A stretch of 64,000 bases of DNA, taken from positions 1-64,000 of the forward strand of contig JAUFOR010000008.1 of assembly GCA_040285745.1 (NCBI GenBank), written 5' to 3'. The notes beneath the pieces are model-generated. The model did not search any database. It was not told where the DNA came from and worked only from the letters and a program-made list of their open reading frames with translations. Of the stretch, positions 1 through 64,000 are shown piece by piece. The DNA comes from Barthelona sp. PCE. Taxonomy: Eukaryota. The position numbers were made by a program, and so were the translations under genes. Numbering within the stretch: the stretch's first letter is position 1; each line of letters opens with the position of its first letter.

Positions 1-3000
1 AAATTAAGCAAGCAGAGTTCGTTGAGTCAGATGTTGGCACTAACACGACGAAAAGTTTCTTCAAAACAACAGGAGAGCCCCGTCCATAGAAATAATTCGA
101 CAAAATGTTCAAGGATCAGTGGAGGGCTTGGTGCACTGACTTCCAGAGACTATTGTCTTACGCAGTATTGAAGGTGAGAAGATGGAAACCGTTGGTAACG
201 TCTTTCGCCCAGTAACGAGGACAACTCGTTATTACATGCTATCCTGAAAGTATGCAGCACTGGTTGATGATGATTGTACATGCTATCAATGAGAAGTTTG
301 GAGACGAGAGATCACATACTTGGATGACTATAAGGCGTGTCGCTTCTGAGTGAAAAGGAAGGATGAGCGTTGCAGGATTTTCCAGCATCCGGCAGCAATC
401 AATTTCGTTAGAAGCGTGTTCTTGTAAGGAAATTCAGAAATGACCTGCGTGGCCAGAATGTTTATCATTGGCAGAATGTAGAACCGTTCACGGATAATTT
501 CTATTTCGTGATGTTTGCGTTTATCAAGGCCTGTTTGGAATTTAATGGAAGTAGAAACTTGTACGAGCTCTTCCCATTTTTTAGTAGTAGAATGATTCCC
601 CATGTTGGAATATTTTTAAGGTGAAAGTGATCCAGAATCAAAATTGGGATTTGTCTTCCAAGAAGTTGGAGCGCCAGCATTGGTTAACCGGAACCAGTCA
701 CAGTCACATACATTGGATGCTGACCTGGTAGATACTAACCCGACGCCTTCAATTCCTGTTACGAGCAGTGAAAACAACCAAGCTCCTCCTATTATAATGC
801 CATACCCAGTTTCAAGTTCTCGTATGGAATACACTCTTCCCCATTTTACTAAATGACCTGCTGGTCTGATTCAATCAGACTTGTAGTAACTGACGGTAAT
901 AGTTGAAATTGCTGAGAGAAGAGTTGCTGGAAGATTTCTTTGAGAACTTCTGGGCGCTTATATTGTATGTTAATCCACCAAAGATTGGCCTTCAGGCAGA
1001 GCGGTAATATTGAAACACTCCAGAGAATCAAGGAGTTTGTCAACAAATTGTCTGGGGTCCTGGGTCATATCTCTTTATGACCAGACCAGACAAAGACGAT
1101 GCTCTAGGAAGTTTTTTTTAATGAGTTTGGTTTTTCAGAAAGTTATCGAGAACCGATAATTTAATTGGTGATAAGAAATCAAGAAAAGCTATGGCTTCTG
1201 GTGTCCTGAAGATTGGTTTGTTAATTACGGGAATAACCCATTACGTGAGTCTCAACGGCGTATAGGCGAGGGCCTAATAGTTTTGCAGCTTCTGCGCTAT
1301 GTTTTGCAAGACGCCGAGGCAACGTCCGTCCAGCCATCTGTTGAGGCCTTAGGAGTCTGTAAGCCTCGTATGAAGAAGTACGCAGATGCCAAATTCAACC
1401 AGGGAAAGCCATAAGGCTGCAAAGAGTCAAGGTACCATGCCCTTTTGGTCAGATTAATTAACGTGCTGGGAGATGCAATCAAAGCTTATCCAGTCAGTGC
1501 ACCAGTTTCGATGCGATTCTTAAAAAGCGAAACCATGAGTTCTTTCAAGAGAGGTGTGAGTGGGACCCTTGAGGAATTCAATATCGAAAGATATGAGACG
1601 AGACCACCAAAAAAATAAAAAGTACATTTCTGCCGTGGTGCTGATGGAGGATTTGCCATATTTACTTAAGTTGATGGCTGAAATCTATCGTAACGATCGC
1701 TACATGGATGCTTTTACCCGGTTATCAAATCGATTATGCGTTCGATCTGCGCCTGGGCCCTTTGGAATATCCGACTGATAACTGTTCTAACAAAAAAGCA
1801 TGTGATGAGCTTCAAGAGGGGTGAGCATATGCCTGTACGCCCCAACGCAGCTGCCTGCACTGACCTCGCTGATAAGATCATCGCAGTGAGTCAAGGATCC
1901 AGTTTTTTCCAGTCCGAACGTCAACCTACTGGTTTCTTCACAAACAAACTGCGCTGGATGGGATGCTACTCGTTTGGTCGCAAACCGTTGATGTTAATCC
2001 AAAGCGAAGATCGTATTGTTGTTCTTTAAAAGCATTCATGCCTTCAATAGTTCATGTCGACAAGCTGCTGTATTATCGCTGCACATGTCCTTGAAGCTTC
2101 CAAGCATATCATCGATGTGTAAAAAGGCCAATCTGATTTGGTCGAATGAGCCTTCCTTTGATAGTTGTATGGCGGTTACAGGTAACGCAACGCTCCGTTG
2201 TTGTTTGTTCTTCTTATTGCTGAAGTGCTTGAAGGATACGATTGTTTTAGCCCCAGATCCAGTCAATATGTACGCGTATGCTGACGATATTTATATTGTT
2301 AAACCATGAACTGTCATGTCAACCTTTGATGTAACCCATGGTAAGCTCGAGTTCTATAAACCTGGAAAGTGAATGCTGAGAAGTGAGAGCTGTGGGGTAG
2401 TGAGTGGGAATTGCTTTTTGCTTCAAGGATATTTCCAAGAGGTGAAGAGTAAGAGAACATCGCTACCTACAACTGCTTTAGCTTTTTTTATCAATTGTTA
2501 GAATGATTGCTGAATTAATGTTACAATGTATGCGCAAGATTTAGCAATGGCGTCAAACAACTACTCAATTATAAGTCCAGGGAGCTTTTGTTTCAAACAT
2601 CTTGCTTCTAAGTGTGATTGATCAGATGCTCATTCATCACGTACGCTCGGTGACTCCTACTGAAGATGCGGTTGATGATAAGGAAAGGACCATCAAACAG
2701 AATTTACTTGAGATGATTCCTGGATGAGATATCGATCGTGATGAAGCTCCAACTCCATCCTTTGTTTCTCTCGGGTGGGTTGTCTCTAGACTTTGTATTT
2801 TTCTGCCAAAATAGCTGATCGCCGTACCAGTTTTAACAAGTCAATCAAAGCGTTTTCAATTTGATTTAGAGGGTCGGATTTCACGCTAGGCTTAGCCCAT
2901 TATTTGGGTCGCGTTTAGATTCTAACCCATGAAGAAAAGATAACAAACCCTACTTATGCCGGATGCTCATTACCAAGATGAGATCACAAATAAACTTTGG

Positions 3001-4097
3001 GAAGCAGTTTTAACAGTGAAACAAAGCATGAATTTGTTTCAAATTTACTGTGGCTTGCTAAACTATGGGCAGCACACCTGATGGAGTCGTAACGATGTTG
3101 AGATCATGGCTTTAATATTGTAAAGGTCAAAAAAAGCAAACTACAAAACATTCACCGTGTTTTTTGTTTTAAGATGCGATCAAACATTGTCGTTTCCATC
3201 CAGAATCATTTATATCCCGAGACGCCTTGATCCTTCCAGCGTTCTTTTTGCCTGGTCACTGATGCTACTGTCGCCATGGCCCCAAAGGTCAGTTGCCAAT
3301 ATTCATTCAATGTTTGATGAGCTACATGTTTGGCGGCGCTTTTGTATTGATATATACCAATTGTTTGTCCCTGAACTTCGAAATGTACGCCTCTGGGCGG
3401 CAACTTTGAGAGAAGGTTTTGGACAGAAGAAGTCATCATTATTCTTGTTCAAAAAATCACGGTCTTGTCGTCAAACTGCACAACAACATTCTTGAGAAAA
3501 CAGTTGATACTGTTCGAAAATCAGGAAACGCTCATATTTTCAACTGATAAATAATTCCTAAAAGAAAGTTTGAGGATTACAGTGACATACATATACATTA
3601 GGTTGGACACACAGTGAAAGCGGTGAGTCGTACCCCAATCGGAAAGAACGTAAGCGACCAGATTTTGCAATACTGGAAGGCGGACCCAAGGTTGTGGTGG
3701 ATGTTACTGACTTTCCCATCGCCGTTCACGAGCAAAGATCGAGGTCACGCAGCCTTATTTAAGCACAGAAGCTAAATAAGTAAAAACTTTGATGACCCGC
3801 CATCAAGATTATGGGCGTTGCACGGGAGAACCATTTTGGGATCGATAGGGGAACCGACGTCGAAGGCACGCGAGAAATACAATTTTCAGGCTAACCACAA
3901 ATCGTGGGAAAATTGCTCGAGCTGTTAGAACGAGAGATCAACGTCGCAATCAATTAAGACCAGTGAAACGAGCTAAAAGGTCTGTCTTATCTATTTGCTT
4001 TTCACGCTTTTTGAAGAACATTATGAGGGCGCGGCAAGGAGCAGGCGCAGAGTCCACAGTTAGCAGAAGCTAGCAAACTACGAGAACTGGACAGCTT
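1..4097 (+). mobile_element. Degenerate or low-quality copy (copy 0) of the CRE-like non-LTR retrotransposon, 5' part outside the window
   Basis: Colinear with 5280-9490. Remnants include YAYADDIYIV (ORF 2016-2309) and WPQRSVANIHSMFDE (ORF 3157-3495). Dense indels throughout. The 3' end is fused into the 711-bp module. Confidence 0.9.
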
Positions 4098-7000
4098 GGA
4101 GGACGTCGTTTTGGTGTCGTTACGATCGCTGAATACGAAAAAATGGGCACAAATAGTGAATATGAAGAAAACGTTTTTAGTTGTGATGCAGAACGATTCT
4201 AAAGGGGTTAGACCCAGCAGATCAGCATGTATCGGGTGCGTAGACGCGCTTTTACAAGCACAGAAGCGCCCAAACAACTTTGAACAAAATTCAAATTCCA
4301 AAACTTCTACAGTGATGGTTTTTTCGCTATTTCCATGTCCTGGCCCTCCTCAAGAGGCGCTTTCGACGTATTCAAGCAGGGAATTTTTGTTGCAGATGCA
4401 TGATGCGGGGATTTTGTTGTTTTACAGCAGATTTCAGCCATGGCAAGACACTACGTCAAGCTTTGTTAGAGTGTTTTATCCCATGGGTCCCCCTGCGGGC
4501 ATGAGACATCTTTATAATCATGCCATCTCGCTTTACAATTTTCAATCAATTTCAAGCCGTTTCGCCGCTATTTTTTCGATGATTCCGAGCAGTAACAGGT
4601 CCTCTGGGGCGCCCCACGTACTCTACGACCACCAATATACGCCATTTGAGCCCATATGCCTGCGTAAGGTAGATGAAGACTTTGGTAAATTTGGGTCACG
4701 TTATGCCGGTTTTGTCAAGATACTTGTCCACAAGCTCTACTCAGAGTGGGCCTACTGCAAACTTCAGAATTTATTTTTCCAAGATATGATTTGTGGTAGC
4801 TTATGGAGTTCACGATTTTTAACATCACTTCATTCGATCATTATGCCCCGCACACGGGCCCAAGCTGTCCCCCACGACACTGTGTTATCATTATATGCAT
4901 GCCACGACGCTATTTTCATGGTTTCGTGCGTTTTGCAACTGTGTCGTGTTCTGTCGCTAAAACTGACAAGTAGTGTGGTAGAATATCTCTACCGACAGTC
5001 ACAGCTCAACCTTGTGACCCTTTCTCTTCACAATACATTATCAGATACTTTTTCAGATACTGCAGACTCATTTCCCCCACTTCCAGAGTGGAATTATGAT
5101 GATGATTATTATTTGTACGAAGAGCAAGAAGTATCTAGGACTCCTCCTGCAGCTTATGTACGCAATCCAGAAATAGAGAGGGTATATGAGGAACTCGAAA
5201 CAATGTTAGCCAATCCAAGTGATACTACGCCACATAGTCCTTTGCAAACACTTATGTATTTTAAGGAAGATGTCAAGTACCAACTAACAGAGTTCGGTGA
5301 GCAGATGTTGTCAATAATTCAAAGGACGAAAGTTTCTTCAAACAACAGGAGAGCCCCGTCCATAGAAATAATTCGACAAAATGTTCATGATCAGTGGAGT
5401 GGCTTGTGCACTGACGCAGATTGGTTGTCTTTACGCAGTATTGAAGGTGAGAAGATGGAAACCGTTGGTGTACGTCTTTCAAGCCCAGGTACACGAGGAC
5501 AACTCGTTATTGCACATGCTATCCTGAAAGTATGCAGCACTGGTGTTGATGCAAACGAGATTGTACATGCTATCAATGAGAAGTTTGGAGACGAGAGATT
5601 CACACATTTGGATGACACTATAAGGCGTGTCGCTTCTGAGGAAAAGGAAGATGAGCGTTGCAGGATTTTACATCCGGCAGCAATCAATTTCGTTAGAAGT
5701 GTGTCTTGTATGAAATTCAGAATGGACTCGCGTGGCCAGAATGTTTATCATTGGCAGAATGTAGAACCGTTCACGGATAATTTCTATTTCGTGATGTTTG
5801 CGTTTATCAAGGCCTGTTTGGAATTTAATGGAAGTAGAAACTTGTACTGTCTCTTCCCATGTTTTAGTAGTAGAATGATTCCTCTACTCAGTCATATTTT
5901 TAAGGTGGAAAGTGATCCAGAATCGCATGATTCTGTCTTCCAAGAAGTTGGAGCGCCAGCATTGGTTAACCGGAACCAGTCACAGTCACATACATTGGAT
6001 GTTGACCCGGTAGATACTAACCCGACGCCTTCAATTCCTGTTACGAGCAGTGTTACCAACCAAGCTCCTCCTATTATGAGCAATGTTACATACCCAGTTT
6101 CAAGTTCTCGTATGGAATACACTTTCCCCATTTTACTGTACGACCCGCTGGTCCGATTCAATCGACTTTGTGCAACTGACGGTAATAGCGAAATTGCTGA
6201 GAGAAGAGTTGCTGAAGATTTCTTTGGAGAACTTCTGGGCGCTTATTGCGCTAATCCACCGCGATTGCCTCAGTGGCAGAGCGGTAATATTGAAACACTT
6301 GTGAGAATCAAGGAGTTTGTCAACAAATTGTCCGGGGTTCTGGCTCTACATTCTTTACGACCAGACCTAGACAAAGACGATGCTCTAGAAGTTTTTAATG
6401 AGTTTGTTTTTCAGAAAGTTATCGAGAACCAAGATAATTTAATTGGTGATAAGAAATCAAGAAAGCTATATTTCTGTGTCCTGAAGATTGGTTTGTTAAT
6501 ACGGAATACTCCATTACGTGAGTCTCAACGATGTATAGGCGAGGCTCTAATAGTTGCAGCTTCTGCGCTATGTTTTGGTAAGACGCCGAGGCAACGTTCC
6601 AATCAGCCATCCGTTGAGTCTAGGGAGTCTGTAAGCCTTCGAATGAAGAAGTACGCAGACGCCAACCAACCAGGAAAGGCCATAAGGCTAGCAAAGAGTC
6701 AAGGTACCATGCCTTTATCAGATACTAACGTGCTGGAACAGATGCAATCAAAGCATCCAGTCAGTGCACCAGTTTCTGATGCGATTCTGCGCGAAACCAT
6801 GAGTTCTTTCAAGAGAGGTGAGTGGGACCCTGAGGAATTCATAATATCGAAAGATATGGTGTATGAGACCACCAAAAAAGTCAAAAAGTACATTTCTGCC
6901 GGTGCCGATGGAGTGATGCCATATTTACTTAAGTTATTTGTGGCTGAAATCTATCGTAACGATCGCTACATGGATGCTTTTACTCAAGTTATCAATGATT

Positions 7001-9434
7001 ATGCGTTCGGATCGCGCCCGTGGGCCCTTTGGAATATCCGACTAATTGCTCTTAACAAAAAGCATGTGGAGGAGCTTCAAGAGGGTGAGCATATGCCTGT
7101 ACGCCCCATCGCAGTTGCCTCTGCACTCGGTGGTATCGCTGATAAGATCATCGCGAGTCAAGATCTGAAGTTTCAGTCTGAACGTGTCAAAAAGTACTTG
7201 TTTAAACACAAACAATTCGGTGCTGGGATGCGGGATGCTACTGCTTTGGTCGCAAACCTCGTGGATGTTAATCTAAAGCGAAGTGATCGTAATGTTGCTC
7301 TTGTTATTGACATTGCTAACGCCTTCAACAGCGTTCGTCGTGACAAGCTGCTGCATATTGTCGCTGCACATGCTCCTTGGTGCTTCCAAGCATATCATCA
7401 GATGTGCAAAAGGCCAATTCCGATTTGGTCGAATGGAGAGCGCCTTCCTTTTGATAGTTGTATGGGCGTGTTACAGGGTAACGCAACGTCTCCGTTGTTG
7501 TTTGCTCTTCTTATTGCTGAAGTTTTGAAGGATACGAAAGCCGTAGCCCCAGATTCAGTCAATATGTACGCGTATGCTGACGATATTTATATTGTTGGTG
7601 AACCATCAACTGTCATGTCAACCTTTGATGTAATCAAGGGTAAGCTCGAGTTCTATAACCTGAAAGTGAATGCTGAGAAGTGTGAGCTGGTGGGGTATGG
7701 AGCCGGGAGTATTGCTTTCGCTTCAAGGATATTTCCAAGAGGTGAAGAGCAAGAGAACATCGCTACCCACAACTTAAGCTTAGCTTTTTATCAATTGTTA
7801 GGTACTCAGATTGGCGACTTTAATGTTAGTCATGCATGCGCAAGATTTAGCAATGGCGTCAAACAACTTCTCGAGTATATAAGTCCAGGGACAGCTTTGT
7901 TCAAGTATCTTGCTTCTATGTCGATTGATCAGATGCTCATTCATCACGTACGCTCGGTGACTCTCACTGAAGATGCGGTTGATGATATGGAAAGGACCAT
8001 CAAACAGAATTTACTTCTTGAGATGATTCCTGGAGCCGATGAGTTATCGATCGATGAAGCTCCAACTCTCCGTTATCCTTTGTCTCTTGGTGGGACTGGT
8101 TGTCTAGACTTTGTGTTTCTCCACAAAATAGCTGACTTGGCAAGTACCGCTTCGGTAAGTAGCTCAATCAAGCGTTTCAATTTGATTGAGTGGTCGGATT
8201 TCACTAGGCTTAGCCCACGTTATTTGGCCGCAGCTAGATTCAACTATGACAAAGATAACAAACCCTACTTTATGCCGGATGCTCATTACCAAGATGAGGA
8301 TTGCCAACACAAACTTGTGGAAGCAGTTTCTCTTAACAGTGAAACAAAGCATGAATTTGCTTCAAATTTACTGTGGCTTGCCGTAAACTATGGGCAGCAC
8401 ACTCAGATGGAGTCGTACGATGTTGAGATCAGTATGGCTACTAATATTGTGCGTCAAAAAGCAAACTACAAAACATTCTCACAAAACGTTTTTTCGAATT
8501 GTTTGATTATGCGATCAAACATTGTCGTTTCCATCCAGAATCATTTATATCCCGAGACGCCTTGATGTCTCAGCGTTCTGTTGCCTGGTCACTCGATGCT
8601 ACCGTCGCCACATGGCCCCAAAGGTCAGTTGCCAATATTCATTCAATGTTTGATGAGCGTTACATGTTTGGTTATGCTTTAGCCGGTATATACCAATTGT
8701 TGTTCCCTGAACTTCGCGAAATGTACGCCTCTGGGCGGTGCAACTTCTGTGGAGAGAAGGTTTTGGACAGAAGAAGTCATCATTATTCTTGTTCAAAAAA
8801 TCACGGTCTTGTCGTCAAACTGCACAACAACATTCTTGAGAAAACAGTTGATACTGTTCGAAAGTCAGGAAATGCTCATATTTTCAACTTGGATAAGCCA
8901 ATTCCTAAAAGAAAGTTTGAGGAGTACAGTGACATACATCGTGTACAATTGGGTTGGACACATGAACGGTACGAAAGTGGTGAGTCGTGCCCCAATCGGA
9001 AAGAACGTAAGCGACCAGATTTTGCAATACTGGAAGCAAGCGGACCCAAGGTTGTGGTGGATGTTATGACTACATCGCCGTTCACGAGCAAAGATCGAGG
9101 TCACGTACGTGCAGCCTATTTTTACAAGAAGCTAAATAAGTACAAAAACTTTGATGACCCGCCGGTCAAGATTATGGCCGTTGCGCACGGAGGAGCCATT
9201 TGGGATCCGATGTTGTGGGAACCGACGTCGAAGGCACGCGAGAAATACAATTTCGAGCTAGCTTACACGTCGTGGGAACAGGTGCTCGAGTCGTTGAACG
9301 AGAGATCAACGTCGCAATCAATTAAGACCAGTGGAACGAAACTTAAAAAAGGTCTTAGCTACCATCTATTTGCTTTTCACGCTTATGCTATGAAGAACAT
9401 TATGAGGGCAGCAAGGAGCAGGCGTAGAGTCTGA
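4096..9434 (+). CDS. Non-LTR retrotransposon protein: RT + CCHC knuckle + PD-(D/E)xK endonuclease (ORFs 4096-8565 and 8499-9434, split by a probable homopolymer error near 8490)
   Basis: RT motifs RPIAVAS, QFGAG, DIANAFNSV, GVLQGNATSPLLF, YADD, LKVNAEKC and the CRE-like PLSLGGTG. CNFC-x9-H-x3-C knuckle, then KLHN, RKRPD, VVDV and KKLNKY. The true start codon is uncertain. Confidence 0.9.
4098..4596 (+). repeat. Partial 711-bp module ending in the 31-bp repeat CGCTATTTTTTCGATGATTCCGAGCAGTAAC
   Basis: Near-identical to 28293-28791. The 31-bp repeat is at 4566-4596. Confidence 0.9.
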
Positions 9435-9518
9435 TACTAACAGTTAGCAGAAGACCAAGGAACAGTACATACGAGAATCCGGGACAGCTTGCTCGAAAAC
9501 TAATAAACTATTTACTAC
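4597..9518 (+). mobile_element. CRE-clade (RLE-type) non-LTR retrotransposon, copy 1 core (AGGTCCTCTGG ... AATAAACTATTTACTAC)
   Basis: Ends were defined by comparing the six copies. Encodes RT and a C-terminal restriction-like endonuclease. No LTRs. Confidence 0.92.
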
Positions 9519-9786
9519 AAAAATGAAGTTAAAACGTATAAAAACGTAAAAAAAAACAACTCACAAAAACTACGGTTTTCAATATAGAACACTTAAAAAA
9601 AGTGTGATTGTTGACATTAATCAGACCTCAAACGATATTAAGTTCATTATAGGCAATATAATGATTGAAAAAAAAAGCAAAATTTTTCTACTTTCTAAAT
9701 AACCTTGCTCCTTATTCCTATAGACCTGAAAACACGTTTACAGACCGTTTTCGTGCATTCTGACGGTTCAAAAAATGCAAATAAAA

Positions 9787-9905
9787 AGCTTACAGCACTT
9801 GGGATTCCCGCGGGCTCTCGCAACGCAGTACTAACCAAGCCCTAACCTGCTTAACCTCAGTGTTCGGGATGAGAACTGGCGTTTCCAGGTTGGTATGGCC
9901 GAAGC
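9787..9905 (-). rRNA. 5S rRNA: 5S rRNA gene
   Basis: The reverse complement GCTTCGGCCATACC...CCGAACACTGAGGTTAAGC...GGTTAGTACT...GGGAATCCCAAGTGCTGTAAGCT fits the eukaryotic 5S consensus. About 119 nt, with paired ends and an oligo-T Pol III terminator. Confidence 0.96.
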
Positions 9906-10009
9906 TGGAAATCTTAGTCGATTTTCAAAACTCGGATCTACATACCAAAATGTTGTAAAAAAAAATCTCAAGTTCGTGGCTTCACTAATAAATTCAATGG
10001 AGAAGGGCG

Positions 10010-10645
10010 TTATCCTCTATCCTACACCTTGGATGGTTTACTGAAGTGACAGCCTGCATGTTGGGAGGGCAGACAGAACGAACCGTTAGACAGGACGGGT
10101 ACGGATCAATCAAGATACCGCCGCACGCTACGTACCCGTAGAGCCATGATTAGTGGCTAACTGTCTCGCTATTGAGAAAATATGACGAAATTTTTTGTAA
10201 AATTTCTTGATAAAACTTACCTGCGTTCTTTCTGCACTAGGATATAATTTATGCAGAAGATGATGAAAGACTTTCTTGGATAATCCAGCACAGAATGTGT
10301 GCGGAGTAGTTTTTTCCAAGCTCACGGAAAAACAACAAAAAGTTTCGAAGATTATGTCGAAATTTAACTTTCTGGTTTTTTGTCTTTTTTAATTTTTTTG
10401 AATTCAGGAAAGAAATCGAAAAGCAGTTACTCGAGTCCGAGTAACTTAGCTAGGATTATTCTTTAACTCTCACTATCAGTGTATGTCATCTAGGTTTCGG
10501 GTGCATCAAGATTCCGATTGCCATCAACTACATTATCCTCTATCCTACACCTTGGATGGTTTACTGAAGTGACAGCCTGCATGTTGGGAGGGCAGACAGA
10601 ACGAACCGTTAGACAGGACGGGTACGGATCAATCAAGATACCGCC
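10010..10645 (-). repeat. Element A 3' split direct repeats B1-A2-(270 bp)-B2
   Basis: 113-bp repeat 10010-10122 = 10533-10645. 140-bp repeat 10393-10532 = 22974-23113. A2 and B1 abut, as in a circle-junction template. Confidence 0.93.
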
Positions 10646-11802
10646 CATTCTCGTATCTGGTTTATACTGTACAGTTCCCCCGGCATGGCGTACTCCAGGT
10701 CGTGAATATCCAGGTAATACTTATTCATGGTTTCATTGGCGCTCCAGCCCCCAATCTGTCTGGCTGTGTCTTTGTCACCATGAATTTTGATAATATCTTG
10801 GCATCTCCCCGCTCTTATGGCGTGGGGGTTGAATCTCGCTCCAGGCGGTGCACCTATGAGGTTTGGATCGTCAAAGACGGTGTTAAACCTTTTTAGAATT
10901 TTTGCTTCCCGGTCTTTTGCTCCTGTACCTAGGAGTAACGCGGTGCCCTGCCGCTTCGTTTCGAGTGCATGCACAATAAACGGCGCAAATACACTTTCGT
11001 ACCAATATTTTTGGGGAATTGTTGCAAAACGTCCTTTTCGGCTTTTCCCTTGCGTTTTATGCTTTGGGATCATCACTGAGAGGGATTTCTCCATGCTATT
11101 TTCATGAAGAGTGATCTCAAGGTGTCGTTTTTCTATAAAATTCAATTCTCCCGATCTACAACCGAGAATGTAGTGGATCGACAGTATTTGGCAGTCCAGG
11201 ATGCATTGTTCGACCTCCTGTGAGACCATAGCACTTATTTGGTCTCGTGGAGAAAAAATGTCCTCTCGGAGCTTCATGATAGACTCATGGGCGCTCTCTT
11301 GGACGAGGAACAGCAGCCTCTGGACCACAGACGCTCTTATAGCGCATTTATAACTGTATAATTTGGGGATTGCTCCACTTTCATCGGTTATGATCTTTGT
11401 ACGCGCTGAAATGAGGTACTGCCTGTCTTTATCGCAGGCGTCCTCCCAGCAACCGGTTGTAAGCAGTCTAATAACTCTCAGGGAGCTTCTTAGAAGGGAT
11501 CCGTATGTATCAAGAGTGCTACTCTTGTAATACAGGATTAGGGCTGTGTTGCCTTCGGGCGATTCGCCCTTTTCGGCTCTCTCCGCTAGGTCAGCTATGC
11601 ATAAACCTACTAACAGATTGCAGTGGCTTGGATTTTTTATCCAGCCATACATCCTCCTTATTGCATTCTGATTAGCTTCAATGTACTGTCTAAATAGTTT
11701 GAGGGCGGTCCTGGCTGTGCTTAAGGAACCTTTTCTGAAGAACAGCGCCAGGAGATCGTCAATTCTCATTGTATTGGCTGGAAACCTAAAGTGTTTCTTC
11801 AC
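10633..11802 (-). CDS. Tyrosine recombinase of element A
   Basis: Catalytic set R (GCRSGEL), K (KHKT), HxxR (HAIRAG), W (GGW), Y (KYY). The stop codon lies inside the B1 repeat. Confidence 0.93.
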   Translation of the reverse strand: MKKHFRFPANTMRIDDLLALFFRKGSLSTARTALKLFRQYIEANQNAIRRMYGWIKNPSHCNLLVGLCIADLAERAEKGESPEGNTALILYYKSSTLDTYGSLLRSSLRVIRLLTTGCWEDACDKDRQYLISARTKIITDESGAIPKLYSYKCAIRASVVQRLLFLVQESAHESIMKLREDIFSPRDQISAMVSQEVEQCILDCQILSIHYILGCRSGELNFIEKRHLEITLHENSMEKSLSVMIPKHKTQGKSRKGRFATIPQKYWYESVFAPFIVHALETKRQGTALLLGTGAKDREAKILKRFNTVFDDPNLIGAPPGARFNPHAIRAGRCQDIIKIHGDKDTARQIGGWSANETMNKYYLDIHDLEYAMPGELYSINQIREWAVS

Positions 11803-14800
11803 TATGAGGGGGGACGTCTATCTTCACGAAGTCAGTGTCGCCCTTCCACAAGCTTCCTGCTTGTACAGCCTTTGATTTGACAGGGAAAATTTTTTCCGGG
11901 TTGATGGTAATTTCGCACATTTCTTTCCATGGACGAACGAACTGCGATACCATACCCCACACGGGTGCAGATGGGAGAGGTTGTGGTAACTTCACTCTGA
12001 TAGTAACACCGGTCCTGAGGGCCGCTAGTAAAATAATTTCTAACGCCGCTGCTGCTGACTGGGCAGGGACCATCTGTTCGACTGTGTGGCTCTCTCTTCC
12101 GATCATATCTATCTCAAACTTCGGTTTAGAGCGGGGGACTGTGTATCTTATATCTTCCAGTCCCTCAACCACTGGTGTTGTATCAATTTTGTCTTCTTTC
12201 AGTTTTAAGAAGGGTGCCGTTAACTTGGGCAGTCCCTGTCGTCTCGATACGGGCATAAAAGCTAAATCGCTTTTAAATGTTTTTCGAAACAAGTTCATTG
12301 CCCGGATGCAGCCAACTGAGCGGCCGCTCTTGTCCTGTTTTGCTCTCGCTATGAGGGGGCTGGTATGGCCCGGCTCATAAGCGCTTGGGACGACAGAATT
12401 TAGAATTATAATCTCCTTTGGGGGAACGAGCTCTTGAAGGAATGTTCCCCTCGATTGTTTCCAGCAGACTGGCTCTCCACGTGAGGCCATGTCCGGAAGG
12501 TGATTAAGTACAGAGGGAACGTAAATCGCTTCCACAACAAGGTCCTTCTCTTGGCAGAATCTTGCCAAGGTCCGGGCAGCATCGTTGAGGACGGTATTGC
12601 GCGACGTTAGTTTGTTCGTCGCAGCTACCACATTAGTGTTATCGCAATACCAGACGAGATATCCATTGGATAGTTTGGACCCGAGGCTGTGCAGCATAGC
12701 CATCAGGGGTTCCATCTCCGCATGAGCGATCGACAGTTTTGTTTTCTGGATCGCTTTCGCTTTATCTTTTGCTGACAGCATGTTCAGCAAGTCGATGAGT
12801 TCATTCTTGGCAAGATCATTGCCGCCTACACTGCGAAGTAGCAGGTGCTCAAAACAGGTTTCGTCAACATCATCCGTTGCGAAAGCTGTGCCTGCGATAC
12901 CTATTTTCTCTTCACTTACAGCAGCGTCACTTATTAGGACCCACTTTTTTCTGGTGGAAAGAAGGGGTTGTGGTGGAAAATCGTGATCGGCTAAACTCGC
13001 AAGGGTACAAGCGAGGTGGTGTGCCTCGTTTGTACCGATGAATCCAAGTGGAGACCCGCTGGTAGGGTCTGTTGCCTTTGGCTGGGCCTCGATCTGGCCG
13101 TGTTCATGATGCTGGACCTCCTTCAGGTCTTGGTCGCCGATCGTGAGCGATCTCGTCATGAGCCACTTGGTTATTTTTCTAGGAATGCCATCTTTATCCT
13201 TTAGTGCTTCGTGTATGATGGCATTGATCGTAATGGCGGAGGCATGTAGCTTTCTGCTAGCCGCCCTAAACGCCGTGCACTTCGATGCAAGTTCTACGAA
13301 GTCTTTCAACGGGATTTCCTTGCATGATGTGAGCTTATGGGCCAGTTCTTGAGCCTTCAGCGCGATCTTACGGCAATTAGCATCACTTGGTGCTAATGCC
13401 ACTTTCATATTTGGATCGTCCGGCGATCCAAAGGTAGATGTGATGGTGAAACCTATCACATCTAATTTCTTACATGGTTCGACAGATTTTTTCTTGTTGA
13501 TAGTGATATCCAACCAGAAACAGATTAGCTTGAGCAGACGCATGGCGTCGCTAGCACTACGGTATCTGCCTCTTCGATCTGGGGATTGCCATCCGAAAAC
13601 ATCGTCTATGTAGGCCCATAGTTGGTAACCTAGAGCACGCATAGGTGCTAGGGCTAGGTTCATCAACGCTGAGAATATAGCGGGGCCAAACGTGACTCCG
13701 AAGCACAACTTTGTGCACCGGTAAAAGCCGCCGTTGAGGGAAAATGTAAAGAACTTTTGAAAGTCTTCCGCAATGGGGATGAGATGGAAGCCGTTGGATG
13801 CATCGATGGAGAACAAATCATCGTTCGGGTTTACCAGGTTAAATAACCGCACCTTGGGCAGTTCCATTGGGAACATGTTAAACATGTCGTTAATCGGGGT
13901 GCAATCAGTGATAATTCTTATATCACTTATTGAGACATCTTCGAAGCACTCCTCAATGTCTTCTCGACCGGCCCAGTCTTGGCTGAGGGCATCAATGGCC
14001 GATTGTTCGATGCCTTTGGGCACCACACCGATTTTAATAAAAGCTGTTTTTACGCCAACAGGGAGTTTCGACATTTCCGACACTGGGTCATGATCCAGCT
14101 TAACAAAGGCGTCGCTTTTTTCTATCTTTTCCTGTACTAGGAGGGAGATGCGTGATCCATCCTCAAACCAGTTTTCTTGTGGACCGTTAAACGGTTCTTT
14201 ACGGATTTGAGAAACGTTTTGATTGCTCATGACGTGATGGGCGCTTACTCCGTGCGTCAACATTGATTGAAGGTTGGTGGAATGGCCAACACTCAAGCCT
14301 GCGATTTTTGCCAAAATATCGATGCGTTGACGGGTTCGACGAGGCGCATATGGGCTCGTCTGTATCGTATGCTCCATGAATTCCTCTGCCTTGTCTAGAT
14401 CTATTTCTAGCTCCCGTATTTTTAGGCCGGGGATAGCGTCCATGAGAGACGCTGGCGGAGCTGGCTCAGCCCAACCAGATAGGTTGGGGGCCTGTATACC
14501 TACCGTCTCACTCGCTCTACGCTGGGGTTCCTCAATGCTGGCTGAGATTGGCCTGGCATTTTTCTGTACCGCAACGTTAAAGGCGGTTTTGAACCCCTCA
14601 GCACTCAGAGTAGGTTCTACTGGACCTACAACTGGGGAGACGCGAGGTTTTGATGGTGGTGGTGGAGGTGGCAACCCCTGAACAGGTTCTGGTGCGATAG
14701 TGTGGGATTTTAGGGCTGTGACGCGCGCTATGTCCATGTATAGGTCCCTATCGCGGATGGCAGCCGCTAAATCTGCCTTAAGTTTGGGGATAATGGCGCT

Positions 14801-14971
14801 TTTTTGTGCTTCAGCTTTACGCTTTCTGCGCTTTTGATCCTCCAAAAGATCTCGGATTTCGAGAAGGGTATCGTCGTGTGGGTCCAACGGCACCTCACAG
14901 TGCTGTGGCGACTCGACGCGGGTGGAAAGCCTCTCAACTGGGTTAGATTTACAAGCGAGAGACTCGTCATC
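11786..14971 (-). CDS. Pol of element A: reverse transcriptase + RNase H + degenerate C-terminal domain (frame open from the gag stop)
   Basis: RT: RIITDC, IDASNGFHLI, LCFGV, YIDD, INKKKS, VIGF. RNase H: ISDAA, HAEM, YCDN, NHLPDMASR. Confidence 0.93.
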   Translation of the reverse strand, partial: DDESLACKSNPVERLSTRVESPQHCEVPLDPHDDTLLEIRDLLEDQKRRKRKAEAQKSAIIPKLKADLAAAIRDRDLYMDIARVTALKSHTIAPEPVQGLPPPPPPSKPRVSPVVGPVEPTLSAEGFKTAFNVAVQKNARPISASIEEPQRRASETVGIQAPNLSGWAEPAPPASLMDAIPGLKIRELEIDLDKAEEFMEHTIQTSPYAPRRTRQRIDILAKIAGLSVGHSTNLQSMLTHGVSAHHVMSNQNVSQIRKEPFNGPQENWFEDGSRISLLVQEKIEKSDAFVKLDHDPVSEMSKLPVGVKTAFIKIGVVPKGIEQSAIDALSQDWAGREDIEECFEDVSISDIRIITDCTPINDMFNMFPMELPKVRLFNLVNPNDDLFSIDASNGFHLIPIAEDFQKFFTFSLNGGFYRCTKLCFGVTFGPAIFSALMNLALAPMRALGYQLWAYIDDVFGWQSPDRRGRYRSASDAMRLLKLICFWLDITINKKKSVEPCKKLDVIGFTITSTFGSPDDPNMKVALAPSDANCRKIALKAQELAHKLTSCKEIPLKDFVELASKCTAFRAASRKLHASAITINAIIHEALKDKDGIPRKITKWLMTRSLTIGDQDLKEVQHHEHGQIEAQPKATDPTSGSPLGFIGTNEAHHLACTLASLADHDFPPQPLLSTRKKWVLISDAAVSEEKIGIAGTAFATDDVDETCFEHLLLRSVGGNDLAKNELIDLLNMLSAKDKAKAIQKTKLSIAHAEMEPLMAMLHSLGSKLSNGYLVWYCDNTNVVAATNKLTSRNTVLNDAARTLARFCQEKDLVVEAIYVPSVLNHLPDMASRGEPVCWKQSRGTFLQELVPPKEIIILNSVVPSAYEPGHTSPLIARAKQDKSGRSVGCIRAMNLFRKTFKSDLAFMPVSRRQGLPKLTAPFLKLKEDKIDTTPVVEGLEDIRYTVPRSKPKFEIDMIGRESHTVEQMVPAQSAAAALEIILLAALRTGVTIRVKLPQPLPSAPVWGMVSQFVRPWKEMCEITINPEKIFPVKSKAVQAGSLWKGDTDFVKIDVPPHSEETL

Positions 14972-15252
14972 TCACTTTCTCCTGCTTCGCCGCGGTCTCC
15001 TAGGTTGCTTATACTTGGAGACGCCCTTGGGGGACAACGCGTCAATGAACAGCGTCGGGCGGCCGGGGAGGTGTCTTACGAGGAAATTTATCTCATTCAC
15101 ACAACTTGCAATAGCTGAGGCGTCGGTTTCCGAGATTCTTTCCAAGGCCTTCATGTAATCAGAGTTTCTATGGCCGATCCAGAGGCTGATGGCGGTGAGC
15201 ATGACGGGGCGAGTTTCCTCCGAGACTTCGTCGCTGCCTATGACTGCCATCA
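14972..15252 (-). CDS. 3' part of the element A gag-like ORF1
   Basis: Joins in frame to 21864-22143 when element B is removed (HCILDL-MAVIGS). Basic C-terminus KQPRRPRRSRRK. Confidence 0.85.
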
Positions 15253-15387
15253 TCTTGTTGCCCCTGGCTGTCTGTTGATGTCTACTGAGAGTAAAGAAGA
15301 CGAGAAAGAGGTGGAAAACGTAGATTTACGTTTCTTCCCTCTTTTGAGACTTATTATTTTATTTATTTTAAGGAATCGATACGAAAG

Positions 15388-16413
15388 ATGTACGATTTTA
15401 GTGGAGATGGACGTGCAGTGGCAAGATTTCTGCACGAGACGATATTGGAAAATTCAAATGAAAAAGATTTCATTGTGCGTGCTTTACGCATGTTTTCGAT
15501 TAAATACAGGAGGACTACCGATAGTGTCCTTAAGGAACATATTGAGGATGTCCTACTCAAGCTCCTTCCACTCTGTTTGAAAGCTCCTGCATGCTCTAAG
15601 AAGATTGGAGAGTTGGTGGCTAAAGATGATGTTAAGCAACAAAGTGGTAGGGAGGACAAAGTAGTGTCGGAAGTATTTGTAACTGAATTTTTCGATTCTT
15701 TAAAGGAGAATTGTGCTGACCAGGATGTCGGTACTGCTACGTCCTTTAAAGCCGTTGCTGAGACGATTGATATGCTACGGTTTACGTTCCCCTATGAAGA
15801 TCCAAAGGGTGAAGAACATGAGAGGACTATTGTTATTGAGAACCATAAATCGGAGGCCGAACATATTGAAACGTTAGGGAGTTTCTTCTCATTATCGCTG
15901 GATAAGGAGACTTTGCCGCCGATTGGAGAGATTCAAAAGTGCGTCGAGAGCTTAGGTGCTATGAATCCTATTAGGATGGCTTGGGATGGTAAATCTGTAC
16001 GAGATCTTGCTGCCAAGAAGTTGGTGTCATTTGATGACAAGATCAACAAGCATCTGAATAGGATTACGACGTTTAATGGATATATCGCAGATATTATGGC
16101 TGATGTGTTGAAGAATGATTATTTCGATGATAACGATCAGCTTATAAGTTTCATGAAGATGATGTTGTGCCCGAAGACATGGGTCACCATTTTTGCGCAG
16201 GAGGCTATTTATCACCCTGAGCGAATCGAGGGTAGGGCTCAAGAGGCTGCTAACCAGATGGCTTGGGATTTCTTTAAGTCAATTCGGGAGAAAGCTGGCA
16301 TTTTTGAGGAAGAATTTGTTAGCAAACCGAGGGTTAATAACAAACCTCGTTCGAATGTTGTCCATAAGACCTCATCTACTAAGACTTCATCTAAGTCTAA
16401 AGGTGGTAAATGA
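15388..16413 (+). CDS. gag-like ORF1 of element B (341 aa)
   Basis: First ORF after A1, with a basic C-terminus. Assigned by position; no CCHC knuckle seen. Confidence 0.8.
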   Translation: MYDFSGDGRAVARFLHETILENSNEKDFIVRALRMFSIKYRRTTDSVLKEHIEDVLLKLLPLCLKAPACSKKIGELVAKDDVKQQSGREDKVVSEVFVTEFFDSLKENCADQDVGTATSFKAVAETIDMLRFTFPYEDPKGEEHERTIVIENHKSEAEHIETLGSFFSLSLDKETLPPIGEIQKCVESLGAMNPIRMAWDGKSVRDLAAKKLVSFDDKINKHLNRITTFNGYIADIMADVLKNDYFDDNDQLISFMKMMLCPKTWVTIFAQEAIYHPERIEGRAQEAANQMAWDFFKSIREKAGIFEEEFVSKPRVNNKPRSNVVHKTSSTKTSSKSKGGK

Positions 16414-19400
16414 GGAACGGCCAGTGGTTCGTCTGGTTCGTGTAGTAAATCAGCGAAATCACAAGGCCTTAAATTTAAACCCCCTGATATTAAATCTAAC
16501 CCCCCTGAGCCGCAGAGCTCTAACGTCCCCTGTGCTGCTTGTACTGATAGGGTTGCTAGGATGGAAAGACAAATCCTGAAGAACAAAATGGACGTTGAAT
16601 TTATTAGTAACTCGTTGTGTGAAGCTTCATTGAAGTTATGCGATGATTCAATGGCGTGCCATGCCCTCCATGACCCTGGTGGTTGTGTTGAGAAGGAAAA
16701 GAAGCCCTCAGTTGCAGTGCAGAAGGATCTTAAAAAATCCGTGATTTTGCACGATAATAAGAAATTGATTGGCCAGAGACCCTTGTTCATTGCTCCTGAC
16801 ATTGCTAATAGTGATTGTAATGCTAGAACTCGCGGCACAGATAATTTTTCTAAGGTTCTCCTTAAAGGTTGTTCGTGCGATGATGATATTGCTCCTCCCG
16901 TGCGTAAACCGATTGGCAAACCCAATTGTGCTGGTAAGATTGCGAAGCCTCTTGTTGCTAAGAAGATTGTAGAAAAGCCCGTTAAAAAGGCTGTGATACC
17001 GTCCACGCCGGATAAAGAAGCGAAACCTGTGAAAAACCCGATACCGAAACCTGTTCCAAAGAAGGTTAAGAAGAAAAAGCCGAAATTGAAAGAAAGAAAG
17101 CATAAAGTGCCGTTATCGAAGTTTCCAGCTATTGAAGAGAGCAAGGTATTGAAGAAGCTTGATAAGATGGAGAAGACTGTCGATAAACTAACGAAAGCAA
17201 TTACCGGCAAGAAAGAACCCCATCTCGTTACGGTTAAGGATCCTTCCATTATGAAAGATCCTCCTATCATTGAGAAGGACACTTCTCCCCCTGATGACAG
17301 TGACTCCCAACTGTTTGTTAAGGATGACAGTGGCTTATTGTCTTTAGACCCGAAGACTGAGGCGTTTGATGATGAATTGGCTAGAATCAATGATATGAGT
17401 AAGACGTTACCTGCTACTATGAAGAGACCATCTGCTGCAGTACTGGGTACGAAGGAAAAACGTCAATATTTTGATGATGAAAACGTGCTGCTCTTAGATA
17501 GTAGCCCTGATGACTTGTTTACCTTACCGTTTCACTCAAAATTCTGGAGATTGATATTGAAACTATATATTCGTCAATCACATGACGGTTTCGTCGCTGA
17601 CCTGACAGAACGAGGAAGAGAGGTATACCGCGCCTATAGGGGCGGTCCCGATCAGGATTTGCATGTCCCGTTTCCGAGACCCGGCCCAGGAGCTGCTCCT
17701 GGTTGTGCTCTTAATTTCCAAAGTCAGTTAGCTTACTTGACTGTCGTAATGGGTGGAAAATTTTCTCCTTCAATGACATTTGCTATGGAAATTTTGAAAC
17801 CTCTGGATGATCACCGTTCGTTCTTTAAGTATCCGGAACAAGCTAAAATTCTTGAGCTCTTTGCGAAACGTGCTGGTGTTTATTCCTCAAAAACGTTTGA
17901 CAGGTTACTGTTGAAGAATACTGAGGATTTCTTGGACATGGATAAGCTTCCTGCTTTGAAAACGAAAGCTCAGGAGATACTCAGTGACATTGACAACTAT
18001 GATGACAACTGGATCGATGACGACCGTGTTGCTGAGGTAAAAGAGAAATTGCTGGCGGACATGGTTAAAGTTGATCCCAGCGATTACCATAAGATAAATG
18101 CTATTAACAGGATTGGCTCAGTTAAGAAAGGTGTTGACGGAGTGCGTCAGATATTTGACTCTTCTGCTGCCGGCGGTGTTCATGAGGTAAGCAAACACTT
18201 TATTTTTTCCCCATTCAAGATTGATGAACTTGCATTGATCCCAAGGGGTTCTTACCTTGCTAGTATCGACCTTAGCTCTAGTTTCCTGCACTTTGATATG
18301 TCTAAGAACATGGATATCGCTAATTGTATGGCTTGTATTATTGATGGTGAAGTTTATGTGGCTGATCGTGCACCATTTGGTGCCGTGATTAGTAACAACC
18401 TCTTATGTACGTTGACTGGATTGTTAACTGCAATAATGAACAACTTTGATTTTCCTTTTGTTAGTTATGTCGATGATACTCTTGCTTTTGGTACTGAATC
18501 GCAGGTCACACGTGCTATTCAGACATACACAACGATTTGCAAACTGATTGGTCTGAAAGTTAATGACGAAAAATCAGTTACATCCCCAGCTGCTTCGGTT
18601 GATTTCTTAGGCTTTACTATCAAGTCAAACCCCGAGAACCGCGACGATCACATCAAGATTCGCCTATGCGAGAAGAGAAAGTTGAAAATGATTGAAGAAT
18701 GCAAAACGACTTTCTACACACTCTTCGGTTCTACTAAGGTTGCTGGAGGCTTCATTGTCAATGAGAATGTTACGCCTTTCGTTGAAGACCCTGACTCCCT
18801 GGAGAAGGAAGAGCTAGAATCGACCCTTGGTGATGATGTTGTATTGAAAGACGACGATGGTAAGTATATTGTGCCATCCTTATATGACATACAACGTCTT
18901 ATAGGGTTATTTGAATCTGCTGAAATATTGTCAACATTGTACACGATGGTGGCATCTCAACTCCGCGAACTTGTGCGAGATAACGTAAGATTCCACAAGA
19001 AGATCGGCGTGGATAGCAAAGTACCTGTGTTAACTGCTGAGGAAATGAAGAGATTACATGTTAAAGTACACAAATTTAGTATACTGAATGCAATCGCACA
19101 CGTCTTTGATTCTGAGTTATACCATAATGATTTCAAGGAGACTCGCATACGTTCGATGGACTTTACTACGTTTTCGGATGCTAGATTGAATGACTCAGTT
19201 GAAGGATACTCGGCTTTAATTTTTGATATGCATACTCTTGAGTGTAAGGGAATGTTCGCTGAGAGTGATGTGAAACCTGGCGATATGCATAGGAACGTTA
19301 AGGCTGAGACTGACAGCTATACGATCGCTGCTGCAGAGCTAAATCCGATTCTAAGAATGATTTCACTTAAAGCAGAACAATTGAGTAATTGCGGTGTTCG

Positions 19401-21549
19401 TGTTGTAACTGATAACACTGTAGTTGCATACAACTTGAGATCCTTGATGGCCCCAAGGAAGGGTGCACCTCCTGAGCTGAAGGCTGCCCTTATGGACTTA
19501 TTCGAAATTTGTTATTCTAATAATATTACTATCCGTGTTGCGTACATACAGAGCGGCAAGAACTTGGTTGCTGATTACTTGTCACGCGGAATTACAGTTA
19601 ATTATGATGAATTTATAAGTTTAGTTGGAAAGATGGATATACCTACTCTTATTCTAATTGAAAAAGGTATTCCTCCAACCTTTTCGTCACCGTTGTTGTT
19701 TGATGGTTTACCTGTCGCTGATGGTGTGTCAACCAAGGGTCTATCTAAGCGCCATAAACAGATGATGATGGCCGAGATCCAGTATGGTTACAAATTTTCT
19801 GATATCGGTCCTTACCGAGGTGTTCCTGGCGAGGGCACCAAGCAGGCCTTTATGCAGAATGAACTCGCTGGTTGTATGAAGGATGTGTACTTAACTAAGG
19901 ATGAGATCCAATTACAGATCACGGCTGGGAATCCGGTCATTTCAAAAATTGATATTTTCAATTCTTTCTTAGAGTACTCACAATTTACTGTATCGTACCG
20001 CAAGGAAGGAGAAGCACGTAGTACTTCTGATGATATTACCGTGAACCACATGTCTGTCCACGACGTGATTACACATGCTTGTTTTTCGGCTACTAGATAT
20101 AACAGTGTAATTAAGATCAGGTTCTCTGAACCCTGCCCATTTTCAGCTGCTTGGGCATTACATGAGGTGCGAATGATTGAATCTGATGGTGTCCAGAAGT
20201 TTGAGATGACGATCGATCCTGAATTTTCGGTTCATGCGTCGTCGAAGAGTACTGACCTTGGGTACTCAGGGGTTCCTACTAACCAGAGAGTTGTACGTAA
20301 GGAACTGATTCCTACTAAGAAGATTCTCCCCCCATTTAGTATTTCGAAATTTGAAGAATATGTCGACCAATTTTATCCCCCATCAAGAGCGAAAAGGATG
20401 GCCTCGAGAATTAAACTGTTTATCAAGTGGGTAATTGCCCGCTACAAGCTACCTAACGCAGTTATTGCGAGGAGATACTTGACAATCCACTATATTACCA
20501 AATTTATACATGCTAAATACCTTCAGTTGAAGAATGTAACATTACGCAATGGCAAAACGAAGCAGTTTACGATGGTAAAACAGAGTACAGTTTTAACTTA
20601 CATCACTTCTCTGAAAGAAGCTGTTGTGGTGTATTTACACTTGTTCTGGGGAAAGGAATTAGAGTATGACCATGCATGTAAGCTGTTAATGAACTGTACA
20701 AAGAATTTTTATAAGAAACATGAAGAGCCCCCTACTGGCATGCGTATTGCCTGTGGAAAGACTACTGTTTTGGTTACTGCTAACGAGCTTGTTAAACAGT
20801 TGTTAATGGAACTTGATGATGAGGATGATGCTATTGATAGGTGTGCCCGCTGTCAATATTATATTGTCGTGCTGGGTATCATGGGCATACTGTTTAACTT
20901 TGCTGCCCGACCTAGCGACCTTAAGTATATTGCAAGAGGTAGTATAAGGTGTGATATTAACAATCCTACCGTTTCGTACCGTAAGACTAAGACTACTAAT
21001 CCTGGAAGGAAGGATGTTACCCTAATTGGCAACCTTTCTAATGATATGGTCCTTAAAAAGTGGATTAAGGCGATGTGTGACTTAATCAACGATACTAGCG
21101 ATTCGGACCTGCTATTTGGAGAAGATGCGTCAGTTATATTATGTGATCGTTATGTTGCAACGGTGAATGAAGCTCTTCAAACGATAAAAGATCATTTAGG
21201 TATTTTATATGATCAGTACATCGAAGATGGTGCTGATAGTATGGGACTAGCTCCAGATAAAGCTCTGGTTGATGCACACAGCTTTAGAGCTGGCCGTACC
21301 GTCGAATGGCTAAATTCAGGAATTGATACCAATGAGCTGGTTAAATGTGGCCTTTGGGCTTCATCGGTATCTCCTGAGGAACACTACAATGTTCCATGGT
21401 TGCTAGAACCGCCCAATGCTGAGTTTACGAGTGAAATAGAAGAAGAAACGAATACCCTACTTGAGTCCATTATGGATGGGTGTAGGTACGAGGTACCTGC
21501 GTCCTCAGTAGGCTCGTCTTCTTCTGAATCCCACTCTGAAACTCAGTAA
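16414..21549 (+). CDS. RT-RNase H-tyrosine recombinase polyprotein of element B (first ATG 16561, 1662 aa; frame open from the gag TGA)
   Basis: RT: RQIFD, IDLSSSFLH, APFG, YVDD, VNDEKS, FLGF. RNase H: FSDA, AAEL, VTDN, NLVADYLSR. YR: AARPSDL, KTKT, HSFRAG, GLW, EHY. Confidence 0.95.
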   Translation, partial: GTASGSSGSCSKSAKSQGLKFKPPDIKSNPPEPQSSNVPCAACTDRVARMERQILKNKMDVEFISNSLCEASLKLCDDSMACHALHDPGGCVEKEKKPSVAVQKDLKKSVILHDNKKLIGQRPLFIAPDIANSDCNARTRGTDNFSKVLLKGCSCDDDIAPPVRKPIGKPNCAGKIAKPLVAKKIVEKPVKKAVIPSTPDKEAKPVKNPIPKPVPKKVKKKKPKLKERKHKVPLSKFPAIEESKVLKKLDKMEKTVDKLTKAITGKKEPHLVTVKDPSIMKDPPIIEKDTSPPDDSDSQLFVKDDSGLLSLDPKTEAFDDELARINDMSKTLPATMKRPSAAVLGTKEKRQYFDDENVLLLDSSPDDLFTLPFHSKFWRLILKLYIRQSHDGFVADLTERGREVYRAYRGGPDQDLHVPFPRPGPGAAPGCALNFQSQLAYLTVVMGGKFSPSMTFAMEILKPLDDHRSFFKYPEQAKILELFAKRAGVYSSKTFDRLLLKNTEDFLDMDKLPALKTKAQEILSDIDNYDDNWIDDDRVAEVKEKLLADMVKVDPSDYHKINAINRIGSVKKGVDGVRQIFDSSAAGGVHEVSKHFIFSPFKIDELALIPRGSYLASIDLSSSFLHFDMSKNMDIANCMACIIDGEVYVADRAPFGAVISNNLLCTLTGLLTAIMNNFDFPFVSYVDDTLAFGTESQVTRAIQTYTTICKLIGLKVNDEKSVTSPAASVDFLGFTIKSNPENRDDHIKIRLCEKRKLKMIEECKTTFYTLFGSTKVAGGFIVNENVTPFVEDPDSLEKEELESTLGDDVVLKDDDGKYIVPSLYDIQRLIGLFESAEILSTLYTMVASQLRELVRDNVRFHKKIGVDSKVPVLTAEEMKRLHVKVHKFSILNAIAHVFDSELYHNDFKETRIRSMDFTTFSDARLNDSVEGYSALIFDMHTLECKGMFAESDVKPGDMHRNVKAETDSYTIAAAELNPILRMISLKAEQLSNCGVRVVTDNTVVAYNLRSLMAPRKGAPPELKAALMDLFEICYSNNITIRVAYIQSGKNLVADYLSRGITVNYDEFISLVGKMDIPTLILIEKGIPPTFSSPLLFDGLPVADGVSTKGLSKRHKQMMMAEIQYGYKFSDIGPYRGVPGEGTKQAFMQNELAGCMKDVYLTKDEIQLQITAGNPVISKIDIFNSFLEYSQFTVSYRKEGEARSTSDDITVNHMSVHDVITHACFSATRYNSVIKIRFSEPCPFSAAWALHEVRMIESDGVQKFEMTIDPEFSVHASSKSTDLGYSGVPTNQRVVRKELIPTKKILPPFSISKFEEYVDQFYPPSRAKRMASRIKLFIKWVIARYKLPNAVIARRYLTIHYITKFIHAKYLQLKNVTLRNGKTKQFTMVKQSTVLTYITSLKEAVVVYLHLFWGKELEYDHACKLLMNCTKNFYKKHEEPPTGMRIACGKTTVLVTANELVKQLLMELDDEDDAIDRCARCQYYIVVLGIMGILFNFAARPSDLKYIARGSIRCDINNPTVSYRKTKTTNPGRKDVTLIGNLSNDMVLKKWIKAMCDLINDTSDSDLLFGEDASVILCDRYVATVNEALQTIKDHLGILYDQYIEDGADSMGLAPDKALVDAHSFRAGRTVEWLNSGIDTNELVKCGLWASSVSPEEHYNVPWLLEPPNAEFTSEIEEETNTLLESIMDGCRYEVPASSVGSSSSESHSETQ

Positions 21550-21863
21550 ACACACTAGCAAGTTTTACTCCTTTGATAGAGTAACATGCACTCGAAGTAA
21601 GAATCATCTTGTTGCCCCTGGCTGTCTGTTGATGTCTACTGAGAGTAAAGAAGACGAGAAAGAGGTGGAAAACGTAGATTTACGTTTCTTCCCTCTTTTG
21701 AGACTTATTATTTTATTTATTTTTAAACTATTGTGGGTGTAGGTACGAGGTACCTGCGTCCTCAGTAGGCTCGTCTTCTTCTGAATCCCACTCTGAAACT
21801 CAGTAAACACACTAGCAAGTTTTACTCCTTTGATAGAGTAACATGCACTCGAAGTAAGAATCA
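21477..21863 (+). repeat. Element B 3' split direct repeats B1-A2-B2
   Basis: The 130-bp B repeat occurs twice, flanking a ~123-bp copy of the 5' A repeat. Confidence 0.95.
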
Positions 21864-22855
21864 AGTCTAGGATACAGTGGAGGAATGCCACTGGGACTGC
21901 AGTTTTTTGACGACTAGCGTGGTATTGTCTTCTCTTCCAAGAATTTTCAGGGTTGCCGAGGCAAGTGAAGCTCTCGTTTATAATTCTATACCACCGGGAG
22001 CTATCGTTGGAGACATTGTTTTCTTCTAAAACGGGCAGGATTCCTGGGAAGAGGCCTCCGTTGTTGTAGTTGAGGGTTCTGGTGGCGCCGAACGTGGTTT
22101 TGAGGATTTCAATCAGGTTATCCCAGCCTGGCTCTGGGGCCAAGCTTGGGCTCTTCCGTCATCCGAGCCATGAAGCCTTTTATCCTTCCCCATGGCCTCA
22201 GGGTCAAATGGGCGGGCGAACGCATTCATGGATGGGTCTGTACCCCCTTGTGGAACCACAAAGTTGGGGGCCATTTGCTCCATCAGCGCCTCCTCGACAT
22301 ACCGGGATATGTCGCCCGAATTCCCCCTGAATGTATCGATAATCTCGTCCCGCATTGCCACGATGTTACTCATGGCAGGGGCTTGAGGACCGCCTCAAAC
22401 GCGGCCTCATCGAAGTCGCTGGTCGCCTGGAGCTTCGCACGGGCACCCTGTGCAAATTTCCTGACACGGTCATGCAGAGGATACACAAGCTTAAAAAGCA
22501 TGTCCCAGGCATTTTGTGCGACTCCTGAACTCGACCTCCTAAGGTCGGATGTTGCCTTTCTTATTTCGGCCGCGGTGGCCTCCGCGGTGGGCATGCCCAT
22601 GAAGAGAAGAAGTAACGCGTACTTCTCCCTTTCACCGTCCTCGCTGCTGCCTCTGTCCCACACCGCAGTGGGGATGGGCTCGTTATGGTTTAGCAGCGGG
22701 ATCTCATCTACAATGTGCACCAATGATGCCAAGAGGACGGGTAGTACACTCTTGCACAGGTGGGACACTTTCTTGAGCTTCCAGAGCTCTGGACTATCCT
22801 TGAGGCTATACATGGCCTCAAAGACCATCTCTGCCATGTCCACGACCCTCCTCAC
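21864..22855 (-). CDS. 5' part of the element A gag-like ORF1 (fragments 22370-22855, 22113-22373 and 21864-22143; breaks fall at G/C runs)
   Basis: The second copy bridges the breaks (FEAVLKPPPMSNIVAM; EEPKLGPEPGWD). First ATG is at 22837. Confidence 0.8.
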
Positions 22856-22973
22856 GGGCTCCTTGTAGTTTGTTTTTAAATTTCTAAAACTTAAACATTC
22901 TATTCCCTCATTTTACATAACTCGACATTGAACAAAGGATTTAAATCTCAATATATATCAATCTTTGACGGGT

Positions 22974-23113
22974 TTTTTTTGAATTCAGGAAAGAAATCGA
23001 AAAGCAGTTACTCGAGTCCGAGTAACTTAGCTAGGATTATTCTTTAACTCTCACTATCAGTGTATGTCATCTAGGTTTCGGGTGCATCAAGATTCCGATT
23101 GCCATCAACTACA
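22974..23113 (-). repeat. Element A 5' repeat A1
   Basis: Identical to 10393-10532. Confidence 0.93.
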
Positions 23114-23122
23114 AGCAGTAAC

Positions 23123-26100
23123 AGGTCCTCTGGGGCGCCCCACGTACTCTACGACCACCAATATACGCCATTTGAGCCCATATGCCTGCGTAAGGTAGAT
23201 GAAGACTTTGGTAAATTTGGGTCACGTTATGCCGGTTTTGTCAAGATACTTGTCCACAAGCTCTACTCAGAGTGTGCCTACTGCAAACTTCAGAATTTAT
23301 TTTTCCAAGATATGATTTGTGGTAGCTTATGGAGTTCACGATTTTTAACATCACTTCATTCGATCATTATGCCCCGCACACGGGCCCAAGCTGTCCCCCA
23401 CGACACTGTGTTATCATTATATGCATGCCACGACGCTATTTTCATGGTTTCGTGCGTTTTGCAACTGTGTCGTGTTCTGTCGCTAAAACTGACAAGTAGT
23501 GTGGTAGAATATCTCTACCGACAGTCACAGCTCAACCTTGTGACCCTTTCTCCTTACAACACATTATCAGATACATTTTCAGATACTGTATATTTACCTT
23601 CCCCGCTTCCAGAGTGGGATGATGATGATGATTATTATTTGTATGAAGAGCAAGAAGTATCTAGGACTCCTCCTGCAGCTTATGTACCCAATCCAGAAAT
23701 AGAGAGGGTATATGAGGATATCGAAACAATGTTAGCCAATCCAATTGTTACTACGCCACATAGTCCTTTGCAAACACTTATGTATCTTAAGGAAGATGTC
23801 AAGTACCAACTAACAGAGTTCGGTGAGCAGATGTTGTCAATAATTCAAAGGACGAAAGTTTCTTCAAACAACAGGAGAGCCCCGTCCATAGAAATAATTC
23901 GACAAAATGTTCATGATCAGTGGAGTGGCTTGTGCACTGACGCAGATTGGTTGTCTTTACGCAGTATTGAAGGTGAGAAGATGGAAACCGTTGGTGTACG
24001 TCTTTCAAGCCCAGGTACACGAGGACAACTCGTTATTGCACATGCTATCCTGAAAGTATGCAGCACTGGCGTTGATGCAAACGAGATTGTACATGCTATC
24101 AATGAGAAGTTTGGAGACGAGAGATTCACACATTTGGATGACACTATAAGGCGTGTCGCTTCTGAGGAAAAGGAAGATGAGCGTTGCAGGATTTTACATC
24201 CGGCAGCAATCAATTTCGTTAGAAGTGTGTCTTGTATGAAATTCAGAATGGACTCGCGTGGCCAGAATGTTTATCATTGGCAGAATGTAGAACCGTTCAC
24301 GGATAATTTCTATTTCGTGATGTTTGCGTTTATCAAGGCCTGTTTGGAATTTAATGGAAGTAGAAACTTGTACGAGCTCTTCCCATTTTTTAGTAGTAGA
24401 ATGATTCCTCTACTCAGTCATATTTTTTAAGGTGGAAAGTGATCCAGAATCGCATGATTCTGTCTTCCAAGAAGTTGGAGCGCCAGCATTGGTTAACCGG
24501 AACCAGTCACAGTCACATACATTGGATGTTGACCCGGTAGATACTAACCCGACGCCTTCAATTCCTGTTACGAGCAGTGTTACCAACCAAGCTCCTCCTA
24601 TTATGAGCAATGTTACATACCCAGTTTCAAGTTCTCGTATGGAATACACTTTCCCCATTTTACTGTACGACCCGCTGGTCCGATTCAATCGACTTTGTGC
24701 AACTGACGGTAATAGCGAAATTGCTGAGAGAAGAGTTGCTGAAGATTTCTTTGGAGAACTTCTGGGCGCTTATTGCGCTAATCCACCGCGATTGCCTCAG
24801 TGGCAGAGCGGTAATATTGAAACACTTGTGAGAATCAAGGAGTTTGTCAACAAATTGTCCGGGGTCCTGGCTCTACATTCTTTACGACCAGACCTAGACA
24901 AAGACGATGCTCTAGAAGTTTTTAATGAGTTTGTTTTTCAGAAAGTTATCGAGAACCAAGATAATTTAATTGGTGATAAGAAATCAAGAAAGCTATATTT
25001 CTGTGTCCTGAAGATTGGTTTGTTAATACGGAATACTCCATTACGTGAGTCTCAACGATGTATAGGCGAGGCTCTAATAGTTGCAGCTTCTGCGCTATGT
25101 TTTGGTAAGACGCCGAGGCAACGTTCCAATCAGCCATCCGTTGAGTCTAGGGGAGTCTGTAAGCCTTCGTATGAAGAAGTACGCAGACGCCAACCAACCA
25201 GGAAAGGCCATAAGGCTAGCAAAGAGTCAAGGTACCATGCCTTTATCAGATACTAACGTGCTGGAACAGATGCAATCAAAGCATCCAGTCAGTGCACCAG
25301 TTTCTGATGCGATTCTGCGCGAAACCATGAGTTCTTTCAAGAGAGGTGAGTGGGACCCTGAGGAATTCATAATATCGAAAGATATGGTGTATGAGACCAC
25401 CAAAAAAGTCAAAAAGTACATTTCTGCCGGTGCCGATGGAGTGATGCCATATTTACTTAAGTTATTTGTGGCTGAAATCTATCGTAACGATCGCTACATG
25501 GATGCTTTTACTCAAGTTATCAATGATTATGCGTTCGGATCGCGCCCGTGGGCCCTTTGGAATATCCGACTAATTGCTCTTAACAAAAAGCATGTGGAGG
25601 AGCTTCAAGAGGGTGAGCATATGCCTGTACGCCCCATCGCAGTTGCCTCTGCACTCGGTGGTATCGCTGATAAGATCATCGCGAGTCAAGATCTGAAGTT
25701 TCAGTCTGAACGTGTCAAAAAGTACTTGTTTAAACACAAACAATTCGGTGCTGGGATGCGGGATGCTACTGCTTTGGTCGCAAACCTCGTGGATGTTAAT
25801 CTAAAGCGAAGTGATCGTAATGTTGCTCTTGTTATTGACATTGCTAACGCCTTCAACAGCGTTCGTCGTGACAAGCTGCTGCATATTGTCGCTGCACATG
25901 CTCCTTGGTGCTTCCAAGCATATCATCAGATGTGCAAAAGGCCAATTCCGATTTGGTCGAATGGAGAGCGCCTTCCTTTTGATAGTTGTATGGGCGTGTT
26001 ACAGGGTAACGCAACGTCTCCGTTGTTGTTTGCTCTTCTTATTGCTGAAGTTTTGAAGGATACGAAAGCCGTAGCCCCAGATTCAGTCAATATGTACGCG

Positions 26101-28049
26101 TATGCTGACGATATTTATATTGTTGGTGAACCATCAACTGTCATGTCAACCTTTGATGTAATCAAGGGTAAGCTCGAGTTCTATAACCTGAAAGTGAATG
26201 CTGAGAAGTGTGAGCTGGTGGGGTATGGAGCCGGGAGTATTGCTTTCGCTTCAAGGATATTTCCAAGAGGTGAAGAGCAAGAGAACATCGCTACCCACAA
26301 CTTGTTTTTAGCTTTTTTATCAATTGTTAGGTACTCAGATTGGCGACTTTAATGTTAGTCATGCATGCGCAAGATTTAGCAATGGCGTCAAACAACTTCT
26401 CGAGTATATAAGTCCAGGGACAGCTTTGTTCAAGTATCTTGCTTCTATGTCGATTGATCAGATGCTCATTCATCACGTACGCTCGGTGACTCTCACTGAA
26501 GATGCGGTTGATGATATGGAAAGGACCATCAAACAGAATTTACTTCTTGAGATGATTCCTGGAGCCGATGAGTTATCGATCGATGAAGCTCCAACTCTCC
26601 GTTATCCTTTGTCTCTTGGTGGGACTGGTTGTCTAGACTTTGTGTTTCTCCACAAAATAGCTGACTTGGCAAGTACCGCTTCGGTAAGTAGCTCAATCAA
26701 GCGTTTCAATTTGATTGAGTGGTCGGATTTCACTAGGCTTAGCCCACGTTATTTGGCCGCAGCTAGATTCAACTATGACAAAGATAACAAACCCTACTTT
26801 ATGCCGGATGCTCATTACCAAGATGAGGATTGCCAACACAAACTTGTGGAAGCAGTTTCTCTTAACAGTGAAACAAAGCATGAATTTGCTTCAAATTTAC
26901 TGTGGCTTGCCGTAAACTATGGGCAGCACACTCAGATGGAGTCGTACGATGTTGAGATCAGTATGGCTACTAATATTGTGCGTCAAAAAAGCAAACTACA
27001 AAACATTCTCACAAAACGTTTTTTTCGAATTGTTTGATTATGCGATCAAACATTGTCGTTTCCATCCAGAATCATTTATATCCCGAGACGCCTTGATGTC
27101 TCAGCGTTCTGTTGCCTGGTCACTCGATGCTACCGTCGCCACATGGCCCCAAAGGTCAGTTGCCAATATTCATTCAATGTTTGATGAGCGTTACATGTTT
27201 GGTTATGCTTTAGCCGGTATATACCAATTGTTGTTCCCTGAACTTCGCGAAATGTACGCCTCTGGGCGGTGCAACTTCTGTGGAGAGAAGGTTTTGGACA
27301 GAAGAAGTCATCATTATTCTTGTTCAAAAAATCACGGTCTTGTCGTCAAACTGCACAACAACATTCTTGAGAAAACAGTTGATACTGTTCGAAAGTCAGG
27401 AAATGCTCATATTTTCAACTTGGATAAGCCAATTCCTAAAAGAAAGTTTGAGGAGTACAGTGACATACATCGTGTACAATTGGGTTGGACACATGAACGG
27501 TACGAAAGTGGTGAGTCGTGCCCCAATCGGAAAGAACGTAAGCGACCAGATTTTGCAATACTGGAAGCAAGCGGACCCAAGGTTGTGGTGGATGTTATGA
27601 CTACATCGCCGTTCACGAGCAAAGATCGAGGTCACGTACGTGCAGCCTATTTTTACAAGAAGCTAAATAAGTACAAAAACTTTGATGACCCGCCGGTCAA
27701 GATTATGGCCGTTGCGCACGGAGGAGCCATTTGGGATCCGATGTTGTGGGAACCGACGTCGAAGGCACGCGAGAAATACAATTTCGAGCTAGCTTACACG
27801 TCGTGGGAACAGGTGCTCGAGTCGTTGAACGAGAGATCAACGTCGCAATCAATTAAGACCAGTGGAACGAAACTTAAAAAAGGTCTTAGCTACCATCTAT
27901 TTGCTTTTCACGCTTATGCTATGAAGAACATTATGAGGGCAGCAAGGAGCAGGCGTAGAGTCTGATACTAACAGTTAGCAGAAGACCAAGGAACAGTACA
28001 TACGAGAATCCGGGACAGCTTGCTCGAAAACTAATAAACTATTTACTAC
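23123..28049 (+). mobile_element. CRE-like retrotransposon copy 2 (preceded by only the last 9 bp of the 31-bp repeat)
   Basis: Near-identical to copy 1. The ORF is broken only at homopolymers. Confidence 0.92.
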
Positions 28050-28791
28050 CGCTATTTTTTCGATGATTCCGAGCAGTAACATGAAAATCGCATCGCCTGT
28101 CATATTATTTGATCATAAACGAGACTATTTGCAGAATATGGACCAAGAAGGTTTTAGACCTGATGGGATACATGGAACACGCGTAGAAGGCAGCCCTGAA
28201 CCCGTTCAGACTACTGGAAACGCCGAAAATGGTGTTAGTTTTGAGAAAAAAAAAGACTCGTGTTGTGATGGAAGTGCAGCTATTTCAAACTCGGAGGACG
28301 TCGTTCTGGTGTCGTTACGATCGCTGAATACGAAAAAATGGGCACAAATAGTGAATATGAAGAAAACGTTTTTAGTTGTGATGCAGAACGATTCTAAAGG
28401 GGTTAGACCCAGCAGATCAGCATGTATCGGGTGCGTAGACGCGCTTTTACAAGCACAGAAACGCCCAAACAACTTTGAACAAAATTCAAATTCCAAAACT
28501 TCTACAGTGATGGTTTTTTCGCTATTTCCATGTCCTGGCCCTCCTCAAGAGGCGCTTTCGACGTATTCAAGCAGGGAATTTTTGTTGCAGATGCATGATG
28601 CGGGGATTTTGTTGTTTTACAGCAGATTTCAGCCATGGCAAGACACTACGTCAAGCTTTGTTAGAGTGTTTTATCCCATGGGTCCCCCTGCGGGCATGAG
28701 ACATCTTTATAATCATGCCATCTCGCTTTACAATTTTCAATCAATTTCAAGCCGTTTCGCCGCTATTTTTTCGATGATTCCGAGCAGTAAC
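28050..28791 (+). repeat. Complete 711-bp module with 31-bp direct repeats (28050-28080 and 28761-28791)
   Basis: The exact 31-bp repeats are 711 bp apart. A 237-codon open frame runs into the CRE ORF. Confidence 0.93.
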
Positions 28792-31700
28792 AGGTCCTCT
28801 GGGGCGCCCCACGTACTCTACGACCACCAATATACGCCATTTGAGCCCATATGCCTGCGTAAGGTAGATGAAGACTTTGGTAAATTTGGGTCACGTTATG
28901 CCGGTTTTGTCAAGATACTTGTCCACAAGCTCTACTCAGAGTGTGCCTACTGCAAACTTCAGAATTTATTTTTCCAAGATATGATTTGTGGTAGCTTATG
29001 GAGTTCACGATTTTTAACATCACTTCATTCGATCATTATGCCCCGCACACGGGCCCAAGCTGTCCCCCACGACACTGTGTTATCATTATATGCATGCCAC
29101 GACGCTATTTTCATGGTTTCGTGCGTTTTGCAACTGTGTCGTGTTCTGTCGCTAAAACTGACAAGTAGTGTGGTAGAATATCTCTACCGACAGTCACAGC
29201 TCAACCTTGTGACCCTTTCTCCTTACAACACATTATCAGATACATTTTCAGATACTGTATATTTACCTTCCCGCTTCCAGAGTGGGATGATGATGATGAT
29301 TATTATTTGTATGAAGAGCAAGAAGTATCTAGGACTCCTCCTGCAGCTTATGTACCCAATCCAGAAATAGAGAGGGTATATGAGGATATCGAAACAATGT
29401 TAGCCAATCCAATTGTTACTACGCCACATAGTCCTTTGCAAACACTTATGTATCTTAAGGAAGATGTCAAGTACCAACTAACAGAGTTCGGTGAGCAGAT
29501 GTTGTCAATAATTCAAAGGACGAAAGTTTCTTCAAACAACAGGAGAGCCCCGTCCATAGAAATAATTCGACAAAATGTTCATGATCAGTGGAGTGGCTTG
29601 TGCACTGACGCAGATTGGTTGTCTTTACGCAGTATTGAAGGTGAGAAGATGGAAACCGTTGGTGTACGTCTTTCAAGCCCAGGTACACGAGGACAACTCG
29701 TTATTGCACATGCTATCCTGAAAGTATGCAGCACTGGCGTTGATGCAAACGAGATTGTACATGCTATCAATGAGAAGTTTGGAGACGAGAGATTCACACA
29801 TTTGGATGACACTATAAGGCGTGTCGCTTCTGAGGAAAAGGAAGATGAGCGTTGCAGGATTTTACATCCGGCAGCAATCAATTTCGTTAGAAGTGTGTCT
29901 TGTATGAAATTCAGAATGGACTCGCGTGGCCAGAATGTTTATCATTGGCAGAATGTAGAACCGTTCACGGATAATTTCTATTTCGTGATGTTTGCGTTTA
30001 TCAAGGCCTGTTTGGAATTTAATGGAAGTAGAAACTTGTACGAGCTCTTCCCATTTTTTAGTAGTAGAATGATTCCTCTACTCAGTCATATTTTTTAAGG
30101 TGGAAAGTGATCCAGAATCGCATGATTCTGTCTTCCAAGAAGTTGGAGCGCCAGCATTGGTTAACCGGAACCAGTCACAGTCACATACATTGGATGTTGA
30201 CCCGGTAGATACTAACCCGACGCCTTCAATTCCTGTTACGAGCAGTGTTACCAACCAAGCTCCTCCTATTATGAGCAATGTTACATACCCAGTTTCAAGT
30301 TCTCGTATGGAATACACTTTCCCCATTTTACTGTACGACCCGCTGGTCCGATTCAATCGACTTTGTGCAACTGACGGTAATAGCGAAATTGCTGAGAGAA
30401 GAGTTGCTGAAGATTTCTTTGGAGAACTTCTGGGCGCTTATTGCGCTAATCCACCGCGATTGCCTCAGTGGCAGAGCGGTAATATTGAAACACTTGTGAG
30501 AATCAAGGAGTTTGTCAACAAATTGTCCGGGGTCCTGGCTCTACATTCTTTACGACCAGACCTAGACAAAGACGATGCTCTAGAAGTTTTTAATGAGTTT
30601 GTTTTTCAGAAAGTTATCGAGAACCAAGATAATTTAATTGGTGATAAGAAATCAAGAAAGCTATATTTCTGTGTCCTGAAGATTGGTTTGTTAATACGGA
30701 ATACTCCATTACGTGAGTCTCAACGATGTATAGGCGAGGCTCTAATAGTTGCAGCTTCTGCGCTATGTTTTGGTAAGACGCCGAGGCAACGTTCCAATCA
30801 GCCATCCGTTGAGTCTAGGGAGTCTGTAAGCCTTCGTATGAAGAAGTACGCAGACGCCAACCAACCAGGAAAGGCCATAAGGCTAGCAAAGAGTCAAGGT
30901 ACCATGCCTTTATCAGATACTAACGTGCTGGAACAGATGCAATCAAAGCATCCAGTCAGTGCACCAGTTTCTGATGCGATTCTGCGCGAAACCATGAGTT
31001 CTTTCAAGAGAGGTGAGTGGGACCCTGAGGAATTCATAATATCGAAAGATATGGTGTATGAGACCACCAAAAAAGTCAAAAAGTACATTTCTGCCGGTGC
31101 CGATGGAGTGATGCCATATTTACTTAAGTTATTTGTGGCTGAAATCTATCGTAACGATCGCTACATGGATGCTTTTACTCAAGTTATCAATGATTATGCG
31201 TTCGGATCGCGCCCGTGGGCCCTTTGGAATATCCGACTAATTGCTCTTAACAAAAAAGCATGTGGAGGAGCTTCAAGAGGGTGAGCATATGCCTGTACGC
31301 CCCATCGCAGTTGCCTCTGCACTCGGTGGTATCGCTGATAAGATCATCGCGAGTCAAGATCTGAAGTTTCAGTCTGAACGTGTCAAAAAGTACTTGTTTA
31401 AACACAAACAATTCGGTGCTGGGATGCGGGATGCTACTGCTTTGGTCGCAAACCTCGTGGATGTTAATCTAAAGCGAAGTGATCGTAATGTTGCTCTTGT
31501 TATTGACATTGCTAACGCCTTCAACAGCGTTCGTCGTGACAAGCTGCTGCATATTGTCGCTGCACATGCTCCTTGGTGCTTCCAAGCATATCATCAGATG
31601 TGCAAAAGGCCAATTCCGATTTGGTCGAATGGAGAGCGCCTTCCTTTTGATAGTTGTATGGGCGTGTTACAGGGTAACGCAACGTCTCCGTTGTTGTTTG

Positions 31701-33711
31701 CTCTTCTTATTGCTGAAGTTTTGAAGGATACGAAAGCCGTAGCCCCAGATTCAGTCAATATGTACGCGTATGCTGACGATATTTATATTGTTGGTGAACC
31801 ATCAACTGTCATGTCAACCTTTGATGTAATCAAGGGTAAGCTCGAGTTCTATAACCTGAAAGTGAATGCTGAGAAGTGTGAGCTGGTGGGGTATGGAGCC
31901 GGGAGTATTGCTTTCGCTTCAAGGATATTTCCAAGAGGTGAAGAGCAAGAGAACATCGCTACCCACAACTTAAGCTTAGCTTTTTATCAATTGTTAGGTA
32001 CTCAGATTGGCGACTTTAATGTTAGTCATGCATGCGCAAGATTTAGCAATGGCGTCAAACAACTTCTCGAGTATATAAGTCCAGGGACAGCTTTGTTCAA
32101 GTATCTTGCTTCTATGTCGATTGATCAGATGCTCATTCATCACGTACGCTCGGTGACTCTCACTGAAGATGCGGTTGATGATATGGAAAGGACCATCAAA
32201 CAGAATTTACTTCTTGAGATGATTCCTGGAGCCGATGAGTTATCGATCGATGAAGCTCCAACTCTCCGTTATCCTTTGTCTCTTGGTGGGACTGGTTGTC
32301 TAGACTTTGTGTTTCTCCACAAAATAGCTGACTTGGCAAGTACCGCTTCGGTAAGTAGCTCAATCAAGCGTTTCAATTTGATTGAGTGGTCGGATTTCAC
32401 TAGGCTTAGCCCACGTTATTTGGCCGCAGCTAGATTCAACTATGACAAAGATAACAAACCCTACTTTATGCCGGATGCTCATTACCAAGATGAGGATTGC
32501 CAACACAAACTTGTGGAAGCAGTTTCTCTTAACAGTGAAACAAAGCATGAATTTGCTTCAAATTTACTGTGGCTTGCCGTAAACTATGGGCAGCACACTC
32601 AGATGGAGTCGTACGATGTTGAGATCAGTATGGCTACTAATATTGTGCGTCAAAAAGCAAACTACAAAACATTCTCACAAAACGTTTTTCGAATTGTTTG
32701 ATTATGCGATCAAACATTGTCGTTTCCATCCAGAATCATTTATATCCCGAGACGCCTTGATGTCTCAGCGTTCTGTTGCCTGGTCACTCGATGCTACCGT
32801 CGCCACATGGCCCCAAAGGTCAGTTGCCAATATTCATTCAATGTTTGATGAGCGTTACATGTTTGGTTATGCTTTAGCCGGTATATACCAATTGTTGTTC
32901 CCTGAACTTCGCGAAATGTACGCCTCTGGGCGGTGCAACTTCTGTGGAGAGAAGGTTTTGGACAGAAGAAGTCATCATTATTCTTGTTCAAAAATCACGG
33001 TCTTGTCGTCAAACTGCACAACAACATTCTTGAGAAAACAGTTGATACTGTTCGAAAGTCAGGAAATGCTCATATTTTCAACTTGGATAAGCCAATTCCT
33101 AAAAGAAAGTTTGAGGAGTACAGTGACATACATCGTGTACAATTGGGTTGGACACATGAACGGTACGAAAGTGGTGAGTCGTGCCCCAATCGGAAAGAAC
33201 GTAAGCGACCAGATTTTGCAATACTGGAAGCAAGCGGACCCAAGGTTGTGGTGGATGTTATGACTACATCGCCGTTCACGAGCAAAGATCGAGGTCACGT
33301 ACGTGCAGCCTATTTTTACAAGAAGCTAAATAAGTACAAAAACTTTGATGACCCGCCGGTCAAGATTATGGCCGTTGCGCACGGAGGAGCCATTTGGGAT
33401 CCGATGTTGTGGGAACCGACGTCGAAGGCACGCGAGAAATACAATTTCGAGCTAGCTTACACGTCGTGGGAACAGGTGCTCGAGTCGTTGAACGAGAGAT
33501 CAACGTCGCAATCAATTAAGACCAGTGGAACGAAACTTAAAAAGGTCTTAGCTACCATCTATTTGCTTTTCACGCTTATGCTATGAAGAACATTATGAGG
33601 GCAGCAAGGAGCAGGCGTAGAGTCTGATACTAACAGTTAGCAGAAGACCAAGGAACAGTACATACGAGAATCCGGGACAGCTTGCTCGAAAACTAATAAA
33701 CTATTTACTAC
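28792..33711 (+). mobile_element. CRE-like retrotransposon copy 3
   Basis: Near-identical to copy 2, with the same 3' flank as copy 1. Confidence 0.92.
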
Positions 33712-33979
33712 AAAAATGAAGTTAAAACGTATAAAAACGTAAAAAAAAACAACTCACAAAAACTACGGTTTTCAATATAGAACACTTAAAAAAAGTGTGA
33801 TTGTTGACATTAATCAGACCTCAAACGATATTAAGTTCATTATAGGCAATATAATGATTGAAAAAAAAAAGCAAAATTTTTCTACTTTCTAAATAACCTT
33901 GCTCCTTATTCCTATAGACCTGAAAACACGTTTACAGACCGTTTTCGTGCATTCTGACGGTTCAAAAATGCAAATAAAA

Positions 33980-34097
33980 AGCTTACAGCACTTGGGATTC
34001 CGCGGGCTCTCGCAACGCAGTACTAACCAAGCCCTAACCTGCTTAACCTCAGTGTTCGGGATGAGAACTGGCGTTTCCAGGTTGGTATGGCCGAAGC
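33980..34097 (-). rRNA. 5S rRNA: 5S rRNA gene, second copy
   Basis: Matches 9787-9905 except for a 1-nt homopolymer deletion. Confidence 0.93.
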
Positions 34098-34199
34098 TGG
34101 AAATCTTAGTCGATTTTCAAAACTCGGATCTACATACCAAAATGTTGTAAAAAAAAATCTCAAGTTCGTGGCTTCACTAATAAATTCAATGGAAGGGCG

Positions 34200-37100
34200 T
34201 TATCCTCTATCCTACACCTTGGATGGTTTACTGAAGTTTTTGACAGCCTGCATGTTGGGAGGGCAGAACAGAACCGTTAGACAGGACAGGTACGGATCAA
34301 TCAAGATACCACCGCACGCTACGTACCCGTAGAGCCATGATTAGTGGCTAACTGTCTCGCTATTGAAAATAAATATGACGAAATTTTGTAAAATTTCTTG
34401 ATAAAATTTTACCTGGCGTTCTTTCTGCAACTAGGATATAATTTTGAAGAGATGAATGAAAGACTTTTCTTGGATAATCCAGCACAAGAATGTGTGCGGA
34501 GTAGTTTTTCCAGCTGAAAAAAAAACAACAAAAGTTTCGAAGATTATGTCGGAAATTTAACTTTCTGGTTTTGTCTTTTTTTAATTTTTTTTGAATTCAG
34601 GAAAGAAATTGAAAAGCAGTTACTGAGTTCGAGTAACTTAGCTAGGATTATTCTTTAACTCTCACTATCAGTGTATGTCATCTGGGTTTCAGGTGCATCA
34701 AGATTCCGATTGCCATCAACTACATTATCCTCTATCCTACACCTTGGATGGTTTACTGAAGTGACAGCCTGCATGTTGGGAGGGCAGACAGAACGAACCG
34801 TTAGACAGGACATGGCAGGATCAATCAAGATACCACCCATTCTCGTATCTGGTTTATACTGTACAGTTCCCCGGCATGGCGTACTCCAGGTCGTGAATAT
34901 CCAGGTAATACTTATTCATGGTTTCATTGGCGCTCCAGCCCCCAATCTGTCTGGCTGTGTCTTTGTCACCATGAATTTTGATTTTAATATCTTGGCATCT
35001 CCCCGCTCTTGTGGCGTGGGGTTGAATCCGGCCTCAGGCGGTGCACCTATGAGGTTTGGATCGTCAAAGACGGTGTTAAACCTTTTAGAATTTTGCTTCC
35101 CGGTCTTTTTTGCTCCTGTACCTAGGAGTAACTTGGTACCCTGCCGCTTCGTTTCAGTGCATGCACAATAAACGGCGCAAATACACTTTCGTACCAATAT
35201 TTTTTGGAATTGTTGCAAAACGTCCTTTTCGGCTTTTTTCCCTTGCGTTTTTATGCTTTGGGATCACCACTGAGAGGGATTTCTCCATGCTATTTTCATG
35301 AAGAGTGATCTCAAGGTGTCGTTTTTCTATAAAATTCAATTCTCCCGATCTACAACCGAGAATGTAGTGGATCGACAGTATTTGGCAGTCCAGGATGCAT
35401 TGTTCGACCTCCCTGTGAGACCATAGCACTTATTTGGTCTCGTGGAGAAAAAAATGTCCTCTCGGGCTTCATGATAGACTCATGGGCGCTCTCTTGGACG
35501 AGAACAGCAGCCTCTGGACCAGACGCTGCCTGGCACATTAACTGTATAATTTGAGGGATTGCTCCACTTTCATCGGTTGCGGATGATCTTTCGCGCTGAA
35601 ATGAGGTACTGCCTGTCTTTATCACAGGCGTCCTCCCAGCAACCAGTTGTAAGCAGTCTAATAACTCTCAGGGGAGCTTTTGAAGGATCCGTATGTATCA
35701 AAGAGTGCTACTCTTGTAATACAGGATTAGGGCTGTGTTGCCTTCGGGCGATTCGCCCTTTTTCGGCTCTCTTCCGCTAGGTCAGCTATGCATAAACCTA
35801 CTAACAGATTGCAGTGGCTTGGTTTTTTATCCAGCCATACATCCTCCATATTGCATTCCTGATTAGCTTTCAATGTACTGTCTAAATAGTTTGAGGGCGG
35901 TCCTGGCTGTAGCAAGGAACCTTTTCTGAAGAACAGCGGGAGATCGTCAATTCTCATTGTATTGGCTGGAAACCTAAAGTGTTTTTCACTATGGGGGGAC
36001 GTCTATCTTCACGAAGTCAGTGTTGCCCTTCCACAAGCTTCCTGCTTGTACAGCCTTTGATTTGACAGGAAAAATTTTTCCGGGTTGATGGTAATTTCGC
36101 ACATTTCTTTTTCCATGGACGAACGAACTGCGATACCACTTACCCCACACGGGTGCAGATGGGAGAGGTTGTAACTTCACTCTGATAGTAACACCGGTCC
36201 TGAGGGCCGCTAGTAAAATAATTTCCTAACAACGCCGCTGCTGCTGACTGGGCAGGGGACCATCTGTTCTGACTGTGTGGCTCTCTCTTCCGATCATATC
36301 TATCTCAAACTTCGGTTTAGAGCAGGGGACTGTGTATCTTATATCTTCCAGTCCCTCAACCACTGGTGTTGTATCAATTTTGTCTTCTTTCAGTTTTAAA
36401 GAAGGTGCCCGTTAGCTTGGGCAGTCCCTGTCGTCCTCGATACGGGCATAAAAGCTAAATCCTTTTAAATGTTTTCAAAACAAGTTCATTGCCTTGGATG
36501 CAGCCAACTGGGCAGCCGCTCTTGTCTATTTTGCTCTCGCTGAGGGGGGGCTGGTATGGTGGCTCATAAGCGCTTGGGACGACAGAATTTGGGAATTATA
36601 ATCTCCTTTTGGGGAACAGGCTCTTGAAGAATGTTTCCCCTCGTTTTTTCCAGCAGACTGGCTCTCCACGTGAGGGCCATGTCCGGAAGGTGATTAAGTA
36701 CAGAGGAACGTAAAATCGCTTCCACAACAAAGGTCCTTCTCTTGGCAGAATCTTGCCAAGGTCCGGGCAACATCGTTGAGGACGGTATTGCGCGACGTTA
36801 GTTTTGTTCGTCGCAGCTACCACATTAGTGTTATCGCAATACCAGACGAGATATCCATTGGATAGTTTGGACCCGGGGCTGTACAGCAGCATAGCCATCA
36901 GGGTTCCATCTCCCGCTGGCGATCGACAGTTTTGTTTCTGGATCGCTTTTCGCTTTATCTTTTGCTGACAGCATGTTCAGCAAGTCGATGAAGTTCATTC
37001 TTGGCAAGATCATTGCCGCCTACACTGCAAGTAGCAGGTGCTCAAAAACAGGTTTCATCAACATCATCCGTTTGTAAGCTGGCCTGGCTACCTATTTTTC

Positions 37101-40100
37101 TCTTCACTTACAGCAGCGTCTTATTAGGACCCACTTTTTTTCTGGTGGAAAGAAGGGGTTGTGGTGGAAAATCGTGATCAGCTAAACTCGCAGGAGGTAC
37201 AAGCAGGGTGGTGTGCCTCGTTTGTACCGATGAATCAGTGGAGACCCGCTGGTAGGGTCTGTTGCCTTTGGCTGGGCCTCGATCTGGCCGTGTTCATGAT
37301 GCTGGACCTCCTTCAGGTCTTGGTCGCCGATCGTGAGCGATCTCGTCATGAACCACTTGGTTATTTTTCTAGGAATGCCATCTTTATCCTTTAGTGCTTC
37401 GTGTATGATGGCATTGATCGTAATGGCGGAGCATGTGGCTTTCTGCTAGCCGCCCCCCTAAACGCCGTGCACTTCGATGCAAGTTCTACAAGTCTTTTCA
37501 GCAGGATTTCCTTGCATGATGTGAGCTTATGGGCCAGTTCTTGAGCCTTCAGCGCGATCTTACGGCAATTAGCATCGCGGTGCTAATGCCACTTTCATAT
37601 TTGGATCGTCCGGCGATCCAAGGTAGATGATGGTGAAACCTATCACATCTAATTTCTTACATGGTTCGACAGATTTTTTCTTGTTGATAGTGATATCAGC
37701 CAGAAACAGATTAAGCGAGCAGACGCATGGCGTCGCTAGCACTACAGTATCTGCCTCTTCGATCTGGGGATTGCCATCCGAAAACATCGTCTATGTAGGC
37801 CCATAGTTGGTAACCTAGAGCACGCATAGGTGCTAGGGGCTGGGTTCATCAACGCTGAGATATAGCAGGGCCAAACGTGACTCGAAGCACAACTTTGTGC
37901 ACCGGTAAAAAAGCCGCCGTTGAGGGAAAATGTAAAGAACTTTTGAAAGTCTTCCGCAATGGGGATGAGATGGAAACCGTTGGATGCATCGATGGAGAAC
38001 AAATCATCGTTCAGGTTTACCAGGTTAAATAACCGCACCTTGGGCAGTTCCATTGGGAACATGTTAAACATGTCGTTAATCGGGTGCAATCAGTGATAAT
38101 TCTTATATCACTTATTGAGACATCTTCGAAACACTCCTCAATGTCTTCTCGACCGGCCCAGTCTTGGCTGAGGCATCAATGGCCGATTGTTCGTGCCTTT
38201 GGGCACCACACCGATTTTAATAAAGCTGTTTTTTACGCCAACAGGGAGTTTCGACATTTCCGACACTGGGTCATGATCCAGCTTAACAAAGGCGTCGCTT
38301 TTTTCTATCTTTTCCTGTACTAGGAGGAGATGCGTGATCCATCCTCAAACCAGTTTTCTTGTGGACCGTTAAACGGTTCTTTACAGATTTGAAAAACGTT
38401 TTTGATTGCTCATGACGTGATGGGCGCTTACTCCGTGCGTCAACATTGATTGAAGGTTGGTGGAATGGCCAACACTCAAGCCTGCGATTTTTTTGCCAAA
38501 ATATCGATGCGTTGACAGTTCGACGAGGAGCGCATATGGGCTCGTCTGTATCGTATGCTCCATGAATTCCTCTGCCTTGTCTAGATCTATTTCTAGCTCC
38601 CGTATTTTTAGGCCGGGGATAGCGTCCATGAGAGACGCTGGCGGAGCTAGCTCAGCCCAACCAGATAGGTTGGGGCCTGTATACCTACCGTCTCTCGCTC
38701 TACGCTGGGGTTCCTCAATGCTGGCTGAGATTGGCCTGGCATTTTTCTGTACCGCAACGTTAAAGGCGGTTTTGAACCCCTCAGCACTCAGAGTAGGTTC
38801 TACTGGACCTACAACTGGGGAGACGAGGGTTTTGATGGTGGTGGTGGAGGTGGCAACCCCTGAACAGGTTCTGGTGCGATAGTGTGGGATTTTTTGGGGC
38901 TGTGACGCGCTATGTCCATGTATGGGTCCCTATCGCGGATGGCAGCCGCTAAATCTGCCTTAAGTTTGGGGATAATGGCGCTTTTTTTTGCTTCAGCTTT
39001 GCGCTTTCTGCGCTTTTGATCCTCAAAAGATCTCGGATTTCGAGAAGGGTATCGTCGTGTGGGTCCAACGGCACCTCACAGTGCTGTGGCGACTCGACGC
39101 GGGTGGGAAAACCTCTCAACTGGGTTAGATTTACAAGCAGAGAGACTCGTCATCTCACTTTCTCCTGCTTCGCCGCGGTCTCCCTGGGTTGCTTATACTT
39201 GGGAGACGCCCATGGGGACAACGCGTCAATGAACAGCGTCGGGCGGCCGGGAGGTGTCTTACGAGGGAAATTTATCTCATTCACACAACTTGCAATAGCT
39301 GAGGCGTCGGTTTCGAGATTCTTTCCAAGGCCTTCATGTAATCAGAGTTTCTATGGCCGATCCAGAGGCTGATGGCGGTGAGCATGACGGGGGCGAGTTT
39401 CCTCCGAGACTTCGTCGCTGCCTATGACTGCCATCATCTTGTTACGCCCCCTGGCTGTCTGTTGATGTCTACTGAGAGTAAAGAAGACGAGAAAGAGGTG
39501 GAAAACGTAGATTTACGTTTCTTCCCTCTTTTGAGACTTATTATTTTATTTATTTTAAGGAATCGATGCAGAAAGATGTGCGATTTTTGGTGGAGATGGA
39601 CGTGCAGTGGCAAGATTTCTGCACGAGACGATATTGGAAAATTCAAATGAAAAAGATTTCATTGTGCGTGCTTTACGCATGTTTTCGATTAAATACAGGA
39701 GGACTACCGATAGTGTCCTTAAGGAACATATTGAGGATGTCCTACTCAAGCTCCTTCCACTCTGTTTGAAAGCTCCTGCATGCTCTAAGAAGATTGGAGA
39801 GTTGGTGGCTAAAGATGATGTTAAGCAACAAAGTGGTAGGGAGGACAAAGTAGTGTCGGAAGTATTTGTAACTGAATTTTTTCGATTCTTTAAAGGAGAA
39901 TTGTGCTGACCAGGATGTCAGTACTGCTACGTCCTTTAAAGCCGTTGCTGAGACGATTGATATGCTACGGTTTACGTTCCCCTATGAAGATCCAAAGGGT
40001 GAAGAACATGAGAGGACTATTGTTATTGAGAACCATAAATCAGGAGGCCGAACATATTGAAACGTTGGGGAGTTTCTTCTCATTATCGCTGGATAAGGAG

Positions 40101-43100
40101 ACTTTGCCGCCGATTGGAGAGATTCAAAGTGCGTCGAGAGCTTAGGTGCTATGAATCCTATTAGGATGGCTTGGGATGGTAAATCTGTACGAGATCTTGC
40201 TGCCAAGAAGTTGGTGTCATTTGATGACAAGATCAACAAGCATCTGAATAGGATTACGACGTTTAATGGATATATCGCAGATATTAATATGGCTGATGTG
40301 TTGAAGAATGATTATTTCGATGATAACGATCAGCTTATAAGTTTCATGAAGATGATGTTGTGCCCGAAGACATGGGTCACCATTTTTTTGCGCAGGAGGC
40401 TATTTATCACCCTGAGCGAATCGAGGGTAGGGGCTCAAGAGGCTGCTAACCAGATGGCTTGGGATTTCTTTAAGTCAATTCGGGAGAAAGCTGGCATTTT
40501 GGGGAAGAATTTGTTAGCAAACCGAGGGTTAATAACAAACCTCGTTCGAATGTTGTCCATAAGACCTCATCTACTAAGACTTCATCTAAGTCTAAAAGGT
40601 GGTAAATGAGGAACGGCCAGTGGTTCGTCTGGTTCGTGTAGTAAATCAGCGAAATCACAAGGCCTTAAATTTAAACCCCTGATATTAAATCTAACCCCCC
40701 CTGAGCCGCAGAGCTCTAACGTCCCCTATTGCTGCTTGTACTGATAGGGTTGCTAGGATGGAAAGACAAATCCTGAAGAACAAAATGGACGTTGAATTTA
40801 TTAGTAACTCGTTGTGTGAAGCTTCATTTGAAGTTATGCGATGATTCAATGGCGTACCATGCCCTCCATGACCCTGGTGGTTGTGTTGAGGAAGGAAAAG
40901 AAGCCCTCAGTTGCAGTGCAGAAGGATCTTAAAAAATCCGTGATTTTGCACGATAATAAGAAATTGATTGGCCAGAGACCCTTGTTCATTGCTCTGACAT
41001 TGCTAATAGTGATTGTAATGCTAGAACTCGCGGCACAGATAATTTTTCTAAGGTTCTCCTTAAAGGTTGTTCGTGCGATGATGATATTGCTCCTCCCGTG
41101 CGTAAACCGATTGGCAAACCCAATTGTGCTGGTAAGATTGCGAAGCCTCTTGTTGCTAAGAAGATTGTAGAAAAGCCCGTTAAAAAGGCTGTGATACCGT
41201 CCACGCCGGATAAAGAAGCGAAACCTGTGAAAAACCCGATACCGAAACCTGTTCCAAAGAAGGTTAAGAAGAAAAAGCCGAAATTGAAAGAAAGAAAGCA
41301 TAAAAGTGCCGTTATCGAAGTTTCCAGCTATTGAAGAGAGCAAGGTATTGAAGAAGCTTGATAAGATGGAAGACTGTCGATAAACTAACGAAAGCAATTA
41401 CCGGCAAGAAAGAACCCCATCTCGTTACGGTTAAGGATCCTTCCATTATGAAAGATCCTCCTATCATTGAGAAGGACACTTCTCCCCTGATGACAGTGAC
41501 TCCCAACTGTTTGTTAAGGATGACAGTGGCTTATTGTCTTTAGACCCGAAGACTGAGGCGTTTGATGATGAATTGGCTAGAATCAATGATATGAGTAAGA
41601 CGTTACCTGCTACTATGAAGAGACCATCTGCTGCAGTACTGGGTACGAAGGAAAAACGTCAATATTTTGATGATGAAAACGTGCTGCTCTTAGATAGTAG
41701 CCCTGATGACTTGTTTACCTTACCGTTTCACTCAAAATTCTGGAGATTGATATTGAAACTATATATTCGTCAATCACATGACGGTTTCGTCGCTGACCTG
41801 ACAGAACGAGGAAGAGAGGTATACCGCGCCTATAGGGGCGGTCCCGATCAGGATTTGCATGTCCCGTTTCCGAGACCCGGCCCAGGAGCTGCTCCTGGTT
41901 GTGCTCTTAATTTCCAAAGTCAGTTAGCTTACTTGACTGTCGTAATGGGTGGAAAATTTTCTCCTTCAATGACATTTGCTATGGAAATTTTGAAACCTCT
42001 GGATGATCACCGTTCGTTCTTTAAGTATCCGGAACAAGCTAAAATTCTTGAGCTCTTTTGCGAAACGTGCTGGTGTTTATTCCTCAAAAACGTTTGACAG
42101 GTTACTGTTGAAGAATACTGAGGATTTCTTGGACATGGATAAGCTTCCTGCTTTGAAAACGAAAGCTCAGGAGATACTCAGTGACATTGACAACTATGAT
42201 GACAACTGGATCGATGACGACCGTGTTGCTGAGGTAAAAAGAAATTGCTGGCGGACATGGTTAAAGTTGATCCCAGCGATTACCATAAGATAAATGCTAT
42301 TAACAGGATTGGCTCAGTTAAGAGAAAGGTGTTGACGGGTGCGTCAGATATTTGACTCTTCTGCTGCCGGCGGTGTTCATGAGGTAAAGCAAACACTTTA
42401 TTTTTTCCCCATTCAAGATTGATGAACTTGCATTGATCCCAAGGGGTTCTTACCTTGCTAGTATCGACCTTAGCTCTAGTTTCCTGCACTTTGATATGTC
42501 TAAGAACATGGATATCGCTAATTGTATGGCTTGTATTATTGATGGTGAAGTTTATGTGGCTGATCGTGCACCATTTGGTGCCGTGATTAATAACAACCTC
42601 TTATGTACGTTGACTGGATTGTTAACTGCAATAATGAACAACTTTGATTTTTCCTTTTTGTTAGTTATGTCGATGATACTCTTGCTTTTTGGTACTGAAT
42701 CGCAGGTCACGTGCTATTCAGACATACACAACGATTTGCAAACTGATTGGTCTGAAAGTTAATGACGAAAAAATCAGTTACATCCCCAGCTGCTTCGGTT
42801 GATTTCTTAGGCTTTACTATCAAGTCAAACCCCGAGAACCGCGACGATCACATCAAGATTCGCCTATGCGAGAAGAGAAAGTTGAAAATGATTGAAGAAT
42901 GCAAAACGACTTTCTACACACTCTTCGGTTCTACTAAGGTTGCTGGAGGCTTCATTGTCAATGAGAATGTTACGCCTTTCGTTGAAGACCCTGACTCCCT
43001 GGAGAAGGAAGAGCTAGAATCGACCCTTGGTGATGATGTTGTATTGAAAGACGACGATGGTAAGTATATTGTGCCATCCTTATATGACATACAACGTCTT

Positions 43101-46100
43101 ATAGGGTTATTTGAATCTGCTGAAATATTGTCAACATTGTACACGATGGTGGCATCTCAACTCCGCGAACTTGTGCGAGATAACGTAAGATTCCACAAGA
43201 AGATCGGCGTGGATAGCAAAGTACCTGTGTTAACTGCTGAGGAAATGAAGAGATTACATGTTAAAGTACACAAATTTAGTATACTGAATGCAATCGCACA
43301 CGTCTTTGATTCTGAGTTATACCATAATGATTTCAAGGAGACTCGCATACGTTCGATGGACTTTACTACGTTTTCGGATGCTAGATTGAATGACTCAGTT
43401 GAAGGATACTCGGCTTTAATTTTTTGATATGCATACTCTTGAGTGTAAGGGAATGTTCGCTGAGAGTGATGTGAAACCTGGCGATATGCATAGGAACGTT
43501 AAGGCTGAGACTGACAGCTATACGATCGCTGCTGCAGAGCTAAATCCGATTCTAAGAATGATTTCACTTAAAGCAGAACAATTGAGTAATTGCGGTGTTC
43601 GTGTTGTAACTGATAACACTGTAGTTGCATACAACTTGAGATCCTTGATGGCCCCCAAGGGAAGGGTGCACCTCCTGAGCTGAAGGCTGCCCTTATGGAC
43701 TTATTCGAAATTTGTTATTCTAATAATATTACTATCCGTGTTGCGTACATACAGAGCGGCAAGAACTTGGTTGCTGATTACTTGTCACGCGGAATTACAG
43801 TTAATTATGATGAATTTATAAGTTTAGTTGGAAGATGGATATACCTACTCTTATTCTAATTGAAAAAGGTATTCCTCCAACCTTTTCGTCACCGTTGTTG
43901 TTTGATGGTTTACCTGTCGCTGATGGTGTGTCAACCAAGGGTCTATCTAAGCGCCATAAACAGATGATGATGGCCGAGATCCAGTATGGTTACAAATTTT
44001 CTGATATCGGTCCTTACCGAGGTGTTCCTGGCGAGGGCACCAAGCAGGCCTTTATGCAGAATGAACTCGCTGGTTGTATGAAGGATGTGTACTTAACTAA
44101 GGATGAGATCCAATTACAGATCACGGCTGGGAATCCGGTCATTTCAAAAATTGATATTTTCAATTCTTTCTTAGAGTACTCACAATTTACTGTATCGTAC
44201 CGCAAGGAAGAGAAGCACGTAGTACTTCTGATGATATTACCGTGAACCACATGTCTGTCCACGACGTGATTACACATGCTTGTTTTCGGCTACTAGATAT
44301 AACAGTGTAATTAAGATCAGGTTCTCTGAACCCTGCCCATTTTCAGCTGCTTGGGCATTACATGAGGTGCGAATGATTGAATCTGATGGTGTCCAGAAGT
44401 TTGAGATGACGATCGATCCTGAATTTTCGGTTCATGCGTCGTCGAAGAGTACTGACCTTAGGTACTCAGGGGTTCCTACTAACCAGAGAGTTGTACGTAA
44501 GGAACTGATTCCTACTAAGAAGATTCTCCCCCATTTAGTATTTCGAAATTTGAAGAATATGTCGACCAATTTTATCCCCCCATCAAGAGCGAAAAGGATG
44601 GCCTCGAGAATTAAACTGTTTATCAAAGTGGGTAATTGCCCGCTACAAGCTACCTAACGCAGTTATTGCGAGGAGATACTTGACAATCCACTATATTACC
44701 AAATTTATACATGCTAAATACCTTCAGTTGAAGAATGTAACATTACGCAATGGCAAAACAGAAGCAGTTTACGATGGTAAAACAGAGTACAGTTTTAACT
44801 TACATCACTTCTCTGAAAGAAGCTGTTGTGGTGTATTTACACTTGTTCTGGGGAAAGGAATTAGAGTATGACCATGCATGTAAGCTGTTAATGAACTGTA
44901 CAAAAGAATTTTTATAAGAAACATGAAGAGCCCCTACTGGCATGCGTATTGCCTGTGGAAAGACTACTGTTTTGGTTACTGCTAACGAGCTTGTTAAACA
45001 GTTGTTAATGGAACTTGATGATGAGGATGATGCTATTGATAGGTGTGCCCGCTGTCAATATTATATTGTCGTGCTGGGTATCATGGGCATACTGTTTAAC
45101 TTTTGCTGCCCGACCTAGCGACCTTAAGTATATTGCAAGAGGTAGTATAAGGTGTGATATTAACAATCCTACCGTTTCGTACCGTAAGACTAAGACTACT
45201 AATCCTGGAAGGAAGGATGTTACCCTAATTGGCAACCTTTCTAATGATATGGTCCTTAAAAAGTGGATTAAGGCGATGTGTGACTTAATCAACGATACTA
45301 GCGATTCGGACCTGCTATTTGGAGAAGATGCGTCAGTTATATTATGTGATCGTTATGTTGCAACGGTGAATGAAGCTCTTCAAACGATAAAAGATCATTT
45401 AGGTATTTTATATGATCAGTACATCGAAGATGGTGCTGATAGTATGGGACTAGCTCCAGATAAAGCTCTGGTTGATGCACACAGCTTTAGAGCTGGCCGT
45501 ACCGTCGAATGGCTAAATTCAGGAATTGATACCAATGAGCTGGTTAAATGTGGCCTTTGGGCTTCATCGGTATCTCCTGAGGAACACTACAATGTTCCAT
45601 GGTTGCTAGAACCGCCCAATGCTGAGTTTACGAGTGAAATAGAAGAAGAAACGAATACCCTACTTGAGTCCATTATGGATGGGTGTAGGTACGAGGTACC
45701 TGCGTCCTCAGTAGGCTCGTCTTCTTCTGAATCCCACTCTGAAACTCAGTAAACACACTAGCAAGTTTTACTCCTTTGATAGAGTAACATGCACTCGAAG
45801 TAAGAATCATCTTGTTGCCCCTGGCTGTCTGTTGATGTCTACTGAGAGTAAAGAAAGAACGAGAAAGAGGTGGAAAACGTAGATTTACGTTTCTTCCCTC
45901 TTTTGAGACTTATTATTTTATTTATTTTTAAACTATTGTGGGTGTAGGTACGAGGTACCTGCGTCCTCAGTAGGCTCGTCTTCTTCTGAATCCCACTCTG
46001 AAACTCAGTAAACACACTAGCAAGTTTTACTCCTTTGATAGAGTAACATGCACTCGAAGTAAGAATCAAGTCTAGGATACAGTGGAGGAATGCCACTGGG

Positions 46101-47319
46101 ACTGCAGTTTTTTGACGACTAGCGTGGTATTGTCTTCTCTTCCAAGAATTTTCAGGGTTGCCGAGGCAAGTGAAGCTCTCGTTTATAATTCTATACCACC
46201 GGGAGCTATCGTTGGAGACATTGTTTTCTTCTAAAACGGGCAGGATTCCTGGGAAGAGGCCTCCGTTGTTGTAGTTGAGGGTTCTGGTGGCGCCGAACGT
46301 GGTTTTGAGGATTTCAATCAGGTTATCCCAGCCTGGCTCGGGGCCAAGCTTGGGCTCTTCCGTCATCCGAGCCATGAAGCCTTTTATCCTTCCCATGGCC
46401 TCAGGGTCAAATGGGCGGGCGAACGCATTCATGGATGGGTCTGTACCCCTTGTGGAACCACAAAGTTGGGGGCCATTTGCTCCATCAGCGCCTCCTCGAC
46501 ATACCGGGATATGTCGCCCGAATTCCCCCTGAATGTATCGATAATCTCGTCCCGCATTGCCACGATGTTACTCATGGGCGGGGGCTTGAGGACCGCCTCA
46601 AACGCGGCCTCATCAGAAGTCGCTGGTCGCCTGGAGCTTCGCACGGGCACCCTGTGCAAATTTCCTGACACGGTCATGCAGAGGATACACAAGCTTAAAA
46701 AAAAGCATGTCCCAGGCATTTTGTGCGACTCCTGAACTCGACCTCCTAAGGTCGGATGTTGCCCTTTCTTATTTCGGCCGCGGTGGCCTCCGCGGTGGGC
46801 ATGCCATGAAGAAGAAGTAACGCGTACTTCTCCCTTTCACCGTCCTCGCTGCTGCCTCTGTCCCACACCGCAGTGGGGATGGGCTCGTTATGGTTTAGCA
46901 GCGGGATCTCATCTACAATGTGCACCAATGATGCCAAGAGGACGGGTAGTACACTCTTGCACAGGTGGGACACTTTCTTGAGCTTCCAGAGCTCTGGACT
47001 ATCCTTGAGGCTATACATGGCCTCAAAAGACCATCTCTGCCATGTCCACGACCCTCCTCACGGGCTCCTTGTAGTTTGTTTTTAAATTTCTAAAACTTAA
47101 ACATTCTATTCCCTCATTTACATAACTCGACATTGAACAAAGGATTTAAATCTCAATATATATCAATCTTTGACGGGTTTTTTTTTGAATTCAGGAAAGA
47201 AATCGAAAAGCAGTTACTCGAGTCCGAGTAACTTAGCTAGGATTATTCTTTAACTCTCACTATCAGTGTATGTCATCTAGGTTTCGGGTGCATCAAGATT
47301 CCGATTGCCATCAACTACA
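34200..47319 (-). mobile_element. Element A, second copy (many frameshifts)
   Basis: Colinear with 10010-23113, with the same junctions. Confidence 0.9.
39433..46068 (+). mobile_element. Element B, second copy, nested at the same ATCA site (many frameshifts)
   Basis: Colinear with 15249-21863. Confidence 0.92.
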
Positions 47320-47328
47320 AGCAGTAAC

Positions 47329-50300
47329 AGGTCCTCTGGGGCGCCCCACGTACTCTACGACCACCAATATACGCCATTTGAGCCCATATGCCTGCGTAAG
47401 GTAGATGAAGACTTTGGTAAATTTGGGTCACGTTATGCCGGTTTTGTCAAGATACTTGTCCACAAGCTCTACTCAGAGTGTGCCTACTGCAAACTTCAGA
47501 ATTTATTTTTCCAAGATATGATTTGTGGTAGCTTATGGAGTTCACGATTTTTAACATCACTTCATTCGATCATTATGCCCCCGCACACGGGCCCAAGCTG
47601 TCCCCCCACGACACTGTGTTATCATTATATGCATGCCACGACGCTATTTTCATGGTTTCGTGCGTTTTGCAACTGTGTCGTGTTCTGTCGCTAAAACTGA
47701 CAAGTAGTGTGGTAGAATATCTCTACCGACAGTCACAGCTCAACCTTGTGACCCTTTCTCCTTACAACACATTATCAGATACATTTTCAGATACTGTATA
47801 TTTACCTTCCCGCTTCCAGAGTGGGATGATGATGATGATTATTATTTGTATGAAGAGCAAAAGTATCTAGGACTCCTCCTGCAGCTTATGTACCCAATCC
47901 AGAAATAGAGAGGGTATATGAGGATATCGAAACAATGTTAGCCAATCCAATTGTTACTACGCCACATAGTCCTTTGCAAACACTTATGTATCTTAAGGAA
48001 GATGTCAAGTACCAACTAACAGAGTTCGGTGAGCAGATGTTGTCAATAATTCAAAGGACGAAAGTTTCTTCAAACAACAGGAGAGCCCCGTCCATAGAAA
48101 TAATTCGACAAAATGTTCATGATCAGTGGAGTGGCTTGTGCACTGACGCAGATTGGTTGTCTTTACGCAGTATTGAAGGTGAGAAGATGGAAACCGTTGG
48201 TGTACGTCTTTCAAGCCCAGGTACACGAGGACAACTCGTTATTGCACATGCTATCCTGAAAGTATGCAGCACTGGCGTTGATGCAAACGAGATTGTACAT
48301 GCTATCAATGAGAAGTTTGGAGACGAGAGATTCACACATTTGGATGACACTATAAGGCGTGTCGCTTCTGAGGAAAAGGAAGATGAGCGTTGCAGGATTT
48401 TACATCCGGCAGCAATCAATTCCGTTAGAAGTGTGTCTTGTATGAAATTCAGAATGGACTCGCGTGGCCAGAATGTTTATCATTGGCAGAATGTAGAACC
48501 GTTCACGGATAATTTCTATTTCGTGATGTTTGCGTTTATCAAGGCCTGTTTGGAATTTAATGGAAGTAGAAACTTGTACGAGCTCTTCCCATTTTTTTAG
48601 TAGTAGAATGATTCCTCTACTCAGTCATATTTTTTAAGGTGGAAAGTGATCCAGAATCGCATGATTCTGTCTTCCAAGAAGTTGGAGCGCCAGCATTGGT
48701 TAACCGGAACCAGTCACAGTCACATACATTGGATGTTGACCCGGTAGATACTAACCCGACGCCTTCAATTCCTGTTACGAGCAGTGTTACCAACCAAGCT
48801 CCTCCTATTATGAGCAATGTTACATACCCAGTTTCAAGTTCTCGTATGGAATACACTTTCCCCATTTTACTGTACGACCCGCTGGTCCGATTCAATCGAC
48901 TTTGTGCAACTGACGGTAATAGCGAAATTGCTGAGAGAAGAGTTGCTGAAGATTTCTTTGGAGAACTTCTGGGCGCTTATTGCGCTAATCCACCGCGATT
49001 GCCTCAGTGGCAGAGCGGTAATATTGAAACACTTGTGAGAATCAAGGAGTTTGTCAACAAATTGTCCGGGGTCCTGGCTCTACATTCTTTACGACCAGAC
49101 CTAGACAAAGACGATGCTCTAGAAGTTTTTTAATGAGTTTGTTTTTCAGAAAGTTATCGAGAACCAAGATAATTTAATTGGTGATAAGAAATCAAAGCTA
49201 TATTTCTGTGTCCTGAAGATTGGTTTGTTAATACGGAATACTCCATTACGTGAGTCTCAACGATGTATAGGCGAGGCTCTAATAGTTGCAGCTTCTGCGC
49301 TATGTTTTGGTAAGACGCCGAGGCAACGTTCCAATCAGCCATCCGTTGAGTCTAGGGAGTCTGTAAGCCTTCGTATGAAGAAGTACGCAGACGCCAACCA
49401 ACCAGGAAAGGCCATAAGGCTAGCAAAGAGTCAAGGTACCATGCCTTTATCAGATACTAACGTGCTGGAACAGATGCAATCAAAGCATCCAGTCAGTGCA
49501 CCAGTTTCTGATGCGATTCTGCGCGAAACCATGAGTTCTTTCAAGAGGTGAGTGGGACCCTGAGGAATTCATAATATCGAAAGATATGGTGTATGAGACC
49601 ACCAAAAAAAGTCAAAAAAGTACATTTCTGCCGGTGCCGATGGGTGATGCCATATTTACTTAAGTTATTTGTGGCTGAAATCTATCGTAACGATCGCTAC
49701 ATGGATGCTTTTACTCAAGTTATCAATGATTATGCGTTCGGATCGCGCCCGTGGGCCCTTTGGAATATCCGACTAATTGCTCTTAACAAAAAGCATGTGG
49801 AGGAGCTTCAAGAGGGTGAGCATATGCCTGTACGCCCCATCGCAGTTGCCTCTGCACTCGGTGGTATCGCTGATAAGATCATCGCGAGTCAAGATCTGAA
49901 GTTTCAGTCTGAACGTGTCAAAAAAGTACTTGTTTAAACACAAACAATTCGGTGCTGGGATGCGGGATGCTACTGCTTTGGTCGCAAACCTCGTGGATGT
50001 TAATCTAAAGCGAAGTGATCGTAATGTTGCTCTTGTTATTGACATTGCTAACGCCTTCAACAGCGTTCGTCGTGACAAGCTGCTGCATATTGTCGCTGCA
50101 CATGCTCCTTGGTGCTTCCAAGCATATCATCAGATGTGCAAAAGGCCAATTCCGATTTGGTCGAATGGAGAGCGCCTTCCTTTTTTTGATAGTTGTATGG
50201 GCGTGTTACAGGGTAACGCAACGTCTCCGTTGTTGTTTGCTCTTCTTATTGCTGAAGTTTTTTGAAGGATACGAAAGCCGTAGCCCCAGATTCAGTCAAT

Positions 50301-51782
50301 ATGTACGCGTATGCTGACGATATTTATATTGTTGGTGAACCATCAACTGTCATGTCAACCTTTGATGTAATCAAGGGTAAGCTCGAGTTCTATAACCTGA
50401 AAGTGAATGCTGAGAAGTGTGAGCTGGTGGGGTATGGAGCCGGGAGTATTGCTTTCGCTTCAAGGATATTTCCAAGAGGTGAAGAGCAAGAGAACATCGC
50501 TACCCACAACTTAAAGCTTAGCTTTTTTTATCAATTGTTAGGTACTCAGATTGGCGACTTTAATGTTAGTCATGCATGCGCAAGATTTAGCAATGGCGTC
50601 AAACAACTTCTCGAGTATATAAGTCCAGGGACAGCTTTGTTCAAGTATCTTGCTTCTATGTCGATTGATCAGATGCTCATTCATCACGTACGCTCGGTGA
50701 CTCTCTCACTGAAGATGCAGTTGATGATATGGAAAGGACCATCAAACAGAATTTACTTCTTGAGATGATTCCTGGAGCCGATGAGTTATCGATCGATGAA
50801 GCTCCAACTCTCCGTTATCCTTTGTCTCTTGGTGGGACTGGTTGTCTAGACTTTGTGTTTCTCCACAAAATAGCTGACTTGGCAAGTACCGCTTCGGTAA
50901 GTAGCTCAATCAAGCGTTTCAATTTGATTGAGTGGTCGGATTTCACTAGGCTTAGCCCACGTTATTTGGCCGCAGCTAGATTCAACTATGACAAAGATAA
51001 CAAACCCTACTTTATGCCGGATGCTCATTACCAAGATGAGGATTGCCAACACAAACTTGTGGAAGCAGTTTCTCTTAACAGTGAAACAAAGCATGAATTT
51101 GCTTCAAATTTACTGTGGCTTGCCGTAAACTATGGGCAGCACACTCAGATGGAGTCGTACGATGTTGAGATCAGTATGGCTACTAATATTGTGCGTCAAA
51201 AAAAGCAAAACTACAAAACATTCTCACAAAACGTTTTTTCGAATTGTTTGATTATGCGATCAAACATTGTCGTTTCCATCCAGAATCATTTATATCCCGA
51301 GACGCCTTTGATGTCTCAGCGTTCTGTTGCCTGGTCACTCGATGCTACCGTCGCCACATGGCCCCAAAGGTCAGTTGCCAATATTCATTCAATGTTTGAT
51401 GAGCGTTACATGTTTGGTTATGCTTTAGCCGGTATATACCAATTGTTGTTCCCTGAACTTCGCGAAATGTACGCCTCTGGGCGGTGCAACTTCTGTGGAG
51501 AGAAGGTTTTGGACAGAAGAAGTCATCATTATTCTTGTTCAAAAAATCACGGTCTTGTCGTCAAACTGCAACAACATTCTTGAGAAAACAGTTGATACTG
51601 TTCGAAAATCAGAAATGCTCATATTTTCAACTTGGATAAGCCAATTCCTAAAAGAAAGTTTGAGGAGTACAGTGACATACATCGTGTACAATTGGGTTGG
51701 ACACATGAACGGTAATGAAAGTGGTGAGTCGTGCCCCAATCGGAAAGAACGTAAGCGACCAGATTTTGCAATACTGGAAGCA
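47329..51782 (+). mobile_element. CRE-like retrotransposon copy 4, 3'-truncated inside the endonuclease
   Basis: Breaks after RPDFAILEA and joins the interior of a 711-bp module. Confidence 0.9.
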
Positions 51783-53140
51783 TGGACCAAGAAGGTTTTA
51801 GACCTGATGGGATACATGGAACACGCGTAGAAGGCAGCCCTGAACCCGTTCAGACTACTGGAAACGCCGAAAATGGTGTTAGTTTTGAGAAAAAAGACTC
51901 GTGTTGTGATGGAAGTGCAGCTATTTCAAACTCGGAGGACGTCGTTCTGGTGTCGTTACGATCGCTGAATACGAAAAATGGGCACAAATAGTGAATATGA
52001 AGAAAACGTTTTTAGTTGTGATGCAGAACGATTCTAAAGGGGTTAGACCCAGCAGATCAGCATGTATCGGTGCGTAGACGCGCTTTTACAAGCACAGAAA
52101 CGCCCAAACAACTTTGAACAAAATTCAAATTCCAAAACTTCTACAGTGATGGTTTTTTCGCTATTTCCATGTCCTGGCCCTCCTCAAGAGGCGCTTTCGA
52201 CGTATTCAAGCAGGGAATTTTTGTTGCAGATGCATGATGCGGGGATTTTGTTGTTTTACAGCAGATTTCAGCCATGGCAAGACACTACGTCAAGCTTTGT
52301 TAGAGTGTTTTATCCCATGGGTCCCCCTGCGGGCATGAGACATCTTTATAATCATGCCATCTCGCTTTACAATTTTCAATCAATTTCAAGCCGTTTCGCC
52401 GCTATTTTTTCGATGATTCCGAGCAGTAACATGAAAATCGCATCGCCTGTCATATTATTTGATCATAAACGAGACTATTTGCAGAATATGGACCAAGAAG
52501 GTTTTAGACCTGATGGGATACATGGAACACGCGTAGAAGGCAGCCCTGAACCCGTTCAGACTACTGGAAACGCCGAAAATGGTGTTAGTTTTGAGAAAAA
52601 AAAAGACTCGTGTTGTGATGGAAGTGCAGCTATTTCAAACTCGGAGGACGTCGTTCTGGTGTCGTTACGATCGCTGAATACGAAAAAATGGGCACAAATA
52701 GTGAATATGAAGAAAACGTTTTTAGTTGTGATGCAGAACGATTCTAAAGGGGTTAGACCCAGCAGATCAGCATGTATCGGTGCGTAGACGCGCTTTTACA
52801 AGCACAGAAACGCCCAAACAACTTTGAACAAAATTCAAATTCCAAAACTTCTACAGTGATGGTTTTTTCGCTATTTCCATGTCCTGGCCCTCCTCAAGAG
52901 GCGCTTTCGACGTATTCAAGCAGGGAATTTTTGTTGCAGATGCATGATGCGGGGATTTTGTTGTTTTACAGCAGATTTCAGCCATGGCAAGACACTACGT
53001 CAAGCTTTGTTAGAGTGTTTTATCCCATGGGTCCCCCTGCGGGCATGAGACATCTTTATAATCATGCCATCTCGCTTTACAATTTTCAATCAATTTCAAG
53101 CCGTTTCGCCGCTATTTTTTCGATGATTCCGAGCAGTAAC
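51782..53140 (+). repeat. About 1.9 tandem copies of the 711-bp module; 31-bp repeats at 52400-52430 and 53110-53140
   Basis: A direct module-to-module junction with no retrotransposon at 52400-52430. Confidence 0.92.
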
Positions 53141-56100
53141 AGGTCCTCTGGGGCGCCCCACGTACTCTACGACCACCAATATACGCCATTTGGAGCCCAT
53201 ATGCCTGCGTAAGGTAGATGAAGACTTTGGTAAATTTGGGTCACGTTATGCCGGTTTTGTCAAGATACTTGTCCACAAGCTCTACTCAGAGTGTGCCTAC
53301 TGCAAACTTCAGAATTTATTTTTCCAAGATATGATTTGTGGTAGCTTATGGAGTTCACGATTTTTAACATCACTTCATTCGATCATTATGCCCCGCACAC
53401 GGGCCCAAGCTGTCCCCCACGACACTGTGTTATCATTATATGCATGCCACGACGCTATTTTCATGGTTTCGTGCGTTTTGCAACTGTGTCGTGTTCTGTC
53501 GCTAAAACTGACAAGTAGTGTGGTAGAATATCTCTACCGACAGTCACAGCTCAACCTTGTGACCCTTTCTCCTTACAACACATTATCAGATACATTTTCA
53601 GATACTGTATATTTACCTTCCCCGCTTCCAGAGTGGGATGATGATGATGATTATTATTTGTATGAAGAGCAAGAAGTATCTAGGACTCCTCCTGCAGCTT
53701 ATGTACCCAATCCAGAAATAGAGAGGGTATATGAGGATATCGAAACAATGTTAGCCAATCCAATTGTTACTACGCCACATAGTCCTTTGCAAACACTTAT
53801 GTATCTTAAGGAAGATGTCAAGTACCAACTAACAGAGTTCGGTGAGCAGATGTTGTCAATAATTCAAAGGACGAAAGTTTCTTCAAACAACAGGAGAGCC
53901 CCGTCCATAGAAATAATTCGACAAAATGTTCATGATCAGTGGAGTGGCTTGTGCACTGACGCAGATTGGTTGTCTTTACGCAGTATTGAAGGTGAGAAGA
54001 TGGAAACCGTTGGTGTACGTCTTTCAAGCCCAGGTACACGAGGACAACTCGTTATTGCACATGCTATCCTGAAAGTATGCAGCACTGGCGTTGATGCAAA
54101 CGAGATTGTACATGCTATCAATGAGAAGTTTGGAGACGAGAGATTCACACATTTGGATGACACTATAAGGCGTGTCGCTTCTGAGGAAAAGGAAGATGAG
54201 CGTTGCAGGATTTTACATCCGGCAGCAATCAATTTCGTTAGAAGTGTGTCTTGTATGAAATTCAGAATGGACTCGCGTGGCCAGAATGTTTATCATTGGC
54301 AGAATGTAGAACCGTTCACGGATAATTTCTATTTCGTGATGTTTGCGTTTATCAAGGCCTGTTTGGAATTTAATGGAAGTAGAAACTTGTACGAGCTCTT
54401 CCCATTTTTTAGTAGTAGAATGATTCCTCTACTCAGTCATATTTTTAAGGTGGAAAGTGATCCAGAATCGCATGATTCTGTCTTCCAAGAAGTTGGAGCG
54501 CCAGCATTGGTTAACCGGAACCAGTCACAGTCACATACATTGGATGTTGACCCGGTAGATACTAACCCGACGCCTTCAATTCCTGTTACGAGCAGTGTTA
54601 CCAACCAAGCTCCTCCTATTATGAGCAATGTTACATACCCAGTTTCAAGTTCTCGTATGGAATACACTTTCCCCATTTTACTGTACGACCCGCTGGTCCG
54701 ATTCAATCGACTTTGTGCAACTGACGGTAATAGCGAAATTGCTGAGAGAAGAGTTGCTGAAGATTTCTTTGGAGAACTTCTGGGCGCTTATTGCGCTAAT
54801 CCACCGCGATTGCCTCAGTGGCAGAGCGGTAATATTGAAACACTTGTGAGAATCAAGGAGTTTGTCAACAAATTGTCCGGGGTCCTGGCTCTACATTCTT
54901 TACGACCAGACCTAGACAAAGACGATGCTCTAGAAGTTTTTAATGAGTTTGTTTTTCAGAAAGTTATCGAGAACCAAGATAATTTAATTGGTGATAAGAA
55001 ATCAAGAAAGCTATATTTCTGTGTCCTGAAGATTGGTTTGTTAATACGGAATACTCCATTACGTGAGTCTCAACGATGTATAGGCGAGGCTCTAATAGTT
55101 GCAGCTTCTGCGCTATGTTTTGGTAAGACGCCGAGGCAACGTTCCAATCAGCCATCCGTTGAGTCTAGGGAGTCTGTAAGCCTTCGTATGAAGAAGTACG
55201 CAGACGCCAACCAACCAGGAAAGGCCATAAGGCTAGCAAAGAGTCAAGGTACCATGCCTTTATCAGATACTAACGTGCTGGAACAGATGCAATCAAAGCA
55301 TCCAGTCAGTGCACCAGTTTCTGATGCGATTCTGCGCGAAACCATGAGTTCTTTCAAGAGAGGTGAGTGGGACCCTGAGGAATTCATAATATCGAAAGAT
55401 ATGGTGTATGAGACCACCAAAAAAGTCAAAAAGTACATTTCTGCCGGTGCCGATGGAGTGATGCCATATTTACTTAAGTTATTTGAGGCTGAAATCTATC
55501 GTAACGATCGCTACATGGATGCTTTTACTCAAGTTATCAATGATTATGCGTTCGGATCGCGCCCGTGGGCCCTTTGGAATATCCGACTAATTGCTCTTAA
55601 CAAAAAGCATGTGGAGGAGCTTCAAGAGGGTGAGCATATGCCTGTACGCCCCATCGCAGTTGCCTCTGCACTCGGTGGTATCGCTGATAAGATCATCGCG
55701 AGTCAAGATCTGAAGTTTCAGTCTGAACGTGTCAAAAAGTACTTGTTTAAACACAAACAATTCGGTGCTGGGATGCGGGATGCTACTGCTCTGGTCGCAA
55801 ACCTCGTTGATGTCAATCTAAAGCGAAGTGATCGTAATGTTGCTCTTGTTATTGACATTGCTAACGCCTTCAACAGCGTTCGTCGTGACAAGCTGCTGCA
55901 TATTGTCGCTGCACATGCTCCTTGGTGCTTCCAAGCATATCATCAGATGTGCAAAAGGCCAATTCCGATTTGGTCGAATGGAGAGCGCCTTCCTTTTGAT
56001 AGTTGTATGGGCGTGTTACAGGGTAACGCAACGTCTCCGTTGTTGTTTGCTCTTCTTATTGCTGAAGTGTTGAAGGATACGAAAGCCGTAGCCCCAGATT

Positions 56101-58063
56101 CAGTCAATATGTACGCGTATGCTGACGATATTTATATTGTTGGTGAACCATCAACTGTCATGTCAACCTTTGATGTAATCAAGGGTAAGCTCGAGTTCTA
56201 TAACCTGAAAGTGAATGCTGAGAAGTGTGAGCTGGTGGGGTATGGAGCCGGGAGTATTGCTTTCGCTTCAAGGATATTTCCAAGAGGTGAAGAGCAAGAG
56301 AACATCGCTACCCACAACTTAAGCTTAGCTTTTTATCAATTGTTAGGTACTCAGATTGGCGACTTTAATGTTAGTCATGCATGCGCAAGATTTAGCAATG
56401 GCGTCAAACAACTTCTCGAGTATATAAGTCCAGGGACAGCTTTGTTCAAGTATCTTGCTTCTATGTCGATTGATCAGATGCTCATTCATCACGTACGCTC
56501 GGTGACTCTCACTGAAGATGCAGTTGATGATATGGAAAGGACCATCAAACAGAATTTACTTCTTGAGATGATTCCTGGAGCCGATGAGTTATCGATCGAT
56601 GAAGCTCCAACTCTCCGTTATCCTTTGTCTCTTGGTGGGACTGGTTGTCTAGACTTTGTGTTTCTCCACAAAATAGCTGACTTGGCAAGTACCGCTTCGG
56701 TAAGTAGCTCAATCAAGCGTTTCAATTTGATTGAGTGGTCGGATTTCACTAGGCTTAGCCCACGTTATTTGGCCGCAGCTAGATTCAACTATGACAAAGA
56801 TAACAAACCCTACTTTATGCCGGATGCTCATTACCAAGATGAGGATTGCCAACACAAACTTGTGGAAGCAGTTTCTCTTAACAGTGAAACAAAGCATGAA
56901 TTTGCTTCAAATTTACTGTGGCTTGCCGTAAACTATGGGCAGCACACTCAGATGGAGTCGTACGATGTTGAGATCAGTATGGCTACTAATATTGTGCGTC
57001 AAAAAAGCAAACTACAAAACATTCTCACAAAACGTTTTTTCGAATTGTTTGATTATGCGATCAAACATTGTCGTTTCCATCCAGAATCATTTATATCCCG
57101 AGACGCCTTGATGTCTCAGCGTTCTGTTGCCTGGTCACTCGATGCTACCGTCGCCACATGGCCCCAAAGGTCAGTTGCCAATATTCATTCAATGTTTGAT
57201 GAGCGTTACATGTTTGGTTATGCTTTAGCCGGTATATACCAATTGTTGTTCCCTGAACTTCGCGAAATGTACGCCTCTGGGCGGTGCAACTTCTGTGGAG
57301 AGAAGGTTTTGGACAGAAGAAGTCATCATTATTCTTGTTCAAAAAATCACGGTCTTGTCGTCAAACTGCACAACAACATTCTTGAGAAAACAGTTGATAC
57401 TGTTCGAAAATCAGGAAATGCTCATATTTTCAACTTGGATAAGCCAATTCCTAAAAGAAAGTTTGAGGAGTACAGTGACATACATCGTGTACAATTGGGT
57501 TGGACACATGAACGGTACGAAAGTGGTGAGTCGTGCCCCAATCGGAAAGAACGTAAGCGACCAGATTTTGCAATACTGGAAGCAAGCGGACCCAAGGTTG
57601 TGGTGGATGTTATGACTACATCGCCGTTCACGAGCAAAGATCGAGGTCACGTACGTGCAGCCTATTTTTACAAGAAGCTAAATAAGTACAAAACTTTGAT
57701 GACCCGCCGGTCAAGATTATGGCCGTTGCGCACGGAGGAGCCATTTGGGATCCGATGTTGTGGGAACCGACGTCGAAGGCACGCGAGAAATACAATTTCG
57801 AGCTAGCTTACACGTCGTGGGAACAGGTGCTCGAGTCGTTGAACGAGAGATCAACGTCGCAATCAATTAAGACCAGTGGAACGAAACTTAAAAAAGGTCT
57901 TAGCTACCATCTATTTGCTTTTCACGCTTATGCTATGAAGAACATTATGAGGGCAGCAAGGAGCAGGCGTAGAGTCTGATACTAACAGTTAGCAGAAGAC
58001 CAAGGAACAGTACATACGAGAATCCGGGACAGCTTGCTCGAAAATTAATAAACTATTTACTAC
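53141..58063 (+). mobile_element. CRE-like retrotransposon copy 5, abutting unique host DNA
   Basis: Ends AATAAACTATTTACTAC followed by GTAAACGG. Confidence 0.93.
53190..57979 (+). CDS. Most continuous CRE ORF (53190-57806 plus 57719-57979), showing RT and endonuclease in one frame
   Basis: The 1538-aa frame spans RT, CCHC and RKRPD. The final break is at an A-run. Confidence 0.9.
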
Positions 58064-59850
58064 GTAAACGGAGATTTCTCGCCAATTATTCATTTTCTCC
58101 CTAATATAATTCATTAGCGCCTAATAAAATATTTCGCTTGTGCTCACTTTAAGCGAATTACTAATAAAAATATTAGTGAATTCCAAAAGTTGCGCATCAC
58201 AAAAAAATCTTAACAATAGTGATGCGAACTCAAAAAGTTCACTAACACAAATATTAGCAAATACTAAATTCCACGTGAGTATTAGAAAGAATTGCTAATA
58301 TATTATATTAGCGAAATCAGAATAAGGTTCATTCCTGATAAAATCATATATTACAGTTTGCATTTGATAATGTCAATTATATATATCACATCTAGGGTTT
58401 ATCGTGTCAATGGTTTACAAAACTCAACTCACACTAAATACTAATAAAAATATCAGCAAACCCAAATTTCCACGGTAGCATTTCTCTCATTTTATTAGCA
58501 GACTTATTAGGGGTAACTTTCTAGTTGAGAATTTCTAAGAGCTCATTTCTCCTCTTAAGAATTCGCGCTCTCAATCAAAATTGGTCTCCACGCATAAGAA
58601 GCACATATACTAACACTAAACTTGATTGAAATGAAAAAATAGCCACGCAGCGCCGAGAAAAAACGTATCTTTTTTTCCATTGAGATTCCACTCGCAGTCC
58701 TGCAACACGCTGCAATACATATCATGTACATCAACCCCATCACGACGGAAATATGCACAGAGCATTACAGGTGCGTGCAACATTTTTTTCTTCTTTTGAG
58801 CTCAAATTTATTGCTATACCAGAGCTGCACCACTTATAAGCACATACTAACCAATTGCACAACACATTCAAATAGCCAGAGATGCCGCATGCATGAACCT
58901 GCTACTGTATCTCTGTATGCACCGAGTTATGCCAGGCTTACAACGGATGAGCGCATGCATAACACGGTAAAATGCTACTCAAAAGAATTCAAAATGCTGC
59001 TCCAACCAGTCATGACAAAAGAATGCTTTCATTTCTGTTTTCAAAAAAGTTCAAACTTAATATTCACGCATTTATTATCGATATAAGACAACGCTGGGGT
59101 CACGCTGTACCAACGCTATGGTCTCAGCAAACGTTGATTCCACTGCTGCAGTGCATATTCATAATTGCCATCAAGTTATTCTCAATATTCACTGTCCATG
59201 ATGATGCCAATTTTTAAACCTTCGTCTCTTTCAACAAACATACATCAGTCGAACATCCTGTCAGCAACCGGATCTTTTCCTATATGTCACCAAAATTGGA
59301 ATCGTTGGCGACAAGATTGGCATCATGAACTTTCGTAATGCCACCAAAAGAGTGGTTCAATCCAGCACAAACTCAAAAGACGTTTGAACGTCGATATAGT
59401 CGTCCTCACATTCACGCTTTACGGTTGGCATCGTGTGAATCAGGAAAATCTGATGAGAATTAGGCTGAAAATTTGGAAACAGAAGTTTTGGCGAGGTCCA
59501 GCGGCCAGCGGCGCATGCAGCGGTGTTTACTGAATGCTTATGCATGTGCAATGAAGCACGTCCCAAAAGGCGGCTGCTGCGAGCCGTACCCACAACGCAG
59601 CTAGAAAGTGCCCCACAACCAAGCCAATGCCCTCACGTGTCCAAAATCTTACGTGTCACGCGCTACAAGCCCTGCGAACCACATCAATAAATCTGTGAGG
59701 GGATAGAATTGCGAATGCAGTTCTGTTTCACATTCTCGCTTTCTGTTTACGCTTCACGTGTATTATATCATCTTTATATGCCACGTGCAAACACTGATAT
59801 TTAATATATACAAGCTATCTCAATATTCACCTACTTCATTACAGCTATAT

Positions 59851-61962
59851 ATGCCTAGGGTTCGTAAATTCGAGGAAGACCTTGTCATCAAGGCGTATCC
59901 TGAGGGGCAGATGATATTTGAGGGCCAGGGCGTAGTATTGCTTAAGTCAAGAGGAAACATCAGCCTCATTGAAAGCGCTATTGAAGACAAGGACTTTGTT
60001 GGGTATGTGGAGGATACGCATGAGCCTCTTCAATACACATCCAAATTAAAAGCTGGAGAATCTTATATGATCATCGATATGGATAGTGATGACAGTGGTA
60101 TTATAACCCATCTTGATATCTTATTATTTGATCATATCATGAGCGATGAGCATATAAGAAGGAGAATACGCTTCCCGTTTGATAACATAAGAAGTTATCA
60201 AATTAGCAGAATATTTCCGATGGATGAAAACCACCTACTATTCACCATTAAAGATATCGTTAATAACAGGCAAGTGATTCTGTGCTACATATTAAATGTG
60301 CTAACCGATGAATATAGATGTCTTGGAGAGTATGACTTAATTGAATCAAACATCAATTCAAACTACATTTTGTTGAGGAAATATCAAGATGATACCATAT
60401 GGCATTACAATTTTTCTGTTGATGACATGGACGAAGCACATGAACCTGATATTGAGCAGTTACATGGAATCTATTCAGGATGCATCAGGTGGTGTTTTAA
60501 CTCGGATTGCATTTGCCTAGTTAGCTTTCGCGATCAAGAAATTGATGAACTAATAATATTTGACTGTCAGAGGAACCGCGTTAATTTAACAGAAAGGTTT
60601 CCACAGCTTAAAGGATTGAATATTAACAGATACTCGAGTTTTTCATTATTAACGCTCACTCAGAATGTATTGTCAATGATATTCATTTATTCAAGATGTG
60701 TGGTAGTTCATATCGAAAACGGTGAATTGAAGATGTCAGAGGGTAAACTGAATTTTAAGAACGTAATTTGCGATGGCTGGAAGCATATAGACTTGAACGA
60801 TAATTACTTTCATGATGAAGATTGTGTTTTTTATAGTGTTGAAGAAATAACAGGACGTTGTGGCCTAATCAAATTCAGAACAGTTGATAATGAGGTGTTT
60901 TGGTTGAACAGTCTTCAACCAAAACGAATTTTTTTTGATGGAATAACGGAAGTGTATGGTCATAACGCTTCAATAAGATGTTACTTTTTTTTCAAAGAAA
61001 GGAAGCTTATTGTACTGCGTGGGTGTAAGAACTCGTTTTCACGTATGAGCTGCGAGATCCGATCAGTTCATCCAAATGAAGGAGATGATTTTTTTGTAAT
61101 GGCAAGTGAAACAAATACATATGTCAAATTATGCTGGACCGGCTCAGAATTTAAGCCAATCACAACCATTTTGCCTCATTGTGGTTCAGAAAACTTTGGA
61201 TTCATTCTAGGGTTGCCCTTAAATGTTGACTATCGTGAAGATGACACAGGCTTGGTGTATTTGGGAAGTAAGCTGATTTTAGAGCTTCCACCGAATATTT
61301 ATGTTTATGTTCTAAGTGTTCATAGTTCACATTTTGATAATTCAGCATGCATTTTATGTGATGAGGCAATCCATTTTTTTCAGCTTAATGTCAACGGGTA
61401 TGACGTGGAGGTTCAAAATCACATTGTTTTTTTTGAACCTGTGGAAGATGTTTACTTCAACCCTCGTCCATTGGCTGAAACACCTGATCATCAGCTGTTT
61501 GTTGTATATACACGCAGTAGGGTTGCAGCAACGCAACGTTTACACTGTTTAGATTGGTCAACAGGAAGCTTCTTAGAGCCTGTTTTCCTTTATCAGTTTG
61601 ATATATATGATGAAATGGAGGAAGGCAACTATTTCAATAATTTCGTGGGTGATTCATACATACACGTGAGGGGTGGTATCATTGAAGCATACGTTGAAGA
61701 TGGTGCTATCAAAACAAGATTTTTCACTAACAACAGTTTACCATATGAATTGAACATAAACCACGATCCAAATCTGCCTAACAACGTTATTCAGGAAATG
61801 AAATACGAAGAAGAGACCAAGACAATGGTGTTGAAAACATATAACGTTGAGGAAGACCCGGAATCGATCAATCCCACAGTGGAAACGTTCCACCTTCCAT
61901 CGTTCCTGGCTGAGGCGTCCATCGTTGAGTATTACATGCCCGATTATCATGAACACGTATAG
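59851..61962 (+). CDS. Host hypothetical protein, ~703 aa, probably beta-rich
   Basis: Long uninterrupted ORF in AT-rich DNA, first ATG at 59851 (MPRVRKFEED). No family recognised. Confidence 0.85.
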   Translation: MPRVRKFEEDLVIKAYPEGQMIFEGQGVVLLKSRGNISLIESAIEDKDFVGYVEDTHEPLQYTSKLKAGESYMIIDMDSDDSGIITHLDILLFDHIMSDEHIRRRIRFPFDNIRSYQISRIFPMDENHLLFTIKDIVNNRQVILCYILNVLTDEYRCLGEYDLIESNINSNYILLRKYQDDTIWHYNFSVDDMDEAHEPDIEQLHGIYSGCIRWCFNSDCICLVSFRDQEIDELIIFDCQRNRVNLTERFPQLKGLNINRYSSFSLLTLTQNVLSMIFIYSRCVVVHIENGELKMSEGKLNFKNVICDGWKHIDLNDNYFHDEDCVFYSVEEITGRCGLIKFRTVDNEVFWLNSLQPKRIFFDGITEVYGHNASIRCYFFFKERKLIVLRGCKNSFSRMSCEIRSVHPNEGDDFFVMASETNTYVKLCWTGSEFKPITTILPHCGSENFGFILGLPLNVDYREDDTGLVYLGSKLILELPPNIYVYVLSVHSSHFDNSACILCDEAIHFFQLNVNGYDVEVQNHIVFFEPVEDVYFNPRPLAETPDHQLFVVYTRSRVAATQRLHCLDWSTGSFLEPVFLYQFDIYDEMEEGNYFNNFVGDSYIHVRGGIIEAYVEDGAIKTRFFTNNSLPYELNINHDPNLPNNVIQEMKYEEETKTMVLKTYNVEEDPESINPTVETFHLPSFLAEASIVEYYMPDYHEHV

Positions 61963-62050
61963 TTCACATGGACAATAGATGCATGGAAATTATTCTTGAA
62001 TTCAATTAGTTGAGAAGAAATTCTTTTCTGAAGAATGTCAAATTTCATTT

Positions 62051-62812
62051 TTACAGGGTTGGAATGTATGTATAACCATCTAACTTACTAACTTGATGTG
62101 GTTCATCCCATGTATTTGTAGCTGAAGGTTCCAAGTCCACCTTCACAACAGCAGTTTGTTGATTCAGTTGAGCTTGTAGTTCTAAAATTTGTGCTTGCAA
62201 TGTTTTCTCACTTTCATTTATGTACACTTCATCTTCTGTTGTATCCGGCTCATAATCAGAAGGTGGGTTGAATCTGTATGTTTTCTCCATCGAAACAATA
62301 TATTCTGAAGAAGAAGAATTAAGCAGTGTATAGTACCATGAGTGATACGGCGAAAAGAGGATAAAAAAGTAGTAAAATATGGGGTTGAACCATAAAATCA
62401 TTTTGTCAGTGAAGATAACTGCAGTATCACTTAGATTAGGATCTTTAATTCGCTGGCTTACTGTAAAAATGGAAGCATCTTGTAAGTTCTTTTCTAATTC
62501 ATAAATATGCTCCCATGTATAATCATCAGCAGCCTCACATACAGATGATGGTTGAACAAGACAGATTGGAGCTGTTTTTGGCATGTCAAACTCTGTATCA
62601 TCAAAAAATTCAGGTTTAATTGATTTAATAACATGAAAATAATAGCTATAGTCTTCATCTCGATAATCGTGCGTGAAAAAGGTAAAAAAACTGAACAAAG
62701 AATTTGAACAAAACCATTCATAATTCAGCCCCCAGATATTGAAATACCCTGAAACACCCCTGAAAGCTGTTTGAAAGGTGGAGTGAAATTTAATCTTGTT
62801 CCAATATTTCAA
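62051..62812 (-). CDS. Host hypothetical protein (5' end unresolved), possible hydrophobic segment and coiled coil
   Basis: 253-codon ORF convergent with the previous gene. It lacks an upstream in-frame ATG, so there is probably a frameshift or intron near 62840. Confidence 0.65.
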   Translation of the reverse strand: MKYWNKIKFHSTFQTAFRGVSGYFNIWGLNYEWFCSNSLFSFFTFFTHDYRDEDYSYYFHVIKSIKPEFFDDTEFDMPKTAPICLVQPSSVCEAADDYTWEHIYELEKNLQDASIFTVSQRIKDPNLSDTAVIFTDKMILWFNPIFYYFFILFSPYHSWYYTLLNSSSSEYIVSMEKTYRFNPPSDYEPDTTEDEVYINESEKTLQAQILELQAQLNQQTAVVKVDLEPSATNTWDEPHQVSKLDGYTYIPTL

Positions 62813-63118
62813 TACCTTATCCGTGGTTGTAGCCTCATTTCAAAATAGCACGAGTATTTAAAAGCAAAAAAAAGGCTTGCTAGCATTACACGCTTCAATA
62901 ATGAAACAGTAGCTGTAGAAAACATTGTTCTTCATCGTAACTGTATAGAGGCACATTCTGGGTGTCAAGAAACGGTGGCATGGTGGCCACAGTGCATTAT
63001 GCTTGTATCAAAGTATCTTCAATCCGAGGAGAATAAATGATAAATTTTGAACCAATTGTGAATTTGGAGAATTTGTTTCAAATTTAATATCAAATGATCG
63101 TTTTACTACTAAACTGAA

Positions 63119-63713
63119 ATGTTTCAAAGGTAAGAAAATGTTTTTACATTCCTACATTGTTTTCAATTTTATAACTTCTTTCATGCTAATTAAAAGAAGA
63201 GCTTTTGAGCTGCTGCAAAAAGCAGCTGTTTGTGTTCAGTCAGTAGCTACTAAAGTTGGTCAAAGTGCAGCAGCAAAAACAGTTAGCGCAGCAACTACTG
63301 CTTCAAAGGCAGCCAAGGCAGCCAAGGCATCGAAAGCGGCTAGTCTTCTACAATCAACCACAGCTAAAGCAATGGGATACGTTCCTAAGGGAAGTCTTGC
63401 GGCAGTTGCTCAAAGTGCTGCAGCCACTGTTTCACAAACTGCAAGCGCTGTCAAGGCATCGAAAGCGGCTAGTCTTCTACAATCAGCAACAGCTAAAGCA
63501 ATAGGATACGTTCCTAAAGGAAGCGCTGCAGCACTCGCTCAAAGTGCTGCAGCAAAAGCTGCCAACGCCGCATCCAAGGTAACAAAAGTATCAAAGGCAG
63601 GGAGGATACTTGGCATTGGCGGTAAAGCTTTAGGGATTTGTGGTCATATTTCAACAGCAATTTTGGTTTATGATGGAATCAAATTGGTCTATAATGTCAC
63701 TTTAGCACAATAA
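63119..63713 (+). CDS. Ala/Ser/Lys-rich protein with two ISG12 (IFI6/IFI27)-like repeats; predicted 67-nt intron 63130-63196
   Basis: The motif SKAASLLQS..AKA.GYVPKGS.AA.AQSAAA occurs twice (129-bp period). ATG TTT CAA AG|GTAAG...GCTAATTAAAAG|A splices in frame. Confidence 0.7.
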
Positions 63714-63754
63714 AAAAAGAAAATATTTTTTGAGGATAGTTTGAACATTCTAGA

Positions 63755-64000
63755 TTACTCCTTACAAATAGCTGTTAACATTCCACATTCAATATCCAAA
63801 TCTGGTTCGTATATTGTGTGCAAAAGTCGAATGCCTTTTGATGAAATGATATCCACAATGTCCATACAACTCACAGGTGTAAAAGAAACTGATTTGGCCT
63901 CTAAATTTATACCCTCAACAATATAGATAATGTCTTCCACGATGAGTAAACGGCAAGAACATAATATGAATGGGAAGAATTCAGGTTCTTCAGGTTCTTC
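63755..64000 (-). CDS. 3' end of a host hypothetical protein (partial)
   Basis: The frame is open from the window edge (EEPEEPEFFPF...) to TAA at 63755. Confidence 0.55.
   Translation of the reverse strand, partial: EEPEEPEFFPFILCSCRLLIVEDIIYIVEGINLEAKSVSFTPVSCMDIVDIISSKGIRLLHTIYEPDLDIECGMLTAICKE

Follow-up and report, generated by a model that had tools for sequence, protein, structure and literature searches.

Five families of tyrosine-recombinase retrotransposons in the genome of Barthelona sp. PCE (G000) carry gag and pol in one frame with a TGA codon between them, and this gag-TGA-pol junction is a real conserved feature. Considering the sequence around the stop, we think it probable (roughly 0.6) that early polyadenylation gives rise to a gag-only mRNA, while full-length RNA would yield a Gag-Pol-recombinase protein by UGA read-through. 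If this is true, Gag:Pol control in these elements joins early polyadenylation of gag RNA and stop-codon read-through, which are known separately.

Elements A and B and conservation of the gag-TGA-pol junction

The window, that is, the whole 64-kb stretch of DNA that was analysed, contains two such elements, A and B, with the following features.

10010..23113, minus strand: element A as a whole (tyrosine-recombinase retrotransposon, split direct repeats), with element B inserted in it (self-BLAST repeats, junctions)
22974..23113, minus strand: element A, repeat A1 at the 5' end, of the same sequence as A2 (10393-10532; self-BLAST)
21864..22928, minus strand: element A, 5' part of gag, frame broken by single-base indels relative to the C6 copy
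14975..15248, minus strand: element A, 3' part of gag with a basic tail (K or R at 10 of the last 20 residues)
14972..14974, minus strand: element A, in-frame TGA between gag and pol (direct read of the junction)
11786..14971, minus strand: element A, pol, reverse transcriptase and RNase H-like region (RVT_1 E 2.4e-11, conserved acidic residues aligned)
10633..11817, minus strand: element A, putative tyrosine recombinase, in its own frame in the window (Phage_integrase E 0.0064, below cut-off)
10010..10645, minus strand: element A, 3' repeats B1 10645-10533, A2 10532-10393 and B2 10122-10010, with AGTAAA in each B repeat
15249..21863, plus strand: element B, an ATCA-core insertion within the gag of element A (repeats, junctions)
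15249-15369, 21477-21606, 21603-21723 and 21734-21863, plus strand: element B, repeats A1, B1, A2 and B2, respectively
15388..16410, plus strand: element B, gag, 341 codons counted from the first ATG
16411..16413, plus strand: element B, in-frame TGA (AAA TGA GGA)
16414..21549, plus strand: element B, pol, with reverse transcriptase, RNase H-like region and putative recombinase in a single 1711-codon frame
39155..39157, minus strand: TGA of element A, duplicated copy, TGTAAA at +20
40607..40609, plus strand: TGA of element B, duplicated copy, AGTAAA at +31

The minus strand at 14980-14966 reads AGA AAG TGA GAT GAC, followed by GAG, just as a preliminary description of this DNA had reported, with the TGA at 14974-14972. 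The pol frame is open from 14971 to 11786 (1061 codons) and its first ATG is codon 79, confirming the reported lack of a pol ATG for about 79 codons past the stop. The open codons described upstream of the TGA are indeed in the pol frame, but since element B sits inside the gag of element A, they are the 3' end of gag alone. An uninterrupted copy of element A on G000:C6 (L013), which both halves of the window element match at 99.6%, has a 451-codon gag frame that ends in the same TGA; the 5' part of the window gag differs from it by five one-base gaps and no mismatches. The pol frame of the C6 copy is broken once, and its RNase H and recombinase regions are continuous in a 785-codon RH-YR frame.

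The TGA at 39155-39157, cited earlier as kept in a second copy, is present. However, 4095-27569 and 28290-51782 are one duplication (98.2% identical, 304 gap positions in self-BLAST), and since the second copy of this 23.5-kb stretch differs mainly by single-base gaps, it is not an independent witness; it is possibly an unpolished assembly duplicate. Its element A pol frame meets a stop at codon 8 after small indels.

The plan of split direct repeats, A1-ORFs-B1-A2-B2, is found in elements A and B of the window, in families C, D and E and in the C6 copy of A. In Pfam searches, RVT_1 scored above cut-off in all five families and no RNase H model matched; the invariant residues D682, E752, D777 and D827 fit the RNase H pattern by eye. 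Phage_integrase matched only in family A, below cut-off (E 0.0064 and 0.021), and the recombinase H-x-x-R motif is aligned in families B-E and also present in A. Based on these motifs and sub-threshold matches, the RNase H and recombinase assignments are putative. None of the five pol frames gave a match to Dam (adenine methyltransferase), which the outside hit P0057 does give, and no inverted repeats of at least 80 nt occur in the window, the termini being direct repeats and not of a DIRS1-like plan. By repeat plan, gene order (gag, RT/RNase H, recombinase) and the absence of a methyltransferase, the elements fit the Ngaro type as described in PMC8547959 and PMC3783388, which, like all papers below, are cited from the available portions of their text. 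According to the same portions, the Ngaro recombinase may be in frame with RT-RH.

Our survey of G000 by DNA and protein searches, whose family and copy counts are lower bounds, distinguished families A to E. Four degraded relatives accompany A, and C is represented by five insertions; single-protein searches revealed no sixth family. The pol proteins share 18-41% identity among families (18-33% to A, ~41% between D and E), and the Gag proteins hardly align. The junctions read as follows.

Family A: AAG TGA GAT (AGG TGA GAT in a truncated relative)
Family B: AAA TGA GGA
Family C: AAG TGA AAT
Family D: AAT TGA AAA
Family E: AAC TGA AAA

The conserved unit is thus TGA plus a purine, with G or A next, and the Lys-TGA-G unit proposed earlier from A and B is absent from C, D and E. 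The suggestion that the stop is conserved and no nonsense mutation, for which a genome-wide check of stop and frame had been recommended, held up well: TGA is present in 16/16 junction copies, and gag-TGA-pol is in frame in 5/5 families. By comparison, when 100 host ORFs with 300 or more codons were taken from 336 kb, 22 had TGA as their stop; this is a sample of uncurated ORFs from loci chosen mostly around tRNA genes.

The first in-frame pol ATG is codon 79, 50, 65, 51 and 332 in families A-E, respectively. The 572 codons between the stops and these ATGs contain no stop in the pol frame, versus 15 and 64 in the other two frames, and in family E a run of 331 pol codons without ATG or stop is crossed by 12 out-of-frame ATGs. 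This pattern indicates entry into pol at the TGA or close by. Beyond the TGA, the frame is broken in the degraded A relatives, in copy 2 of the window and, by single-base indels, in some C copies. The five C insertions have different flanks, are 99.4-99.5% identical and all carry the TGA, and most pol differences are synonymous (15/17 and 13/17 in the two pairs tested), pointing to purifying selection on family C pol in copies that carry the stop. Stop-bearing elements have therefore moved recently, with pol kept under selection. A quick reverse transcriptase tree of 58 rows combined our five sequences with 53 unnamed outside proteins: P0002, P0003 and 51 taken from 150 listed profile hits. 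In it, a single branch (support 85) sets our families apart together, and the branches are long. One old origin kept for a long time is probably the explanation, rather than five independent origins.

A candidate poly(A) signal and a predicted hairpin after the stop

Past the stop, a hexamer resembling a poly(A) signal and a predicted hairpin were located in both window elements. The preliminary description had overlooked this hexamer, which alters the likely mechanism.

14948..14953, minus strand: TGTAAA, host-type poly(A) signal candidate, +19 after the element A gag stop, mostly in the hairpin loop
14927..14965, minus strand: predicted hairpin of family A, starting 6 nt past the TGA (z -0.3; rank p 0.59 among 70 pol windows)
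16444-16449, plus strand: AGTAAA of element B, +31, inside the hairpin
16419..16468, plus strand: predicted hairpin after the element B TGA (z -3.1; rank p 0.036 among 83 windows)

AGTAAA or TGTAAA (WGTAAA) stands at +19, +31, +28, +36 and +33 past the TGA in families A-E, respectively. The next WGTAAA on the sense strand occurs only in the 3' repeats, 4.2-5.1 kb further on, although base composition would predict 3.6-6.8 per element; family A has one extra TGTAAA at the very start of the gag frame (-1332). The junction hexamer is kept in 15/16 copies, being lost only in the truncated C4 relic, and it falls in two different reading frames and is therefore not a peptide motif. Within the first 45 nt past the stop, the five families have a single 5-mer in common, GTAAA; windows drawn at random from pol shared any 5-mer in 104 of 200,000 draws (1295 of 200,000 with four families), a comparison made post hoc, the hexamer having been noticed after inspecting the data.

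In the host, WGTAAA occurs 11 times in sense versus 216 times in antisense orientation within 206,115 nt of 131 ORFs. It lies near the stop in 41 of 130 ORFs, further out in 8 of 130, and in the coding window in none of 130. Among 2822 hexamers compared with codon shuffles, the most depleted in host coding DNA were AGTAAA (2 seen, 53 expected), AATAAA (5 seen, 92 expected) and TGTAAA (9 seen, 56 expected). Since they are depleted in coding DNA and clustered at gene ends, AATAAA, AGTAAA and TGTAAA are likely poly(A) signals of the host. We also observed that the host hexamer often overlaps the stop codon (15 of the 41 cases at -4; L024-L060), and that AGTGAA is not depleted in host ORFs, unlike in Giardia lamblia. 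Barthelona is a metamonad, so that a comparison with the poly(A) signals of Giardia is reasonable. There, WGURAA is the poly(A) signal and has been purged from ORFs (PMC9014877, PMC11529991). We infer that RNA would be cleaved at the junction hexamer as well.

All five junctions are predicted to fold into a hairpin with its base ~5-12 nt past the stop and the hexamer in or beside the loop. Ranked among pol windows, the hairpins of B (p 0.036) and C (p 0.029) are significant singly, in contrast to those of A (0.59), D (0.17) and E (0.47), and the combined p of the five families is 0.03. The helix common to D and E shows one double-sided and three one-sided changes among nine pairs, as judged from two sequences only. 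Sliding-window folding gave equally strong hairpins elsewhere near some junctions; structure by itself is therefore weak evidence, and the predicted hairpin lends the junction signal modest support.

In the mechanism that we propose, the Gag:Pol ratio would be set by a two-part junction consisting of UGA plus a purine and then a poly(A)-like hexamer in a hairpin. Many transcripts would be cut and polyadenylated at the proximal signal, giving a gag-only mRNA with a short, host-like 3' UTR, and transcripts that escape would extend to the copy of this signal in the 3' B repeat, acting both as genome and as pol mRNA. On this long RNA, a near-cognate tRNA would let some ribosomes insert an amino acid at UGA, producing Gag-Pol-recombinase. 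The near-cognate tRNAs for UGA are those for Trp, Cys or Arg. Speaking against the mechanism, the base after the stop varies between G and A and is not known to match any classic read-through motif. In Giardia, cleavage occurs 13-15 nt past the poly(A) signal (PMC9014877). Cleavage at that distance would fall within the hairpin, in its 3' arm, and the candidate read-through stimulator would then survive on the long RNA alone. Judging from the junctions, read-through appears to be the likeliest route to Pol.

A wider version of this mechanism is tentative, and we consider it rather doubtful. It holds that UGA would be reliable only near a poly(A) tail, that the choice of poly(A) site would serve the retrotransposons as a switch, and that the host would sense UGA leakiness through a second eRF1 with UGA at codon 32, altogether an early form of context-dependent stop decoding. 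One and the same UGA would end Gag on the short mRNA and be decoded as sense on the long one, cleavage would destroy the stimulating hairpin, and the eRF1 paralog would be a case of read-through autoregulation in a release factor of a cellular eukaryote. The five deeply diverged junctions form a natural set for asking whether termination at UGA depends on how far away the poly(A) tail is, a question that the Candida albicans element Tca2 also raises and that is central to the origin of ambiguous genetic codes. The analysis also points to the likely poly(A) signals of the host, and to a second eRF1 gene interrupted by UGA.

Other routes to Pol and the genetic code of the host

Splicing might remove the stop and the proximal signal from a pol mRNA, with unspliced, early-polyadenylated RNA giving Gag. 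Every family has in-frame GT..AG candidates (4-11 each), the junction spells GTGAG in A and GTGAA in C at the stop, the host seems to have short introns, in public gene models of C, E and A the two genes are fused over the stop, gag with pol, and plant Copia couples splicing with early termination (PMC5580714). However, donor, acceptor and intron length are not common to the families, and no GT stands at the stop in B, D and E. The best host intron candidates, from a search that itself demanded AT-richness and a branch motif, are 41-46 nt long and AT-rich with GTAT...CTAAY...YAG, and the junction candidates are unlike them. Moreover, the public models look like gene-finder patches: their introns differ, D is unfused, and model P0001 in addition jumps over a frameshift and takes its start from another frame further upstream. 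We therefore consider splicing unlikely. The reading of the TGA itself as part of a GTGAG splice donor was rejected, being true in family A only.

Production of Pol as a separate protein is an improbable alternative too. An internal promoter, re-initiation or a non-AUG start past the stop would be used, and the open frame would encode a long N-terminal extension. The Tca2 junction does hold a minor promoter (PMC2194720), and a separately ending gag mRNA would suit two transcription units. Against this, the first in-frame ATGs given above lie mostly behind out-of-frame ATGs, and the common frame and stop identity in five families, with no spacer, would be left unexplained.

The hexamer could also act without being cleaved, its GUAAA loop forming part of a stimulator or a protein-binding site, so that read-through alone would govern Pol. 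It lies in or beside the hairpin loop, where the cleavage machinery might ignore a folded signal, and 3' structures stimulate UGA read-through in alphaviruses (PMC3159437). This is hardly probable, given that the hexamer is purged from host ORFs, placed at host gene ends and used in the 3' repeat of each element.

Recoding of UGA, as selenocysteine, by a change of the host code or by A-to-I editing to a Trp codon, is very improbable. The stop is always UGA and a stem-loop follows, a gene for SelD (selenophosphate synthetase) is present (L061, G000:C3:547599-548432), and one host gene, the eRF1 paralog, has an in-frame TGA. However, no tRNA-Sec was found in G000 (53 of 554 candidates scored), nor were SepSecS and SelA in partial searches of an assembly that may be incomplete; no UCA anticodon occurs among the 56 tRNAs of an incomplete list, and the anticodon stem of tRNA-Trp has 5 bp. 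None of the 22 TGA-ended host ORFs continues for at least 100 codons, and in this sample TGA behaves as an ordinary stop. Selenocysteine and general TGA reassignment are thus unsupported. As a side observation, tRNA-Trp(CCA) at L040:5154-5225 has a weak D-stem by eye, with U11-A24 and an A-A mismatch; U11-A24 is reminiscent of tRNA-Trp forms that read UGA.

Finally, a nonsense mutation or an assembly error can be practically dismissed: copies in the assembly do differ by many single-base indels, but this stop recurs at the matching position in five families and on five contigs, and selection acts on pol in stop-bearing copies.

G000 has two eRF1 genes. The second one (L060:640-1944, minus strand; G000:C3 about 1020474-1021778) is interrupted at codon 32 by an in-frame TGA, which lies past the conserved first helix but before the GTS loop, and the next Met follows 95 codons on. 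The other 402 codons are intact, with the GTS, YxC and GGQ motifs present; in the NIKS region the paralog has KIRS and the other eRF1 (L058) AIKS. In public model P0005, the GTS loop is left out and the stop thereby avoided; P0005 and P0001 are 96-100% identical to G000 proteins. This TGA may reflect autoregulation as in giant-virus release factors, or else a single lesion or error in what is one sequence. Among host sequences, candidates for short introns (41-46 nt, donor GTAT, CTAAY near the acceptor) were noted at L048:6002-6044, L051, L050 and L057. A search for U6 gave no match, and its controls were equally silent.

Known systems, outside relatives and genomic surroundings

Tca2 is a Ty1/copia element with a DDE integrase, and gammaretroviruses make gag-pol by read-through of an in-frame stop. 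Tca2 resembles the present elements in having gag-UGA-pol in one frame and a predicted 3' structure, and its Pol is made from gag-UGA-pol RNA by an unexplained bypass, its junction having shown no read-through in a yeast reporter (PMC2194720). It differs in being an LTR element, and the available portions of that paper mention no proximal poly(A) signal. For Ngaro elements, the ORFs described are separate or overlapping, and an in-frame gag-UGA-pol with an internal poly(A) signal was not encountered in the available text. Gammaretroviruses and alphaviruses likewise have an in-frame stop before the polymerase, and their 3' RNA structure compares with the hairpin predicted here (PMC3159437 for alphaviruses); there, one RNA gives both products, whereas here a second, short mRNA is predicted.

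The shGAG RNA of plant Ty1/Copia elements such as EVD is a short, early-terminated Gag RNA that leads to an excess of structural protein (PMC5580714). There, splicing makes the short form, whereas here a genomic stop precedes the signal, no intron is common to the families, and Pol needs a bypass of the stop. In ciliates with context-dependent stops, closeness to the mRNA 3' end may decide termination (PMC4967479); that system is genome-wide, in contrast to the host ORFs here, which have no general internal TGA. The class-I release factor of Mimivirus and Megavirus is an eRF1-like gene with an internal stop, like the paralog described above, but it is viral, and the available text states that such autoregulation is absent in eukaryotic and archaeal homologs (PMC3521657).

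No outside relative was found among 55 candidates from viral contigs. Metagenome contigs yielded four loci from 136 candidates, with 21-26% identity and overlapping frames in three, and none of the four has this junction. A profile search gave five strong matches, all models of our own families, after which the best outside match drops to E 4e-42, the reverse transcriptases here lying far from all outside matches. Thus, viral contigs, metagenome contigs and the profile search revealed no junction-bearing relatives outside the public protein records of this genome. The literature search, with supplements, most subscription papers and Repbase outside its scope, found neither a combination of early polyadenylation and read-through for tyrosine-recombinase retrotransposons nor anything on Barthelona retrotransposons. 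Ngaro structure, gag-pol read-through, 3' stimulators, short gag RNA and 3'-end-dependent stops are each known singly, and what would be new is their combination.

Several features of the surroundings were also noted. Insertions are nested: element B lies within the gag of A, and one C copy (L018 2097-8181) within the 3' repeat of a degraded A relative. The window further holds a tandem array of non-LTR retrotransposons (4027-9518, 23114-28049, 28049-33711, 47320-51782 and 52399-58063), with a reverse transcriptase match and, by eye, a C-terminal zinc-knuckle/restriction-like endonuclease motif; a divergent copy (86%) lies at 13-4054. Four stand-alone C copies have no 5S rRNA or tRNA gene within ~10 kb. 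Copies of families A, D and E adjoin such genes, ~100-200 nt off where the element end was mapped, at the following places.

Window 9787-9905 and 33980-34097; L010/L047, L011, L012, L013, L018, L020 and L021: 5S rRNA or tRNA genes and element copies close together

This proximity suggests targeting of RNA polymerase III genes.

Follow-up and report, generated by a model that had tools for sequence, protein, structure and literature searches.

What is almost certainly a tyrosine recombinase (YR) retrotransposon of Ngaro-type architecture, 6.6 kb in size, lies at positions 15249-21863 of the window, a 64,000-nucleotide stretch of contig JAUFOR010000008.1 from Barthelona sp. PCE, an anaerobic, free-living metamonad protist. 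Its layout is A1-[gag-TGA-linker-RT-RNase H-X-YR]-B1A2B2, with the following features:

15249-15369 (+), A1, 5' split direct repeat, 121 bp, 100% identical to A2
15388-16413 (+), gag-like ORF, 341 aa, labelled by position only
16411-16413 (+), in-frame TGA at the gag/pol boundary, context AAA TGA GGA
16414-17946 (+), stop-free spacer (49 codons to ATG 16561), then a long Lys/Pro-rich pre-RT linker
16419-16468 (+), predicted hairpin, candidate read-through stimulator, +9 from the U of UGA (5-nt spacer)
16561-21549 (+), pol-YR ORF from its first ATG, 1662 aa, identical to protein P0151 (NCBI)
18232-18621 (+), RT core (Pfam RVT_1), motif A Asp at 18268-18270, YVDD at 18466-18477
19150-19590 (+), RNase H, D 19177-19179, E 19336-19338, D 19411-19413, and ADYLSRG with D 19573-19575
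19591-20340 (+), X domain, about 250 aa, conserved in Barthelona families (conserved alignment blocks)
20341-21420 (+), tyrosine recombinase (catalytic residues, PDB matches, ESM Atlas)
21477-21606 (+), B1, internal repeat, 130 bp, 100% identical to B2
21603-21723 (+), A2, internal repeat, overlapping B1 by the 4 bases ATCA
21734-21863 (+), B2, 3' terminal repeat, ending ...GAATCA, 100% identical to B1

The RT, RNase H and YR domains that an earlier note on this DNA placed in the pol-YR ORF are all supported, and the full set of catalytic residues is present. The RT scores 41.3 bits against Pfam RVT_1 (cut-off 29.6; E 1.8e-10), matches caulimovirus, foamy-virus and group II intron RTs among PDB profiles, and carries a YVDD that is invariant in the Barthelona pol alignment. 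Pfam recognized neither the RNase H nor the YR, and phmmer with the RNase H domain alone was also empty. A Foldseek search of the PDB placed type-1 (RNase H1) and retroviral RNases H on top (best E 4e-3), with a target-normalised TM-score of about 0.56 for a query model of low confidence (mean pLDDT 39), and the D/E/D/D residues and ADYLSRG of this domain are invariant in the pol alignment. The recombinase residues (R 20908-20910, K 20989-20991, H 21277-21279, R 21286-21288, W 21355-21357, and Y 21385-21387) form the R, K, H-x-x-R, W, Y set that is invariant in all four aligned Barthelona YR domains. All 17 PDB matches of the YR at E<=10 were to Cre/Tre (best E 0.0036), and the ESM Atlas gave a score of 0.98 to eukaryotic ALOG/Phage_integrase clusters.

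The gag-like ORF is predicted to be mainly helical with a basic, Ser/Lys-rich C-terminus (...SKSKGGK); it matched no Pfam family, its only homologue was its own sequence, BLASTP against the N-terminal regions of the other three Barthelona families was empty, and its AF2 model has a mean pLDDT of 37.9. The spacer and linker together encode 511 aa (K 13.7%, P 9%; one 110-aa stretch with 28% K) with no Pfam family above noise, and about 560 aa of the pol-YR ORF precede the RT when counted from ATG 16561. The X domain occupies the slot of the Dam-like methyltransferase in DIRS/PAT elements. It has no Pfam family, scored at most 0.1% probability in hhalign when compared with what follows the RNase H in DIRS-like relatives, and has a best ESM Atlas score of 0.87, which is a lead only; its conservation is seen in tblastn, where residues 1147-1420 of the Barthelona protein P0004 match the minus-strand element described below. 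As the earlier note suggested, a protease is lacking, with no Pfam protease match and, ahead of the RT, no D[ST]G that is conserved (one instance in this pol, none in P0003 or P0004). There is also no Pfam rve match indicating a DDE integrase in the element, and no Pfam Dam match in this pol, P0003, or P0004, a strongly diverged methyltransferase being possible.

A1 begins with ATCA, which is also found at the end of B, and B1 covers the final 24 codons of the pol-YR ORF. Only direct repeats are present: a repeat search (seed 20, minimum length 60) returned 0 inverted pairs, and a BLAST of 9401-23200 against itself with word size 7 gave direct repeats and no inverted ones. Because A1/A2 and B1/B2 are 100% identical, this copy is apparently young and recently inserted; it also appears intact. 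The reading frame is as previously described: the gag ORF terminates with AAA TGA at 16411-16413, and its frame stays open past the TGA through ATG 16561 to the TAA at 21547-21549, a span of 2053 codons plus the final stop in which gag, RT, RNase H, and YR all share one frame with a single TGA.

The element is nested in the gag of another YR element, which runs on the opposite strand and is a distant relative, the two sharing only about 25-28% identity in RT-RNase H. The parts of this host element, and a second copy of the inserted element, are as follows:

10010-15252 (-), host YR element, 3' part: end of gag', pol, YR, and repeats
14974-14972 (-), TGA after the host gag'
14971-11786 (-), host RT-RNase H ORF, 1061 aa
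11802-10633 (-), host YR ORF
10645-10533, 10532-10393, and 10122-10010 (-), host repeats B1', A2', and B2', respectively
21864-23113 (-), host YR element, 5' part: A1' (23113-22974) and the start of gag'
39433-46068 (+), second copy of the inserted element, inside a duplicated 23.6-kb block, frame broken many times

In silico excision of 15253-21863, leaving one ATCA, yields a 191-aa ORF spanning the junction in the host gag', which excision of 15249-21863 does not restore. The nested insertion provides a clean empty-site reconstruction, with integration at a 4-bp ATCA core shared with the B/A junction and no target-site duplication. The restored gag', itself split over two frames, is in frame with the 1061-aa pol ORF with a single TGA between them. 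Each of the two gag proteins has a basic C-terminus, the stop context is AA(A/G) UGA G in both elements, and the first ATG after the gag' stop is 79 codons on. The equivalent gag'-TGA-pol arrangement in so distant an element is the best evidence that the TGA is a feature of the lineage and not a lesion.

The second copy carries the TGA at 40607-40609, as had been noted, but it is no independent witness of it, because it lies inside the duplicated block (4095-27569 = 28290-51782, 98% identity). It differs from the first copy by 44 indels and 17 mismatches, with 29 of the 44 indels homopolymer-associated, which is the pattern of unpolished long-read error; proteins P0001, P0002, and P0152 are fragments of this copy. 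The Barthelona assembly was built from Nanopore reads and corrected with Illumina data (PMC11316075).

Among 1.84 billion representatives, the closest RTs are those of Barthelona proteins P0003 (E 1e-38) and P0004 (E 1e-31). The next relatives are DIRS-type pols, the best 76 of which contain RVT_1 in all 76 cases, Dam in 15, Phage_integrase in 1, and rve in 0. All that a FastTree phylogeny with 41 relatives from outside the named DIRS, PAT, Ngaro, and VIPER references resolves is a single clade of the four Barthelona families, with an SH-like support of 99 and long branches.

These features suggest how the element may replicate and be expressed. Following the published split-repeat model for YR elements, a transcript extending from A1 through B2 would be reverse transcribed, the internal B1A2 would serve to rebuild a complete junction, the element DNA would be circularised, and the YR would recombine the B/A junction with a chromosomal ATCA. 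During translation, the majority of ribosomes would halt at the UGA at 16411 to produce Gag and a minority would read through it to produce a 2053-aa Gag-Pol-YR fusion, the Gag:Pol ratio being set by read-through without a frameshift; the hairpin 5 nt past the UGA may help. We give this whole account, comprising a Ngaro-type element, its proposed replication, and its proposed expression by UGA read-through, a probability of roughly 0.55. Read-through considered by itself as the route to Pol is plausible, with the odds about evenly balanced. Leaky scanning to ATG 16561 is implausible because there are 28 ATG triplets within gag, and some bypass of the gag stop is therefore needed to make Pol.

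The RNA context of the stop codon gives mixed signals. The G that follows it is not the leakiest context for read-through. The hairpin is predicted to be stable (dG -19.6 kcal/mol, z -3.03, with 0 of 200 shuffles equally stable), but when a 65-nt window was slid along the element, 79 of the 2184 positions (3.6%) folded equally well. Its counterpart in the host element does not stand out (z -1.33): 19 of 200 shuffles matched its stability, as did 31% of sliding windows. Validated stimulators mostly begin at +12 or later (PMC13517186), whereas this hairpin begins at +9. The gag-UGA-pol junction of Tca2, which has a predicted pseudoknot, gave no read-through in a reporter (abstract of PMC2194720).

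The strongest competitor to read-through, which we consider unlikely but deserving of attention, accepts the same element and has Pol-YR translated separately from ATG 16561, either through reinitiation or on an RNA of its own (subgenomic, spliced, or from an internal promoter); that gag and pol share a frame would then be incidental. That ATG, 49 codons past the stop, opens a complete 1662-aa ORF, and the weak hairpin signal favors this reading as well. A shared frame arises by chance in one case out of three, and 49-codon stop-free windows are not rare: across the element's five non-coding frames they account for 0.1-37% of all windows, with a mean of roughly 11%. The product of these values is about 0.04 for the element at 15249-21863 alone, and a chance origin is less likely than this because the host element has the same gag-TGA-pol arrangement. 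This recurrence of the in-frame TGA in a distant element, with its first ATG as far as 79 codons downstream, speaks against separate translation, as does the density of ATGs in gag. Tca2 offers a precedent on both sides: it has a minor promoter in its gag-pol junction, and the junction alone gave no read-through, yet its Pol is still concluded to derive from the gag-pol RNA (abstract of PMC2194720).

A nonsense mutation or consensus error confined to this copy, in a family whose functional form encodes an uninterrupted Gag-Pol-YR, would also account for the TGA, and we regard this as improbable. P0004 (1893 aa) appears to run as a single ORF from a gag-like N-terminus through to the YR without a stop, and single-ORF TATE copies have been described in Bodo saltans (PMC6681497). 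The TGA lies in a Gly/Ser/Lys-rich low-complexity linker into which the one-step sense codons CGA, AGA, GGA, and TCA would fit, both copies in the window derive from one insertion, and the corrected Nanopore assembly still contains errors in repeats. However, P0004 is a gene model in which a predicted intron might skip a stop, and P0003 starts at the gag/pol boundary, at the position where the gag-like part of P0004 ends. Residual assembly errors are mostly indels rather than substitutions, the first copy is otherwise intact across 2053 codons with 100% identical repeats, and the host element has its TGA at the equivalent boundary.

Alternative genetic codes do occur in some metamonads, but decoding of the TGA as an amino acid, by a variant code or as selenocysteine within a simply continuous ORF, is very improbable: TGA is a stop and not a reassigned codon here because it terminates several other long ORFs in the window, including 4096-8565 (1489 aa) and the YR ORF at 11802-10633 (-), and no second in-frame TGA occurs among the 2053 codons. 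The terms "genetic code" and "stop codon" are also absent from the Barthelona genome paper (PMC11316075).

No order of retroelements is less well understood than the YR retrotransposons, and this extends to their control of the Gag:Pol ratio, because the ORFs as a rule overlap in different frames. A young, intact element with gag-UGA-pol in a single frame, a layout repeated in a distant relative in the same genome, would present a simple and testable expression mechanism. The most far-reaching interpretation, which we offer tentatively, is that barthelonids possess their own deep YR clade of at least four families that express a ~2050-aa Gag-Pol-YR by programmed UGA read-through and carry a ~250-aa domain without known relatives in place of the DIRS methyltransferase. 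If true, recoding-dependent YR retroelements would have their first example. The X domain is a candidate for a new accessory activity. The literature searched contained no report of YR retrotransposons in Metamonada, and their range appears to be extended to this group. The general picture of retroelement biology is unchanged, and interest will lie mainly with transposon and recoding specialists.

Some of the novelty that had been proposed for this element was overstated. The RT-RNase H-YR fusion is not new, because fungal Ngaro elements with a same-frame YR and single-ORF TATE copies precede it, and the missing protease is the norm, since YR retrotransposons normally lack both a protease and a DDE integrase (PMC3783388). 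The suggestion of an undescribed YR lineage holds in part: the very divergent Barthelona clade looks new, and the element is Ngaro-like by structure. Also apparently new are the gag-TGA-pol arrangement in a YR element, a layout that is unusual but not unprecedented, and the 250-aa domain between RNase H and YR, to which Pfam assigns no function.

A comparison with known systems places the element, by structure only, closest to Ngaro-like elements (defined in PMC4157794), which it fits in terminal repeats, gene order, and absence of a methyltransferase; a new superfamily is not needed. Ngaro-like elements of zebrafish, fungi, and Cafeteria share the A1-[ORFs]-B1A2B2 arrangement of split direct repeats, whose internal members lie 3' of the YR (PMC8547959; PMC4157794), and the order gag, RT-RNase H, YR without methyltransferase, protease, or DDE integrase; in fungal members the YR can share the RT-RNase H frame (both points from PMC8547959, PMC4157794, and PMC3783388). 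Unlike them, the Barthelona element has an RNase H and a YR missed by Pfam, whereas those of Cafeteria Ngaro match PF17919 and PF00589 (PMC8547959). It also differs in its extra conserved ~250-aa domain, its pre-RT linker of about 560 aa, a gag and pol in one frame split by a TGA rather than in overlapping frames, its metamonad host, and its extreme sequence divergence.

The RT-RNase H proteins of DIRS1-like and PAT-like elements are the closest relatives outside Barthelona. A PAT-like assignment was rejected since, despite the split direct repeats also found in PAT, no methyltransferase was detected (Pfam; hhalign), and a DIRS1-like assignment was rejected since the repeat search and self-BLAST returned neither inverted terminal repeats nor an internal complementary region. 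The VIPER/TATE elements of kinetoplastids are likewise protist YR retroelements with split direct repeats. Their gene order is gag-YR-RT/RNase H, and a VIPER-like assignment was rejected because the YR of the Barthelona element is C-terminal rather than before the RT-RNase H. In its proposed expression strategy, the element resembles gammaretroviruses (MuLV) and Candida Tca2, which have a single in-frame gag/pol stop with a predicted RNA structure just 3' of it. Unlike the Barthelona element, these are retroviruses or LTR elements with a protease and a DDE integrase, and MuLV uses a UAG with a pseudoknot at +12, compared to the putative signal here of a UGA and a predicted simple hairpin at +9.

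The frame of the plus-strand YR (tyrosine recombinase) retrotransposon (copy 1, 15249-21863) agrees with the earlier note, which had described gag, RT, RNase H and YR in a single frame interrupted by one TGA. In the ORF list and translation, the ORF at 15388-16413 (341 aa) ends AAA TGA and the frame stays open via ATG 16561 to a TAA at 21549 (2053 codons). The TGA reported for the second copy (39433-46068) is likewise present, at 40607-40609, but copy 2 is without value as an independent witness to the layout of copy 1. The two copies belong to a duplicated block of 23.6 kb (4095-27569 = 28290-51782, 98% identity), and over the plus-strand element they differ by 44 indels, 29 of them homopolymer-associated, and 17 mismatches. 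The names attached to the window's own proteins indicate Barthelona sp. PCE, and PMC11316075 describes this genome as a Nanopore assembly corrected with Illumina data; given this and the dominance of homopolymer indels, copy 2 appears to be the same sequence without polishing. Such errors disrupt reading frames and do not generate them, so copy 1 has a genuine frame of 2053 codons. Across the repeat units, ORFs are whole in some and shattered in others, with between-copy differences that are mostly homopolymer indels, a pattern suggesting that the long-read assembly was polished unevenly rather than that the units decayed. Eight contig pieces from DNA sequencing runs X1-X3 showed 0 differences; seven map to 15519-15702 and to scattered positions within 18855-21349, and none of the eight reaches the TGA or spans the element, leaving the junction neither confirmed nor questioned.

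When the RT-to-YR part (1200 aa) was compared exhaustively by HMMER with 1.84 billion representatives, 276 matches were obtained at E<=0.001. Only four fell below 1e-30, namely two fragments of copy 2 together with P0003 (1518 aa) and P0004 (1893 aa), both from Barthelona. P0003 and P0004 are colinear with the plus-strand pol across RT, RNase H, the intervening X domain and YR. A Pfam scan of the next 76 matches, out of 150 listed, found RVT_1 in all 76, Dam in 15, RT_RNaseH in 13, RT_RNaseH_2 in six, Phage_integrase in one and rve in none. This domain content points to DIRS/PAT-type pols as the nearest non-Barthelona kin among the matches listed. No pol homologues of near length were found beyond the window's own proteins. 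A FastTree phylogeny of 46 rows (41 of the 150 listed matches, four Barthelona sequences and, as outgroup, element A, a repeated unit of the window) places the four Barthelona families together (SH-like support 99), on long branches and in a tree without named reference elements.

Pfam RVT_1 exceeds its cut-off in the plus-strand pol, and a profile of three Barthelona pols matches caulimovirus, foamy-virus and group II intron RTs in the PDB; RT alone was detected with the full-length pol profile. RNase H was missed by single-sequence methods, with nothing useful from Pfam and chance matches only from phmmer against the PDB. Its residues D, E and D and the motif ADYLSRG are invariant in the alignment, and Foldseek matches were almost all to type-1/retroviral RNase H (best E 4e-3). 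The AF2 model of RNase H-X-YR is otherwise poor (mean pLDDT 39), with RNase H alone recognisable, and is uninformative on X and YR. The YR of the plus-strand element matched no Pfam family and no PHROGs integrase family, and scanning the RNase H, X and YR pieces against Pfam at E<=1 produced no informative match. Residues R, K, H-x-x-R, W and Y are invariant across an alignment of four Barthelona YR domains, and the profile of this alignment hit Cre/Tre in 17 of 17 PDB matches (best E 0.0036), spanning Cre residues 149-202 and, in one case, 285-324. In the ESM Atlas the domain scored 0.98, beside eukaryotic ALOG/Phage_integrase clusters; a homologue search with the YR-domain profile matched only P0001, a fragment of copy 2. 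The X domain, a conserved stretch of ~250 aa separating RNase H from YR, has no detectable relatives in Pfam or the ESM Atlas (best 0.87, for F5/8 type C, too low to count), and hhalign finds no correspondence (<=0.1%) between it and the Dam-bearing tails of DIRS-like relatives. The absence of an evident protease, also claimed previously, holds in that Pfam gives no match and D[ST]G occurs once in the plus-strand pol and not at all in P0003 and P0004. The label "gag" for the ORF at 15388-16413 is positional only; its homologue search returned only itself, and its AF2 model has a mean pLDDT of 37.9.

Self-comparison places two perfect split direct repeats in the plus-strand element, in the order A1-[ORFs]-B1A2B2:

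A1, 15249-15369 (+), identical to A2, 21603-21723 (+)
B1, 21477-21606 (+), identical to B2, 21734-21863 (+)

The end of the ORF lies within B1, and the B/A overlap is ATCA. Surrounding the plus-strand element is a further YR element on the opposite (minus) strand (10010-15252 and 21864-23113; the host element, parts primed), which comprises:

A1', 23113-22974 (-), 5' repeat
RT-RNase H ORF, ending at 11786 (-), the 1061-aa pol ORF
YR ORF, 11802-10633 (-), with a weak Pfam Phage_integrase match (E 0.006, below cut-off)
B1'A2'...B2', 10645-10010 (-), repeats

The RT-RNase H and YR frames of the host element are separate and overlap by 17 nt. Its gag' is divided between two frames, and A2' is separated from B2' by 270 bp that are absent in the plus-strand element. 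In silico excision of 15253-21863, which keeps one ATCA, yields a 191-aa ORF spanning the join, while excision of 15249-21863 yields no such ORF. Integration thus took place at an ATCA common to the target and the B/A junction, without target-site duplication. Following the published model, YR would recombine a circular intermediate into the target to give such a junction.

In the host element, the restored gag' ORF and the pol ORF also lie in one frame with a single TGA between them (14974-14972, minus strand), and the first ATG past it is 79 codons downstream. The two elements are only ~25-28% identical in RT-RNase H, and they have in common the one-frame gag-TGA-pol layout, a basic C-terminus of gag and an AA(A/G) UGA G context around the stop. 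In addition, the start of P0003 coincides with the end of the gag-like part of P0004. This recurrence in two distant elements, together with the P0003 start, argues that the stop belongs to the lineage. TGA serves as a genuine stop codon in the window. A predicted hairpin at 16419-16468 starts at +9 (dG -19.6, z -3.03, 0 of 200 shuffles as stable); 79 of 2184 65-nt windows of the plus-strand element (3.6%) fold as well. Its counterpart in the host element does not stand out (z -1.33; 31% of windows fold equally well), and validated read-through stimulators mostly begin at +12 or later (PMC13517186). An open stretch of 49 codons is not rare in this sequence.

Two main rivals bear on the read-through polyprotein proposed earlier. 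Pol could instead be expressed separately, in keeping with Tca2, whose example shows that a gag-UGA-pol junction by itself may fail to drive read-through (PMC2194720). With 28 ATGs inside gag, it is implausible that ribosomes reach ATG 16561 by leaky scanning. The TGA could also be a copy-specific lesion, and P0004 may be a stop-free version, but such a lesion sits poorly with the same stop in so divergent a host element. An intron removing the stop was rejected, since the GT...AG candidates around the TGA are all 19-22 nt and not multiples of three. With the hairpin statistics, the 49-codon open stretch, Tca2 and P0004 set against the lineage evidence, we put read-through of the gag/pol TGA at about even odds.

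The higher-order duplication of 24.2 kb (4095-27569 versus 28290-51782) contains element A, 5S rRNA, the nested YR elements and element A again. In the window as a whole, the 5S genes and the copies of element A are:

5S rRNA genes, 9787-9905 and 33980-34097 (-), Rfam 103 and 96 bits
Element A, 5.67-kb unit, five times, partly head to tail: 4095-9518, 23114-28049, 28049-33711, 47320-51782, 52399-58063
Element A, older copy, 13-4054, 86% identity

One 5S gene occurs per 24.2-kb repeat unit, ~105 bp from B2', with element A on one side and the 3' end of the minus-strand YR element on the other; a 5S rDNA locus may be the site, or the target, of the transposon nest. Element A encodes an ORF of 1489-1538 aa with RVT_1 (E about 6e-19) and a second ORF of 311 aa. 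It was rejected as a YR element (hhalign probability 0.12%, no PDB match) and is unrelated to these; neither P0003 nor P0004 matched it. An antisense ORF at 16239-17390 (-; 383 aa) overlaps the pol linker and is probably a by-product of composition, since 37% of 49-codon windows in that minus frame are open. The repeat array stops at ~58063, G+C falls to 0.37-0.39 in 58064-64000, and the ORF at 59758-61962 (734 aa) matched no Pfam family.

As to the suggestion of an undescribed lineage, several of its supports are already in print. YR elements as a group lack protease and DDE integrase, the YR of fungal Ngaro elements can share the RT-RNase H frame (PMC3783388), and single-ORF copies of TATE exist (PMC6681497). 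A literature search of limited coverage found no YR element described as having gag closed by an in-frame stop (none of the 20 top-ranked papers of 559 is on YR elements) and, judged in part by title, no account of YR retrotransposons in metamonads. Ngaro elements have the same split-repeat arrangement (PMC8547959), and the Ngaro/VIPER group is defined by split direct repeats, internal repeats downstream of YR and no methyltransferase (PMC4157794). The plus-strand element differs from DIRS1-like elements in having no inverted repeats, from PAT-like elements in that no methyltransferase was found, and from VIPER-like elements in gene order, whereas it agrees with Ngaro-like elements in all structural features tested. 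It is a real and intact YR retrotransposon of Ngaro-like type, highly divergent, whose gag-UGA-pol arrangement is of interest but unproven.
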